DNA from: an uncultured Ruminococcus sp.
GTDB taxonomy: Bacteria; Bacillota; Clostridia; Oscillospirales; CAG-272
DNA: 39,722 nucleotides
Direction of reading: 5' to 3'
Assembly: GCA_964397225.1 (NCBI GenBank)
Contig: CAYNHY010000002.1
Coordinates: 1 to 39,722 of the forward strand
Each line of letters starts with the position of its first letter. The first letter of the stretch is position 1. Below, piece after piece: positions 1 through 39,722 of this stretch. A program made the position numbers and the translations under genes. The notes beneath the pieces are model-generated. The model did no database searches, was not told the DNA's origin, and saw only the letters and a list, made by a program, of their open reading frames with translations.

Positions 1-71
1 GGATTCGAACCATCGAAGTCAGTGACAACAGATTTACAGTCTGCCCCCTTTGGCCGCTCGGGAATTCCCCC
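1..71 (-). tRNA. tRNA-Tyr (anticodon GTA), 3' end cut by window edge
   Basis: The reverse complement reads GGGGGAA-TT-CCCGAGCGGCCAAAGGGG-GCAGA-CTGTAAA-TCTGT, then a long variable arm, then GATGG-TTCGAATCC. The anticodon loop is CT-GTA-AA. The architecture is class II, the same layout as Bacillus tRNA-Tyr. Confidence 0.85.
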
Positions 72-146
72 TGGAGCTGGTGATCGGAGTCGAACCAACA
101 ACCTGCTGATTACAAATCAGCTGCTCTGCCATTGAGCCACACCAGC
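72..146 (-). tRNA. tRNA-Thr (anticodon TGT) with encoded CCA
   Basis: The reverse complement reads GCTGGTG-TG-GCTC-AATGGCA-GAGC-A-GCTGA-TTTGTAA-TCAGC-AGGTT-GTTGG-TTCGACT-CCGAT-CACCAGC-T-CCA. It folds as a cloverleaf with anticodon TGT at loop positions 34-36. Confidence 0.85.
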
Positions 147-179
147 TTATTTTGTTGTGCGCTTTTCAGCGACGCGATT

Positions 180-208
180 ATTATACCACAAAGCGAACCT
201 CTTGTCAA
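180..208 (-). promoter_or_regulatory. sigma-A type promoter for the tRNA genes (TTGACA-17-TATAAT on the minus strand)
   Basis: Plus strand has attata at 180-185 and tgtcaa at 203-208, separated by exactly 17 nt. The site lies about 35 nt upstream of the tRNA-Thr 5' end. Confidence 0.65.
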
Positions 209-257
209 CACCTTTTTTCGCTTTATTTCAAATATTTTTGCCGTGGCGAATTTTCGA

Positions 258-284
258 AGTGAATTTCACAGTGAAATTCACTTT
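258..284. repeat. 27-nt perfect inverted repeat AAGTGAATTTCAC-A-GTGAAATTCACTT
   Basis: Read directly from the sequence. The arms are 13 nt, and each arm is itself a GTGAA-N-TTCAC palindrome. It sits between the sigE stop (353) and the tRNA promoter. Confidence 0.8.
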
Positions 285-352
285 GCTTTTGCCTTCGGAC
301 GGTTTTTGCGATGAAAAAACGCCCGAAGACAGCACGACCGAGGTTTGCGGTA

Positions 353-1063
353 TCAGACCTTGGCGATTATTCGACTTTTGAGTCCCTTTATTATCTTTTT
401 CTCAAGACGCGAAATGTAGGACTGTGAAATGCCGAGCCGCTCCGCGACCTCCTTTTGCGTCAGCTCCCGGTGACCGCCGAGACCGTAGCGAAGCTCGATT
501 ATTTCCCGCTCGCGCTTCGACAGGGCGGCGACAGCCTCTCTCACCGTTCGCTCGTCCTCGCTTTTTTCAAGACTCTCTCCGACGCCGCTTTCCGTGCTGC
601 CGAGCACGTCGGAGAGCAGCAGCTCGTTGCCGTCCCAATCCGTATTCAGCGGCTCGTCTATCGACAGCTCACCGCGGCGGTGAGCATTTTTTCTTATGTA
701 CATAAGTATCTCATTCTCAATGCAGCGTGAGGCGTAGGTGGCGAGCTTTATCTTTTTCTCGGGCTTGTAGGTATTCACTGCCTTGATAAGACCGATGGTG
801 CCTATCGATATCAGGTCCTCGATGCCCGTGCCGACATTGTCAAAGCGCTTCGATATGTACACCACGAGACGGAGATTGTGCCGTATCAGGAGCTCCGCCG
901 CCTCGGGAGAATGACCGAGCTCGGCAAGTGCCCGTGCTTCCTCCTGCGCGTCAAGCGGCGGAGGGAGAGCTTCCGCTCCGTTAATGTACCAAATTGCGTT
1001 CGAGTCGCCGCCTCGGGAGAGCGCGCGGCGCAGCGCCGCAAGCCATTTGCTTTTCAGCTTCAT
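353..1063 (-). CDS. sigE: pro-sigma-E, sporulation sigma factor
   Basis: 236 aa. The N-terminal pro-sequence is followed by [12 protein letters not shown]. The stretch [13 protein letters not shown]...[42 protein letters not shown]...[20 protein letters not shown]...[14 protein letters not shown] is nearly identical in motif content to B. subtilis SigE. It lies directly downstream of spoIIGA. Confidence 0.93.
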
Positions 1064-1121
1064 TTCAGCCTACCGTCCTTTCAATTATATATGTATGCAC
1101 TGTGCTACATGATATTCCGCG

Positions 1122-1931
1122 TTACGAAAACGTGCTTGGCAGGACCGCGTCGCAGTCGGAGACCGACAGCCCTTCGGACAGTGCAACGAGTGCGCGAAAT
1201 TCCGTCCCGCGAATATAAACTCCGTCGAGCCGCAGCGCGCGCAGCAGCGCTTCTCCCAAGATCCCGCTTGCGGGAATAAGGCGCAGCCTGCCCTCAAGTG
1301 AGCCCGGCGGCTCGCCGTCCGAGGTGAGCGCAGTGTATTCCGACTCGGTGAACAGCTCGCGAACGGCAGACGCCCTGACTATGACGACAGCTTCTCCCGT
1401 GAACGGGTCGGTGAGAAGGTTCCCGGAGTCGCACAGACCGCGAAGCGTTACGCTTTTACCGCCTTGCCGAAGGGTAATGCTTGAAAAGCGCGCTCTCGGC
1501 GTGCGCGACAGTGTGCGCGTGAGAAGCGTCGCAAGCAGCGCGCCCGCGGGCAGGAGAGTCGCCGGATCAATGCCTGCATCCCGTGACGACTGCGGTGAGA
1601 GGCTTCCGAGCTGAAGCAGTGCCGTCATGCAGCCGCCGAGAAGCAGTCCTCCAAGCCACAAAATGACGCATCTTCTGATAAAGGGCGCAGCCCGCGCACG
1701 ACCGAAGGCTATGAGACACATGATAAGTGACAGTGCGGCGCTGACTGCAAGAGAGAATAAGCGCGACGAGCCGAGAGCCACGGCGGCAACCGTTACGGCA
1801 GCTGACAGTGCCGCCGCTGCCGCGAGGCGTGCGGCTCTCATCGGTGAATGTGTGAGCCTTCCCGCAGCCCACAGCGTCAGCACGTCCATGCTGAAATCGA
1901 TAAGAAACAGAATATCCGCATAAAGAATCAT
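1122..1931 (-). CDS. spoIIGA: sigma-E processing aspartic peptidase SpoIIGA
   Basis: The start was re-assigned to MILYADILFLIDF (ATG at 1931) because GGAGG lies 6 nt upstream. The protein has multiple N-terminal TM helices and the C-terminal protease motif LCDSGNLLTDPFTG (the DxGN motif of SpoIIGA). It is adjacent to sigE. Confidence 0.88.
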   Translation of the reverse strand: MILYADILFLIDFSMDVLTLWAAGRLTHSPMRAARLAAAAALSAAVTVAAVALGSSRLFSLAVSAALSLIMCLIAFGRARAAPFIRRCVILWLGGLLLGGCMTALLQLGSLSPQSSRDAGIDPATLLPAGALLATLLTRTLSRTPRARFSSITLRQGGKSVTLRGLCDSGNLLTDPFTGEAVVIVRASAVRELFTESEYTALTSDGEPPGSLEGRLRLIPASGILGEALLRALRLDGVYIRGTEFRALVALSEGLSVSDCDAVLPSTFS

Positions 1932-1963
1932 ACCGCGCCTCCGAGCTCTTCGTTGCAATAATG

Positions 1964-1998
1964 ATTATAGCACCTGTCGGTGCGCGCGCTCTGTCGCA
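1964..1998 (-). promoter_or_regulatory. candidate spoIIG-type promoter: TATAAT with a Spo0A-box-like element 22 nt upstream
   Basis: attata at 1964-1969 (plus strand) gives TATAAT on the minus strand. No -35 element is found at 17 nt. At 22 nt lies TGTCGCA (1992-1998), a 6/7 match to the 0A box TGTCGAA, which reads GCGACA on the minus strand. A further 6/7 box, CGTCGAA, is at 2084-2090. Confidence 0.35.
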
Positions 1999-2122
1999 CT
2001 CGGTCGAGCGTGATATTTTTGTTTCGTTAAAAACAGCCTTGCCATGTCGCGCGAAATATGATACAATAATTGCAGACGCATAGCGTCGAAATAACGGATA
2101 ATATAAGATAGGTGGATCTTCT

Positions 2123-4048
2123 ATGAATATTACACAGCTTTTTAAGTGCTTTGCCGAGGGAAATATCGAGGTCAAGGCATCGCTTTCGCGCAGAAAGAGC
2201 GCGACTATGACGAGCTTCGAATGCACTCGAGACGGTGATGACATCGTGCTTCATGCAACCGGCGACGGCGCGGGCGCGTTCAAGTATTTTGATCTTAGGT
2301 TGCACCGAGAGGGCTCCTGTGCCGTGCTGTCGGTCGACGCCGAGACGCCGACCACGCTTTCCTCATACCTCAGCTTTGCGCCCGAGGACGCGGTCGTCCT
2401 TCGCCTGAGGCTTCCGGAGCCGGAGAGAATACGCGGCTATTTCCACGAATATTTCTGCTGGACTCACACGTACTGCACAGAAGCGATTTCGAAGATACCC
2501 GCAACGACGGACACGTTTTTCATGCGCTACCCGGACGCTCACGCGCATGTCTACTGCCTGTGCGGAGATAATTTCAAGTGCAACGCGGACGGCGACACGC
2601 TGTGCCTATCACCCTGCACGTCGGGAATACGTCATCTGAAGGGCGCGTTTGTGACAGTAGGTGTGGCTGATACGCCGTATGAGGCATGCAGAGAAAACTT
2701 CGCCTTTGCGCGGCGCACGGGCGCGCTCAGAGTGCCGCTCGTTTCCGAGAGAAAAATGCCCGAATTTCTTGAGGGGCTCGGCTGGTGTACCTGGGACGCC
2801 TTCGAGCACGACGTGACCGAGGAGAAGATCTGTGAAAAGCTCACAGAGCTTCGCGACAAGGGCGTTCCGCTTCGCTGGGTGCTCATCGATGACGGCTGGT
2901 CGACGCTTGCCGAGGAGGATGAGTACATCACCTCGTTTTATTCGGACAAAAAGAAATTCCCGCTTGGTCTCGGGCACTGCATTGAGCGTATAAAGAACGA
3001 GTTCGGCATAAAATACGTCGGCGTATGGCATGCCTTTGGCGCATATTGGAAGGGCGTCAAGGAGGGAAGCGAGCTTTACCTTGAGCAGAAGGAAAATCTC
3101 GTTCGCACTCCGACGGACTTCATCGTTCCCTCGTTCGACCCCGAGCGCGCCTTCGCATTCTGGGACGCCTGGTACGCATATCTCAAGAAATGCGGCGTAG
3201 ATTTTGTCAAGGTCGACAACCAGACGGGTCACTCGCTCATCGCAGAGGGCTCGATGGCTACGGCTGAGGCACTTCGCCGTGCGCACGCCGCACTTGAGAG
3301 AGCAGCGGAAAAGTATTTCGGCTCGGCTGTCATAAACTGCATGGGCATGGGTACAGAGACCGTTCAGTCGCGCACGCATTCGATAATTTCGAGAACGAGC
3401 GAGGACTATTGCAGAGATGACGAGGGCTATCTCGACCAGCTTACGATGCAGGATATATACATTCCCGCATGGCACGGCGAGCTTTACCGCTCGGACTTCG
3501 ATATGTGGTGGACAGACCTTGCAAGCTCGCCTCGCGTCGGCGCCCTCCATGCACTGAACGGCGCTCCGAACTACATCAGCGACCGTGTGGGTCACACCGA
3601 TCCCGCACCGATTCTTCCGTCAATCGAAAAGGACGGCACGGTAAGGATGCCCGATTTTGCCGTTCGTCCGACCTTTGACTGTCTCTATGACTGCACTCCG
3701 TGCCTTAAGGCATGGAACCGCTGGGGCGACGCGTTCGGCGTGTTCGCGGTCAACTGCTCAAGCATCGAAATGTCCGACGAGCTGACGCTTTGCAGCATCG
3801 AGGGCGCGACCTCCGAGAGAGGCTATGTCGCTTATATGTACTTTGAAAAGCGCTTTGAGAGGATAACGGATGCGCATGCGCTCCCGTTCACGCTCGGCGC
3901 GGAGGCTGCGGAGAGCATTTCGCTTTATCCCGTTTGCGAGGATGAGAACGGCGAATACATTATGCTCGGAAGCACCGAAAGATACTTCGGCGCAGGTGCC
4001 GCGAAGCTTGAAAAAACCTATATTTCGACACTTCCGCTCAAGGCTTAA
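2123..4048 (+). CDS. glycoside hydrolase family 36 / raffinose-synthase (Sip1)-like protein
   Basis: 641 aa. RBS AGGTGGA lies 6 nt upstream. The motifs LGWCTWDAF, WVLIDDGW and DFVKVDNQ are typical of the raffinose synthase/Sip1 branch of GH36. Confidence 0.75.
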   Translation: MNITQLFKCFAEGNIEVKASLSRRKSATMTSFECTRDGDDIVLHATGDGAGAFKYFDLRLHREGSCAVLSVDAETPTTLSSYLSFAPEDAVVLRLRLPEPERIRGYFHEYFCWTHTYCTEAISKIPATTDTFFMRYPDAHAHVYCLCGDNFKCNADGDTLCLSPCTSGIRHLKGAFVTVGVADTPYEACRENFAFARRTGALRVPLVSERKMPEFLEGLGWCTWDAFEHDVTEEKICEKLTELRDKGVPLRWVLIDDGWSTLAEEDEYITSFYSDKKKFPLGLGHCIERIKNEFGIKYVGVWHAFGAYWKGVKEGSELYLEQKENLVRTPTDFIVPSFDPERAFAFWDAWYAYLKKCGVDFVKVDNQTGHSLIAEGSMATAEALRRAHAALERAAEKYFGSAVINCMGMGTETVQSRTHSIISRTSEDYCRDDEGYLDQLTMQDIYIPAWHGELYRSDFDMWWTDLASSPRVGALHALNGAPNYISDRVGHTDPAPILPSIEKDGTVRMPDFAVRPTFDCLYDCTPCLKAWNRWGDAFGVFAVNCSSIEMSDELTLCSIEGATSERGYVAYMYFEKRFERITDAHALPFTLGAEAAESISLYPVCEDENGEYIMLGSTERYFGAGAAKLEKTYISTLPLKA

Positions 4049-4068
4049 GAGCGGTGGCTGCAAAACAA

Positions 4069-4103
4069 CATGCCCCCAAGGTTTTTCAACCCTTGGGGGC
4101 ATG
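4069..4103. terminator. 13-bp GC-rich hairpin between convergent genes
   Basis: The arms are CATGCCCCCAAGG and CCTTGGGGGCATG, with loop TTTTTCAAC. On the minus strand the hairpin is followed by TTGTTTTG, so it most plausibly terminates the lipoprotein gene. It may also stop the GH36 transcript. Confidence 0.7.
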
Positions 4104-4135
4104 TGAATTATCCGAGATGCCTATGAGGTTGCCAC

Positions 4136-5713
4136 TCAGGCGATGAAGTCGTCGAAGTCGTAGTCACTGATATCAAAATCGCCGAGGTCAAAATCGTAAT
4201 AACCGAAGTAGTCGTCATAATCGTAGTCATCATAGTCATAATCGTAGTCATAGTCGTAATCGTAATCGTAATCGTCGTCGTAATCGTCGTCGCGACCGGA
4301 CTGAGAATTGTCGAAGAGCTCCGATATTTCGGTGAAGAAACCGAGCAGCTGCTCCTTCTTTACCAAATATGCCGCAAAATCCTCGGCAAGCTCGTCGAGC
4401 CTGTCGTCTGCGTTGTCGACGGTTATTGCATCACTGTTGCTGTAGTCGGCGCTCTCAAGGTCGTCGAGCTTTTCAAGAGCTGCCGTGCTTTCAAGCTTGA
4501 AGAAAGTGCCCATGAAGCTTATGTCTAGCGTGCTTTCGAGCTCGATGTGCTCCTCGTCATAGCTTCCCTCAAGGGTCATGGGTATCTTCAGCGCGACACC
4601 CTCTACGGAGAACTCAAGCTTTGCGTCAATGTCAAAGTCCTTTTTGCTGAAGGTGCCGTCGATGTCGGCTGTCAGCTCGAAGCTGTTAAGCGAGGAGGAA
4701 GGTTCTTCGTCTGCAAAGGTGGGCTTGAGACTGATCTCGCCTGTGAGCTCCTTGCCGTCGAGCTCGAAGGAGCACTCGGAGTCAAGGGACATAAGCTCGC
4801 TGCCGTCTGCGGAAAGACTGAGCTCTGCGACGCGCTCGAATTTCTTTTTGCTGTTCTCGAGCTCAACGCGACCGTCAAGCTCAAAGCCGTCTCCGTCAAT
4901 ATCGCCGTCGAGAGAAAGTGTGCAAAGTCGGAGCGACGTTCCGTCAAAGAAGAAGTCAAGCTGCGCGTCAAGCGAAAGCTCTGCCTCGTCAAAGAGCTCG
5001 TCGAGCGTGCGACCGTCAAGAAGCCCATCGTCAGTGTCCTCGGGAAGAGCGTCCAAAACATTGGAGAGCACGTCCTTGAGAGCTTCTTCGTCGAGAGTGA
5101 GCGTCAGACGCTCAAGCGACATTTCCTCGCCGAACACCTCCTCGCTCTCGTCGGCGCTTCTTTCGAGATTGCCGTCGAGAAGTATGTCGTCGAGCTTTCC
5201 AAAGACCTCGGCAAGGGATGCAATCGTGCCGGGTACGTTGTTGATGCCTTCAAGCTCGGAGATGTCGAACTCCTCAAGAAGCTCCTTGAAGCTTGCTGTG
5301 ATGTAAAGGTCGCTTGCGTCGGGCAGCGAGAGGAAGAAGCGCTCGCCGTCCTTGAGCTCAAGCTTTGCGCCGAGGCGCTCGCCATCGAGCTCCATGGCTG
5401 CTTCGAGCGCGAAGCTCTTATCTCCGTAGCGGAAGAAGTCGAGACCGACGCTCGGGAGAGTCGGAAGGTCAATGCCGATGAGCTCCTCAAAATCGGCGTC
5501 GAGCTTGTCGACGGATACGTAAGCGTGGTTTGCCGTTGTGAAAAGCTCGCTTTCGGTCAGATTTTCAAACATTTTGGGTGTGAAGAGCTGACTGAGAGCT
5601 TCGCTGAAAAGCTCGGTGTCCGTCATGCTCTTTATGCTGTCCTCACAGCCACTCAAAACGAGCGTCGAGCAGACAAGCACGAGTGCGAGAAAAACAGATA
5701 AAATTTTTTTCAT
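4136..5713 (-). CDS. highly acidic lipoprotein of unknown function with a C-terminal (Asp-Tyr)n tail
   Basis: 525 aa. The signal peptide carries a lipobox (MKKILSVFLALVLVCSTLVLSG-C). The mature part is extremely rich in D, E and L. The tail is DDDYDDDYDYDYDYDYDYDYDDYDYDDY...DYDFDDFIA. I do not recognise a family. Confidence 0.7.
   Translation of the reverse strand: MKKILSVFLALVLVCSTLVLSGCEDSIKSMTDTELFSEALSQLFTPKMFENLTESELFTTANHAYVSVDKLDADFEELIGIDLPTLPSVGLDFFRYGDKSFALEAAMELDGERLGAKLELKDGERFFLSLPDASDLYITASFKELLEEFDISELEGINNVPGTIASLAEVFGKLDDILLDGNLERSADESEEVFGEEMSLERLTLTLDEEALKDVLSNVLDALPEDTDDGLLDGRTLDELFDEAELSLDAQLDFFFDGTSLRLCTLSLDGDIDGDGFELDGRVELENSKKKFERVAELSLSADGSELMSLDSECSFELDGKELTGEISLKPTFADEEPSSSLNSFELTADIDGTFSKKDFDIDAKLEFSVEGVALKIPMTLEGSYDEEHIELESTLDISFMGTFFKLESTAALEKLDDLESADYSNSDAITVDNADDRLDELAEDFAAYLVKKEQLLGFFTEISELFDNSQSGRDDDYDDDYDYDYDYDYDYDYDDYDYDDYFGYYDFDLGDFDISDYDFDDFIA
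4208..4291. repeat. imperfect hexanucleotide tandem repeat (GTAATC/GTAGTC/ATAGTC units) encoding the DY tract
   Basis: Read directly from the sequence. About 14 six-nt units encode 28 residues of D/Y only. Confidence 0.85.
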
Positions 5714-5768
5714 TGCGGTGGAGTCCTTTCATTAAATATATAGGCTAATGCGGTAAGCCGCGTGGCTT

Positions 5769-6914
5769 TCAGGCTTCGATACAGCTGTAGATAACGTTCT
5801 TTAAGCGGTTTACGGTGTACATCTCCTGATTGTTCAGCATATGCATGCAGTAGAACGCCGCAAGGCGGTTGTCGGGGTCTATCATGACCCACGCGCCTGC
5901 CGCTCCCGCCCAGCCGAACTCACCGACAGGACCGAGGCTTCCGCCGACGGAGCGGTTGACCATTGTGCGAACGCCGAGTCCGTAGCCGTAGCCGCGGTAC
6001 TGACCGACGGTAATGTCGCGCATCTCGTCCTCATTCAGTGCATTTTCACGCATGAGCTCTATCGTGCTTGCGGCGAGTATCCTCTTTCCGTTTACGCCGA
6101 CGCCGCCGTTTGCCATAGCGTATGCAAATTTTATGTAGTCGTCGACCGTGGAGACAAGCCCCGCGCCGCCGCTGTCATAGTCTTCGCCGAACACATAGGA
6201 GTTCGAATTGTTTGAGGGGATGGCGACGTTCTTGTCGTCGTCGAAGCTGTACTGACGCGCCATTCTTGCAAGAAGCCTCTCACTCGGCACGCCGAAGCAG
6301 GAGTCGTTCATCTCAAGCGGCTCGAAGATGACACGGCGAACATAGTCACGGAAGCGCTCGCCCGAGACCTCCTCGACGAGTCCCGCGAGAATATCGTGGC
6401 TGATACCGTATATCCAGTGCGTGGACGGCTCGGCGACAAGCGGTATCTTGGAAAATGCGCGTACCATCTCGCGAGTCGGGCACCTTCCGCCCGTTGCCTG
6501 TTTGACCTCGGCTACCGCCTCACAGTCGGTGGTGTAGTCATATCCGGAGGTCATGGAGAAAAGATCGCGCACGGTGATCTCTCGCTGCGGTGCGACAAGC
6601 TCCGTTGTGCCGTCGGCATTTTTGCGCCTAACCTTAACGTTCTTGTACTCGGGCAGGTAATTGCTCACGGGATCGGTGATGAGAATATCGCCGCTCTCGA
6701 CGAGCGTCAGAGCTGCCGCGCAGGTTATAGGCTTTGAGCACGACCACATATTGTACGTCTCGCTTCCGTTCATTCGACGTCCCGCTTCAATGTCGGCGTA
6801 GCCCGACAGGTGGCGGTAGATGACCTGCCCGTCCTTCATTATAACGCAGTCGTTGCCGGGTATGCGCCATGCGGTGAGCCGGTCGAGAAATGCGTCCAGT
6901 CTTGAAAAATCCAT
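5769..6914 (-). CDS. serine hydrolase, beta-lactamase/esterase (class C-like) family
   Basis: The start was re-assigned to MDFSRLDAFL (ATG at 6914), with GAGG upstream. It has the SxxK motif SCSK, and the GLVSTVDDY and EFGWAGAAG segments are typical of the PF00144-type fold. The track ORF running to 7214 is over-extended into the intergenic region. Confidence 0.8.
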   Translation of the reverse strand: MDFSRLDAFLDRLTAWRIPGNDCVIMKDGQVIYRHLSGYADIEAGRRMNGSETYNMWSCSKPITCAAALTLVESGDILITDPVSNYLPEYKNVKVRRKNADGTTELVAPQREITVRDLFSMTSGYDYTTDCEAVAEVKQATGGRCPTREMVRAFSKIPLVAEPSTHWIYGISHDILAGLVEEVSGERFRDYVRRVIFEPLEMNDSCFGVPSERLLARMARQYSFDDDKNVAIPSNNSNSYVFGEDYDSGGAGLVSTVDDYIKFAYAMANGGVGVNGKRILAASTIELMRENALNEDEMRDITVGQYRGYGYGLGVRTMVNRSVGGSLGPVGEFGWAGAAGAWVMIDPDNRLAAFYCMHMLNNQEMYTVNRLKNVIYSCIEA

Positions 6915-6947
6915 TGTGTGACCTCGCTTTTTGTTTCTTATAGGTAT

Positions 6948-6976
6948 ACTATACCTCAAAGAGAGCCGCTTGTCAA
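6948..6976 (-). promoter_or_regulatory. candidate sigma-A promoter (TTGACA-17-TATAGT, minus strand) for the serine hydrolase gene
   Basis: tgtcaa at 6971-6976 and actata at 6948-6953 on the plus strand, with a 17-nt spacer. The palindrome AGGTATA-C-TATACCT (6942-6956) overlaps the -10. Confidence 0.5.
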
Positions 6977-7038
6977 TAGCATTTTGTATTTGCAAGCCCA
7001 AAAAGCAGTCGTGCTCGCTGCAAAATGACCAATTTCCG

Positions 7039-7067
7039 TTGACATAAAGCGAAAAATGTGATAACAT
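7039..7067 (+). promoter_or_regulatory. candidate sigma-A promoter (TTGACA-17-TAACAT) for the first SLH gene
   Basis: TTGACA at 7039-7044 and TAACAT at 7062-7067, about 47 nt upstream of the ATG. Confidence 0.45.
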
Positions 7068-7113
7068 ATATACGCAGATATATTTCGCACAACGACAGAA
7101 AGGAAAAGCGAAA

Positions 7114-9987
7114 ATGAAAAAGCTGAAAAGATTCGTGAGCGCGCTGCTAGTGCTCATGATGCTCGTTACGTCGACAGTTGCAGTGTCGGCGGCGGGCGAG
7201 AACTGGCCGTACAAGGACGTCGGCGAGAAGAAATGGTTTTACGAGGCCATCAAGTACGCCGTCGACAACGGTCTGATGAACGGTACATCAGGCACGACCT
7301 TCGAGCCGAATGAGCCCATGACGCGAGCAATGTTCGTTACTGTGCTCGGACGTCTTTGCGGAGCCGAGGAGGTAAAGGAAAATACCTTCTCCGACGTTAA
7401 GATGAATCAGTACTACGCAGGCTATGTCGGCTGGGCGGTAAAGAACGGTATCGTTTCCGGCTACCCGGACGGCACCTTCAAGCCCGGTGACAATGTAAAC
7501 CGCCAGGAGGCGGCTGCAATGCTCTCCCGCTATATCGATCATGAGGATCTGCTGCTCGACTTTGTCGACGAGCTCCCCGGCGAGTACGCGGACGACGCGA
7601 AGTTTCAGAGCTGGACACGTGAGTTCATCGAGGAGCTGAGCATCTACGGAATCTTCGAGGGCGACGAGACAGGCAAGTTCGCACCGAAGGACAATCTCAC
7701 GAGAGCGCAGGGCGCGACACTGTTCATGCGTCTGAACGAGATGTTCACAAAGTCGAAGAACGCGACCTCCGTGGTTTCCGCCTACGACCTTATCAACACA
7801 CCCGAGAGCTTTATCAGTAACTTTGACTCGGAGCTCAACACCGCGGGAGATTATCCCGTAATGAGCCTCGTGCCGCACAGCTACTTCTCCGCTCCCTGGT
7901 ATATCGGCATGGACGTGCTCAAGACCGATATTCCCACGGGCTCTCTCGAGTATGTTAAGATCGCATACAAGGGTGACTCCACGGCTGACGCCTACATGGT
8001 AGTCAAGTCTCCTGTTTTCGAGAGCGAGCAGACCGCTCCGATAGCAACAGGTGAGGAAAACGGCTATCTGACCGCGACCTTCCGCCTCGGTGACCTTATC
8101 CGCGAGCACCGCGAGAGCTACTTCGGCGCAGAGAATCCCTACGACGGTAACCAGAGGCTTGTTCTCGACGAGCTCAATATCCGTTCGCTTTACAATACAC
8201 ATCTCAATATTCTCTTCTACCCCTACGGTAAAAATGTAGAGTCCGCAGAGCTGCTTTACATCAGCTACTTCTCCTCCGAGAGCGAGGCGAAGGCGTTTAC
8301 GGCAGAGTCTGCCGCGTCCTACATCAAGGGCGGCAAGGACGAGTACCCCACAGCGGATATCCGCGAAAACGGCGAGGCTGCTCTTACAGAGTACACCGAC
8401 AAGATGAATGACCGTATCGATGAGATACGCGACACCGAAAGCGCGATAAAGCCGAGTAACATCAAGGGAACCGTATACTACATTTCCAGCGTGAACGGAA
8501 ATGACAAGAACGATGGTCTGACCCCTGAGACAGCTTATGCGTCCGTGCTCCCGCTTTACAAGTTCAAGGCGGGCGGCTTGGTCATCGAGGACGTACTTGA
8601 GAGCGGCGACGGCGTGTTCGTCGAGCGCGGAAGCGTGCTTTATCCTCAGAAGAAGCTCGACACCAGATGGTCTGGCGATAAGATCATCGCTCTCCCCGCC
8701 GGCGTTACCGTCGGTGCATACGGCGAGGGTGAAAAGCCGATCTTCACGACAGCCGTTGATATTGAGGGAAAGACAAAGTGGCTCGCGACCGAGTATGATA
8801 ATGTATGGAAGCTTGACCATGACTTTTCCAGCACCAAGGCTGACGCTGCCGCATACTACGATGTCGGAAGCATTGCCGTATACGACAAGAACGGCAATGT
8901 CGGCTTCGGTATCAAGATCCTTCCCACAAAGCCGAACGATCCCTATGCAGAGGGCTCGATGACAGAGGGACTCGGACTTGTTTCGAACGGCTTTGAGACC
9001 TTTGTTAACGAGGAGCTTCCCGTTAAGGATCCGTCCGTTGTAAAGCACAACCTCGAGTACTTTATGGATTACGCCGCAGGCGCACTCTATATGTACTGCG
9101 ACAAGGGTAACCCCGCAGAGTACTATGACAAGCTCATCGTAGCTCGCCGCGGCTCCGCGTTTACCGTAAGCGGTGTCGATATCACAGTCGACAACATTAC
9201 GCTGGCGCACTGCGGAAGCCATGGCTTTGACATCGGCGATGCTAAGAATTTTGTTATCCAAAACTGCACCGTTGAGTGGATCGGCGGCTGTCTCCAGGGC
9301 GGCGGCGGAGACGACAAGGTCAGATTCGGTAACGGCTTCCAGAACTGGCAGAACTGCGACGGTATCTATATCGAGAACACCCTCTTCGACCAGATCTACG
9401 ACGGCGCATGCAGCACTCAGGTGGCATGGCCCTCTGACAAGACCAGCATCGTTAACGATTTTCACGTAACGGACTGCGTATTCATCGACTCCAACTCTCA
9501 GATTGAGATATGGAACCTTGCCGAGGACGAGGTCACCGCAAACACCTCCATTACCGGCTGCTACTTCCTCAATGAGCCCATGGAGGATCGCTTCGGAGCA
9601 CAGAGGGTAGCCGCAGACGGCACCGACATGGAATATGCGGGCGCCTGCATGTTCTACTTCTCACCTCTCGATCCCATTACCTACGACAACTGCCTCATCG
9701 AGGACAACGTATACATCTCCTACGACAGTAAGGTATATGAGGGACGTCAGTTCCTGTATCGCGGAAACGACAACGGTATTGTAACGAAGAACAACGTATT
9801 CTTCGGTGGTGCCGAGGGAACCTCCGACGTTCTCGCATCACTTCCGAGTGTTGACCTGCGCTGCTACTTTGTAGGTGTGAACGAGTGGGACATTCGTCAC
9901 AACCGTTCGTACTACAACAACGAGTTCATCACAAAGTGGACAGGACTCGGCTGCGACCGCGGAAGCATATTCTATGTTGTAAAGTAA
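7114..9987 (+). CDS. secreted SLH-domain protein with C-terminal right-handed parallel beta-helix region
   Basis: 957 aa. The signal peptide ends in VAVSA-AG. Three SLH repeats are present (PYKDVGEKKWFYEAI...TRAMFVTVL, FSDVKMNQYY...NRQEAAAML, YADDAKFQSW...TRAQGATLF). The C-terminal part contains beta-helix-like repeats (ITLAHCGSHGFDIGDAKNFVIQNCTVEWIGG...). Confidence 0.85.
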   Translation: MKKLKRFVSALLVLMMLVTSTVAVSAAGENWPYKDVGEKKWFYEAIKYAVDNGLMNGTSGTTFEPNEPMTRAMFVTVLGRLCGAEEVKENTFSDVKMNQYYAGYVGWAVKNGIVSGYPDGTFKPGDNVNRQEAAAMLSRYIDHEDLLLDFVDELPGEYADDAKFQSWTREFIEELSIYGIFEGDETGKFAPKDNLTRAQGATLFMRLNEMFTKSKNATSVVSAYDLINTPESFISNFDSELNTAGDYPVMSLVPHSYFSAPWYIGMDVLKTDIPTGSLEYVKIAYKGDSTADAYMVVKSPVFESEQTAPIATGEENGYLTATFRLGDLIREHRESYFGAENPYDGNQRLVLDELNIRSLYNTHLNILFYPYGKNVESAELLYISYFSSESEAKAFTAESAASYIKGGKDEYPTADIRENGEAALTEYTDKMNDRIDEIRDTESAIKPSNIKGTVYYISSVNGNDKNDGLTPETAYASVLPLYKFKAGGLVIEDVLESGDGVFVERGSVLYPQKKLDTRWSGDKIIALPAGVTVGAYGEGEKPIFTTAVDIEGKTKWLATEYDNVWKLDHDFSSTKADAAAYYDVGSIAVYDKNGNVGFGIKILPTKPNDPYAEGSMTEGLGLVSNGFETFVNEELPVKDPSVVKHNLEYFMDYAAGALYMYCDKGNPAEYYDKLIVARRGSAFTVSGVDITVDNITLAHCGSHGFDIGDAKNFVIQNCTVEWIGGCLQGGGGDDKVRFGNGFQNWQNCDGIYIENTLFDQIYDGACSTQVAWPSDKTSIVNDFHVTDCVFIDSNSQIEIWNLAEDEVTANTSITGCYFLNEPMEDRFGAQRVAADGTDMEYAGACMFYFSPLDPITYDNCLIEDNVYISYDSKVYEGRQFLYRGNDNGIVTKNNVFFGGAEGTSDVLASLPSVDLRCYFVGVNEWDIRHNRSYYNNEFITKWTGLGCDRGSIFYVVK

Positions 9988-10002
9988 CATTCTTTTTTCA
10001 AA

Positions 10003-10048
10003 GCGAAGGGCTCGTCACCTCGATGTGGCGAGCCTTTCGCCTTTTTCT
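10003..10048 (+). terminator. rho-independent terminator after the first SLH gene
   Basis: A 12-bp stem forms between GCGAAGGGCTCG and CGAGCCTTTCGC (one G-U pair), followed by CTTTTTCT. Confidence 0.7.
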
Positions 10049-10108
10049 GCACGTAGGGGGACGCGTATCGCTTGAGCTTCGTTGATTTTTTTAGAGACTG
10101 ATTTGCTA

Positions 10109-10137
10109 TTGACAATTGTAAATGCAGACTGTATAAT
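10109..10137 (+). promoter_or_regulatory. consensus sigma-A promoter (TTGACA-17-TATAAT) for the second SLH gene
   Basis: TTGACA at 10109-10114 and TATAAT at 10132-10137. Confidence 0.7.
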
Positions 10138-10190
10138 AAAGCAGTAGGGTCACAAAATGACCGAAAATATTTTCGAAAGAGGAGAAAATA

Positions 10191-12878
10191 ATGAGTAAAA
10201 CAAGAATTATCTCCCTGCTGATGGCGTTGCTTATGCTTCTCGGCACGCTTGCGCTCGGTACAACGGCAGCGGAGAGCTCACCGTACAAGGACGTCAAGCC
10301 CGCCCGCTGGAGCTTTGATGAGATAATGTACGCAACAGAGCACGGCTACATGAACGGCAAGGGAGGCGGACTCTTCGCGCCCGAGGAATTCCTTACCCGC
10401 GCTATGGTCGTTACGGTGCTTTACCGCTTCCAGGGTGAGCCTGAGGTCAAGTACAGCGCGATCTTTGAGGATGTAAAGGCAAAGGACTGGTATGCTGATG
10501 CCATCATTTGGGCGGCTGAGAACGATATCGTCAATGGTATCGAGTCACGAAGGTTCGCGCCGATGGATTACGTCACACGCGAGCAGCTTGCCGCGATTCT
10601 CATGCGCTACGCACCGCTTGAGTTCATTATCACAGACGATACAAAGGACATTTCCGGCTATAAGGACTATAATAAGGTCCATGCATACGCGAAGGACGCT
10701 ATGGCGTGGGCTAATGCCGTCGGAATTATAACGGGCGTGACCAAAACGACGCTCGAGCCGAGAAGCGGCGCAACGCGTGAGCAGTTCGCTGTAATGCTCA
10801 TGCGCTTCAAGGAAAACGACACCTTCAAGTTTAAGCTCGTCTACAACGAGCCGACGGGCTTCAGCACATACACCGAGAAGGAATATCCTCTCGTTGAGGA
10901 CGCGGATATTTACGTAGCAGTCGACGGAAACGACGCTAACAGCGGTACAAAGGACAAGCCCGTTGCGACCTTTGCACGCGCGAAGGAGCTCGTCCGCGAG
11001 CTGAAGAAGACGGCAACCGAGGAGATCAAGGTCGCCTTCAAGGCGGGAGATTACGGAAATCTCGACAACCTCACCTTTACAGCCGAGGACTCGGGAACGG
11101 CAGAGGTGCCGATCACGTACTGTGCTTACGGCGACGGCGAGGTCATCTTCTCTAATGGCGTTCTCATCGCGGGCGACAGCTTTTCGAAGCTTGACGCAGA
11201 CGAGCTTGAGATGTTCGCAGAGAAGGCTCGCGACAATATTTATAAGGTGGACCTTGCCGGCAAGATATCGAAGCTTGAAAGCAATAACCTTGTGTTCAGC
11301 GCAACGGGTCTCTGCCACGAGGCACGCTATCCCAACAAGAAGGCTGACGGCACGGATGACTGCTTCAGAGGCTTCACGACACGTGTCGAGGAGGAGGGCA
11401 AGGAGGAATACGAGTACGATAAGCTCGAGCTCCAGGGTCTTGCTGCTGTCATTTGTGACAGGTTCTCCACCGTCGAGGGCATGAAGATTACCGGAATGTT
11501 CCGCACGGGCTGGTTCTACGACACCTTCGCAACAAAGGGCTACGATAAGACAACGAAGTACCTTACGCTCGACTACGAGAACAGCGGCTTCGAAAGCGGC
11601 TATAACCTCCACCAGTTCCCGCTCGCATATGAGGGAAGAATGACAGATACCATATTCTTCCATAACCTTGCAGAGCTTCTTGACGCCGAGGGCGAGTATT
11701 GGTTTGACACGAAGACCTGCCGACTTTACGTATACAAGCCGAACGGCGACTATGCGATAAGCACCGGCGGCACATTCATGACGCTCGAGAGCGGTGCCGA
11801 TTACCTCAGCTTTGTCGGACTCGAGTTCAACACCTCTACCTCCACCGCCATTGACAGCCACGGTAACAATGTTACCTTCAGGCTTTGCACCGTCGGTAAC
11901 ATTGCAAGCGAGTACGCGCTACGCGCAGACCGCGTTGTTAACATGACTGTTACGGAGTGTGAATTCTTTAATTTCGTCAGCCAGGGCGTTGCTATCACGT
12001 CTTGGACTAACAGAAACCTCCTCATTCCCGGCAACAACGTTATCGACAATAACTACTTCCACGATTTCAGCCTGCCGCAGTACTTCAATGCAAGTGCCGT
12101 TACCATAAGCAACGACGTTGCGGCGAAGATCTCGCACAACTACTTCGAGAACGGCGCGCATTCCGCTATCCGCTATAACGCCTGTGTAGATACCGAGATC
12201 GAGTATAATGTGTTTGACAACATGATGATGACCACCGACGACTTCGGTGCAGTCTACACATGGCACGCAGACGCATTCCGCGACAACAAGATCCGCTACA
12301 ATCTGTTTATGAACATGGCGGGCGGCGCTAAGTACAGCGTTTACCTTGACGATGGCTCGAGCGGTCAGCAGGTCTACGGAAATATCTTCTACAAGGTCGG
12401 TGCCTTCGTATTCAACGGCGGTCGCGACAATGTCGTTCACGACAATATCTTCATCAAGTCCGGGTTCCTTACCTACAACTCCGGCGTTTACGGCCTTGTC
12501 ATGGACGGAAAGCCCGAGGAGGTCGTAAATCATGCAAACTACCAGTATCTCGTTAACGACAGAGTAAACGAGGGCGAGGTGGGCTATGACCTTTGGCGAG
12601 AGAGATGGCCTATCATGTATAACTTTAACATCGACCCTGACAGGATCGACGAGAAGGAGTGCCTGTTCAGAATGGTCAACTACCTTGACAACAACTATGT
12701 CATCGGCGACGAGGTCCGCTTCAATGAGGTGGCGCAGCTCTTTGCCGAGGGAGAGAACAACGTTTCCTTCGAGGAAACCGAAAATCCCGTATTCGTCGAC
12801 CCGACGCACGGTGATTACAGCATCCGCGAGGACGCAGACTTCTTCAAGATTCCCTACAAGCAGATAGGCAGATATTGA
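10191..12878 (+). CDS. secreted SLH-domain protein with parallel beta-helix (PbH1) repeats
   Basis: 895 aa. RBS AGAGGAGA is present. The signal peptide ends in LGTTA-AE. Three SLH repeats are present. The C-terminal half carries repeated N-x-I/F-x-D/N-N motifs (NNVIDNNYFHDF, ISHNYFENG, IEYNVFDNM, IRYNLFMNM, VYGNIFYKV, VVHDNIFIKS). Confidence 0.85.
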   Translation: MSKTRIISLLMALLMLLGTLALGTTAAESSPYKDVKPARWSFDEIMYATEHGYMNGKGGGLFAPEEFLTRAMVVTVLYRFQGEPEVKYSAIFEDVKAKDWYADAIIWAAENDIVNGIESRRFAPMDYVTREQLAAILMRYAPLEFIITDDTKDISGYKDYNKVHAYAKDAMAWANAVGIITGVTKTTLEPRSGATREQFAVMLMRFKENDTFKFKLVYNEPTGFSTYTEKEYPLVEDADIYVAVDGNDANSGTKDKPVATFARAKELVRELKKTATEEIKVAFKAGDYGNLDNLTFTAEDSGTAEVPITYCAYGDGEVIFSNGVLIAGDSFSKLDADELEMFAEKARDNIYKVDLAGKISKLESNNLVFSATGLCHEARYPNKKADGTDDCFRGFTTRVEEEGKEEYEYDKLELQGLAAVICDRFSTVEGMKITGMFRTGWFYDTFATKGYDKTTKYLTLDYENSGFESGYNLHQFPLAYEGRMTDTIFFHNLAELLDAEGEYWFDTKTCRLYVYKPNGDYAISTGGTFMTLESGADYLSFVGLEFNTSTSTAIDSHGNNVTFRLCTVGNIASEYALRADRVVNMTVTECEFFNFVSQGVAITSWTNRNLLIPGNNVIDNNYFHDFSLPQYFNASAVTISNDVAAKISHNYFENGAHSAIRYNACVDTEIEYNVFDNMMMTTDDFGAVYTWHADAFRDNKIRYNLFMNMAGGAKYSVYLDDGSSGQQVYGNIFYKVGAFVFNGGRDNVVHDNIFIKSGFLTYNSGVYGLVMDGKPEEVVNHANYQYLVNDRVNEGEVGYDLWRERWPIMYNFNIDPDRIDEKECLFRMVNYLDNNYVIGDEVRFNEVAQLFAEGENNVSFEETENPVFVDPTHGDYSIREDADFFKIPYKQIGRY

Positions 12879-12886
12879 TAAACATG

Positions 12887-12920
12887 AAAAAACGGGCGTC
12901 CCGCGGGATGCCCGTTTTTT
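12887..12920. terminator. bidirectional rho-independent terminator between convergent genes
   Basis: The sequence reads AAAAAACGGGCGTCC-CGC-GGATGCCCGTTTTTT. The stem is flanked by an A-run and a T-run. Confidence 0.8.
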
Positions 12921-12926
12921 GATCGC

Positions 12927-14792
12927 TCAGAAATGCCTGTCGTATAAAAGCGCAGCTATCAGAATTACAAAGCAGGAGCCGATATTGTGAACGAGGGCGC
13001 CTGTGGTCGGCGTGAGCAGACCGAGCACCGACAGAAGCACGGCAAGCACGTTTATCGCCATCGAGAGCGTTATGCCCGCCTTGATCGTTTTCACCGTCGC
13101 ACGCGACAGCCTCATCAGGTATGGCAGGGAAGAAATGTCGTCGCGCATCAGGGCAATGTCGGCAGCGTCGAGCGCAATATCGCTTCCCATGCAGCCCATG
13201 GCGATGCCGACGTCTGCACTTTTCAGCGCGGGAGCGTCGTTTATGCCGTCGCCTACCATGCAGACGCAGCCTCCGCCGAGGCGAAGCTTCTTGATGCTGT
13301 CGACCTTACCCTCGGGAAGCAGCTCGCCGTGAACATCTGATATTCCCGCCCTTGCCGCCATGTGCTCGGCGGCTTTTTTGTTGTCTCCGGTGAGAAGCAC
13401 ACAGCCGACATTCATCTGCGACAGGCTCGAAACGACCTCGCAGCTTTCGTCGCGGAGCACATCCGAGAGCGCTATGACACCTACGCAGCTGCCGTCTGCG
13501 GCAACGAGCACGGACGCCTTGCCCTCGCCTTGCAGCGAGTCGAGCGTGCTTATTGCGGGCTCCTGTAGAGAAACACCGTTTTCACGTAGATAATCCGCGT
13601 TTCCGCACAGCACGCGGCGACTGCTTACGGCAGCTGTGACACCGCGACCTGCCTTCATTGTAAAGTCGTAGCTTTCCGCAATCGGCACCTCGAGCTTTTT
13701 TGCATGTGAGACTATTGCGCGGGCGAGCGGGTGCTCGCTCTTTGCTTCGGCGGTTGCCGAAAGTGCAAGAAGCTCATCCTTATCGATGCAGTCGGTGAAG
13801 GGAATAATGTCGCATACGCACAGTGTGCCGCGCGTCAGCGTGCCGGTTTTATCAAAAGCGAACGTGTCAACGTGTCCCATTCGCTCGAGCGCCTCGCCCG
13901 ACTTGATTATAACGCCGTGCCGCGCTGCCTGACCAACAGCAGCCATTATTGCCGTCGGTGTGGCAAGCACGAGAGCGCATGGGCAGAATACGACAAGCAC
14001 CGTTACAGCGCGGACGATGTCGCGTGTTACGAAATAGGTTATAACGGCAATAAGCAGAGCTGTCGGTACAAGAAAGCTTGCCGCGCGGTCGGCTATGCGT
14101 GCGGTCGGAGCCTTTTTCTCCTCCGCCTCGCGAACCATGCGGATAAGCTTCGAAAGCGAGCTGTCCTCACCCACCTTCGATGCGCGAATGTCGATGGTGC
14201 CGAAGCGGTTTATCGTTCCGCAGAATACCTCGTCGCCAACCCTGCGCTCCACGGGCAGCGACTCTCCCGTGATGACCGACTGATCTATCGAGCTTTCGCC
14301 GTCGACGATAACACCGTCGACCGGTATTGCCTCGCCGGGGAGAATTCTCAATATATCGCCGAGACGGATGTCCTCTGCGGGCACCGATTCCTCGCGTCCG
14401 TCGCGAATTCTTCTGCCCTGTGTCGGAGCAAGCTCAATGAGCTTGTGAAGTCCCTTCCTTGCGCGGTCTGTCGTCACGTCCTCAAGTATCTCGCCGAGAG
14501 CCATTATGAACGCGACCTCACCCGCCGCGAAGAGGTCTCCGATGGCGATGGCGGCTATCATAGCTGCGGTGATGAGAAGAGGCGAGGAAATTTTTGAAAG
14601 TCCCTTCGCGCATACAAGGCGCCGCGCCGCGGAATAAACGAGCGGCAGACCGCTGATTATCACCGCGACCCAAGCGGGGTCGACCGGCAGAGAGTGACCG
14701 AGCTTTGACAGGACAAAGCTGAGTACGAGAAATGCACCGCCTACAAGCGTTGCGGGGATGCCCGTTAAGACTTCACGGATTTTTCGGATCAT
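12927..14792 (-). CDS. P1B-type heavy-metal translocating ATPase (CPC type) without an N-terminal metal-binding domain
   Basis: The start was re-assigned to MIRKIREVL (ATG at 14792) because AAGGAGA lies 7 nt upstream. Motifs present are TGES, the CPC transmembrane motif, DKTGTLT, and GDGINDAPAL. The protein begins directly with TM helices and has no CxxC/HMA domain. Confidence 0.88.
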   Translation of the reverse strand: MIRKIREVLTGIPATLVGGAFLVLSFVLSKLGHSLPVDPAWVAVIISGLPLVYSAARRLVCAKGLSKISSPLLITAAMIAAIAIGDLFAAGEVAFIMALGEILEDVTTDRARKGLHKLIELAPTQGRRIRDGREESVPAEDIRLGDILRILPGEAIPVDGVIVDGESSIDQSVITGESLPVERRVGDEVFCGTINRFGTIDIRASKVGEDSSLSKLIRMVREAEEKKAPTARIADRAASFLVPTALLIAVITYFVTRDIVRAVTVLVVFCPCALVLATPTAIMAAVGQAARHGVIIKSGEALERMGHVDTFAFDKTGTLTRGTLCVCDIIPFTDCIDKDELLALSATAEAKSEHPLARAIVSHAKKLEVPIAESYDFTMKAGRGVTAAVSSRRVLCGNADYLRENGVSLQEPAISTLDSLQGEGKASVLVAADGSCVGVIALSDVLRDESCEVVSSLSQMNVGCVLLTGDNKKAAEHMAARAGISDVHGELLPEGKVDSIKKLRLGGGCVCMVGDGINDAPALKSADVGIAMGCMGSDIALDAADIALMRDDISSLPYLMRLSRATVKTIKAGITLSMAINVLAVLLSVLGLLTPTTGALVHNIGSCFVILIAALLYDRHF

Positions 14793-14807
14793 GACTGTAT
14801 CTCCTTC

Positions 14808-14836
14808 TTGACATCGCACCTTCAGTGCGGTATAAT
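14808..14836 (+). promoter_or_regulatory. consensus sigma-A promoter (TTGACA-17-TATAAT) for the TetR gene
   Basis: TTGACA at 14808-14813 and TATAAT at 14831-14836. The spacer contains the palindrome GCAC-CTTCA-GTGC. Confidence 0.7.
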
Positions 14837-14874
14837 GTGTATGATAACAAACACACCGTTCTGTTACTGTCTTG

Positions 14875-14903
14875 ATTATACATGCTCGGTGTGTAAAATT
14901 CAA
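14875..14903 (-). promoter_or_regulatory. sigma-A promoter (TTGAAT-17-TATAAT, minus strand) for the ATPase gene
   Basis: attata at 14875-14880 and attcaa at 14898-14903 on the plus strand, with a 17-nt spacer. It faces the TetR promoter, so the two predicted 5' ends overlap. The 8-nt inverted repeat ACACACCG (14851-58) / CGGTGTGT (14887-94) brackets the -10. Confidence 0.6.
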
Positions 14904-14964
14904 GGAGCAAAAAAACGCACCTGTAGCTTAATGAACGTTTTTTTGAATTTGTTCGGGAGGAAAT

Positions 14965-15528
14965 ATGGACAGACGCCAAAAGAGGACGCGCGAGGCGATA
15001 TTTTCGGCATTTACGGAGCTTTTATCTGAGAAAAGCTATGAGCACATATCGGTGCAAGAGATAATCGACGCCGCCAATATCGGCAGAACTACCTTTTACG
15101 CGCATTTTGAGACCAAGGAATATTTGCTCCGCGATCTTTGTGAGGAGTTGTTCGGGCATATAATAGGTACGGCGATGGGACTGCCGCAGGGTCAGTACCA
15201 CTGCACCTGCGGCAGCAGCACGGACTCGGTATTTTTGCACCTTTTGCGGCATCTCCAGGAAAACGACCGCAATATTCTCGAGCTGCTGAACTCGCAGAAT
15301 AACGAGATATTTCTTCGCTACTTCAAGAGCGGGCTCCTGAAGCTGATAGTTGCGCAATACGCGCACCGCGGGCTGCTGAAGCATTCGGTGCTGCCCGAGG
15401 ACTACCTTGTAAACCACATATCCTCGTCGTTCGTCGACACGGTCGTCTGGTGGCTGTCGCGCGGGATGAAGGAGTCGCCCGAGCAGCTTGCGGAGTACTT
15501 TCTCGCCACGGTTGAGCCGATACTTTGA
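14965..15528 (+). CDS. TetR/AcrR family transcriptional regulator
   Basis: 187 aa. The N-terminal HTH region RTREAIFSAFTELLSEKSYEHISVQEIIDAANIGRTTFYAHFETKEYLL is typical of TetR_N. RBS GGGAGG is present. Confidence 0.88.
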   Translation: MDRRQKRTREAIFSAFTELLSEKSYEHISVQEIIDAANIGRTTFYAHFETKEYLLRDLCEELFGHIIGTAMGLPQGQYHCTCGSSTDSVFLHLLRHLQENDRNILELLNSQNNEIFLRYFKSGLLKLIVAQYAHRGLLKHSVLPEDYLVNHISSSFVDTVVWWLSRGMKESPEQLAEYFLATVEPIL

Positions 15529-15546
15529 TCGATAAAGCGTCGCAAA

Positions 15547-15592
15547 ACGTCTTTTCGGCATGTGCGTAACATGAGCCGAGAGGCGTTTTTTC
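15547..15592 (+). terminator. rho-independent terminator after the TetR gene
   Basis: A long imperfect hairpin forms between ACGTCTTTTCGGCATG and CATGAGCCGAGAGGCGT, followed by TTTTTT. Confidence 0.6.
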
Positions 15593-15885
15593 TTTCCACT
15601 TTGCAGCCTTAAAAAGTTACAAATACGAACAGCTGCTCGTCGCTTGCCGCCGCACACGTCGTAATCGTTACCAATTTTGCAGCCGAAAAGCCGCTCGTCG
15701 CCCGTGCTAATTCATAAAACGTCGCACAAGGGCGGTTAATATTCGGAAAGGCTGAATTGCGGAAGAATATCGCAAAAATGGGAAACAATTGTATATTTGC
15801 CGTCGCTTTACGTGACATTGGCTCGAATATTCGGAAAAAGGCGCAAAAAACGCGAAAATAACATAAATATTTTTATGCTAACCCC

Positions 15886-15914
15886 TTGCTATTTAGCCTT
15901 GATTGATATATAAT
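15886..15914 (+). promoter_or_regulatory. Pmra-like sigma-A promoter (TTGCTA-17-TATAAT)
   Basis: TTGCTA at 15886-15891 and TATAAT at 15909-15914, 55 nt upstream of the mraZ ATG. Confidence 0.6.
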
Positions 15915-15923
15915 AATATCGAG

Positions 15924-15949
15924 GTGGAGCAAAGTGCCACAAAGTGGAG
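15924..15949 (+). promoter_or_regulatory. putative MraZ operator: three GTG-hexamers with 10-bp phasing
   Basis: The sequence GTGGAG-CAAA-GTGCCA-CAAA-GTGGAG lies immediately downstream of the -10. The phasing and position match MraZ direct-repeat operators described in other bacteria. Confidence 0.55.
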
Positions 15950-15969
15950 CGAAAAGGAGGGGATAAGCC

Positions 15970-16389
15970 ATGTTGATGGGAACCTACCCACATTCGATAG
16001 ACGCGAAAAACAGACTTATAATTCCTTCTAAGCTGAAGGCAGAGCTCGGCGAGAACATTGTCCTTTCCCGCGACTCCGACAGATGCCTTGCCGTATACTC
16101 GGCAGAGGAGTGGGAGCGCTATGCGGCAAAGTTCGACGAGCACGCCAAAAGCTCGATAAAGGGCTCCGCACGTATTATTTTCGGACAGGGTGCTCAGATA
16201 CAGCTCGATTCGCAGGGCAGAGCTGTCATCCCTCAGGCGATGGTGGAATATGCCGGAATTACGAAGAATGTCGTGATCGTCGGCTGCGGTAGATATGCCG
16301 AGATCTGGTCGGAGGAGAGATGGCAGAAGGTTGAAGAGGAAAGCAACCCCGACGACCTTGCCGAAATGCTCGCAAGCCTCGGACTGTAA
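15970..16389 (+). CDS. mraZ: division/cell wall cluster transcriptional regulator MraZ
   Basis: 139 aa. It has duplicated SpoVT/AbrB-like halves with the DxxxR motifs (IDAKNRLIIPSKL, LDSQGRAVIPQAM). RBS AAGGAGG is present. It is the first gene of the dcw cluster. Confidence 0.93.
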   Translation: MLMGTYPHSIDAKNRLIIPSKLKAELGENIVLSRDSDRCLAVYSAEEWERYAAKFDEHAKSSIKGSARIIFGQGAQIQLDSQGRAVIPQAMVEYAGITKNVVIVGCGRYAEIWSEERWQKVEEESNPDDLAEMLASLGL

Positions 16390-16405
16390 CGGAGGCTGAG
16401 GCAAA

Positions 16406-17344
16406 ATGGAATTTAAGCATAAATCGATACTTTTTGACGAGTGCATGGAGTTGCTTGACCCGGGTCGCGGCGGAATTTACGTCGACTGCACGGCGGGAGG
16501 CGGAGGTCATTCGCTCGGAATAGCGCAGAGACTGCCCGAAGGCTCGCGGCTGATATGCCTTGACCGCGACGACGACGCGCTTGCTGCCTGCCGTGAGCGT
16601 CTTCGCGACTACAGCGGCAGAGTAACACTTGTAAAAAGCGAGTTTTCCGAGCTTGGCTCGGTGCTCGACTCGCTCGGGATCGAAAAAATAGACGGGATCA
16701 TGTGGGATCTCGGAGTTTCCTCATATCAGCTCGATAATGCTGAGCGCGGCTTTTCCTATATGGCTGATGCGCCGCTCGATATGAGAATGGACAGAACGGC
16801 ATCGCTTGACGCGGCAACGGTGGTCAACACCTATGATGAGGCGGAGCTGAAGCGTATCATATACGCATACGGCGAGGAGAAATTCGCTCACGCGATTGCC
16901 GGCGCGATAGCCCGCGCAAGACGTACCGCACCGATTGAAACGACACTTGAGCTTGCGGAAATAATAAAGGGCGCGATCCCCGCAGCCGCACGCCGCCGAG
17001 AGGCACAGCACCCCGCAAAGCGCACCTTTCAGGCGATACGCATCGAGGTCAACCGTGAGCTTGATGTTATAAGGCCCGCGCTTGAGACGGCGGTCGAGCG
17101 ACTGAATGTCGGAGGTGTCGCAGCGGTCATTACCTTCCACTCACTTGAGGACAGGATAACAAAGCAGACTATGGCGTCCTTCGCACGCGGCTGCACATGC
17201 CCGCCGGAGTTTCCCGTTTGCGTGTGCGGCAATACACCAAAGGCAAAAATACTTACAAAGAAGCCCATTACACCGGGCGAGGACGAGCTTGCGGACAACC
17301 CGCGCTCAAGAAGTGCGAAGCTTCGCGCGCTGCAAAGGGTGTAA
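16406..17344 (+). CDS. rsmH: 16S rRNA (cytosine1402-N4)-methyltransferase RsmH
   Basis: 312 aa. Motifs are HKSILFDECMELL, YVDCTAGGGGHS, DLGVSSYQLD and ITFHSLEDR. Confidence 0.93.
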   Translation: MEFKHKSILFDECMELLDPGRGGIYVDCTAGGGGHSLGIAQRLPEGSRLICLDRDDDALAACRERLRDYSGRVTLVKSEFSELGSVLDSLGIEKIDGIMWDLGVSSYQLDNAERGFSYMADAPLDMRMDRTASLDAATVVNTYDEAELKRIIYAYGEEKFAHAIAGAIARARRTAPIETTLELAEIIKGAIPAAARRREAQHPAKRTFQAIRIEVNRELDVIRPALETAVERLNVGGVAAVITFHSLEDRITKQTMASFARGCTCPPEFPVCVCGNTPKAKILTKKPITPGEDELADNPRSRSAKLRALQRV

Positions 17345-17386
17345 GACACCGAAGACATCGAAATTTTACGGAAAGGAAGAACTCCC

Positions 17387-18172
17387 ATGACATATCAGGC
17401 GATAAGAGGCTCCGCACAGCCCCGCATCAATGTCGGTCGGGCGGATATTGCACGCGGCGCAATACATAACAGCTCCGCGAAGAACCGAGCTTCCGAGCGT
17501 TCTTCCGCTTCCCGTACACAATACGAAAATGACGCCGCACGCCGTGCCCGAGCAGCAGCGGCACGTGAGGCGGCAGTGCGTCGCGAGCGTGCGGAGCGCG
17601 AAAACGCGCACAGACTCGAAAGGCTTGAGCGCGAGAGAAACGAGGCTCGCCGTCGCGCGCAGGCTGAGGCATATGCGCGCCGGGTCAGAGAGGAGCACAA
17701 GGCAGCACGCCGTGCGGCACGCCGCGCAGAGCGTCTTGAAAGACGCCGTGAGGAGCTTGCACTGAGCCGCCGTGAGATCAAGATCAAGCGAACAAAGCTT
17801 CCGATGAACGTGATACTCGGAATACTGACAGCGGCAGCGCTGCTTTCCGGAGTCGCTTACAGCGCCAATCGCGTTGCGACAAGCTCGGCGCAGCTGTCCG
17901 AGCTGAAGAGCACTCTTGAGGAGCTTGACGGACAGATAGAGAGATACAGACTGAAGCTCGAGGACAAAAACGACCTCGGCGAGATCGAGCAGCTTGCCGC
18001 GGGCGAGCTCAATATGGTCAAGGAGGGCTCGGTCGAGAAGAAATACGTGACCGTGTCCGATGGGGACAGGATCGTTCTCGAGAATAACGAAAGCGATTCT
18101 CCCGAAGGCTACGGCGGCATCCTGTCGGGACTTTCCGCGGCGTTCGACGATATTCTCGACTACATCCGCTGA
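17387..18172 (+). CDS. ftsL: FtsL-position bitopic division protein with about 140-aa Arg/Glu/Ala-rich N-terminal extension
   Basis: 261 aa. RBS GGAAAGGAAG is present. It has a single TM helix (NVILGILTAAALLSGVAY) followed by a coiled-coil segment (SAQLSELKSTLEELDGQIERYRLKLEDKNDL). It occupies the conserved slot between rsmH and the PBP gene. An internal start at M140 (17804) would give a canonical-length FtsL. Confidence 0.7.
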   Translation: MTYQAIRGSAQPRINVGRADIARGAIHNSSAKNRASERSSASRTQYENDAARRARAAAAREAAVRRERAERENAHRLERLERERNEARRRAQAEAYARRVREEHKAARRAARRAERLERRREELALSRREIKIKRTKLPMNVILGILTAAALLSGVAYSANRVATSSAQLSELKSTLEELDGQIERYRLKLEDKNDLGEIEQLAAGELNMVKEGSVEKKYVTVSDGDRIVLENNESDSPEGYGGILSGLSAAFDDILDYIR

Positions 18173-18210
18173 AATAAGCGTATTTGCGACAAAACAGCAT
18201 AGTATGGATC

Positions 18211-18239
18211 GGCGCACTTTTCCGGTGCGCTTTGATTTT
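18211..18239 (+). terminator. terminator-like hairpin between ftsL and the PBP gene
   Basis: The stem GCGCAC-TTTTCCG-GTGCGC (6 bp) is followed by TTTGATTTTC. It may be a partial terminator or attenuator inside the dcw cluster. Confidence 0.4.
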
Positions 18240-18321
18240 CTCGAATATCCCGCGCACACGGCAAATAAAATTGATAGCGGGAGCACCCGCGGACGTGCTG
18301 CGGGAATTACAGGAGAGCAGC

Positions 18322-20703
18322 GTGAAAGAGAAGCTAAAGAACAGAACGGATAAAAGAACCTGCAAAAGAATATACTTCGCACTGTTTATCTTCGTGCTCC
18401 TTTTGACGGTGATCCTCGGTGTGCTTGTCAAGTACCAGCTGATAGATTACGATTATTACATGTCACAGGTGCTCGGTCAGCTGACCACGGAAACGCTCGT
18501 GTCGCCGAAGCGCGGCGATATAACCGACCGCAACGGAGTCGTCCTTGCCACGACGAAGACGGTCTACAATATTATTGTCTCTCCGAAGCATATGATAGAC
18601 CGCAACGAGAAGATAGAAAAGCTGAACAGTGACGACGACCCGGACAACGATTTTCGTTATAATTGGGTGTCGGAGGACGGCAAGGCGTCGTATTCCGGCA
18701 CACGCGTCGAGGAGCTGATCACGGAATTTTTCGCGAATCTTTTCGATTACGATGCCGAAAAGAAGGCAAGCCTTCGCGCGAAGCTCGACCTGTCCGACGA
18801 TAAGGTGAAGAAAAGGCAGTACCAGGTGGTCGAAAACGAGGTCGAGGAGGCGCTTGACCAGCGCGTTCGCGATTTCATCGCGGAATTCGAGCTCAGCGAG
18901 CAGATATACGACCGCACGTCCGGAAAAAGATATTATCCCTACGGCTCGCTGGCGTCCCATGTTGTCGGCTTCATGTCGTCGTCCGGCTACGGAAGCGGCG
19001 GCATCGAGGGCTACTATAACGATTACCTTGAGGGAACAAGCGGAAAATACGTCCTCGCGCAGGGCGCGGGCAAAAACGAGCTTCCCTTTGAATACGAAAC
19101 CTACATTCCCGAGCAGAACGGCTACACCGTCGTCTCGACGATAGACAATTATATTCAAAGCGCGCTCGAGAATCAGCTTGAGATGACATACGAGGATTCT
19201 CTCGCAAATAACCGCGTTATGGGCATCGTGCTTGATATCGATACGGGCGGGGTGCTCGCGATGGCGACATATCCGAGCTTTGACCTGAATGACCCGCTGT
19301 TTAAGGCAGAGGGAGCACGGGAGCTGCTGAACAGTCAGCGTATCGGCGATTTTACCGACGGCAATAAGCAGATCTACGAGCCCTCGGACAGCGAGAAGCT
19401 TTACAGAATATGGAACAACAAAGCGATATCCGAGACCTACGAGCCAGGCTCTACGTTTAAGATAATCACAACGGCGATGGCGCTCGAGGAGCAGGTGATA
19501 ACCTTCGACACGCCGTTCAACTGCCCCGGCTATTGGGTAGTAGAGGGCTGGCCTTACCCGATATACTGCCACGACCATTCCGGTCACGGCACGCTCCCCT
19601 ACAGATACGGTCTTCAGCAGTCGTGTAACCCTGCGCTCATGCAGGTCGCCGCTCTCGTCGGCAGGGAGAGATTCTACAATTATTTTGAAGCCTTCGGCTA
19701 TACCTCGGTCACCGGCATCGACCTTTCCGGCGAGTCGTACAGCGTGTACAACACCGCCGACAGCTTCACGAATGTCAGCCTTGCCGTGTATTCCTTCGGT
19801 CAGACCTTTCGAACGACCGCGATACAGCAGCTGTCCGCGATAGCGACGGTGGCGTCGGGCGGATATTACAAGACGCCTCACGTGCTCAAGGAGATAGTAG
19901 ACGAGGACGGAAGCGTTATCAAGTCCTACGAGACCGATATAAAGCGTCAGGTCGTGAGCACCGAGGTGTGCAAGCAGATAGCTGCTGTCCTTGAGGACGG
20001 CGTTTCGGGAAACGGCGGCGCTAAGAATGCATACGTTAAGGGCTATAAGGTTGCGGCAAAGACCGGAACCTCGGAGAAGCGAGACGCGACGGGTGAGGAC
20101 GCGGATACAAAGCGCGTCGGCTCGTGCATTGCCTTTGCACCGGCGGATGACCCGGCGGTTGCCGTGATAATTGTCGTTGACGAGCCGATGAACGGCTCGG
20201 TTTACGGAAGCGTTGTTGCCGCTCCCTACGTTTCGAATCTTCTTTCCGATATACTGCCGTATCTCGGCTTTGAGAGAACGTACACCGACGAGGACCTTGC
20301 AACACTCAGCACAGATGTCGCAAATTACGTCGGAGGCACGCCCGAGCAGGCAAAGACCATGATCGAGGAGGCGGGACTTACCTGCGAGATCATTGGTGAC
20401 GGCGGCGTTGTTACGAGCCAGATACCCGAGGCGGGAAGCTATATGCGCGCCGAGAACGGACGCGTGCTTCTTTACTGCGGTGCGGAGAGCGAAAAGAGAA
20501 CCACAGTCGTGCCGGATCTCATGTCAAAGACCGCCGAGGCGGCAAATATGCTGCTTCTCGGCTCAGGACTCAATGTGCGTATCACGGGTGCCGCGAACGG
20601 CTCGTCGGCAACGGTAATTGAACAGATGCCTGCGGCGGGAAGCACCGTCGAGGTCGGAACCGTGGTGGAGATAGAGCTTCGCCACATGGACGGCACGGAC
20701 TGA
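18322..20703 (+). CDS. class B penicillin-binding protein (FtsI/PBP2B/SpoVD type) with two C-terminal PASTA domains
   Basis: The start was re-assigned to GTG at 18322 (VKEKLKNR...) because AGGAG lies 6 nt upstream. The track start at 18184 is a TTG codon with no RBS. One TM helix is present, followed by the transpeptidase motifs STFK, SCN and KTGTS and two PASTA-like repeats at the C-terminus. Confidence 0.88.
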   Translation: MKEKLKNRTDKRTCKRIYFALFIFVLLLTVILGVLVKYQLIDYDYYMSQVLGQLTTETLVSPKRGDITDRNGVVLATTKTVYNIIVSPKHMIDRNEKIEKLNSDDDPDNDFRYNWVSEDGKASYSGTRVEELITEFFANLFDYDAEKKASLRAKLDLSDDKVKKRQYQVVENEVEEALDQRVRDFIAEFELSEQIYDRTSGKRYYPYGSLASHVVGFMSSSGYGSGGIEGYYNDYLEGTSGKYVLAQGAGKNELPFEYETYIPEQNGYTVVSTIDNYIQSALENQLEMTYEDSLANNRVMGIVLDIDTGGVLAMATYPSFDLNDPLFKAEGARELLNSQRIGDFTDGNKQIYEPSDSEKLYRIWNNKAISETYEPGSTFKIITTAMALEEQVITFDTPFNCPGYWVVEGWPYPIYCHDHSGHGTLPYRYGLQQSCNPALMQVAALVGRERFYNYFEAFGYTSVTGIDLSGESYSVYNTADSFTNVSLAVYSFGQTFRTTAIQQLSAIATVASGGYYKTPHVLKEIVDEDGSVIKSYETDIKRQVVSTEVCKQIAAVLEDGVSGNGGAKNAYVKGYKVAAKTGTSEKRDATGEDADTKRVGSCIAFAPADDPAVAVIIVVDEPMNGSVYGSVVAAPYVSNLLSDILPYLGFERTYTDEDLATLSTDVANYVGGTPEQAKTMIEEAGLTCEIIGDGGVVTSQIPEAGSYMRAENGRVLLYCGAESEKRTTVVPDLMSKTAEAANMLLLGSGLNVRITGAANGSSATVIEQMPAAGSTVEVGTVVEIELRHMDGTD

Positions 20704-20763
20704 TGCCGCCTTACGGAAGTTTAAGTTTCTTTTACGGTTAATTTAAGCTTTCGGAGGTAATAT

Positions 20764-22293
20764 ATGAAGCTTTGCGAGCTTTTGTCAGGCGTTCGGGTGA
20801 AAAAATACGGAGTCGCTCGCGACATGGAGATCGGGCATATCTGCTCCGACTCGCGCTGCGTGCTCGATGGAGGAATATTCATCTGCGTGAAGGGTACGCA
20901 CCGCGACGGTCACAGCTATATCGGCGAGGCACTGTCGCGCGGAGCTGCGGCTGTCGTTGTCGAAAACGAGTCCGAGCTGTCTGATGGCGTGCCTTACGTG
21001 GCAGTTGACGACACAAGGGTCGCCGAGGCATATATATGGAATAATTTCTACAGACATCCCGCCGCCGACATGCACCTTATTGCGGTGACGGGTACAAACG
21101 GCAAGACCTCGTGCGTTTTTATGCTGCGCGAGATACTTCGCCGCGCGGGACGGCGTGTCGGCATTATAACGACGGCAGGCTCAATGGCTGAGGACGAGGT
21201 GCTTGGCACGTTCGGCGGCTCGTCCGTGAGCGATGCCGCAGGCGCAATGACGACGCCGGATCCCGAATATCTTTACGGAAGCATCGCAATGATGCGCGAG
21301 CGCGGCATTGAATACCTTGTTTTTGAGGCGTCCTCGCACGCGCTGTCTCAGCATAAAACAGCTCCGCTACACGTTGACTGCGCCGTGTTCACGAACCTCT
21401 CCGAGGAGCATCTTGACTATCACGGCACAATGGAGCAGTACTTTGCCGCAAAGGCTCGCCTTGCGGTGGCGGCAGAGCTTATCGTCATTAATTGCGACGA
21501 TGAGTATATGAGTCGACTTGAGGGTATGCTCGCGCAGAAAAAGCGTGTTATTACCTGCTCGGCGGACGCATCGTCAAGGCGCCATCTGACCGCCGAGGCC
21601 TCGGCATTAAGACAAAAGCCGATAACGCTTGACGGCGCGGAATACGTGTATTTCTCGCGCGAGGCAGTGTTTCGCCTGAAGTGTCGCGTGCCGGGCGTGT
21701 TTACGATCCAAAATTCGCTACTTGCGGCGACGGCGGCGCTTGCGCTCGGCATTGACGCTGTGTGCGTTCGCGATGCACTCGAGCAGCTTTCCTCCATTAA
21801 CGGAAGGCTCGAGCGAGTGGAGCTTGGAGAGCTCGGGGCACAGTTTGAGGCGTTTGTCGATTACGCGCACACGCCTGCGGCTCTCGAGGCGCTGCTTGTG
21901 TCGGTGAGACAGCTGAGGCGCCGCGAGCAGAGGATAATCCTTCTTTTCGGCTGCGGAGGAGAGCGCGACCGCTCGAAGCGCAGACATATGGGAGATATAG
22001 CGTCGCGCCTTGCCGATTTTGTAATAGTTACCTCGGATAATCCGAGAGGCGAGGACGCAGATGAGATTATTGCCGAAATATTATCGGGACTCGACCTTGA
22101 AAGACCGCATGCGGTCATAAGGAGCCGACGCGAGGCGATATGCTACGCTGTCGACTGCGCGCGAGAGGGAGATATTATCCTTCTTGCGGGAAAAGGACAC
22201 GAGAAATACGAAATTGACGCCATGGGTAAGCATCCGTTCGATGAAAGAGAAATACTTCGTGACGCTGTCAGAAAAAGAAAAATTCAAGAATAA
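20764..22293 (+). CDS. murE: UDP-N-acetylmuramoyl-L-alanyl-D-glutamate--2,6-diaminopimelate ligase
   Basis: 509 aa. It has the P-loop GTNGKTS and the DNPR motif (TSDNPRGED), which indicates meso-DAP specificity. It is in dcw context. Confidence 0.9.
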   Translation: MKLCELLSGVRVKKYGVARDMEIGHICSDSRCVLDGGIFICVKGTHRDGHSYIGEALSRGAAAVVVENESELSDGVPYVAVDDTRVAEAYIWNNFYRHPAADMHLIAVTGTNGKTSCVFMLREILRRAGRRVGIITTAGSMAEDEVLGTFGGSSVSDAAGAMTTPDPEYLYGSIAMMRERGIEYLVFEASSHALSQHKTAPLHVDCAVFTNLSEEHLDYHGTMEQYFAAKARLAVAAELIVINCDDEYMSRLEGMLAQKKRVITCSADASSRRHLTAEASALRQKPITLDGAEYVYFSREAVFRLKCRVPGVFTIQNSLLAATAALALGIDAVCVRDALEQLSSINGRLERVELGELGAQFEAFVDYAHTPAALEALLVSVRQLRRREQRIILLFGCGGERDRSKRRHMGDIASRLADFVIVTSDNPRGEDADEIIAEILSGLDLERPHAVIRSRREAICYAVDCAREGDIILLAGKGHEKYEIDAMGKHPFDEREILRDAVRKRKIQE

Positions 22294-22313
22294 AATGCAG
22301 AAAGGCCGAAAAA

Positions 22314-23810
22314 ATGAGCATTGAACTGAAACTTGTTGCTCCGTCCGTTGAAACGCTGTGCGGCGTTATCGGCGGAACGTGTGAGTGTATTGGAGAGATA
22401 GACACTGCTGTAAAGGTAAGAGGACTTACCACCTCATCCAAAGAGGCTGACCTTAACTGCGTATTTTGTGCCATAAAGGGAGAGCGGGTCGACGGCGCGG
22501 ACTTTATTTCCGACGCCGTGCTCCACGGAGCCGTTTGCGTTATAACGACACACCTTCCGGACAACGCACGCGCATGCGGTAAGCCGTTTTGTGCAATTAT
22601 CGTCGATGACGTGATTGACGCCATAGGTCGCTTCGCGGCGTGGTACCGCAACCATTCGAAGGCAAAGTTCGTTGCCGTCACGGGAAGCGTCGGAAAGACC
22701 ACCACAAAGGAAATGATAGCCTCCGTTGCCGCCTCGCGCTTTAAGACCCATAAGACGCGCGGAAACTACAACAACGAGCTCGGACTCCCGCTCACGATAT
22801 TTGAGCTGGCGCCCGATGACGAGGTGTCGGTGCTTGAGATGGGCATGAGTAATATCGGTGAGATTGAGCACATGTCTCTGATAGCGCGCCCGGATATCGC
22901 GATCGTTACGAATATCGGTACCTCGCACCTTGCCACGCTCGGCTCCCGCGAGAATATCTGCCGTGCAAAGCTTGAGGTGTGCGCCGGAATGACGAGAAAG
23001 GGTCGCGTGATACTCAACGGCGACGAGCCGCTTCTCCGTCGCGGCGGATTAGAAGTTCAGACACGTGTCAGCTATATGAGCGTGTACAACAGAAACGCCG
23101 AATACAGAGCGCTCAATATGAGAACCACCGCCAACGGTATACTGTTTGACATGATATACGATAACCGCGCGCTGACAAACATCGAGGTTCCCGTTCACGG
23201 TCGCCACAATGTTTACAATGCACTCGGCGCTTATGCCGTCGGAACGCTGCTCGGTATCGACGACACGCATATAAGACGCGGTCTGCTTGATTTCGTGGGA
23301 GCGGAAATGCGTCAGAGCATATACGAGCTCGGCGGGCTTACCGTCATCGACGACTGCTATAATGCAAGCCCCGAATCGATGCGTGCCGCACTCGACGTGC
23401 TTTCGTCTATTGCAAAGGGACGCAATGCGCGACCGCTCGCTCTCATCGGAGATATGCTTGAGCTCGGCGAATATTCACGTCTTATGCACGACCAGCTCGG
23501 ACAGTACGTAGCGCAGGTCGGCGTAAAGAAGCTCTTCTGCTACGGTCTGATGAGTGACGTTATCGCAGAGGCGGCAATAAAGAAGGGACTTCGCGCAGAG
23601 AATGTGTGCGTCTGCCTCGACACGCGTGACCCGCAGACAATGGCTGATATGATACTCAGCCTCTACGAGGACGGAGATGTGCTCCTTGTAAAGGCGAGCC
23701 GTGCAGTACACGCAGAGCGTGTTATCCAGTGTATCAGAAAGAAACTCGTAAAGAACAAGACCCGCCGCGCCTCTCACGATGCGACGGAGGACGGAAGGAA
23801 TTCGAAATGA
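22314..23810 (+). CDS. murF: UDP-N-acetylmuramoyl-tripeptide--D-alanyl-D-alanine ligase
   Basis: 498 aa. It has the motif GSVGKTTTKEM and Mur ligase middle and C-terminal domains. Its stop overlaps the mraY start (ATGA). Confidence 0.9.
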   Translation: MSIELKLVAPSVETLCGVIGGTCECIGEIDTAVKVRGLTTSSKEADLNCVFCAIKGERVDGADFISDAVLHGAVCVITTHLPDNARACGKPFCAIIVDDVIDAIGRFAAWYRNHSKAKFVAVTGSVGKTTTKEMIASVAASRFKTHKTRGNYNNELGLPLTIFELAPDDEVSVLEMGMSNIGEIEHMSLIARPDIAIVTNIGTSHLATLGSRENICRAKLEVCAGMTRKGRVILNGDEPLLRRGGLEVQTRVSYMSVYNRNAEYRALNMRTTANGILFDMIYDNRALTNIEVPVHGRHNVYNALGAYAVGTLLGIDDTHIRRGLLDFVGAEMRQSIYELGGLTVIDDCYNASPESMRAALDVLSSIAKGRNARPLALIGDMLELGEYSRLMHDQLGQYVAQVGVKKLFCYGLMSDVIAEAAIKKGLRAENVCVCLDTRDPQTMADMILSLYEDGDVLLVKASRAVHAERVIQCIRKKLVKNKTRRASHDATEDGRNSK

Positions 23811-24808
23811 ATTATAAGCTTATATTTGCCGCTGCGCTTGTGCTGACCTTTGTGCTGACTGTGCTCATCTCGAGACGCCTTATCCCTGCGCTGAAGAGCA
23901 GAAAAATGGGGCAGAAGATCCTTGATATCGGTCCGAGATGGCACAAAAGCAAGGAAGGAACTCCGACAATGGGCGGTCTTGCCTTCATTATATCGTCGCT
24001 TACGGTCGGAGCGGTGCTTTCGGTAATTATTGCGCTGAAGGATGGCGCCGAGACGGCGTGGCCGTTCGTGTTTACGCTCGCGCTCGGACTTGCGGGCGGA
24101 CTTATAGGCTGTATCGACGACGCGGCAAAGCTTCGCAATCAGAGAAACGACGGCTTGACAGCCTCGCAGAAGTTTCTGCTCCAGCTTGTCGCGGCTGCGC
24201 TGTACCTTTTCGGCATGTCGCTTGTCTGCAAGACGGGAACAGCCTTGCATATCCCGTATTTTGACGTAACACTTGAGCTTGGGGTCGGCTATTATGTGCT
24301 GTCGCTCATACTCATATGCGGTGTGATGAACAGCGTAAACCTGACGGACGGCATTGACGGCCTTGCCTCCTCGGTAACGCTCGCCGTCGGCGTTTTCTTC
24401 GCTGTCTGCGGCTTTTTCGGCGGCACGACGGATGCCTCTCTCGTTTCGCTCGGCGCAATACTTATAGGCGCGTGCGCTGGCTTTCTTGTGTACAATATCA
24501 ATCCCGCAAGGGTATTCATGGGCGACACGGGCTCGCTGTTCCTCGGCGGACTTGTCGTCGGCGGGGCGTATATGATGGGTGAGCCGCTTATCGTTATCGT
24601 TTGCGGACTCGTTTATATTATCGAAACGGCGTCGGTAATGCTTCAGGTGACATACTTTAAGCTGACGCACGGAAAGAGACTGTTCAAAATGTCTCCGATA
24701 CACCACCACTTTGAAAAGTGCGGCTGGTCGGAAAACAAGGTCGTTATTGTATTCACCTGTGCGACCGTGTTTTTTTCCGCGATAGCACTGCTGGGAGTCA
24801 TTAAATAA
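23807..24808 (+). CDS. mraY: phospho-N-acetylmuramoyl-pentapeptide transferase
   Basis: The start was re-assigned to MNYKLIFAAALV (ATG at 23807), with GGAAGGA upstream. It is polytopic, with motifs KEGTPTMGG, NLTDGIDGLA and HHHFE. Confidence 0.92.
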   Translation: MNYKLIFAAALVLTFVLTVLISRRLIPALKSRKMGQKILDIGPRWHKSKEGTPTMGGLAFIISSLTVGAVLSVIIALKDGAETAWPFVFTLALGLAGGLIGCIDDAAKLRNQRNDGLTASQKFLLQLVAAALYLFGMSLVCKTGTALHIPYFDVTLELGVGYYVLSLILICGVMNSVNLTDGIDGLASSVTLAVGVFFAVCGFFGGTTDASLVSLGAILIGACAGFLVYNINPARVFMGDTGSLFLGGLVVGGAYMMGEPLIVIVCGLVYIIETASVMLQVTYFKLTHGKRLFKMSPIHHHFEKCGWSENKVVIVFTCATVFFSAIALLGVIK

Positions 24809-24843
24809 GAAAAAGCTTAATTTGAAGGGACGGTGCAGCATGC

Positions 24844-26493
24844 ATGAATAATAACAAGGGCTACGGTCGTGCGGTGCGCCGTCTGTCCGATGCCGCGCCG
24901 TCGCGCGCGACGACTGACGGTGCGCACTCGCGTACATATTCCCCTGCGAGAAATATCAGCTCGCAGAGCACACCGCGACAGCCGCGTGCAAATGCGGGCA
25001 GCCGCCCCGGTGTCACACGAACCTCTTATCGCTCCGACAGCGCTCGCAGAGTGCGTGCGACGCGAGGCGAGAGCGCCGTGTACAGAAATTCGCAGCAAAG
25101 GCCTGCGACGCATACCGCAAGCGCGCGCAATGCCGCTGCACGCTCGAGTGCTCCGGTATTATACGGGAGAGAAGCGAGACTTGCAGAGCGTACCGACCGA
25201 CAGCTTCGCCGCCTTGAAAAAAAGGAGCAGCGGCTTGTCTCGGCAGAGCTTGAGTGGCAGTCCGAGGTCGAGCGAGTTCGCGGAGGCGTCGACAAGGTGA
25301 TGCTTGTCATAATCCTCATCCTTCTCGCGCTCGGCACGCTTATCATATACAGCGCCAGCTATCCTATCGGAATTTCATCCTACGATGACGGAATGTACTA
25401 CCTGAAGCGCCATCTGTTTTTCATGCTTCTCGGAGGCGCGGCGATGTTCGTAGCCTCCTATGTTCCGTATACCTGGTATAAAAAGTGGTTCGGCTTCGCG
25501 CTTTACGCACTCGCGGCGGTGCTTCTCGTTGTAGCGGCATTTGCCGGAGGCAACGACGGCACCGCGGTGTCGCGTTGGATATCGATAGGTCCCGTCCGCT
25601 TCCAGCCGTCGGAAATAATGAAGATAGCCCTTGTCATGCTGCTTGCATGGTATCTCGACAAATATGCCGACCGACTCAAAAGTCACAGAACGGTCGGTGA
25701 GAAAATAGAGCTTCTTCGAGACAAAAGACGCGGCGCCTTCTCAAGCCGCCTGTCAAAGGCGTTTCCGAGGAACGGCGGCACAGACAAACTCGGAACATAT
25801 CTGTACAATACATTTTTCCCGCTGTGCATAGTCGGCGGCTCATGCCTTCTCGTGCTCATAGGAAAGCACCTGTCGGGAACCGTGATCGTCGGCGTTATCG
25901 GACTTGCGATAATGCTTGTCGCGGGATGTCACGTTGCATACACCGTGCTGACAACGCTCGCTGTGGGAGTACCGGTTGTTGCAGTATATCTTATGTCAAA
26001 TTCATACGCCCTGCAAAGGGTGCTTACCTTTACCTCGGATAATGCGGATACGCTTGCCGAGAAGTGGCAGGCTACTCAGGGCGCGCTCGCAATAGGCTCT
26101 GGCGGACTGTTCGGCGTGGGCTTTGCGGAGAGCCGACAGAAGTTCGGCTACGTTTCCGAGCCCTACAACGATTTTATATTCAGTATATGGTGTGAGGAGT
26201 TCGGCTTTATCGGCGCAGCTCTCCTTATAGGGCTGTTCGTTGCGTTTATCTGGCGCGGCTGCGTTATTGCAATGCGTGCGCCTGACAAATATTCGATGCT
26301 TCTCGCCTTCGGTATCACGACACAGGTTGGAGTGCAGGCTGTGCTCAATATGATGGTCGTGTGCGGAGTGCTTCCGACGACGGGAGTCTCGCTCCCGTTT
26401 ATTTCCTACGGAGGAACGGCGCTCGCCGTGCTGATGGCGGAAATGGGAGTCCTTCTTTCGATATCGCGAAGGTCATACAGAAAAACGGCGTGA
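24844..26493 (+). CDS. ftsW: SEDS family peptidoglycan polymerase FtsW/SpoVE with about 150-aa basic N-terminal extension
   Basis: 549 aa as drawn. The conserved core begins near VDKVMLVIILILLALGTLIIYSASY. The C-terminal motifs are PTTGVSLPFISYGGTA. An alternative start at ATG 25300 (GGAGG 13 nt upstream) would remove the extension. Confidence 0.8.
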   Translation: MNNNKGYGRAVRRLSDAAPSRATTDGAHSRTYSPARNISSQSTPRQPRANAGSRPGVTRTSYRSDSARRVRATRGESAVYRNSQQRPATHTASARNAAARSSAPVLYGREARLAERTDRQLRRLEKKEQRLVSAELEWQSEVERVRGGVDKVMLVIILILLALGTLIIYSASYPIGISSYDDGMYYLKRHLFFMLLGGAAMFVASYVPYTWYKKWFGFALYALAAVLLVVAAFAGGNDGTAVSRWISIGPVRFQPSEIMKIALVMLLAWYLDKYADRLKSHRTVGEKIELLRDKRRGAFSSRLSKAFPRNGGTDKLGTYLYNTFFPLCIVGGSCLLVLIGKHLSGTVIVGVIGLAIMLVAGCHVAYTVLTTLAVGVPVVAVYLMSNSYALQRVLTFTSDNADTLAEKWQATQGALAIGSGGLFGVGFAESRQKFGYVSEPYNDFIFSIWCEEFGFIGAALLIGLFVAFIWRGCVIAMRAPDKYSMLLAFGITTQVGVQAVLNMMVVCGVLPTTGVSLPFISYGGTALAVLMAEMGVLLSISRRSYRKTA

Positions 26494-26529
26494 CATTGCC
26501 GCTCAAAGGAAAGGATACGTCAATACACA

Positions 26530-27666
26530 ATGAGAGTTATAATGACGGGCGGCGGCACGGGAGGTCATGTTAACCCCGCGCTTGCCATTGCCGAAACAAT
26601 TAAAAGAAACGAGCCCGATTCCGAGATAATCTTCGTCGGAACGGAGCGCGGTATCGAGAATAAGCTTGTTCCCGCGGCAGGCTTTGAGCTTCGTCATGTC
26701 GACGTTCGCGGTATTCGACGAAGCTTCTCTCCTGCGAATATCCGCGCGTTTTGGCTTGCGCTTACCTCGCCCTACAAGGCAAAGCGTCTTATCCGCGAGT
26801 TCAAGCCTGACGTTGTCATCGGCACGGGAGGCTATGTTTCGTGGCCGGTAGTTAAGGCGGCGTCAATGATGGGCGTGCCCTGCGCGCTCCACGAGTCGAA
26901 TGTGGCTCCGGGCGTTGCTGTACGCATGCTTCAAGGTAAGGTCGACCGCGTGTATCTGAATTTCGAGGCGACGGGTCGCTCGCTTCATTGCCCGGATAAG
27001 CTTCTCCGCGTCGGAAATCCGCTCGCAGGCGATTTCTCGCGCATGAGCCGCAAGGAGGCAAGAGAGGCGCTCGGCATTGAGGGCAAATACAAAAACGTTA
27101 TTCTCTCCTACGGCGGAAGCATGGGAGCGGAGAAGGTCAACGATGCGGTTCTCGAGGTGATGAAGAATTATTCCGCAAAGCACCCCGAGACCCTGCACAT
27201 TCACGCAACGGGCTCGATAGAGTGGCAGATATGCCGCGGACAGTTTGCAAAGGCGGGACTTGACAAATACCCGAACCTTGAGCTTGTCGAGTATATTTAC
27301 GACATGCCGGTGAAGATGGCGGCAGCTGACCTTATAATCTGCCGCGCGGGAGCGCTGACCGTTTCCGAGCTTGCAAAGTGCGGAAAGTGCCCGATATTCA
27401 TACCGTCTCCGAATGTTACGGAGAATCATCAGTATAAGAACGCGCGAGTGCTCGCCGATGCCGGTGCGGCATTTGTGTTCGAGGAGCGACAGCTTGCCGA
27501 GAACAGCGCGATCCTCACGCAGACGGTGGCAGGGCTTATGTCGCCGGAGGGTGAGGCGGAGCGCGCTCAGATGAGCGAGAAAATACGCGCCTTCGCGCTT
27601 GATGACGCAAATCGCCTGATATATAACGATATCAGACGCCTTGTCGACGGCGCGCGACGCAAATAA
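26530..27666 (+). CDS. murG: undecaprenyldiphospho-muramoylpentapeptide beta-N-acetylglucosaminyltransferase
   Basis: 378 aa. It has the motif TGGGTGGHVNPALA and the C-terminal segment ICRAGALTVSEL...PSPNVTENHQ. Confidence 0.92.
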   Translation: MRVIMTGGGTGGHVNPALAIAETIKRNEPDSEIIFVGTERGIENKLVPAAGFELRHVDVRGIRRSFSPANIRAFWLALTSPYKAKRLIREFKPDVVIGTGGYVSWPVVKAASMMGVPCALHESNVAPGVAVRMLQGKVDRVYLNFEATGRSLHCPDKLLRVGNPLAGDFSRMSRKEAREALGIEGKYKNVILSYGGSMGAEKVNDAVLEVMKNYSAKHPETLHIHATGSIEWQICRGQFAKAGLDKYPNLELVEYIYDMPVKMAAADLIICRAGALTVSELAKCGKCPIFIPSPNVTENHQYKNARVLADAGAAFVFEERQLAENSAILTQTVAGLMSPEGEAERAQMSEKIRAFALDDANRLIYNDIRRLVDGARRK

Positions 27667-27689
27667 CCCGAACAAAAGGAAGATTTAAG

Positions 27690-28688
27690 ATGACCGAGAA
27701 ACAGCAAAGCTTCGAACGGGACTTTTACGTCTCGGCTCATGCACGCCCCACTGCGGTCTTCGGCAGCATCGGCAACAACCGACGCTCTTCGGCATTCAAG
27801 AACAGCTCGGACAGCCGCGGAGCGCGCGGCAACGGCACGTCTCGAGGACATACCGCCGAAAACGAAAGGGCGAGAGCACGGCGAGGCGGACGCAAGGTTG
27901 ACGAGGCAAGGCGCAGCGCGGGGGAGCGGAAACGGACGGTACACCGCCGCCGTGCGCTTGTCCTGTTTGCGGTGTGCGTGCTTCTCCTCGCACTGATCGC
28001 GGGAGTGATCTATCGGTTTTTATTCGTTGTAAAATACATAAACATCAGCGGCAGCAGCGTTTATTCCTCCGACGAGATAATGTCGGCGGGAGGGCTTTCC
28101 GAGGGAGTGAATCTTTACTCCTTCCGCTCAAGCACGCTCGAGTCGAGCGTGACCTTCAGGTGTCCGTATATTTCGCATCTGACGCTCGATCGACAGCTCC
28201 CCGATACGGTCAATATAAGCGCGACCGAGGAGACGGCGCGCTATTACGCCGTAATATACGGAGAGTACAAGCTTCTCTCCGACAGCCTTCGCGTGCTCGG
28301 CACGGTAACGCAGGATGCGCTGCCGGAGGGGCTAATAAAGCTTAAGCTTCCGACCGTGAGCTACGCTGTGACCGGGCGGCAGATAGCGTTTGCCTCAGAG
28401 CGACGCATGAGCGACATAAAGCAGCTGCTTTCGGATATCTCGCAGTCGGAGCTTGCCGACAGGCTCAACATTGTCGATGTGCGCGACAAGTATGACGTCC
28501 GTGCGCTGTGCGACGGGCTGAGACTGCTGCTTATCGGCGAAAACGCGGACACGTCGTACAAGCTTCGAGTAGCCGCGCGCGTGCTTGAGGACGAGATGTT
28601 TGCCGAGAACGAAAAAAAGTACCGCGTAGACCTGACCGTGAGAGGAAAAACAGGCGTGCTCGAAATAGACGACGTCGGGCTTGATTGA
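27690..28688 (+). CDS. ftsQ: cell division protein FtsQ/DivIB (POTRA domain) with Arg-rich cytoplasmic tail
   Basis: 332 aa. RBS AAAGGAAG is present. An approximately 88-aa basic N-terminus precedes one TM helix (ALVLFAVCVLLLALIAGVIY), which is followed by a POTRA-like segment (YINISGSSVYSSDEIMSAGGLSEGVNLYSF). It is positioned between murG and ftsZ. Confidence 0.8.
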   Translation: MTEKQQSFERDFYVSAHARPTAVFGSIGNNRRSSAFKNSSDSRGARGNGTSRGHTAENERARARRGGRKVDEARRSAGERKRTVHRRRALVLFAVCVLLLALIAGVIYRFLFVVKYINISGSSVYSSDEIMSAGGLSEGVNLYSFRSSTLESSVTFRCPYISHLTLDRQLPDTVNISATEETARYYAVIYGEYKLLSDSLRVLGTVTQDALPEGLIKLKLPTVSYAVTGRQIAFASERRMSDIKQLLSDISQSELADRLNIVDVRDKYDVRALCDGLRLLLIGENADTSYKLRVAARVLEDEMFAENEKKYRVDLTVRGKTGVLEIDDVGLD

Positions 28689-28833
28689 TGTTATACAAAC
28701 GCATAACAGGCAAAATTAAGTTATGCATGCGCCTAAAACGAGCGTTTTTTGCTCAACAACGTCTGAAATCGCTGACAAATCAAAAAAATTCGCGTCTTTT
28801 TGAGTTTTTGCCTAAAATATTTTTCAAAAGCTC

Positions 28834-28862
28834 TTGAAAAAATCCTGAATTTAGTATATTAT
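28834..28862 (+). promoter_or_regulatory. sigma-A promoter (TTGAAA-17-TATTAT) dedicated to ftsZ
   Basis: TTGAAA at 28834-28839 and TATTAT at 28857-28862, within a 240-nt AT-rich gap upstream of ftsZ. Confidence 0.55.
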
Positions 28863-28928
28863 ATATAGTAAGTAATAATTCGAACCGTAAGCATACCAAG
28901 AAGTAAAAATCTTAAGGAGGCAACTGCA

Positions 28929-30050
28929 ATGCCATTTGAATTTGACGATAACTATCAGAGCAAGGTCAACATAAAGGTCGTCGGCGTCGGCGGCGGCGGA
29001 AACAACGCCATCAACCATATGATTGTGACCAACGTCCGCGGTGTTGACTTCATTTCCGTTAATACCGATAATCAGACACTTCTTCACTCGAGCGCGACCA
29101 TTAAGGTTCCGATCGGTGAGAAGATCACAAAGGGACACGGAGCGGGTGCTAACCCCGAGATCGGTGAGCACGCCGCAGAGGAGAATATCGAGGAGATCAA
29201 GAACGCACTCAGCGGAGCTGAGATGGTCTTCGTTACTGCCGGAATGGGCGGCGGTACGGGAACAGGTGCCGCACCTGTCGTTGCTCGCGTAGCACAGGAG
29301 ATGGGCATCCTTACCGTAGCTATCGTCACAAAGCCCTTCGCATTTGAAGGTAAGAAGAGAATGGAGCAGGCAGAGCGCGGTATCGCCAACCTCAGCAAGT
29401 ACGTTGACTCTCTTATCATAATCCCGAATGAGAAGCTCAAGGAGATCGGTGAAAAGATCACACTTATGAATGCCTTTGCCGTTGCGGACGACGTCCTCAG
29501 CCACGGTGTACAGAGCATTTCAGAGCTTATCAATGTTCCTCAGTACCTCAACCTCGACTTCGCGGACGTTACGACCGTTATGAAGAACGCAGGCTACGCT
29601 CACATGGGCATCGGTGAGGGAAGCGGCAAGGACAAGGCAGAGACTGCGGCAATGAACGCTATCTCAAGCCCCCTGCTCGAGACCACTATCGCAGGCTCGA
29701 TGGGTATCCTCGTCAGCATCACCGCATCTCCCGACATTGAGCTTAATGATATCGACACCGCATCCTCTCTCATCGCGAGCCAGGCTCACGAGGACGCAAC
29801 CGTAATTTGGGGTGTTGCATTCGATCCCGAGCTTGAGGACAAGATGAAGATCACCATCATCGCTACCGGCTTTGACAACAGCAGCGAGATGTTTGAGATG
29901 AAGAAGGGAAACGCTGAGGCGGCTCCCGCAAAGGCTGCCGAGCCCGCAAAGAAGGAAGAGCTTCCCGAGCTTGCGGAATCCAATGTTTCCGACGACGATA
30001 TCTCTGAGATAATCAATATGCTCCGTAAGAGCAAGGAAGCCGGAAGATAA
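28929..30050 (+). CDS. ftsZ: cell division GTPase FtsZ
   Basis: 373 aa. RBS AAGGAGG is present. Motifs are VVGVGGGGNNAINHM and GGGTGTGAAPVVA, and a conserved C-terminal peptide is present (DDDISEIINMLRKS). Confidence 0.97.
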   Translation: MPFEFDDNYQSKVNIKVVGVGGGGNNAINHMIVTNVRGVDFISVNTDNQTLLHSSATIKVPIGEKITKGHGAGANPEIGEHAAEENIEEIKNALSGAEMVFVTAGMGGGTGTGAAPVVARVAQEMGILTVAIVTKPFAFEGKKRMEQAERGIANLSKYVDSLIIIPNEKLKEIGEKITLMNAFAVADDVLSHGVQSISELINVPQYLNLDFADVTTVMKNAGYAHMGIGEGSGKDKAETAAMNAISSPLLETTIAGSMGILVSITASPDIELNDIDTASSLIASQAHEDATVIWGVAFDPELEDKMKITIIATGFDNSSEMFEMKKGNAEAAPAKAAEPAKKEELPELAESNVSDDDISEIINMLRKSKEAGR

Positions 30051-30083
30051 TTAATTTTCGAGTGATATTTTCATGTTATAAAA

Positions 30084-30131
30084 GCAAACGACCGATGCTC
30101 CTTTTGGGGCGCCGGTCGTTTGCTTTTTTTT
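30084..30131. terminator. rho-independent terminator after ftsZ
   Basis: An 11-bp stem forms between GCAAACGACCG and CGGTCGTTTGC, followed by TTTTTTTT. It is preceded by an A-rich stretch, so it could act in both directions. Confidence 0.85.
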
Positions 30132-30248
30132 GCTATGAGTCATGCGGATATCAGTAAGTGCTTTACGCGAGCAAACGGTGAAGACCAGGAAAGAGGGAAA
30201 AGTCAAAAAACGCGTTGAGCCGTCGTATAACATGTGAAAGGGCTGCGT

Positions 30249-30521
30249 TTAGATGAATATTCGCGCACCGACGAGCAGCAGCGCAAGCTGCGCGACCATG
30301 ATCGCCGGTATGCCGAGCATGAATTTCGCGTGAAGCGTTTTGTGTCGGATCAGCTGCATTGTAATGTACATGGCGACAGAGCCGCCGAGCGCGCTGAGAA
30401 TCAACAGACGTCGCTCGGATACTCGCCGTGCGTGGCGAGCGGCTGCGCGCTTGTCGTGAATTGTAATTATCACCGATATTACGGACACAGCGATAAAATA
30501 TATGAGTCCCGCGCGTGCCAT
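30249..30521 (-). CDS. DUF1294 family small membrane protein
   Basis: About 90 aa. The motif block HDKRAA...RRVSERRLLILSALGGSVAMYITMQLIRHKTLHAKF is typical of DUF1294. The ATG at 30521 overlaps the upstream stop (TGATG). The track starts it one codon earlier, at a GTG. Confidence 0.75.
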   Translation of the reverse strand: MARAGLIYFIAVSVISVIITIHDKRAAARHARRVSERRLLILSALGGSVAMYITMQLIRHKTLHAKFMLGIPAIMVAQLALLLVGARIFI

Positions 30522-31558
30522 CACAGATATTTACCCGACTCGTTCTGCGCGAGAGCGTCGCAGCGCTCGTTGTACGGATGCCCAGCGTGTCCCTTGACCC
30601 AATTGAAGCTTACGCTGTGCAGCTCGCACAGCTCGAGCAGCTGCTCCCAGAGATCGGGATTCAGCGCGGGCGAGCCGTCTCCCTTTTTCCAGCCCTTCTT
30701 CCTCCACGAACGCGCCCAGCCCTTCGTAATGCCGTCGCATACATAGCGCGAGTCGGTCGTGAGCTCCACGCGGCAAGGTTTTTTTAATTTAGACAGCGCA
30801 GTAATGACAGCGGTCAGCTCCATACGGTTGTTTGTCGTGTCGGCGCAGCCGCCGCACAGCTCAAGCTCTCGCCCGTCGGCTACAAGTATCGCACCCCAGC
30901 CGCCGGGTCCCGGATTCTTGCGGCACGAGCCGTCGGTGTAGATGCTGACGCTTCTCGGCGAGCTTGCGGCAGCGCTTTTCGGTTCGCTCTCGCCGACACT
31001 GCCTTTCGCGGAGCAGTCGGAGGTGTTTTTTTTACCTGATTTTTCGCTCGGACTGTTAGCGCGCGCCTTCGCGGCGTAGGGCAAGTGCAGCTGCGCGCCG
31101 TCAAGCACAGCCTCGGTGAGCGTGCCGCCGTCGGCGTACACAAGCTTCAGTGAGAAAAACGGCTGCGCCCTGTCCTCGATAAGGTCGAGAAATATATGGT
31201 CTCCCTCCCACAGCTCGAGCTTTCTGAGTCTGCTTCGTTCGACCCACTCAAGCTCGCCCTCGTCGCAGTCGCATAGCTCTCCTTGAAAATCGTTGCAGGT
31301 GAAGAGATGCATGTATTCGCACTCGTCGCCGTAAACAAAGGTCACAATGCCGCGAAACGCAAGCGTAATTGCCGAAAGACCGGTTTCCTCGCGTATCTCA
31401 CGGCGAATGCAGTCCTCCGGCGACTCGCCGAACTCGAAATGCCCACCGATGCCGATCCACTTGTCGCGGTTCAGGTCGTGCTCCTTCTTTACGCGGTGCA
31501 GCATCAGATACGAGCTGCCTTTTTCTATGTAGCAAAGAGTTGAATTTGTCATGCTCAT
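30521..31558 (-). CDS. fusion protein: N-terminal Nudix hydrolase (MutT-like) + C-terminal RNase HI
   Basis: 345 aa. The Nudix box GGHFEFGESPEDCIRREIREETGL is intact. A low-complexity linker follows. The RNase HI domain retains the DEDD residues in YTDGSC, NNRMELTAV, TTDSRY and NERCDALA. Confidence 0.85.
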   Translation of the reverse strand: MSMTNSTLCYIEKGSSYLMLHRVKKEHDLNRDKWIGIGGHFEFGESPEDCIRREIREETGLSAITLAFRGIVTFVYGDECEYMHLFTCNDFQGELCDCDEGELEWVERSRLRKLELWEGDHIFLDLIEDRAQPFFSLKLVYADGGTLTEAVLDGAQLHLPYAAKARANSPSEKSGKKNTSDCSAKGSVGESEPKSAAASSPRSVSIYTDGSCRKNPGPGGWGAILVADGRELELCGGCADTTNNRMELTAVITALSKLKKPCRVELTTDSRYVCDGITKGWARSWRKKGWKKGDGSPALNPDLWEQLLELCELHSVSFNWVKGHAGHPYNERCDALAQNESGKYL

Positions 31559-32280
31559 TTTTTTATATCCTTAAAGCACAGAGAAGCCTCGACGTTTGTG
31601 AGGCCGTCCTCTCGCAGCGTGCGAATGTAATGCACGCCGTCAAGCTCCGTGCGGTATACGGCGAGCCTTTCGCCGAGCGGTGCTTCGTTCAGAAAATTAA
31701 TATTCATTCGCCAAAGTCTGCGACCGTTCATGTCTCCGGCGAAGCCGCAGAGAATATCGGGATACTTGGCGTTATTCATGTGACCGTTGATGTCGCAGTC
31801 CGCGTATTCGACAAGCCTCTCTCCGAGCTTCACGGGCTCGGGCGAGCTCGGTATTCTGAAGCGTGTCGGCATGTCAAGCTCAAGTGGCTCCTCATCGTGG
31901 TAATCGGCGCCCGAATCCGAGACACGGCAGGGGCGACCGTTAGCTGTGTCAAGAAGAGCCCACACGGAGGACGCCTCTACGACCGCGGCGCCGCTTTTTG
32001 TTATGCGGTAGCAGCGGTTGAAGGTCACGCCTCTGGAGCCCGACGCCCACGTCTCGCAGTCAAAGGCGTCATGCGCGTGAAGCTCCTCGTGAAAAACCAC
32101 CGACATGCGGCTCAAAACGAAGGCGAGCCCTCTCTCGAAAAGCTCGTCGTAGGAGGGGCGCACCGCTGCAAGATGGCAGTTCGCGCAGTCCTGCAGATAG
32201 CGTATGACCGCGGAAGCGGAGGCGATGTTGTTTATATCTGTCTCGGCAGCGCCGAGTCTGTAGTGCTCAAGCCACTTCAT
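31555..32280 (-). CDS. acyl-ACP thioesterase family protein
   Basis: The start was re-assigned to MKWLEHYRLG (ATG at 32280). It has a double hot-dog layout with DINGHMNNAKY in the second half. Its stop overlaps the Nudix gene start (ATGA). The track ORF running to 32607 is over-extended. Confidence 0.7.
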   Translation of the reverse strand: MKWLEHYRLGAAETDINNIASASAVIRYLQDCANCHLAAVRPSYDELFERGLAFVLSRMSVVFHEELHAHDAFDCETWASGSRGVTFNRCYRITKSGAAVVEASSVWALLDTANGRPCRVSDSGADYHDEEPLELDMPTRFRIPSSPEPVKLGERLVEYADCDINGHMNNAKYPDILCGFAGDMNGRRLWRMNINFLNEAPLGERLAVYRTELDGVHYIRTLREDGLTNVEASLCFKDIKK

Positions 32281-32323
32281 TTTTTTTTTGGGGTACCTCG
32301 CTTTGTAAACATTATACGCTATT

Positions 32324-32352
32324 ATTATATTATACCGTAGAGAAAAAATCAA
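32324..32352 (-). promoter_or_regulatory. sigma-A promoter (TTGATT-17-TATAAT, minus strand) for the thioesterase operon
   Basis: attata at 32324-32329 and aatcaa at 32347-32352 on the plus strand. Confidence 0.55.
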
Positions 32353-32406
32353 GCACAAGAGCGTAAATACACATGCGAAAAAGGTACGCTGTATTCGCCT
32401 GTCTCG

Positions 32407-32435
32407 TTGACATTTCGTCGGTGGTGTGGTACAAT
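32407..32435 (+). promoter_or_regulatory. sigma-A promoter (TTGACA-17-TACAAT with TG extension) for proBAC
   Basis: TTGACA at 32407-32412 and TACAAT at 32430-32435, preceded by TGG. Confidence 0.65.
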
Positions 32436-32478
32436 ATATCAAAACAGAGGATGACCGTCGAAAGGTGCTCGATAGCGC

Positions 32479-33564
32479 ATGAATAATAAGAAGCTTTACA
32501 TAATCAAGATCGGAAGCAGCTCGCTTACCGGGAAAAACGGCGATATTTCGCGTGAGAAAATACAGACTATCGTGCGCCAGGTCGCAGACGTTCGTGACGC
32601 AGGTCACGACTGCGTTATAGTTACCTCGGGCTCGATTGCCGCGGGCTTTCGCGCACTCGGCTACACTACACGTCCAACCTCCGTTGCCGCAAAGCAGGCG
32701 TCGGCAGCCGTCGGACAGGGACTGCTCATGGAGGAGTATGAGAGATTCTTCGCGGAGCGCGGATACGTTTGCGCTCAGATACTTCTCACACGCGGTGACT
32801 TTACAGACAAGCGCAGATACAAAAACGCATTTGCAGCACTCGAGATACTTCTCAGCCGAGGGGCTGTGCCGATAATCAACGAGAACGATACCATAGCCGT
32901 TGAGGAGCTAAGGCTCGGAGACAACGACACGCTCTCCTCGCAGGTCGCCGCAATGCTTCATGCGGACATGCTGATACTGCTTACGGATACCGACGGGCTT
33001 TATACCGCGAACCCCGCAAGCGACCCCACGGCTCGCCATATTCCGACAGTCGACCGGATCACTCCCGAGATCGAGCGCTACGCGGGCGGCGCCGGAACGA
33101 AAAACGGCACCGGCGGCATGATAACGAAGCTTCGCGGAGCGTCCCTTGCGACGCGTGCCGGAGTCCCTGTGTTCATCTGCTCGTCAAAGGATGAAAATGT
33201 TATAACAAACGCGGTTGCGGGAAGCGCCAAGGGCACGCTCTTTAAGGCGGACGGAAGTCTCAGAACGCGCCTCCAGTGGATGGCGTTCTACGCGCCGTCA
33301 AAGGGAAATATTTATGTTGACCGAGGTGCTGCTGAGGCTGTGGCACATCACGAAAAAAGTCTGCTTTGCGCGGGAGTTACCGCGGCGGAGGGGGATTTTG
33401 CAAGCGGAGATGTAGTTCGCATCCTGACGGCGGGAGACCACGTGTGCCTCGGGCGGGGAATTGCGTCATTCTCCAAAAACGAGATATGCGACATGATAAA
33501 CACGGACGACAGAAAAAGCTGTGTCGTTATAAGAAAGGACGACCTTGTTCTCACGACGCTGTAA
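32479..33564 (+). CDS. proB: glutamate 5-kinase (with C-terminal PUA domain)
   Basis: 361 aa. Motifs are IIKIGSSSLT, VIVTSGSIAAG, NENDT and GTGGMITKL. Confidence 0.93.
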   Translation: MNNKKLYIIKIGSSSLTGKNGDISREKIQTIVRQVADVRDAGHDCVIVTSGSIAAGFRALGYTTRPTSVAAKQASAAVGQGLLMEEYERFFAERGYVCAQILLTRGDFTDKRRYKNAFAALEILLSRGAVPIINENDTIAVEELRLGDNDTLSSQVAAMLHADMLILLTDTDGLYTANPASDPTARHIPTVDRITPEIERYAGGAGTKNGTGGMITKLRGASLATRAGVPVFICSSKDENVITNAVAGSAKGTLFKADGSLRTRLQWMAFYAPSKGNIYVDRGAAEAVAHHEKSLLCAGVTAAEGDFASGDVVRILTAGDHVCLGRGIASFSKNEICDMINTDDRKSCVVIRKDDLVLTTL

Positions 33565-33597
33565 GGAAGATATACGAGCGAAAGGAAGCTTTTTAAT

Positions 33598-34845
33598 ATG
33601 AACGAGATACTTGTAAAGCAGGCGCAGAGCGCGAAGACGGCAGCCGGCGCACTTGCGTGCGCGTCAACAGACGAGAAAAACCGCGCGCTCATGCTTATTG
33701 CCGACGCGCTCGAGTCGCGCGTTGACGAGATACTTGAGGCGAATGGCAGAGACGTTGCCGCAGCCGTCGGGAACGGCACCTCCGCGGCGCTTATCGACAG
33801 GCTCACGCTTAACGAAAAGAGAATTGCCGACATTGCACTCGGCGTGCGTCAGGTCGTCGCTCTCCCCGACCCCGTAGGCGAGGTCATCGAGGAGACGACA
33901 AGACCGAACGGTCTTGTGATAAAGCGCGTTCGCGTGCCGCTCGGCGTTATCGGAATGATATACGAGGCGCGCCCGAATGTTACGGTCGATGCCGCTTCGC
34001 TTTCGCTGAAGGCGGGAAGCGCCGTCATGCTTCGCGGAAGCTCGAGCGCCCTTGAATCGAACAAAAAGCTTACCGAGATAATGCGCGACGCGCTCGCAGA
34101 GAGCAGCCTTCCGTGCGACGCGGTGTCGCTGGTCGACGGACGCTCGCACGATGTGGTCGATGAGATGATGTCGCTTCGCGGCTACATTGACCTTATGATA
34201 CCGCGCGGAGGTGCGGGGCTCATCAGACGCGTCGTTGAAAATTGCCGTGTGCCCGTGCTCGAGACGGGAGTCGGAAACTGCCATATTTACGTTGACCGCG
34301 ACGCGGATGCCGAAATGGCTGAGAATATCCTCATAAACGCGAAGACTCAGCGCCCCGCGGTCTGCAACGCCGCCGAGACTCTGCTCGTTCACGCGTCCCG
34401 CCCCGAGCTTGCAGTAAGGCTCTGCGACGCACTTCGCGCCTCCGGCGTTACCGTACACGGCTGCCCGAGGCTTTGTGCCCTTGTTCCCTATGCCGTTCCG
34501 GTCACGGAGAGTGAGCTTGCGAGTGAATTTCTTTCGCTCGATATGGCTGTGAAGCTTGTCGACAGCATAGATGACGCCATCGCGCATATCAGACGCTACG
34601 GCACGGGACATACCGAGGCGATAATCACAAATGACCGCTCGGCGGCTGACAGATTCATTCGCGAGGTCGACGCGGCGGCTGTGAATGTCAATGCCTCGAC
34701 ACGCTTCACCGATGGCTTCGAATACGGCTTCGGCGCGGAGATCGGTATTTCAACACAGAAGATGCACGCTCGCGGCCCGCTCGGACTTCGTGAGATAACC
34801 TCGTACAAGTTCATCGTCGAGGGCACGGGACAGATAAGAAAGTGA
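33598..34845 (+). CDS. proA: glutamate-5-semialdehyde dehydrogenase (gamma-glutamyl phosphate reductase)
   Basis: 415 aa. It is of the aldehyde dehydrogenase fold, with motifs VIGMIYEARPNVT, CNAAETLLVH and ASTRFTDG. Confidence 0.93.
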   Translation: MNEILVKQAQSAKTAAGALACASTDEKNRALMLIADALESRVDEILEANGRDVAAAVGNGTSAALIDRLTLNEKRIADIALGVRQVVALPDPVGEVIEETTRPNGLVIKRVRVPLGVIGMIYEARPNVTVDAASLSLKAGSAVMLRGSSSALESNKKLTEIMRDALAESSLPCDAVSLVDGRSHDVVDEMMSLRGYIDLMIPRGGAGLIRRVVENCRVPVLETGVGNCHIYVDRDADAEMAENILINAKTQRPAVCNAAETLLVHASRPELAVRLCDALRASGVTVHGCPRLCALVPYAVPVTESELASEFLSLDMAVKLVDSIDDAIAHIRRYGTGHTEAIITNDRSAADRFIREVDAAAVNVNASTRFTDGFEYGFGAEIGISTQKMHARGPLGLREITSYKFIVEGTGQIRK

Positions 34846-34855
34846 GGCGAGGTAA

Positions 34856-35665
34856 ATGAAAATCGAAGGAAAGCTCGCCTTTATCGGCGTCGGCTTCATG
34901 GCGGGCGCAATGATAGACGGAATACTCGGCGCGGGACTTATCGCGCCGGAGAATATATACTGCATAAACGACGCCTTCCCCGACGTCGCGAAAAGCGCGG
35001 CGGAGAGTCACGGAATAGCCTGCCGCACGGCGGAGAGCCTTGCGGAGTGCGACACCGTGGTATTCGGGATCAAGCCCCAGGTGCTTCCGGAGGCGCTTTT
35101 GATGTACGGAGAGTATCTTACCTCCGACAAGCTCTATTTTTCGATAATGGCGGGAATATCGACCGCGCGTCTCGAGGATGCGCTCGGCGGCGCACGCGTC
35201 GTTCGCTTTATGCCGAATATGCCGCTGTCGGTCGGACGCTCGGCTACCGTATACGCGCTCGGAAGCGCTGCGGGTGACGCCGAGGCGGCACTTGCGGAGG
35301 CTGTTTTTGCTCCGCTCGGAATAATCAGACGCGTCGAGGAGGACATGATCTCGGCATATACGGCGCTTTCCGGAAGCGGTCCGGCATATATTTGCCGCAT
35401 GGTCGAGTCCATGGCTCGCGCGGCGGTCACGCTCGGAATTCCCGAGGACGCGGCGGAGGCATTTGCTGTGCAGACGCTCGTCGGAACGGCGCAGGTCATC
35501 GATCAAAACGGAATTTCTCCCGCGACCCTTCGTGCGAGAGTTACCTCGAAGAAGGGAACGACGGAGGCTGCGCTCAACTCGCTCAATGCATCCGATTTTG
35601 ACGTGACGGTCGAGGACTGCATGAAGGCATGCCTCAGACGCAGCGACGAGCTTGCAAAGGCGTAA
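34856..35665 (+). CDS. proC: pyrroline-5-carboxylate reductase
   Basis: 269 aa. It begins with the Rossmann N-terminus FIGVGFMAGAM and carries the C-terminal motif VTSKKGTTEAAL. Confidence 0.9.
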   Translation: MKIEGKLAFIGVGFMAGAMIDGILGAGLIAPENIYCINDAFPDVAKSAAESHGIACRTAESLAECDTVVFGIKPQVLPEALLMYGEYLTSDKLYFSIMAGISTARLEDALGGARVVRFMPNMPLSVGRSATVYALGSAAGDAEAALAEAVFAPLGIIRRVEEDMISAYTALSGSGPAYICRMVESMARAAVTLGIPEDAAEAFAVQTLVGTAQVIDQNGISPATLRARVTSKKGTTEAALNSLNASDFDVTVEDCMKACLRRSDELAKA

Positions 35666-35718
35666 GACTTGAGCTTAGTTATCAATTGCCGCCGAACGGC
35701 GGAGAAACGGAGAATATT

Positions 35719-36921
35719 ATGGCAGAAAAATATCCTTTTTCAATGTGGGTGTACAACCCCACGTCGGACTTTACTACCGATGAGGTCGGGGTGTGGAAGG
35801 AATGCGGAATGACAGTTCCGATGACACCCTCGATCCCATGCAGCGAGGAGGGCGTTCGCGCAGTAAAGCCCTTCCTTGACCGCGCAGCGGAGCTTGGAGT
35901 GAAGATGATCGTCAATTGCGCCGGTCTTTCCTACGGAGACCTCAAGTATATCAGCGAGGAGCAGCTTGAACAGAATCTTCGCACAGTATACGAGCCCCTC
36001 AAGGGTCACCCCGCGCTTTACGGCTTCTTCATCGGTGATGAGCCGAGCGATAAGGAGTCGCTTGAGGCAACAGCCAAGTGCTTTGAGATCCATCACCGCG
36101 TAGCTCCCGAGCTGAAAGCATATGTGAACCTTTGCGGCGACACCCCCGAGCTTTCAAATGAGGTTCTCGGAGGTCGCACACTCGAGGAGTACTTCAAGTA
36201 TATCCGTGAGAAGGGCGCAAGCTTTGCAAGCCTTGACCTTTACGGAAGCATGATCAACGAGAAGACTCTCAGAGATGATATTTACTCACTTAAGGTAGTC
36301 GTCGGTGCAGCCGAGAAGGCTGGTCTCGACATTTGGGCGAACACGCTCTCGAGCGCACACTATGCATTCAGAAAGCCGAACTATCACGAGCTTCTCTGGC
36401 AGATAACCGTTCCCGCAGCCTGCGGCTGCCGCGGTAATATTTGGTTCCGTTTCTACGATCGCAAGACCGGACACGAGTACTTCGGCTCTCCTATCGACGA
36501 GTATGGCAATAAGACTGAGGCATACTACGATATGCTCCGCGCGCAGCGCCGTTTTGCCGATCATTACGGCGAGATAATGCCGACGCTTCGCAGAAAGAGC
36601 ACATATATGCTTGGCGACAACATCACCGATGTTTTCCCGCGCTTTAAGGACGGCGATCACGACCTTGTCAAGGTCAGTGCGGTCTGGGATGACATTCTCG
36701 TCAGCTTCTTCGAGGATGACAACGGACAGGAATACATTTGTGCCGTTAACGCAATGACGAAGATACACGGCTCGGTGAATATCGAGTTCGACCCCGAAAA
36801 ATGTGCCGTTCGCGAGGTCACATTCAACGGCGCGGATATCGGAGGAAGCCCTGAATCCGGTAAGGAAAATATCCCGCTGTACGCCGGACAGATGCGCCTG
36901 TTCAGAATAGACAGAAAGTAA
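35719..36921 (+). CDS. hypothetical protein, possibly glycoside-hydrolase-like TIM barrel
   Basis: The start was re-assigned to MAEKYPFSMW (ATG at 35719), with GGAGA upstream. It is 400 aa. The segment YGFFIGDEP resembles clan GH-A strand-4 motifs, but I cannot assign a family from sequence alone. Confidence 0.5.
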   Translation: MAEKYPFSMWVYNPTSDFTTDEVGVWKECGMTVPMTPSIPCSEEGVRAVKPFLDRAAELGVKMIVNCAGLSYGDLKYISEEQLEQNLRTVYEPLKGHPALYGFFIGDEPSDKESLEATAKCFEIHHRVAPELKAYVNLCGDTPELSNEVLGGRTLEEYFKYIREKGASFASLDLYGSMINEKTLRDDIYSLKVVVGAAEKAGLDIWANTLSSAHYAFRKPNYHELLWQITVPAACGCRGNIWFRFYDRKTGHEYFGSPIDEYGNKTEAYYDMLRAQRRFADHYGEIMPTLRRKSTYMLGDNITDVFPRFKDGDHDLVKVSAVWDDILVSFFEDDNGQEYICAVNAMTKIHGSVNIEFDPEKCAVREVTFNGADIGGSPESGKENIPLYAGQMRLFRIDRK

Positions 36922-36930
36922 AAAAACGGA

Positions 36931-36968
36931 AGGGAGTCTCGACAAAGCTGCGAGACTTCCTCGGTTTT
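36931..36968 (+). terminator. rho-independent terminator
   Basis: An 11-bp stem forms between AGGGAGTCTCG and CGAGACTTCCT, followed by CGGTTTTAT. Confidence 0.6.
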
Positions 36969-37002
36969 ATACGGAGAAAATGCGTTTTTTCTGAAAAAAA
37001 GC

Positions 37003-37031
37003 TTGACAAGTTGGGCGAGCGGTGGTATAAT
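37003..37031 (+). promoter_or_regulatory. consensus sigma-A promoter (TTGACA-17-TATAAT) driving the T-box leader
   Basis: TTGACA at 37003-37008 and TATAAT at 37026-37031. Confidence 0.75.
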
Positions 37032-37039
37032 AACGGCAA

Positions 37040-37314
37040 CTTATTCAAATGCGTTGATGGAATTATTCCTCCGCTTTGCCACATTTCAGAGAGTCGGCGG
37101 CAGGTGCGAGCCGATATTGGCGGTGGATGTGAAGTCTCATTTCGGAGCAGAGTCGTCGAATTACAGTAAACGGCTACGGAGGACCCCGTTATCATGGTCG
37201 GGAGCTTGCCTGAGCTCTGACGAGTTGACCGTTTTTCTTGACGGTAAACAGGGTGGTACCGCGAAGCATTTCGTCCCTGAAATCGGATTATCCGATTTCA
37301 GGGCTTTTCTTTTT
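37040..37314 (+). promoter_or_regulatory. T-box riboswitch leader (probable Leu CUC specifier; Val GUC alternative)
   Basis: Elements seen are the AG box AGAGAG (37088-93), the distal-loop-like GGCAGGTGCGAG, the F box CCGTTA (37186-91), and the T-box core AGGGTGGTACCGCG (37250-63). The antiterminator shares CCCT with a 13-bp terminator, CCCTGAAATCGGA-TTA-TCCGATTTCAGGG, plus CTTTTCTTTTT (37275-37314). Confidence 0.85.
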
Positions 37315-37363
37315 CGCAGACGCCGCAGGCAGAATATTTGATTGAATTCGAAAGGAAAATAAC

Positions 37364-38748
37364 ATGAACAAGGTCAAAATTGCCGATGCCACGCTTTGCC
37401 GTGAAGACAGAAGCTTCAGCTTTAAGGAGAAGCTTGAAATCATCCGCCAGCTTGATCGCATGAAGTGCGACATTATCGAGCTGCCCGAGATCGCAAACCC
37501 GAAAAGTGATATTCTGATGGTGCGTACAGCGTCATCCTTTGTGAAAAACAGCACGCTCTCCGTCGCTGCGGGAAGCTCCGCCGAGAGCATCGAAAATGCC
37601 GCTGCCGCACTCAGCTCGGCGTCCCGTGCGAGAATTAAGATAACACTCCCCACATCGTCTGTCGGTATGGAGTACTTCATGATGAAGAAGCCCGCCGCAA
37701 TGCTTGAGTGGATCGAAAAGGCGGTAAAGCTTGCCGTGTCTCACGTCGCCGAGGTTGAGTTCTGCGCCGTTGATGCGACAAGAGCCGAAAGGAGCTTCCT
37801 TGACGACGCTATCCGCACGGCAGTTGGCGCCGGAGCGTCGTATGTCAGCGTTTGCGACAGCGCCGCCGAAATGCTCCCTGATGCATTTGCAGCCTTCACA
37901 GAGAGCGTTGCAGCCTGTGCCGGCGTTCCCGTCGGTGCATCCTGCTCCGATAAAAACGGTCTGCCGTAGCCTCCCTTACGATGGCGGCTTGCCGCGGTGT
38001 GTCGTTTGTCAAGTGCGCCGTTGACGGTGAGAGCGCGCAGACCGAGACCTTTGCGACACTTGTCAAAAACTGCGGAGAGAGCTTCGGCATCTCCTCCGAC
38101 ATTACCTATACCGAGCTCCACCGTATCACCGAGCAGCTTCGCCGCATTACCGGAAGCGCAAAGAGCGAGAAGTCGGTGAGCGCACCGTCGGCAGACGAAA
38201 ACGACGGAGTCAGCCTTGATGCTTCCGACACCGTCGAAAGCGTTTCCACCGCTGTCGCACGACTCGGCTACGACCTGTCCGATGAGGACTGCGCCCGCGT
38301 TCACGAGGAGATCGGACGCGTCGGTGAGAAGAAGAGGGTCGGAGGTGCGGAGCTTGAGGCGATAGTCGCCTCGGTAGCGCTCCAGGTGCCCGATTCCTAC
38401 AAGCTTGTCAGCTATGTTGTAAACAACGGTAATATTATCAATTCAAGCGCGCAGATCACACTCGAGCGCGACGGACGCACACTTGTCGGCGTCTCTCTCG
38501 GTGACGGTCCGATCGACGCTGCCTTCCGCGCGATAGGTCAGGTCACGGGAAGCAGCTATGAGCTCGATGACTTCATGATTCGCTCCGTAACGGAGGGTCA
38601 GGAGGCTATCGGAAACGCAGTCGTAAAGCTTCGCTTCGAGGGCAGACTGTATTCCGGAAACGGCGTGTCCACGGACATCGTCGGCGCAAGCATCAGAGCA
38701 TACATAAACGCCGTAAACAAGATCGTTTACGAGGAGCATAACGCGTAA
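37364..38748 (+). pseudogene. LeuA (2-isopropylmalate synthase)-like gene with degenerate active site, intact LeuA C-terminal regulatory domain, and one frameshift near 37963
   Basis: Two track ORFs (37364-37969 and 37981-38748) are collinear with LeuA. ...SCSDKNGL (frame 1) continues as AVASLTMAACRGVSFVKCAVDGESAQTE (frame 2), matching HCHNDLG-AVAN...ING-GERAGN. The second ORF has no RBS. The C-terminal segment GDGPIDAAFRAI...GVSTDIVGASIRAYINAVNK is the LeuA dimer/regulatory domain. This could equally be an intact gene with a 1-nt assembly error. Confidence 0.7.
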
Positions 38749-38766
38749 AGCAGGGAGGAGAACGAA

Positions 38767-39722
38767 ATGAAGCTTTCTTTTTCAACAAAGGGCTGGCACG
38801 AGTGCAGCTTTGAGGATTTTTGCAACACTGCGCACGACCTCAAGTTCGACGGAATCGAACTGCATAACGTAAACGGTGCTCTCTTTACCGATCGCGACGG
38901 CGCGTTTCACGATTATTCTGCGGCGGCGACACTGCGTATGCTTTATGACCGCGAGCTTACGATCCCCTGTATCGATACTATCTGCGATATTTCCGCAGAG
39001 GGCGTGACTGATGAGGCTCTCGCCGAGACCGAGAGATGCTTTGAAATCGCACGCTTCTTGCACATTCCGTACATTCGCTTCAGAAGTTGCCGCTGTGACG
39101 ATGACGAGCGCGGAGTCGCGCGCGTCGAGGCGTTCATCGAGCAGGTGCTCCCGCGTGCCGAGGAGCTCGGCATCACGCTTCTTCTCGAGACTTCCGGCGT
39201 TTATCGCGACAGCGCACGCCTTTGCGAGACGCTTGACCGCTTCGCAAGCGACAGCGTCGGCGCACTTTGGAATGTTTCCGAGGCATACTTTGCCGAGAAA
39301 GATCCCGAAGTCATCATAAAGAATCTCGGTGCGTACGTGCGCCTTGTACACTTCAGCGATATCGACGCGACCGACGGCGTAGCCGAGTATCGCCTCGCCG
39401 GCGAGGGTGAGCTTCCCGTTCGTGAGATCGTCTCCGCGCTTAGAAGCGTCAACTACGACGGATTCGTTTCGCTCGTCTGGGATCCCGCATGGTGCGAGGA
39501 GCTTGACGACATGGAGACCGTCCTCACACAGTTCCAGAACTATATGCGTCAGTTCGGAGATCCCTCTCAGAACGAGAAGAACTTCTACTACAACGAGACT
39601 CACACGGGTCGCTTCGTCTGGAAAAAAGACGATCTTATCGACCTCACGTTCTCCGAGGTACTCGACCGCATGGTTGAAGATTTTCCCGATCAGTACGCGT
39701 TTAAGTATACAACTCTCGATTA
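38767..39722 (+). CDS. xylose-isomerase-like TIM barrel (sugar phosphate isomerase/epimerase family) fused to the N-terminus of an AMP-dependent (adenylate-forming) ligase; 3' end beyond the window
   Basis: My own translation from ATG 38767 (RBS GGGAGGAG) stays open to the window end: MKLSFSTKGWHECSFEDFCNTAHDLKFDGIELHN...LLLETSGVY...VRLVHFSD...FVSLVWDP..., then ...DLTFSEVLDRMVEDFPDQYAFKYTTLD. That last part resembles the start of acyl-CoA synthetase-type enzymes. It is absent from the ORF track because it has no stop codon in the window. Confidence 0.7.
   Translation, partial: MKLSFSTKGWHECSFEDFCNTAHDLKFDGIELHNVNGALFTDRDGAFHDYSAAATLRMLYDRELTIPCIDTICDISAEGVTDEALAETERCFEIARFLHIPYIRFRSCRCDDDERGVARVEAFIEQVLPRAEELGITLLLETSGVYRDSARLCETLDRFASDSVGALWNVSEAYFAEKDPEVIIKNLGAYVRLVHFSDIDATDGVAEYRLAGEGELPVREIVSALRSVNYDGFVSLVWDPAWCEELDDMETVLTQFQNYMRQFGDPSQNEKNFYYNETHTGRFVWKKDDLIDLTFSEVLDRMVEDFPDQYAFKYTTLD

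Follow-up and report, generated by a model that had tools for sequence, protein, structure and literature searches.

Introduction

What does a T-box riboswitch control when the genes behind it do not belong to the usual T-box families? This question is raised by the 3′ end of a stretch of DNA of 39,722 nucleotides from an uncultured Ruminococcus sp. (GCA_964397225.1, CAYNHY010000002.1:1-39722; the whole stretch is hereafter called the window). The original prediction for this region described a T-box leader that was probably specific for leucine, with valine as the alternative, and that gated a catalytically degenerate LeuA paralog and a TIM-barrel/adenylating-enzyme fusion. It further proposed that the pair is a module induced by branched-chain amino-acid starvation. 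Here we describe the leader, the genes it precedes and their relatives in other genomes, and consider which function accounts best for the combination.

The Promoter and T-Box Leader

The architecture of the RNA was determined computationally, and comprises the following features:

37003..37031, plus strand: sigma-70 type promoter (TTGACA, a 17-nt spacer with TG, TATAAT)
37045..37281, plus strand: T-box leader (Stem I, Stem II, IIA/B, Stem III and antiterminator), Rfam family RF00230
37051..37148, plus strand: Stem I, from the Rfam alignment and conserved columns, with the AG bulge and distal loop inside
37136..37139, plus strand: specifier CUC (Leu) with its 3′ purine A, from the Rfam alignment and cross-species comparison
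37186..37191, plus strand: F-box CCGUUA (CCGTTA in the DNA) in the Stem IIA/B region, from Rfam and invariant in the cross-species alignment
37250..37278, plus strand: T-box sequence and antiterminator, from the fold, with the bulge UGGU in 71/71 species
37275..37314, plus strand: intrinsic terminator (13-bp stem, 3-nt loop) and T-run, overlapping the antiterminator

The promoter agrees with the consensus at 12/12 positions, with TTGACA at 37003-08 and TATAAT at 37026-31, just as had been claimed for it. The transcript from 37045 to 37281 matches the full RF00230 model (positions 1-219) with 103.2 bits, above the gathering score of 93 (E 7e-22), and it was the only regulatory RNA detected by Rfam in the 39.7-kb window. 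The AG box, distal loop, F box and T-box core named in the original prediction were each found, at its coordinates wherever it gave them. By direct reading, the AG bulge (AGAGAG) occupies 37088-93 and the distal loop (GGCAGGTGCGAG) 37097-108, both within Stem I, and the 14-nt T-box core (AGGGTGGTACCGCG) occupies 37250-63.

This conserved T-box sequence (AGGGUGGUACCGCG) forms the antiterminator with its UGGN bulge. In the fold, AGGG pairs with CCCT and CGAA with UUCG, with a 7-nt bulge, UGGUACC, and the UGGU contained in this bulge is the element that pairs with the 3′ ACCA end of a tRNA. The competing structure is the terminator stem (37275-37303), which has a dG of −21.7 kcal/mol and a z of −6.7, was not equalled in stability by any of 200 shuffled sequences, and is followed by a T-run that extends to 37314. 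As the terminator and antiterminator share CCCU, they are mutually exclusive, and the fold thereby confirms the switch that had been proposed between the antiterminator and a 13-bp terminator.

To place the leader in context, orthologous leaders from 71 species-level genomes were aligned. A Leu T-box core was present upstream of the LeuA-like gene in 74/79 assessable species, at a distance from that gene of 67–160 nt except for two outliers at 289 and 345 nt. RNAalifold analysis of the 71 species revealed compensatory double changes in 30 of the 45 pairs, and the compensatory substitutions were concentrated in Stems I, II and III and in the terminator stem. That the leader recurs in front of the orthologous gene in so many species, and covaries, means that it is not due to chance. 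In four of the five exceptions (L015, L019, L037 and L054) the gene pair is fused onto an upstream operon, as it is in L002, and the fifth (L026) has its own promoter and hairpin without a T-box core.

Leucine Specificity of the Leader

The CUC at 37136-38, with A at 37139, adjoins the helix UUUC/GGAA on its 5′ side, where a specifier is canonically located. At this position, 66 of the 71 leaders have CUC and five have CUG, a synonymous switch, so that a Leu codon is present in 71/71. In TBDB, 74% of Leu T-boxes have CUC as their specifier. The overlapping frame is far less constant and reads GUC in 53 species, GCC in 12, UUC in five and AUC in one. This retention of a Leu codon at the specifier in every species, while the GUC frame drifts, identifies the element as a Leu T-box, as the original prediction had thought probable.

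The valine reading did not survive the same comparison. Sensing of tRNA-Val through GUC (37134-36), or of Val and Leu both, is highly improbable, for although GUC overlaps the specifier region, is retained in most species, and tRNA-Val and tRNA-Leu have the discriminator A73 in common, its frame changes to codons for other amino acids, it has no following purine next to the helix, the helix-adjacent frame remains Leu even through the change from CUC to CUG, and a dedicated Val T-box is already present upstream in the arrays described below. The CUC specifier is presumably read by a tRNA-Leu with the anticodon GAG. This cognate tRNA was absent from the 39,722-nt window, in which the sole tRNA is a tRNA-Thr (anticodon UGU).

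Overall, there is very little doubt that the leader is a transcriptional T-box riboswitch of class I with specificity for tRNA-Leu, and as a riboswitch it is an ordinary member of a known family. The unusual aspect of the locus lies in the genes that follow it.

The LeuA-Like Gene Encodes a Pseudoenzyme

The genes downstream of the leader were annotated as follows:

37364..37969, plus strand: LeuA-like pseudoenzyme, N-terminal part (HMGL-like TIM barrel), ending at a premature TAG that results from a frameshift
37961..37962, plus strand: 1-nt deletion that splits the LeuA-like gene (GGTCTTGCC in the relative L001, GGTC-TGCC here)
37963..38748, plus strand: LeuA-like pseudoenzyme, C-terminal part in the +2 frame (remainder of the barrel, linker and LeuA_dimer allosteric domain)
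38767..39722, plus strand: xylose-isomerase-like TIM barrel fused to an acyl-CoA ligase, continuing past the end of the window

The two halves of the first gene were called as separate open reading frames, 37364-37969 and 37981-38748. When the frame is restored, they form a protein of 461 aa, within the range of the intact orthologues (459–461 aa), with an HMGL-like domain (PF00682, E 1.4e-19) and a LeuA_dimer domain (PF08502, E 3.4e-30). An AlphaFold2 model of the protein (pLDDT 75) superposes on the barrel of Neisseria meningitidis LeuA (3RMJ) at 2.3 Å, and its best Foldseek matches are full-length Mycobacterium tuberculosis LeuA structures, including the leucine-bound structure 3FIG. Searches of the PDB by sequence yielded no usable alignment of the regulatory domain.

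Comparison with 3RMJ revealed extensive changes at the active site. The RDGEQ motif has become C-R-E-D-R and HCHND has become SCSDK, so that the HxH is replaced by S-C-S; the histidine of SPIH is a glycine; and the glutamate of the ED motif is also replaced. These losses are common to 15 diverse members of the family, which are otherwise well conserved: columns average 76% identity, and the C-terminal allosteric domain hardly varies. With neither the metal ligands nor the catalytic residues left, such a protein cannot carry out Claisen condensation. The description of the gene as a catalytically degenerate LeuA paralog was therefore well founded: judged from its sequence, the protein is a LeuA-fold pseudoenzyme, at least with regard to Claisen condensation, that has kept its regulatory domain. 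The family also has invariant cysteines at positions 12, 164, 194 and 237 (C12, C164, C194 and C237), which could form a metal or Fe-S site.

Could the gene nonetheless be a canonical leuA behind an ordinary Leu T-box, serving leucine biosynthesis in the standard way, as the Bacillus ilv-leu operon does? The two domains are those of LeuA, the best family matches are all 2-isopropylmalate synthases, JGI gives that name to one homologue, and T-boxes ahead of leuA have been described (PMC2494555). We consider this reading very improbable and essentially refuted. This is because the catalytic residues have been lost across the whole family and the scores are low, the two halves reaching only 105.3 + 128.4 bits, below all of the NCBIfam LeuA equivalog cutoffs of 532–748. 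In addition, members are labeled “hypothetical protein” by NCBI, the gene is constantly paired with the TIM-ligase fusion, and no leuB, leuC or leuD was found in the Pfam-annotated neighbourhoods of L001–L004 and L085–L091.

A Frameshift in the Window Copy

The LeuA-like gene of the window differs from its relatives in being interrupted. Alignment with L001, a 98%-identical relative, showed that a T is missing at 37961, and the reading frame switches within AAAACGGTCTGCCG. The 1-nt frameshift was not remarked on in the earlier reading of the window. It is either a very recent mutation or an error of assembly or consensus calling, and the module may be defective in this window.

There is some chance, although we would put it well below even, that the module here is a recent pseudogene, with the frameshift inactivating the LeuA-like protein and the T-box gating a defective operon. 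The deletion changes TT to T in a context that is not a homopolymer, a TAG stop follows 8 nt downstream, and no other uncompensated frameshift interrupts conserved coding sequence in the ~12 kb common to the window and L001. Against this, the two LeuA-like halves together are still 98% identical in protein to L001, at a DNA identity of ~92% between the window and L001, no further lesions are present, and the T-box and promoter are intact. A pseudogene in this one lineage would be compatible with the explanation that we prefer for the family as a whole, namely that the module supplies leucine.

The Fusion Gene and Its Neighbourhood

The second gene encodes, as had been claimed, a fusion of a TIM barrel with an adenylating enzyme; more precisely, the barrel is xylose-isomerase-like and the enzyme is an AMP-forming ligase. 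Only some 30 N-terminal residues of the ligase domain are encoded in the window, and its character is clear from the orthologue in L001, which has a complete ANL ligase (AMP-binding and AMP-binding_C domains) with motifs A3, A5, A7, A8 and A10 (TSGTTGFPK, YGQTE, TGD, GRLKDMI and PMNAAGK). The best family match of the ligase is the generic fatty-acid CoA ligase PRK12583, at 672 bits, which is below the cutoff of 832, and such homology does not indicate a substrate. Full-length orthologues of the fusion are 829–841 aa and occur on long contigs, and we therefore rejected the idea of a repeat or assembly-breaking element within the gene. The “partial” status of nearly all fusion homologues is probably an artefact of ranking them with a query of 318 aa.

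A model of the TIM domain (pLDDT 87) has the isomerase Art22, ketose 3-epimerases and AsbF as structural neighbours (TM ~0.75), all of them generic xylose-isomerase-like barrels, which were the only matches returned by Foldseek. A third gene, Amidohydro_2, follows the fusion in 50/60 assessable loci and is missing from approximately one sixth of species, including the lineage of the window. Sequence searches of the PDB with the TIM domain and Amidohydro_2 returned only remote or uninformative matches, those of Amidohydro_2 including non-oxidative decarboxylases. Amidohydro_2 keeps an HxH...H...H...D pattern and the TIM domain keeps invariant catalytic-type residues, and both are apparently catalytically active.

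The pairing of the LeuA-like gene with the fusion is constant, as the fusion directly follows the LeuA-like gene in 84/84 loci. The gap between them was −35 to +25 nt in 80/80 species loci, often with overlap, and this spacing suggests translational coupling. In L001, which extends further than the window, the operon ends after the fusion gene, and the genes beyond it (a WG-repeat protein, an AraC-type regulator and a pyruvate formate-lyase-like protein) are unrelated to the operon; no standard leu/ilv cluster follows, although such a cluster is what the original prediction had named as making the locus ordinary. The description of these genes as non-canonical T-box targets holds for the gene families, but the likely role of the module in amino-acid supply keeps the regulatory logic canonical.

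The LeuA-like family is large. At E ≤ 1e-100 it comprises at least 6,569 clusters, the listed members of which are all from uncultured Clostridia, and relatives were found in at least 514 species-representative genomes. The best 80 of these are Oscillospirales metagenome-assembled genomes (MAGs; Acutalibacteraceae, Ruminococcus and Oscillospiraceae), mostly from the guts of ruminants and other animals (rumen or hindgut). A search for a cultured host of the Ruminococcus-type LeuA-like protein returned uncultured MAGs only.

A Three-T-Box Array in Relatives

The neighbours of the module in related genomes suggest a function for it. The 80 GTDB loci were screened for neighbours with one reference gene set only, and in 24/51 assessable loci IlvE or VOR (2-oxoisovalerate:ferredoxin oxidoreductase) was encoded within 1 kb upstream of the module, being farther off in some others. 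The upstream set consists of an acyl-CoA ligase fused to an HTH-cupin region, a CbiA/ParA-like P-loop protein, a ferredoxin, a three-subunit VOR and IlvE. At 543.7, the VOR alpha subunit exceeds the curated VorB cutoff of 399, and IlvE, at 480.7, likewise exceeds its own of 307. In the lineage of the window, the module instead follows proBAC, and VOR and IlvE do not adjoin it and are not visible in the window.

In four loci (L087, L089, L090 and L091), the 10-kb flanks revealed three T-boxes in series, each ahead of one ligase:

Unit 1: Ile T-box (AUC), followed by MbcS-like ligase 1
Unit 2: Val T-box (GUA or GUC), followed by MbcS-like ligase 2, VOR and IlvE
Unit 3: Leu T-box (CUC), followed by the LeuA-like/fusion module

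The Val and Leu units are also present in L088, and L002 has a GUC (Val) T-box. Both HTH-cupin ligases, 1 and 2, have the MbcS model as their best match. Purified MbcS activates 2-methylbutyrate and isobutyrate, and isovalerate barely, with a Km > 500 µM (PMC10026030). A separate type of ligase in the Leu unit fits this specificity, because MbcS hardly uses isovalerate. The array also refines the earlier proposal of induction by branched-chain amino-acid starvation: the signal is specific for leucine rather than general to branched-chain amino acids, and separate Ile and Val T-boxes gate the sister units in related genomes.

Proposed Function of the Module

In T-boxes generally, uncharged tRNA stabilizes the antiterminator and allows read-through. 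At this locus, transcription would start at the consensus promoter, and when tRNA-Leu is charged the 13-bp terminator would form and stop transcription at ~37314. An uncharged tRNA-Leu would pair through its anticodon with the CUC of Stem I and through its free 3′ ACCA with the UGGU bulge, and these contacts would stabilize the antiterminator so that RNA polymerase reads into the operon.

For the products of the operon, we hypothesize that the ligase of the fusion forms the CoA thioester of isovalerate or of some C5/C6 acid close to it; that a VorB-type VOR reductively carboxylates the acyl-CoA to 2-oxoisocaproate; and that IlvE transaminates the latter to leucine. Pseudo-LeuA might bind leucine and serve as a regulatory subunit or as a scaffold. 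That rumen bacteria can carboxylate isovalerate to make leucine is well established from their physiology (PMC7356843). The substrate of the ligase, the direction of flux and the role of pseudo-LeuA are inferred. An anabolic direction is favoured because the ligases are AMP-forming and because induction by uncharged tRNA signals starvation.

On the evidence of comparative genomics, the module is probably the leucine arm of a salvage route from branched-chain fatty acids to branched-chain amino acids, and the combined reading, in which a Leu T-box governs this salvage arm, is likewise one that we judge to be on the likelier side. The assignment of pseudo-LeuA as a regulatory subunit is much more tentative. 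So too is a bolder version of the proposal, in which pseudo-LeuA would be the leucine-sensing subunit of an isovalerate-CoA ligase and the three-switch array would be the genetic basis of the requirement for, and use of, branched-chain volatile fatty acids; this is an attractive but speculative extension.

The TIM domain and Amidohydro_2 play no part in the simple scheme of isovalerate activation, and this leaves room for other chemistry or another substrate. Leucine, 2-oxoisocaproate or isovaleryl-CoA might, for example, be made from a different precursor in several steps that involve the TIM barrel and Amidohydro_2, with the ligase acting on an acid other than isovalerate and pseudo-LeuA perhaps binding an isopropylmalate-like ligand. 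Such a route would accord with the catalytic-type residues retained in both proteins, with the frequent presence of Amidohydro_2 after the fusion and the decarboxylases among its relatives, and with the resemblance of the TIM domain to isomerases, epimerases and the dehydratase AsbF. We nevertheless think it rather unlikely, as the species in which Amidohydro_2 is missing mark it as accessory, no neighbouring gene points to a candidate precursor, and comparison with the Ile and Val arms speaks for a simple fatty acid as the substrate.

A further alternative concerns the fate of the thioester. Leucine is the normal source of the isovaleryl-CoA primer, and when leucine is scarce the module could supply this primer for iso-odd branched-chain membrane fatty acids, leucine synthesis not being its purpose. 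The window lineage has the module without adjoining VOR or IlvE, and an acyl-ACP thioesterase gene is located nearby both in the window and in L001. Ligases of the MbcS type do exactly this in Staphylococcus aureus (PMC10026030). Yet IlvE and VOR directly adjoin the module in many genomes, the placing of IlvE itself under the sister Val T-box is sensible only for amino-acid synthesis, and the retained allosteric domain, which is of the leucine type, fits control by leucine as an end product. We therefore regard a role in lipid priming as unlikely, and retain leucine salvage as the preferred function.

Significance

The Leu specifier works as an internal tag, marking out for “leucine supply” a very large unannotated family of at least 6,500 protein clusters, and the Ile, Val and Leu T-boxes together outline a complete set of genes by which isobutyrate, 2-methylbutyrate and isovalerate would be turned into branched-chain amino acids. 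Such conversion of branched-chain acids to branched-chain amino acids was recognized decades ago in the physiology of rumen bacteria, and is of relevance to fibre digestion, to the use of branched-chain volatile fatty acids as feed supplements and to cross-feeding in the gut. If the bolder version of our proposal is true, two controls would act on entry into leucine salvage, the T-box responding to the charging of tRNA-Leu and the LeuA allosteric domain to free leucine, and the array would be the long-missing genetic basis of branched-chain volatile-fatty-acid use in ruminococci and related gut Clostridia. The module would also be a possible new case of a dead enzyme reused as a regulatory part.

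We found no description of the module, or of a T-box-gated pseudo-LeuA gene set, in the full-text literature, a search whose coverage lies outside most subscription journals. As far as could be found, the regulon, in which pseudo-LeuA and the TIM-ligase fusion form the Leu arm of an array with three T-boxes, is new.

Comparison with Known Systems

Leu-specific T-box leaders of the RF00230 family are known, for example, from the ilv-leu operon and leuS of Bacillus subtilis. The leader in the window has the same Stem I with its AG bulge and distal loop, Stem II, IIA/B and Stem III, 14-nt T-box sequence, UGGN bulge and terminator/antiterminator pair, the same CUC specifier, and the same logic, in which uncharged tRNA-Leu turns on leucine supply. 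It differs in that the 5′ side of the specifier loop is AUUA in place of the consensus AGUA, and in that the gated genes are not leuS, ilv-leu or a transporter.

The nearest functional parallel for the ligases is MbcS, the short branched-chain acyl-CoA synthetase of S. aureus, which is AMP-forming and salvages exogenous branched short-chain acids, as we propose here (PMC10026030). In the window, by contrast, the ligase is of a different, PRK12583-like subfamily and is joined to a TIM barrel. The product of MbcS goes into lipid synthesis, and T-box control is not stated for this enzyme (PMC10026030).

LeuA itself (1SR9, leucine-bound 3FIG and 3RMJ) has the same two-domain fold, HMGL-like plus LeuA_dimer, as the LeuA-like protein, which differs in being without the Arg, Asp and Glu of RDGEQ and the HxH metal ligands, and whose gene never occurs with leuBCD in the annotated loci. 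An analogy for its possible role is HisZ, an inactive HisRS paralogue that is a regulatory subunit of the ATP phosphoribosyltransferase HisG. Like the proposed pseudo-LeuA, HisZ is a dead paralogue from the same amino-acid system that serves as a ligand-sensing subunit of the enzyme at the entry to a pathway; the two are not homologous, and complex formation and leucine binding by pseudo-LeuA are putative.

Finally, Allison and Bryant reportedly described the reductive carboxylation of branched-chain volatile fatty acids to branched-chain amino acids in rumen bacteria, in physiological work that is cited in PMC7356843. The route proposed here would have the same intermediates, with an acyl-CoA and a 2-oxoacid between the acid and the amino acid, and the loci come from the matching habitat.

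Cysteine Conservation and Integrity of the LeuA-Like Gene

Four cysteines are invariant throughout the LeuA-like family (C12, C164, C194, and C237 in the numbering of P0001, the 98%-identical relative of the window's protein). Three of these four lie at, or adjoin, former active-site positions of the barrel. The invariant cysteines might build a new metal or Fe-S site; if they do, the LeuA-like protein would have been repurposed and would not be dead.

In the window itself, comparison with the 98%-identical relative revealed a 1-base deletion at 37961, within the LeuA-like gene (37364-38748), that breaks the gene into two ORFs. This is the sole uncompensated frameshift in conserved coding sequence across the ~12 kb common to the window and the relative. 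The deletion could be an assembly error or could mark a very recent pseudogene.

Ligases and Partner Genes of the Ile and Val Arms

In related loci, the acyl-CoA ligases gated by Ile and Val T-boxes (754-765 aa) carry an XRE-type HTH and a cupin domain at their N-terminus (L087:1-5222; also L089, L090, L091, and L002). This is a transcription-factor-like sensor module joined to an enzyme. Two further genes were found beside these ligases:

L087:5249-5911 and orthologues, CbiA/ParA (NUBPL-like) P-loop protein, 220 aa
L002:1202-2152, stand-alone AP_endonuc_2 TIM-barrel gene, 316 aa

The position of the P-loop gene is constant in L087 and its orthologues, between ligase 2 and the genes for ferredoxin and 2-oxoisovalerate:ferredoxin oxidoreductase (VOR), and its product may serve VOR in Fe-S maturation or as an Fe-S carrier. 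The AP_endonuc_2 gene, seen in one lineage, comes after ligase 1, which suggests that TIM barrel and ligase cooperate outside the Leu arm too.

Other Genes of the Window

The remainder of the window contains the following features:

75-146, minus strand, tRNA with anticodon loop UGU (Thr)
353-1958, minus strand, sigma-E-like factor and SpoIIGA
7114-12878, plus strand, two large SLH-domain surface proteins
16406-30050, plus strand, dcw cell-division cluster, MraW to FtsZ
32479-35665, plus strand, proBAC, immediately 5' of the T-box operon

The sigma-E-like factor and SpoIIGA mark a sporulating Firmicute. An ORF at 35629-36921 (430 aa) had no Pfam match.

Leader Variants and Other T-Boxes

A second T-box, with specifier UUC (Phe), was observed at ~1130-1400 in L083, a locus of a relative carrying the module; the Leu T-box follows ~4.5 kb downstream of it. 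In one species, the region ahead of the LeuA-like gene (L026:5554-6000) contains a consensus promoter of its own and a hairpin that resembles a terminator, and the T-box core is absent from it; this leader may be a degenerate T-box or another leader type. Within the T-box clade of the window's leader, the 5' side of the specifier loop (window 37060-37066; columns 29-35 of the leader alignment, A3) reads AUUA and is near-invariant, in place of AGUA, the S-turn element of the T-box consensus.

Follow-up and report, generated by a model that had tools for sequence, protein, structure and literature searches.

A catalytically degenerate LeuA-like protein with a conserved regulatory domain, encoded with an acyl-CoA ligase behind a leucine T-box in gut and rumen Clostridia, is a candidate leucine-sensing subunit

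What might a protein do that has kept the fold and the regulatory domain of 2-isopropylmalate synthase (LeuA), has lost its catalytic motifs and is encoded behind a leucine T-box? This question is raised by a locus near the end of the window, the whole 39,722 nt stretch of DNA from an uncultured Ruminococcus sp. that was analysed here. The first-pass annotation had interpreted the gene as a non-catalytic LeuA derivative that may act as a sensor of leucine or keto acids or as a partner subunit for the enzyme encoded downstream, and it had proposed profile searches, an alignment of the catalytic positions, structural superposition and a survey of orthologues as checks. The positions of the features are given in Table 1.

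Table 1. Features of the leucine T-box locus (positions in the window)
Feature	Position	Strand	Remarks
Sigma-70-type promoter	37003..37031	+	TTGACA, 17-nt spacer, TG-TATAAT; 12/12 consensus positions
T-box leader RF00230	37045..37281	+	103.2 bits vs gathering score 93; full-length model match
T-box specifier CUC (Leu)	37136-37138	+	A at 37139; Rfam-aligned specifier position
T-box sequence GGGTGGTACCGCG	37251-37263	+	Within RF00230 leader
Intrinsic terminator of T-box	37275..37313	+	13-bp stem (37275-37303 hairpin) and U-run; overlaps antiterminator 3' side
LeuA-like gene, 5' part	37364..37969	+	Frame 2, 201 codons plus TAG; most of degenerate HMGL-like TIM barrel
Frameshift site	37960..37964	+	1-nt deletion: T missing after 37962 vs L001, GGTCTTGCC -> GGTCTGCC
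LeuA-like gene, 3' part	37963..38748	+	Frame 1; TIM barrel end, linker, subdomain II, LeuA_dimer
Subdomain II of LeuA-like gene	~38233-38376	+	In 3' part
LeuA_dimer regulatory domain	~38383-38745	+	In 3' part
Partner gene, start	38767..39722	+	Xylose-isomerase-like TIM (AP_endonuc_2) and AMP-forming acyl-CoA ligase; runs off window

The LeuA-like homology annotated at 37364-38748 was recovered, but this span does not form a single ORF. An ORF check revealed two frames whose homologies to the LeuA-like protein join up, with the match of the 5' part to intact orthologues extending to about position 37962, and the first-pass annotation had underplayed the frameshift that this copy carries. In the relative L001 the gene is intact and encodes an orthologue with 98% amino acid identity (the relative is also given as 94% identical). 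Ten genes are common to the window and L001 and the LeuA-like gene is the sole broken one, hence there is no sign of a generally error-prone contig; split ORFs of this gene are confined to the contig of the window. A metagenome scan for either allele at the frameshift returned no match, and a real mutation and an assembly error at 37962 cannot be told apart. Compared with the intact relative, dN/dS is 0.053, which is equal on either side of the frameshift and similar to the values for proA and proC. We thus show that the gene is under purifying selection and is not a decaying relic, and with the relative intact as well, the break is either recent or an assembly error. Programmed frameshifting or transcriptional slippage at GAT-AAA-AAC was rejected, as the missing base is the T in CTTG, outside the A-run, a slippery heptamer is absent and the orthologues are all single-frame.

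Profile searches matched HMGL-like PF00682 in the N-terminal ORF (1.4e-19, 70.9 bits against a cut-off of 29) and LeuA_dimer PF08502 in the C-terminal ORF (3.5e-30, 105 bits); all six NCBIfam LeuA models remained below cut-off, the best reaching 244 bits against 532 (NF002086). Using a residue-by-residue alignment to the Neisseria meningitidis LeuA 3RMJ and to P0263, a canonical LeuA taken from the database, we could confirm the motif changes noted in the first-pass annotation. DTTLRDGEQ is replaced by DATLCREDRS with a 4-residue gap, SCEDASR (annotated as the SAEDASR region) by CAVDATR, PDTVG by CDSAA and the metal-binding HCHNDLG by SCSDKNG, while the GIGERAGN loop is 4-5 residues shorter and a subdomain-I segment of ~38 residues with the AHE(A/S)GIHQDG motif is missing. 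The Arg, Asp and His residues of LeuA, whose conservation would have refuted the annotation, are not conserved: the Asp of L-R-D-G in the metal site has become Arg13 and H-C-H has become S-C-S at residues 193-195, the active-site Arg (Mtb R80, MAMS R89) is Cys12, the catalytic Glu (E218/E227) is Val136 and a Thr is Ser166. The catalytic Gln falls within the deleted stretch, and accessory subdomain I is absent together with its catalytic His (H379/H388) and stacking Tyr, so that all residues known to be essential in isopropylmalate and methylthioalkylmalate synthases are replaced or deleted. Mutation of equivalent catalytic positions abolishes activity in MAMS/IPMS (PMC11532901; PMC10464499), with the MAMS variants R89A/K/Q, E227A/D and Q93A/N being inactive (PMC11532901), and IPMS catalysis needs the accessory domain (PMC9860122). 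The regulatory domain is retained, as had been annotated, and contains GDGPIDA and STDI..AS..AY..A.NK; in LeuA, GDGPIDA and STDI are the N-cap motifs of two helices and bracket the leucine carboxylate (PMC11057210). These comparisons, which are based on sequence alone, support the view that the protein is a non-catalytic LeuA derivative with its regulatory domain kept, and indicate that its ancestor is a bacterial 2-isopropylmalate synthase.

The AF2 model of the LeuA-like protein has a mean pLDDT of 85.5, with values above 90 in the barrel, and predicts a disordered, low-confidence linker (residues 265-281, pLDDT <50) in place of subdomain I. In Foldseek comparisons the barrel superposed on the LeuA catalytic domains 3RMJ and 3EWB with an rmsd of 2.0 Å and TM values of 0.82-0.90, so that the LeuA barrel fold is kept. 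The top match was the methylthioalkylmalate synthase 6E1J, and complexes of the DmpG-DmpF type were also among the matches. A sequence search of the regulatory domain against the PDB gave only a marginal CimA match, so that at residue level the leucine pocket could be compared through conserved motifs alone.

The window gene is a member of a family of ~460-aa proteins, which comprises about 105 clusters at 50% identity in MAGs of gut and rumen Oscillospirales and whose members are annotated there as 'hypothetical'. Intact orthologues number in the thousands and are uniformly 455-480 aa long, with conserved synteny and T-box. Literature searches for the family or its operon found nothing relevant, and we conclude that this is a widespread and undescribed family of gut and rumen Clostridia. 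Residues were counted in 105 representatives (30-57% identity) plus the intact orthologue P0001, which gave 106 sequences; HxH is kept in none of them and the metal Asp in eight, and subdomain I (about 38 residues) is deleted in all members (~105 representatives). R, K, C, A and Q all occur at position 12, nearly every residue is found at positions 193 and 195, and the entropy of the columns equivalent to catalytic positions ranks in the 84th-96th percentile within the barrel. Conservation across the family alignment is highest in the regulatory domain, whose entropy averages 1.34 bits as opposed to 2.34 bits for the barrel, and GDGPIDA and STDI are near-invariant. The survey of orthologues thus extends the catalytic losses and the downstream neighbour to the whole family, for which the absence of HxH and subdomain I and the conserved regulatory domain support the proposed non-catalytic state. 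A sensor subunit descended from an enzyme should keep its ligand module while its catalytic residues are lost under relaxed constraint, and by the entropy analysis this criterion is met. Within the barrel, the pocket-lining residues D8, T10, D137, R140 and D165 and a new family-specific MEY motif are conserved, which could mean that the old pocket has kept a role in binding or catalysis. A site for an Fe-S cluster or a Cys-bound metal at Cys12/134/164/194/237 was considered and rejected, since the conservation of these cysteines is limited to the close subfamily and does not extend across the wider family.

The T-box cited in the first-pass annotation is real (RF00230 at 103 bits, 37045-37281). 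A T-box motif was found upstream of the LeuA-like gene in 67 of 75 related loci. Across 66 related leaders the specifier reads CUC, or CUG in the case of five, while the flanking bases vary; all readable leaders have leucine specificity. Twelve of the 14 loci tested pass the Rfam gathering threshold. In the two exceptions, L002 and L020, the gene lies directly behind genes for 2-oxoisovalerate:ferredoxin oxidoreductase (VOR) and IlvE, and the same arrangement was seen in the T-box-less loci with readable neighbours. Distant family members are without a T-box. The presence of the Leu T-box implies that the LeuA-like gene and its ligase partner are made when leucine is scarce, and it is a Leu (CUC) T-box that also controls the Bacillus ilv-leu operon.

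The partner gene, which encodes a fusion of a TIM barrel and an acyl-CoA ligase (TIM-ligase; 832 aa in L001), is located at position +1 of the LeuA-like gene in 61 of 61 loci. The two genes are translationally coupled, with a spacing of -4 to +6 nt in 64 of 73 loci, and the pairing persists for members that are just 30-36% identical; the suggestion that the LeuA-like protein acts with the downstream enzyme under T-box control is thus supported on computational grounds. An Amidohydro_2 gene usually follows, and the genes further downstream (MetY-like, MetA-like, PheA-like) are variable and represent unrelated amino-acid genes. Among the NCBIfam models, the TIM-ligase matches best to a generic 'fatty acid CoA ligase family', with a score that stays below the cut-off. 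Its TIM domain (AF2 pLDDT 90.6) matches generic sugar isomerase, epimerase and dehydratase barrels with ~20% identity, and no functional clue could be gained from the structural matches of this model. No natural fusion of the LeuA-like protein with the TIM-ligase was present among the matches, and leuA or leuBCD never adjoin the LeuA-like gene in 80 loci. VOR genes are located upstream in 19 of the 36 loci with enough sequence, and where 7 kb or more precede the gene, half of the loci contain upstream branched-chain acyl-CoA ligases under Ile- and Val-T-box control, VOR and IlvE. VorB and IlvE of related loci score above NCBIfam cut-offs, the upstream ligases are MbcS-like, and the two other ligases each lie behind their own T-box with AUC (Ile) and GUA/GUC (Val) specifiers. 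There is no VOR cluster nearby in the window.

The catalytic loss, the purifying selection, the Leu T-box, the obligate ligase pairing and the frequent linkage to VOR/IlvE and Ile-/Val-T-box ligases are observations, and the role that we propose on their basis is an inference, to which we assign a probability of about 0.5: the LeuA-like protein would be a pseudoenzyme that senses leucine as a subunit of an isovalerate-CoA ligase, within the isovalerate-carboxylation route to leucine. That ruminococci make leucine by carboxylation of isovalerate is a classical physiological finding (Allison 1962 and 1966, cited in PMC7356843). Through the strong promoter and the tRNA-Leu-sensing T-box, the LeuA-like protein would be made together with the TIM-ligase under leucine scarcity; the ligase would convert isovalerate to isovaleryl-CoA, which VOR would carboxylate to 2-oxoisocaproate, and IlvE would transaminate this to leucine. 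The LeuA-derived protein may attach to the ligase as a non-catalytic subunit, and its regulatory domain may sense leucine and provide fast feedback on the committed, ATP-consuming ligase step. The complex has only indirect support, from the 61/61 synteny and the short spacer, and isovalerate as substrate, the binding of leucine and the regulation of the ligase, including its direction, are likewise inferred only. PF08502 domains differ in ligand specificity, some binding Leu and others Ile, and several pocket-adjacent residues are family-specific (ELDDF in the LeuA-like protein, KLTEY in LeuA), and hence the ligand remains unproven. As a precedent, an isolated PF08502 domain has been reported to sense amino acids on its own (PMC13381585). 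A simple isovalerate-activation model does not account for the fused xylose-isomerase-like barrel and the Amidohydro_2 protein, which speak against it. A broader form of the proposal can only be put forward tentatively, namely that the family is the Leu-sensing subunit of an unrecognised isovalerate-CoA ligase complex and that three T-box modules are Allison's missing gene set for Ile/Val/Leu carboxylation. In this set, an Ile T-box would control a ligase, a Val T-box a ligase with VOR and IlvE, and the Leu T-box the dead LeuA with the TIM-ligase and Amidohydro_2, and the alternative pathway would have taken over LeuA, the first enzyme of the classical one, as its feedback sensor.

Like canonical LeuA, the LeuA-like family combines an HMGL-like TIM barrel with subdomain II and a LeuA_dimer regulatory domain, and the identity to a canonical LeuA is 29-34%. 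However, the family is without the Asp/His/His metal ligands, the invariant Arg, the catalytic Glu, the GERAGN loop and the whole of subdomain I, is ~50 residues shorter and is always encoded with an acyl-CoA ligase and never with leuBCD. A parallel to the proposed sensor subunit is HisZ, a catalytically dead histidyl-tRNA-synthetase paralogue that is the regulatory subunit of ATP phosphoribosyltransferase; in both cases a dead paralogue of an amino-acid-recognising enzyme would be the sensor subunit of the first enzyme in the synthesis of that amino acid. The folds and partner enzymes are unrelated, however, and while the complex and histidine sensing are experimentally established for HisZ, they are merely inferred here. 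In IlvH/IlvN, the valine-binding regulatory subunit of acetohydroxy-acid synthase (cited in PMC13381585), an allosteric site for a branched-chain amino acid is also placed on a polypeptide separate from the committed-step enzyme, but IlvH is a small ACT-domain protein and not a degenerate enzyme copy, and it pairs with a ThDP enzyme, whereas the partner in the LeuA-like family is an adenylate-forming ligase. MAMS (6E1J) is likewise a LeuA descendant recruited to a different pathway, though with the opposite outcome, as it kept catalysis and lost the regulatory domain (PMC11532901). DmpG is an HMGL-like TIM barrel in an obligate complex with the product of an adjacent gene, DmpF, but it has full activity as a metal-dependent aldolase and lacks a LeuA_dimer domain.

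The conserved barrel pocket with its MEY motif and the tight coupling to the TIM-ligase would also be consistent with the idea that the protein does not sense leucine at all and that the dead barrel assists the TIM-ligase or VOR as a scaffold, as a chaperone or as a subunit that handles substrates, for instance by channelling or by binding 2-oxo acids or CoA esters, with the regulatory domain serving solely for dimerisation. HMGL-like barrels are known in channelling complexes, including the DmpG-DmpF type matched by Foldseek. However, the most conserved part is the regulatory domain, including the helix caps that bind the ligand carboxylate, and not the barrel; dimerisation alone would not demand such conservation. 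We consider a non-sensing structural partner unlikely, although it deserves to be kept in mind. Rather improbable in our view is that the protein is still an active enzyme, with new chemistry that is metal-independent or differently liganded, and works in a new leucine-supply pathway alongside the TIM-ligase and Amidohydro_2. The operon of three genes is conserved and holds two more putative catalytic domains of unknown role; D8, T10, D137, R140 and D165 are invariant, and the close subfamily also conserves Cys12, Cys164 and Cys194. Yet these cysteines are not conserved family-wide, the old active-site positions are hypervariable, which is unexpected for an active site, and subdomain I, the active-site cap required for catalysis, is deleted.

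We see very little room for the possibility that the gene is a decaying leuA pseudogene without function, whose motif losses reflect erosion. This could be invoked for the window copy, where the frame is disrupted and where alone the ORFs are split, but the frameshift is a single event that is absent from the nearest relative and dN/dS is 0.05 on both sides of it. For the family as a whole, decay is refuted by the thousands of intact ~460-aa orthologues with their conserved length, synteny and T-box. A similarly faint prospect is that the dead paralogue heterodimerises with genuine LeuA via the domain-swapped interface and modulates the canonical enzyme. LeuA is a domain-swapped dimer with paired regulatory domains (PMC9860122) and the paralogue keeps that domain; however, none of the 80 loci is next to leuA/leuBCD, and the linkage is invariably to the acyl-CoA ligase instead.

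The combination of HMGL-like and LeuA_dimer domains is not proof of an isopropylmalate synthase, and this bears on auxotrophy predictions and metabolic models. The regulatory domain of the family could supply leucine biosensor modules. If the proposal of a leucine-sensing pseudoenzyme subunit is true, it would provide a clear HisZ-like case of an enzyme turned sensor subunit in branched-chain amino-acid metabolism and a function for thousands of proteins now annotated as 'hypothetical' in Clostridia that dominate gut and rumen; the isovalerate-carboxylation pathway to leucine, known for sixty years, would become testable by genetics and biochemistry through a defined, T-box-partitioned set of three ligases, VOR and IlvE.

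The LeuA-like protein contains an HMGL-like domain in its first part (PF00682, 1.4e-19, Pfam) and the LeuA allosteric/dimerisation domain in its second (PF08502, 3.5e-30). The first-pass annotation had described a protein with replaced catalytic and metal-binding residues, and its motif substitutions were all borne out by alignment to Neisseria meningitidis LeuA (3RMJ) and a canonical LeuA (P0263). DTTLRDGEQS has become DATLCREDRS, where Cys12 replaces the arginine, Arg13 replaces the metal-binding aspartate and the glutamine region falls in a four-residue gap; SCEDASR reads CAVDATR (Glu to Val136), PDTVG reads CDSAA (Thr to Ser166) and HCHNDLG reads SCSDKNG, with serine at both metal-binding histidines. 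Furthermore, the GIGERAGN loop is 4–5 residues shorter and subdomain I with AHEAGIHQDG, approximately 38 residues, is missing. The positions replaced are mutagenesis-proven essential sites of the closest structurally characterised relatives: MAMS variants R89A/K/Q, Q93A/N, E227A/D, H388A/Q/D/E and Y399S are without activity, and the essential metal is bound by Asp90, His288 and His290 (PMC11532901); in Mycobacterium tuberculosis IPMS, activity is destroyed by R80A/K and E218A (PMC10464499), and IPMS catalysis needs the accessory domain (PMC9860122). The LeuA-like protein is unable to bind the LeuA metal and has no catalytic dyad. With the NCBIfam LeuA equivalog models these proteins score 165–244 bits against cut-offs of 532–748, which explains their NCBI label 'hypothetical'. 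In an AlphaFold2 model (mean pLDDT 85.5; barrel >90) the LeuA fold is predicted to be kept despite the catalytic losses: the barrel superposes on LeuA catalytic domains with 2.0 Å rmsd over 271–279 columns (TM 0.82–0.90), the substituted residues lie at the C-terminal ends of strands β1, β5, β6 and β7, and residues 265–281 form a low-confidence linker in place of subdomain I.

By word-indexed search the protein has 6,571 relatives; among the best 120 of these nearly all are 457–468 aa long and all have both domains. HMMER, run exhaustively on 1.8 billion cluster representatives, recovered approximately 105 full-length clusters (445–500 aa, 30–57% identity) and ranked canonical LeuA (~500–516 aa) only after the family, at E~1e-50. 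Among the 105 representatives and P0001, an intact relative, the HxH metal site is present in none, the metal aspartate in 8, the catalytic glutamate in 25 and the catalytic-site arginine in 34 (Lys in 26, Cys in 18), and the GERAGN insert and subdomain I are missing throughout. By column entropy, the ex-catalytic columns rank among the most variable of the barrel, with the Asp-equivalent at the 96th percentile, the first His at the 91st and Glu at the 84th. D8, D137, R140 and D165, the structural residues of DRE-TIM enzymes, are invariant, and an M102-E103-Y104 motif is conserved and family-specific. The regulatory domain, correctly proposed at first pass to be retained, is the most conserved region family-wide (mean entropy 1.34 bits versus 2.34 for the barrel); its GDGPIDA and STDI motifs are near-invariant, and in LeuA these are the N-termini of two helices that hold the leucine carboxylate between them (PMC11057210). 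Judged from sequence conservation, this pattern is the signature of a putative pseudoenzyme with a retained ligand-binding module. We are dealing with a family and not with a relic, and the protein is under purifying selection. Three other LeuA-like proteins of 497–516 aa have partly lost the catalytic motifs (P0264, with DTTLCDGEQ and RAY instead of HxH; P0266 and P0269, with HxH present and the HxxGIH segment missing) and may be intermediate or independent LeuA degenerations.

The interval 37364–38748 is not a single ORF; the homology continues across two frames (Table). P0001 (uncultured Ruminococcus MAG, contig CAYYKO010000002.1) is the nearest protein in the database: it is intact, 461 aa long and 98% identical. 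The two genes share 94% DNA identity with a single indel, a T missing from the window after 37962 (GGTCTTGCC in the P0001 gene, GGTCTGCC in the window); the rest of the divergence consists of substitutions, 66 of them synonymous and 13 non-synonymous. The dN/dS (Nei–Gojobori) is 0.053 overall, 0.057 5' and 0.049 3' of the frameshift, similar to the values for the neighbouring genes proC (0.064) and proA (0.026). Of 10 genes common to the window and P0001's locus only this one is broken, and the two split products do not occur outside the window contig in a 15-billion-protein collection. Based on the low dN/dS on both sides, the single broken gene and the uniqueness of the split products, the frameshift is either a very recent event or an assembly error. 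A metagenome scan recovered neither allele at the site, and the window is the whole NCBI contig (39,722 bp). Programmed frameshifting was ruled out by the absence of a slippery site and by the orthologs, all of which are read in one frame.

Coordinates of features in the window and in related loci (L numbers)
Feature	Position	Strand	Remark
tRNA gene	75–146	−	Rfam 68 bits
ORF	35629–36921	+	430 aa (392 aa as called in L001)
Sigma-70 promoter	37003–37031	+	perfect, TTGACA-17-TGnTATAAT
T-box leader	37045–37281	+	103 bits
Specifier	37136–37139	+	CUC then A, leucine (Rfam alignment)
T-box terminator	37275–37303 plus U-run	+	terminator of this leader
LeuA-like ORF1	37364–37969	+	201 aa, stops at TAG
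LeuA-like 3' reading, one frame over	open from 37954; longest ATG-started ORF 37981–38748	+	homology continues
Partner gene	38767, past window end	+	fusion gene
Stand-alone AP_endonuc_2 gene	L002 1202–2152
Partner gene of P0237	L085 2968–4533		in-frame TGA
LeuA-like/ligase pair	L086 3626–7514		no T-box
Ile/Val T-boxes	L017 ~251, ~2889; L042 1168–1402, ~3982; L055 72–320, ~2893; L083 ~199, 2700–2943; L034 1423–1666

T-box control, also suggested earlier, was confirmed by a leader with a leucine specifier. The survey covered 80 loci of GTDB species representatives, which are all Oscillospirales-type MAGs of gut origin (human, ruminant, other animals). Of these loci 75 have enough sequence, and 67 of the 75 carry the T-box core motif 70–150 nt 5' of the gene. 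Five of the readable leaders have the specifier CUG and all others CUC, with varying surrounding bases. The leader reached the Rfam gathering threshold in 12 of 14 loci scanned; L002 and L020 have none. In L002, L015, L020, L037, L067 and L071, T-box-less loci with readable neighbours, the gene is directly behind genes for 2-oxoisovalerate:ferredoxin oxidoreductase (VOR) and IlvE in the same operon; two distant members (30–36% identity) also lack the T-box. As read from these leaders, the gene is predicted to be switched on by tRNA-Leu starvation.

Directly downstream, all 61 loci with enough sequence on that side carry a gene for an ~830-aa protein in which a xylose-isomerase-like TIM barrel (AP_endonuc_2) is fused to an AMP-forming acyl-CoA ligase. 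Between the two genes, 64 of 73 loci have a spacer of −4 to +6 nt, and the pairing extends to the most distant members examined; by this gene arrangement the LeuA-like protein would be co-translated with the ligase. The ligase domain comes nearest to a generic 'fatty acid CoA ligase family' model, with 673 bits, short of the 832-bit cut-off. For the fused barrel (pLDDT 90.6) the only resemblance is to generic barrels of isomerases, epimerases and dehydratases, at ~20% identity. In 48 of 55 loci an Amidohydro_2 gene comes next, which is not so in L001, a close relative of the window. In L002 the stand-alone AP_endonuc_2 gene is right behind an HTH-cupin-AMP-binding ligase, which links this barrel to branched-chain acyl-CoA ligases beyond the Leu module. 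The partner gene of P0237, the most distant family member (30% identity), has TGA at an expected conserved Trp (after MKLSFSTYG), and such in-frame codons suggest a genetic-code-4 organism. The pair in L086, another distant member, is directly 3' of a PotABCD-like ABC transporter operon (ATPase with TOBE_2, two permeases, SBP_bac_1/8 binding protein).

Upstream sequence of at least 7 kb is available for 36 loci, and in 19 of them a larger cluster lies just upstream. One or two HTH-cupin-AMP-binding ligases belong to it, and NCBIfam matches them best to MbcS, the branched-chain carboxylate-CoA synthetase of Staphylococcus aureus; its other members are a CbiA/ParA-like ATPase, a ferredoxin, VorB-type VOR subunits (544 bits) and the branched-chain aminotransferase IlvE (481 bits), the last two above cut-off. 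These ligases are preceded by their own T-boxes, four at the Rfam gathering score: one class has an AUC (Ile) specifier, and the other, with GUA/GUC (Val), precedes the second ligase, which is followed by the CbiA-like gene, ferredoxin, VorABC and IlvE. With the Leu T-box, each of the three branched-chain amino acids has an acyl-CoA ligase under the control of its own tRNA. In PMC7356843, Allison et al. (1962, 1966, 1971) are cited for the formation of Leu, Val and Ile in ruminococci by carboxylation of isovalerate, isobutyrate and 2-methylbutyrate; the three-ligase supercluster is consistent with these classical routes. We did not find the LeuA-like family or the three-T-box arrangement described in the literature.

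Elsewhere the window encodes two SLH-domain proteins, a P-type ATPase and a dcw cluster (PBP, two Mur ligases, FtsW and, by homology to L001, MurG-, FtsQ- and FtsZ-like genes), as well as proB, proA and proC (homology to L001). For the 430-aa ORF that separates proC from the T-box promoter, the only match is to DUF4434, weak and below threshold. The window showed no canonical ilv/leu genes.

Our leading hypothesis, to which we give a probability of approximately 0.5, is that the LeuA-like protein is a leucine-sensing, non-catalytic subunit of an isovalerate ligase. On this view the ligase would specifically activate isovalerate for the carboxylation route, the LeuA-derived protein would form a complex with it, and the retained regulatory domain would sense leucine and throttle the ATP-consuming committed step; substrate, complex, leucine binding and regulation are all inferred. 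The earlier suggestion of a non-catalytic LeuA derivative acting as sensor or partner of the downstream enzyme is supported, as far as sequence analysis allows, by the lost catalytic residues, the 61/61 pairing and the Leu T-box. The inference of sensing rests on analogy: both the Ile ligase and the Val ligase have N-terminal HTH-cupin small-molecule-binding modules of their own, and HisZ is a precedent for a dead-paralog sensor subunit, as proposed here. Isolated PF08502 domains are autonomous amino-acid sensors, and IlvH is a precedent for a separate sensor subunit (PMC13381585).

It remains possible, though we think it unlikely, that the protein is a scaffold or handling subunit that senses nothing. 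A still-active enzyme with new chemistry is rather doubtful, since the 'active-site' columns are hypervariable and the capping subdomain is lost. We give very little weight to a regulator of genuine LeuA, and a functionless relic, a scarcely credible reading, is refuted for the family but still possible for the frameshifted copy in the window. The isovalerate-ligase model does not explain what the fused xylose-isomerase-like barrel and Amidohydro_2 do, nor why the MEY motif is conserved.

LeuA/DRE-TIM descendants and pseudoenzyme sensor subunits are already known. The finding holds beyond this one gene, for a large and so far undescribed family of pseudoenzymes whose regulatory and metabolic context is coherent, and it makes an old physiological pathway, the carboxylation of branched-chain acids, testable.

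Follow-up and report, generated by a model that had tools for sequence, protein, structure and literature searches.

What is encoded by the plus-strand reading frame that runs off the end of the window (the whole 39,722-nt stretch of DNA analysed here), and what is the operon around it for? The features that bear on these questions are the following.

37045..37281, plus strand: T-box leader of the operon (Rfam RF00230, 103.2 bits against a gathering score of 93, E 7e-22)
37136-37138, plus strand: specifier codon CUC (Leu), located in the cmscan alignment and confirmed by reading the sequence
37252-37263, plus strand: T-box sequence GGTGGTACCGCG, part of the RF00230 leader
37274..37318, plus strand: intrinsic terminator, hairpin CCCTGAAATCGGA/TCCGATTTCAGGG followed by CTTTTCTTTTT (direct sequence reading)
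37364..37969, plus strand: 5' part of the LeuA-like gene, a degenerate HMGL-like barrel (Pfam HMGL-like, E 1.4e-19)
37964..38748, plus strand: 3' part of the LeuA-like gene in the -1 frame, linker and allosteric domain, stop TAA 38746-38748 (Pfam)
38753..38760, plus strand: ribosome-binding site GGGAGGAG, 6 nt 5' of ATG 38767 (direct sequence reading)
38767..39722, plus strand: 5' part of the fusion reading frame, ATG 38767, 318 codons with no stop up to base 39720 of 39722
38767..39561, plus strand: xylose-isomerase-like TIM barrel, residues 1-265 (Pfam, AlphaFold/Foldseek, profile alignment, residue counts)
39562..39636, plus strand: conserved linker, residues 266-290 (YYN..HTG.FVWKKD.LID; family alignments; low pLDDT in the model)
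39637..39722, plus strand: start of the ANL (acyl-CoA ligase) domain, residues 291-318, cut by the window edge (alignment to residues 291-319 of orthologue L021)

The reading frame and its fusion

The preliminary description placed the start of the frame at ATG 38767, 18 nt past the stop of the LeuA-like gene and behind the ribosome-binding site, and direct reading of the sequence confirms this start and the 318 open codons. The ORF track, as had also been remarked, lists an antisense ORF at 38782-39603 and leaves out the plus-strand frame that it overlaps, because that frame runs past the window end. The antisense ORF gave zero matches against Pfam and is a shadow ORF. The best database match of the plus-strand frame has an E value of 7e-151, and the frame is therefore far beyond chance. 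Translational linkage to the LeuA-like gene, another early claim, holds as far as close spacing and co-transcription go; in the window it is only suggested, because the two genes do not overlap and are separated by the 18-nt gap. Among homologues, gaps of -4 to +7 nt are typical.

The last 40 or so residues had been read as the N-terminus of an AMP-dependent synthetase. Alignment to orthologues upholds the ligase start but shortens it to about 28 residues. The window fragment aligns gap-free to residues 1-319 of orthologue L021, which matches NCBIfam PRK12583 from residue 291, PF00501 AMP-binding over residues 304-690 (E 7.6e-93) and PF13193 (E 6.7e-18). The C-terminal residues, TFSEVLDRMVEDFPDQYAFKYTTLD, match, column by column, the stretch that the homologues conserve best; in Pfam, the window fragment with its ~28 ligase residues gave no AMP-binding match. 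Because these residues are already the start of the ANL ligase, the domain junction lies inside the window. One could still suppose that this genome has no fusion, with a stop just past the window edge at codon 318 and a separate ligase gene next. The barrel, however, ends near residue 262 and the ligase has begun by residue 291 in the same open frame; a later stop would therefore truncate the ligase rather than separate it, and we regard this arrangement as scarcely credible.

Uninterrupted orthologues of 829-845 aa are found at no fewer than 59 loci. Together with the junction, they bear out the fusion of TIM barrel and ligase that had been described, and support a genuine single polypeptide in which a xylose-isomerase-like barrel is joined to an ANL ligase. 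The frame in the window would be the 5' 38% of a gene of ~835 codons. At least 587 species genomes encode a relative; the operon, counted as present in that many species-level genomes and in thousands of metagenomic proteins, is widespread in gut and rumen Clostridia. None of the curated families names the fusion, whose database label is just "AMP-binding protein", and a literature search for isovalerate-to-leucine genes, pseudo-LeuA and the fusion itself returned nothing relevant, in agreement with the earlier remark that such a fusion is not known to have been characterised. A recoding or assembly hotspot was considered when fragments of at most 555 aa were seen, many ending at the P-loop motif. 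It was rejected, since a search with the ligase domain gave more than 100 full-length proteins (829-841 aa) in addition to the 59 uninterrupted loci; the pattern arose because the first protein search had collected a particular candidate set.

Ligase and barrel domains

The ligase is the more constrained half of the protein. Its motifs are known from the orthologues, at positions beyond the window edge, and comprise the A3 P-loop, A5, A7, the A8 hinge and the A10 Lys; YTSGTTGFPKG, YGQTE, GWLHTGD, GRLKDMIIRGGENIYP and PMNAAGK each show conservation of 95% or more across 59 orthologues. Judged by these motifs, the ligase is intact in the orthologues and is the most constrained part of the fusion. 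Its closest named relatives are the PRK12583/ACSF2/YngI-like ANL acyl-CoA synthetases. Residues 291-832 of L021 align end to end with the NF009233 model (PRK12583 fatty acid CoA ligase), the best NCBIfam family for this protein, and the ANL core motifs are all present in the fusion orthologues too. The score of 649.7 bits is nevertheless below the cut-off of 832, as are those of two distant fusions (775 and 536 bits). The fusion further differs from these synthetases by its additional 290-residue N-terminal TIM barrel and by the dead LeuA paralogue and Leu T-box upstream. Substrate specificity of ANL enzymes is not readable from family membership, and a sequence search of the PDB with the ligase, as with the barrel, found generic or uncharacterised matches only.

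The identification of the N-terminal domain as a TIM barrel is well founded. PF01261 (AP_endonuc_2) matches residues 22-238 with 72.1 bits against a gathering threshold of 31.1 (E 7.5e-20). An AlphaFold model (pLDDT 84.4) retrieves xylose-isomerase-like barrels in Foldseek, among them Art22, AsbF and DPEase, with E values of 7e-14 to 1e-10 and TM scores of 0.66-0.78, a match to the (beta/alpha)8 fold. Fold and Pfam family are thus common to the window barrel and to Art22 (an isomerase), AsbF (3-dehydroshikimate dehydratase) and the D-psicose/D-tagatose 3-epimerases, from which it differs in being joined to a ligase and in sharing only 14-21% identity. The QuiC1-type fusion (PDB 5hmq), also among the Foldseek matches, provides a precedent for joining this type of barrel to a second enzyme domain; its partner is HPPD-like, and partner, chemistry and domain order are all unlike those of the window fusion.

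Whether the barrel is an enzyme is another matter. Solved relatives and stand-alone homologues carry a Glu-Asp-His-Glu tetrad at the ends of strands 5-8. When the window barrel is aligned by profile with Art22, AsbF, MJ1311 and SCO6571, its four metal/catalytic positions line up with theirs and read E141-N169-H195-V237, together with L193; two of the four canonical residues are, on this alignment, lost. The H193L change is unique to the window. Across 60 fusions the tetrad is ENHV in 23, EDHE in 20 and KDHE in 4; the window protein and most of its own clade have E-N-H-V and another clade has K-D-H-E. The distant fusions P0439 and P0502 retain E-D-H-E, and so do 42 of 61 stand-alone relatives, which are unnamed proteins of ~270 aa with weak matches to ketose 3-epimerases. 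With E-D-H-E present in a third of the fusions, and in the distant ones, the barrel may be catalytic in part of the family. Other barrel residues are invariant (W10, E31, C68, D70, D198, E213 and W238). Within the fusion, the weakest constraint is on the barrel, which evolves much faster than the ANL domain, with mean pairwise identities of 54% and 79%, respectively. The tetrad of the window protein and this difference in conservation leave the bifunctional isomerase-ligase that had been proposed unsupported for this gene.

The LeuA-like gene and leucine control

The leader of the operon has the features of a leucine-class T-box: an RF00230 match above the gathering score, a Leu specifier, a T-box sequence and a terminator. 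In 51 homologous leaders, with specifiers called by anchoring on the AGAGA motif, the codon is CUC in 41, CUG in 9 and CUU in 1, so that the codon varies between leaders and the encoded amino acid, always Leu, is constant. On these sequence features the operon is shown to be under leucine control.

The first gene behind the leader is read in two parts in the window. Comparison of frames with intact homologues places a frameshift here: the loss of one base at ~37961-37966 brings the 5' part to a stop at TAG 37967-37969. The protein shares with 2-isopropylmalate synthase (LeuA) a two-domain layout and a C-terminal allosteric domain, and many leuA genes are, like this one, under a Leu T-box. Unlike LeuA, it scores under every NCBIfam LeuA cut-off and has lost the catalytic motifs (DTTLRDGEQ, HxH, GERAGN and HxSGIHQDG, judged against E. 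coli LeuA and PDB 3rmj and 3ewb); alignment to the E. coli enzyme shows it to be without R13/D14, H202/H204, the GERAGN loop and the HxSGIHQDG subdomain. The regulatory domain, in contrast, is intact. PF08502 (LeuA_dimer) matches the 3' part over model positions 5-130 of 131 (E 3.2e-30), the GDGPIDA loop and the equivalent of E. coli G462 are invariant, and mean pairwise identity is 71% in this domain, the most conserved of the protein, compared with 46% in the barrel. A PDB sequence search with the regulatory domain gave no match, and NCBI labels the protein "hypothetical" or "regulatory domain-containing". By these comparisons the LeuA-like protein is one that has lost all catalytic motifs and kept the leucine-binding regulatory domain. 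Loss of catalytic residues, as read from the alignments, is thus shown for both barrels, that of the LeuA-like protein and that of the window fusion.

The frameshift, the degenerate tetrad and the H193L change might suggest that the locus is what is left of a decaying leu operon and no longer functions in this genome, and in-frame stops or frameshifts also occur in the homologues L002, L003, L005, L075, L087 and L088. This explanation is very improbable. A single-base frameshift could be a sequencing error, and the T-box, terminator and ribosome-binding site of the window are intact. Moreover, the reading frames stand unbroken at the 59 loci, relatives are spread over the 587 or more species genomes, and conservation of the ligase and of the LeuA regulatory domain is as high as given above.

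Neighbouring genes and a possible route to leucine

The order Leu T-box, LeuA-like gene, fusion and, usually, an Amidohydro_2 gene forms a conserved operon. A LeuA-like gene lies upstream of the fusion in 79 of 80 genome loci, so the association with a T-box and a LeuA-like gene, noted at the outset from one sequence, is conserved across ~80 loci. The operon is annotated only as "AMP-binding protein" and "hypothetical protein". It often adjoins genes for an MbcS-like ligase, 2-oxoisovalerate:ferredoxin oxidoreductase (VOR) and IlvE; VorB and IlvE from this neighbourhood score above their NCBIfam cut-offs, and the best match of the second ligase is MbcS. Of the 40 loci with sufficient DNA upstream, at least 23 have VOR genes next to the operon, and VOR and IlvE genes are frequently in the same orientation as the operon. 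A parallel case that favours the explanation proposed below is L003, whose MbcS-like/VOR operon has an Ile T-box of its own. The window itself has proBA-proC upstream and neither VOR nor ilvE next to the operon.

Fibre-degrading Clostridia of rumen and gut depend on branched-chain fatty acids as growth factors. The physiology of the conversion of these acids into branched amino acids has been known for sixty years, and its genes are barely annotated. In ruminococci, the reductive carboxylation of isovalerate to leucine is said to be established physiology from the work of Allison and Bryant in the 1960s. As the best explanation of the locus, held tentatively, we propose that the fusion is a branched short-chain acyl-CoA ligase induced by leucine starvation and that the dead LeuA possibly senses leucine. 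Transcription of the operon would proceed when tRNA-Leu is uncharged, and only then. The fusion ligase would activate a branched short-chain acid, isovalerate, to isovaleryl-CoA, which the neighbouring VOR might reductively carboxylate to 4-methyl-2-oxopentanoate for transamination to leucine by IlvE. The operon would then be the leucine-forming branch of the classical route by which branched amino acids are made from branched fatty acids in the rumen. In the lineage of the window, the fused barrel could serve as a scaffold or docking domain rather than as an isomerase. The dead LeuA, finally, could be a leucine-sensing regulatory partner of the ligase, in the manner of HisZ and HisG, where a dead paralogue is the regulatory subunit of the first pathway enzyme; the proposed logic is the same, a dead paralogue that keeps ligand sensing and adjoins the enzyme of the committed step, and the comparison is by analogy only. 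We infer the substrate of the ligase, its link to VOR and IlvE and the regulatory role of the LeuA-like protein. Several observations count against this proposal: the isovalerate route needs neither the Amidohydro_2 protein nor the TIM barrel, and the window has a frameshifted LeuA-like gene and no adjacent VOR or ilvE.

A biochemical counterpart is MbcS, the methylbutyryl-CoA synthetase of Staphylococcus aureus, which converts exogenous branched short-chain acids to their CoA esters in an ATP-dependent reaction (PMC10026030), as we propose for the fusion. MbcS activates 2-methylbutyrate and isobutyrate and is poor on isovalerate (PMC10026030), which therefore leaves room for a separate isovalerate ligase. 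The two differ in that the fusion belongs to a different ANL subfamily and in that MbcS is without a TIM barrel and serves lipid synthesis. Alternatively, the ligase could have an MbcS-like role in place of one in amino-acid synthesis: it would supply isovaleryl-CoA, or some other branched acyl-CoA, chiefly to prime the synthesis of iso-branched membrane fatty acids, and so spare leucine when that is scarce. MbcS sets the precedent of branched acids activated for lipid synthesis (PMC10026030), induction by uncharged tRNA-Leu would be consistent with leucine sparing, and the window, like several other loci, has no VOR or ilvE gene next to the operon. We nonetheless consider a main role in lipid priming quite unlikely, given how often the operon adjoins co-oriented VOR and IlvE genes and given a retained LeuA regulatory domain that points to amino-acid feedback; lipid and amino-acid fates are also not mutually exclusive.

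The Amidohydro_2 gene invites a different explanation. It is coupled downstream of the fusion in at least 37 of 58 loci, and its product has an intact HxH/H/D metal site; a PDB sequence search with this amidohydrolase gave generic or uncharacterised matches only. Barrel and amidohydrolase might together process a keto or hydroxy acid that the ligase activates, in a multi-step, undescribed route served by a truly bifunctional enzyme. The barrel would act as an isomerase, epimerase or dehydratase, the Amidohydro_2 protein as a hydratase, decarboxylase or lactonase, and the product would be a leucine precursor, perhaps in replacement of LeuCD/LeuB. The fusions and relatives that keep E-D-H-E, the invariant residues of the barrel, the intact metal ligands and translational coupling of the amidohydrolase and the leucine control of the operon all agree with such a route. 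Against it stand the tetrads of the window clade and of the K-D-H-E clade, the weak constraint on the barrel, a LeuA-like protein predicted to be unable to make isopropylmalate and the fact that no redox enzyme is conserved in the operon. Furthermore, across loci an intact barrel tetrad showed no relation to the presence of the amidohydrolase or of VOR. On balance we think this explanation improbable, if worth keeping in mind. Of the undescribed pathway suggested earlier, what remains is that the operon is uncharacterised; for the pathway itself, the leucine arm of the reductive carboxylation of branched fatty acids, known for a long time, is a likelier identity than wholly new chemistry.

If the proposed isovalerate ligase is real, a leucine-specific entry enzyme would gain a name, metagenomes would gain a marker gene for isovalerate-dependent leucine supply, and the dead LeuA would be a clean case of a pseudoenzyme reused as an allosteric sensor. 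A more specific version, which we find doubtful and would put forward with reserve, has two levels of feedback, the dead-LeuA sensor and the Leu T-box, acting on a TIM-barrel-tagged isovalerate-CoA ligase, and makes the operon the missing leucine-specific module of the isovalerate route in gut and rumen Clostridia. In a bolder variant, barrel, ligase and amidohydrolase would jointly make a leucine precursor by a new route that takes the place of LeuBCD; were barrel and amidohydrolase catalytic, the operon would reveal new chemistry in leucine metabolism.

Some homologue fragments, those of L003, L005, L087 and L088, contain in-frame stops. L003 and L087, 77% identical at the nucleotide level, have an in-frame TGA at the same codon, aligned with Cys, and coding is conserved downstream; their nearest relatives have TGT or TGC there. 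The alignment with Cys made selenocysteine a candidate, which was rejected: no special SECIS hairpin was found downstream of either TGA, the folding energies ranking 33rd and 53rd of 75 homologues, and the residue at this position varies within the family, where Tyr, Cys, Ser, Asn, Ala and Thr all occur.

A barrel-ligase fusion at the edge of the window

A plus-strand ORF that joins a xylose-isomerase-like TIM barrel to the start of an ANL (acyl-CoA ligase) domain leaves the window at its 3' edge. The preliminary description had given it an ATG at 38767, an 18-nt gap to the LeuA-like stop, an RBS and an open frame of 318 codons, and direct reading of the sequence bears out all four.

38746-38748, plus strand: TAA stop of the LeuA-like gene
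38753-38760, plus strand: RBS GGGAGGAG, within the 18-nt gap between TAA and ATG
38767, plus strand: ATG of the fusion ORF, 318 codons with no stop up to the window end
38782-39603, minus strand: listed antisense ORF

The fusion ORF is absent from the ORF list solely because frames running off the source go unlisted; the antisense ORF, which had zero matches in a Pfam scan, is a shadow ORF. The AP_endonuc_2 barrel proposed for the plus-strand frame was recovered by Pfam at residues 22-238 (E 7.5e-20; 72 bits, cut-off 31), and the top database homologue of the product scored E 7e-151.

In the 834-aa orthologue from the homologous locus L021, a domain scan placed AP_endonuc_2 at residues 20-238, AMP-binding at 304-690 (E 8e-93) and AMP-binding_C at 741-816, while alignment to the NCBIfam fatty-acid CoA ligase model PRK12583 begins at residue 291. 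These borders imply that the window holds, in one frame, the entire barrel, the linker and ~28 residues from the start of the ligase. Judged from sequence, the fusion is thus real, as originally suggested, and its junction lies inside the window. Since ligase residues are already in frame, a stop just past the window would produce a truncated ligase, not two separate genes, and we give almost no credence to the idea that the window's genome lacks the fusion. The final 25 residues of the window product, TFSEVLDRMVEDFPDQYAFKYTTLD, sit in the family's most conserved stretch (alignment with 23 homologues), which in the homologues runs on as DYTRTY..FRDDVD and then into the AMP-binding domain. The ORF is unbroken over 829-845 codons in 59 of 86 loci, most of the others merely ending at contig ends. 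A ligase-domain query found more than 100 full-length fusion proteins, named at source only 'AMP-binding protein' or 'AMP-dependent synthetase', and at least 587 genomes encoded a relative in a scan that took each species once. Truncated homologues bunching at about 495 aa were rejected as a product of how the first search gathered candidates.

By its orthologues the fusion belongs to the ANL superfamily, and also to Pfam AP_endonuc_2, but it falls below the curated cut-off of the closest named ligase family. All ANL core motifs are at least 95% conserved in the orthologues, and the ligase averages 79% pairwise identity versus 54% for the barrel. A search of curated models and literature returned none describing the fusion, its dead LeuA partner or the operon. 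The protein is best classed as an acyl-CoA ligase whose accessory domain is unusual, whose partner is a pseudoenzyme and which is controlled by a riboswitch.

An AlphaFold model of the window fragment forms a (beta/alpha)8 barrel (pLDDT 84.4), whose nearest solved structures are the isomerase Art22, the dehydratase AsbF and ketose 3-epimerases (TM 0.66-0.78, 14-21% identity). Alignment of the barrel profile to Art22, AsbF, MJ1311 and SCO6571 places the canonical metal/catalytic positions of the family at E141, D169, H195 and E237. The window barrel reads E-N-H-V and is therefore without this tetrad; it also carries L193, at a position that is His in 58 of 60 homologues. Tetrad states across 60 fusions include ENHV (23), EDHE (20) and KDHE (4). 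Because EDHE is kept in 42 of 61 stand-alone relatives (about 270 aa) and likewise in distant fusions, the ancestral barrel was probably catalytic, its site having been lost repeatedly within the fusion clade, the window's lineage included. The earlier view of a truly bifunctional pathway enzyme is favoured by the fusions that keep EDHE and by the coupling of the amidohydrolase, but we consider it unlikely, given ENHV in the window's own protein, the fast evolution of the barrel and the finding of no association, across the family loci, between tetrad state and neighbouring genes.

A degenerate LeuA partner under leucine control

37045-37281, plus strand: T-box leader (103 bits vs 93)
37136-37138, plus strand: T-box specifier CUC
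37274-37318, plus strand: clean T-box terminator

In about 54 homologous loci the same leader immediately precedes the LeuA-like gene, and the specifier is a leucine codon in 51 of 51 parsable leaders (CUC 41, CUG 9, CUU 1). That the codon changes while the amino acid stays constant is good evidence for control of the operon by uncharged tRNA-Leu. In 79 of 80 genome loci the gene ahead of the fusion is the LeuA-like one, mostly with gaps of -4 to +7 nt. Similarly spaced behind the fusion, at least 37 of 58 loci have an Amidohydro_2 gene whose product keeps its HxH/H/D ligands intact. The operon occurs widely and is plainly regulated; it is partly unexplained, but its core chemistry is probably ordinary.

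Comparison of the LeuA-like protein (window 37364-38748; L021 8624-9997) with LeuA of E. coli and with two solved structures of LeuA shows that the Arg-Asp of DTTLRDGEQ and the two His of the HxH metal site are missing, as are the GERAGN loop and the entire HxSGIHQDG subdomain; all four isopropylmalate synthase catalytic motifs are gone. The allosteric domain is retained, with its GDGPIDA loop and an equivalent of G462, the residue whose change makes LeuA feedback-resistant. Within the family, this leucine-binding regulatory domain is intact and more conserved than any other part of the protein (mean identity 71% versus 46% for the barrel). The protein lies under every NCBIfam LeuA cut-off and is labelled 'hypothetical' or 'regulatory domain-containing' at NCBI. 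It looks like a pseudoenzyme retained as a sensor.

In the window, a one-base deletion (CTG[G]CC; 37961-37969, near 37963) shifts the LeuA-like frame into a TAG at 37967-37969, leaving two ORFs, of 201 and 255 aa, where there would be one; the gene is intact in 64 of 64 full-length homologues. The deletion is either a true pseudogene lesion or a sequencing error. That the whole locus is a decaying remnant is highly improbable in view of its conservation across hundreds of species.

Branched-acid activation as a candidate role

What is established is an operon induced by leucine starvation, with an acyl-CoA ligase that is intact and strongly constrained, two barrels that are degenerate, a leucine-binding domain under constraint and an intact amidohydrolase. 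Of the loci with sufficient upstream DNA, well over half have the operon directly 3' of a same-orientation cluster encoding an HTH-cupin-ANL ligase (top NCBIfam match MbcS, the methylbutyryl-CoA synthetase of Staphylococcus aureus), a CbiA/ParA-like ATPase, a ferredoxin, 2-oxoisovalerate:ferredoxin oxidoreductase (VOR; VorABC) and IlvE, with VorB and IlvE each above its own NCBIfam cut-off. The window has proB, proA, proC and one unknown gene upstream of the operon, so its VOR cluster, if present, lies elsewhere in the genome.

We tentatively propose an isovalerate-activating ligase that feeds leucine synthesis. The ligase would convert isovalerate to isovaleryl-CoA, VOR would reductively carboxylate this to 4-methyl-2-oxopentanoate and IlvE would yield leucine; the dead LeuA could impose leucine feedback at the protein level, much as HisZ does for HisG, and in the window's lineage the fused barrel may be a docking or structural domain. 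Reductive carboxylation from isovalerate to leucine was physiologically demonstrated in ruminococci in the 1960s. A separate isovalerate ligase is plausible because MbcS accepts 2-methylbutyrate and isobutyrate and handles isovalerate poorly (PMC10026030). Against the isovalerate reading, the substrate is one that we infer, the route requires no amidohydrolase and no barrel, and one third of the fusions have an intact tetrad. It is compatible with a rather improbable alternative, in which the ligase supplies a primer for iso-fatty acids and so spares leucine.

In L021 (1454-3742) and its equivalents, the adjacent MbcS-like ligase has an N-terminal accessory module of HTH plus cupin, so that both cluster ligases bear extra N-terminal domains, possibly regulatory. 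In another homologous locus, L003, a T-box with an Ile (AUC) specifier (7852-8092, minus strand) leads a divergent cluster of two MbcS-like ligases, a CbiA-like gene, a ferredoxin and VOR. Its back-to-back neighbour is the Leu T-box leading the LeuA-like/fusion operon, which suggests that uptake routes for branched acids are controlled separately, by amino acid.

Interrupted homologues and other genes of the window

The fusion genes of L003 (11492-11494) and L087 (about 1637-1639), just 77% identical in nucleotides, share an in-frame TGA at codon 498 (NNGK-TGA-IGDRMGL). Their closest relatives have Cys (TGT or TGC) there, and coding conservation continues downstream, a putative Sec/Cys-like signature in an acyl-CoA ligase. 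A term search in a 2026 selenoproteome review (PMC13188914) turned up no protein of this type. Elsewhere in the family the position varies (Tyr, Ser, Asn, Ala, Thr), and a hairpin search showed no SECIS-like excess. Interruptions in other metagenomic homologues are listed next; pseudogenes, assembly errors and recoding are possible explanations.

L088: TAA one codon ahead of the Cys codon
L005: TAG at 3948-3950, codon 556
L002: frameshift upstream of the P-loop
L075: stop at codon 320

Assemblies often break at the stretch coding for the ANL P-loop (YTSGTTGFPKGVML), as at many ENA and NCBI contig ends (P0012, P0023, P0027, P0043, P0065, P0093), and L004 has a 141-N scaffold gap there (11437-11577). 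The likely cause is that ligase genes which are paralogous or co-occur share a near-identical P-loop segment. The end of contig P0001 is Illumina adapter sequence, translating as IGRASCRERV.

The window also contains:

72-146: tRNA-Thr(TGT)
353-1958: sigE and spoIIGA
7114-12878: two large SLH-domain surface proteins
16400-30050: dcw cell-division cluster, last gene ftsZ
30521-31558, minus strand: single 345-aa ORF with NUDIX (residues 12-121) and RNase H (202-340)
32479-35665: proB-proA-proC
35629-36921: ORF overlapping the end of proC by 37 nt, with only a weak, sub-threshold DUF4434 match

The presence of sigE and spoIIGA indicates a sporulating Firmicute.
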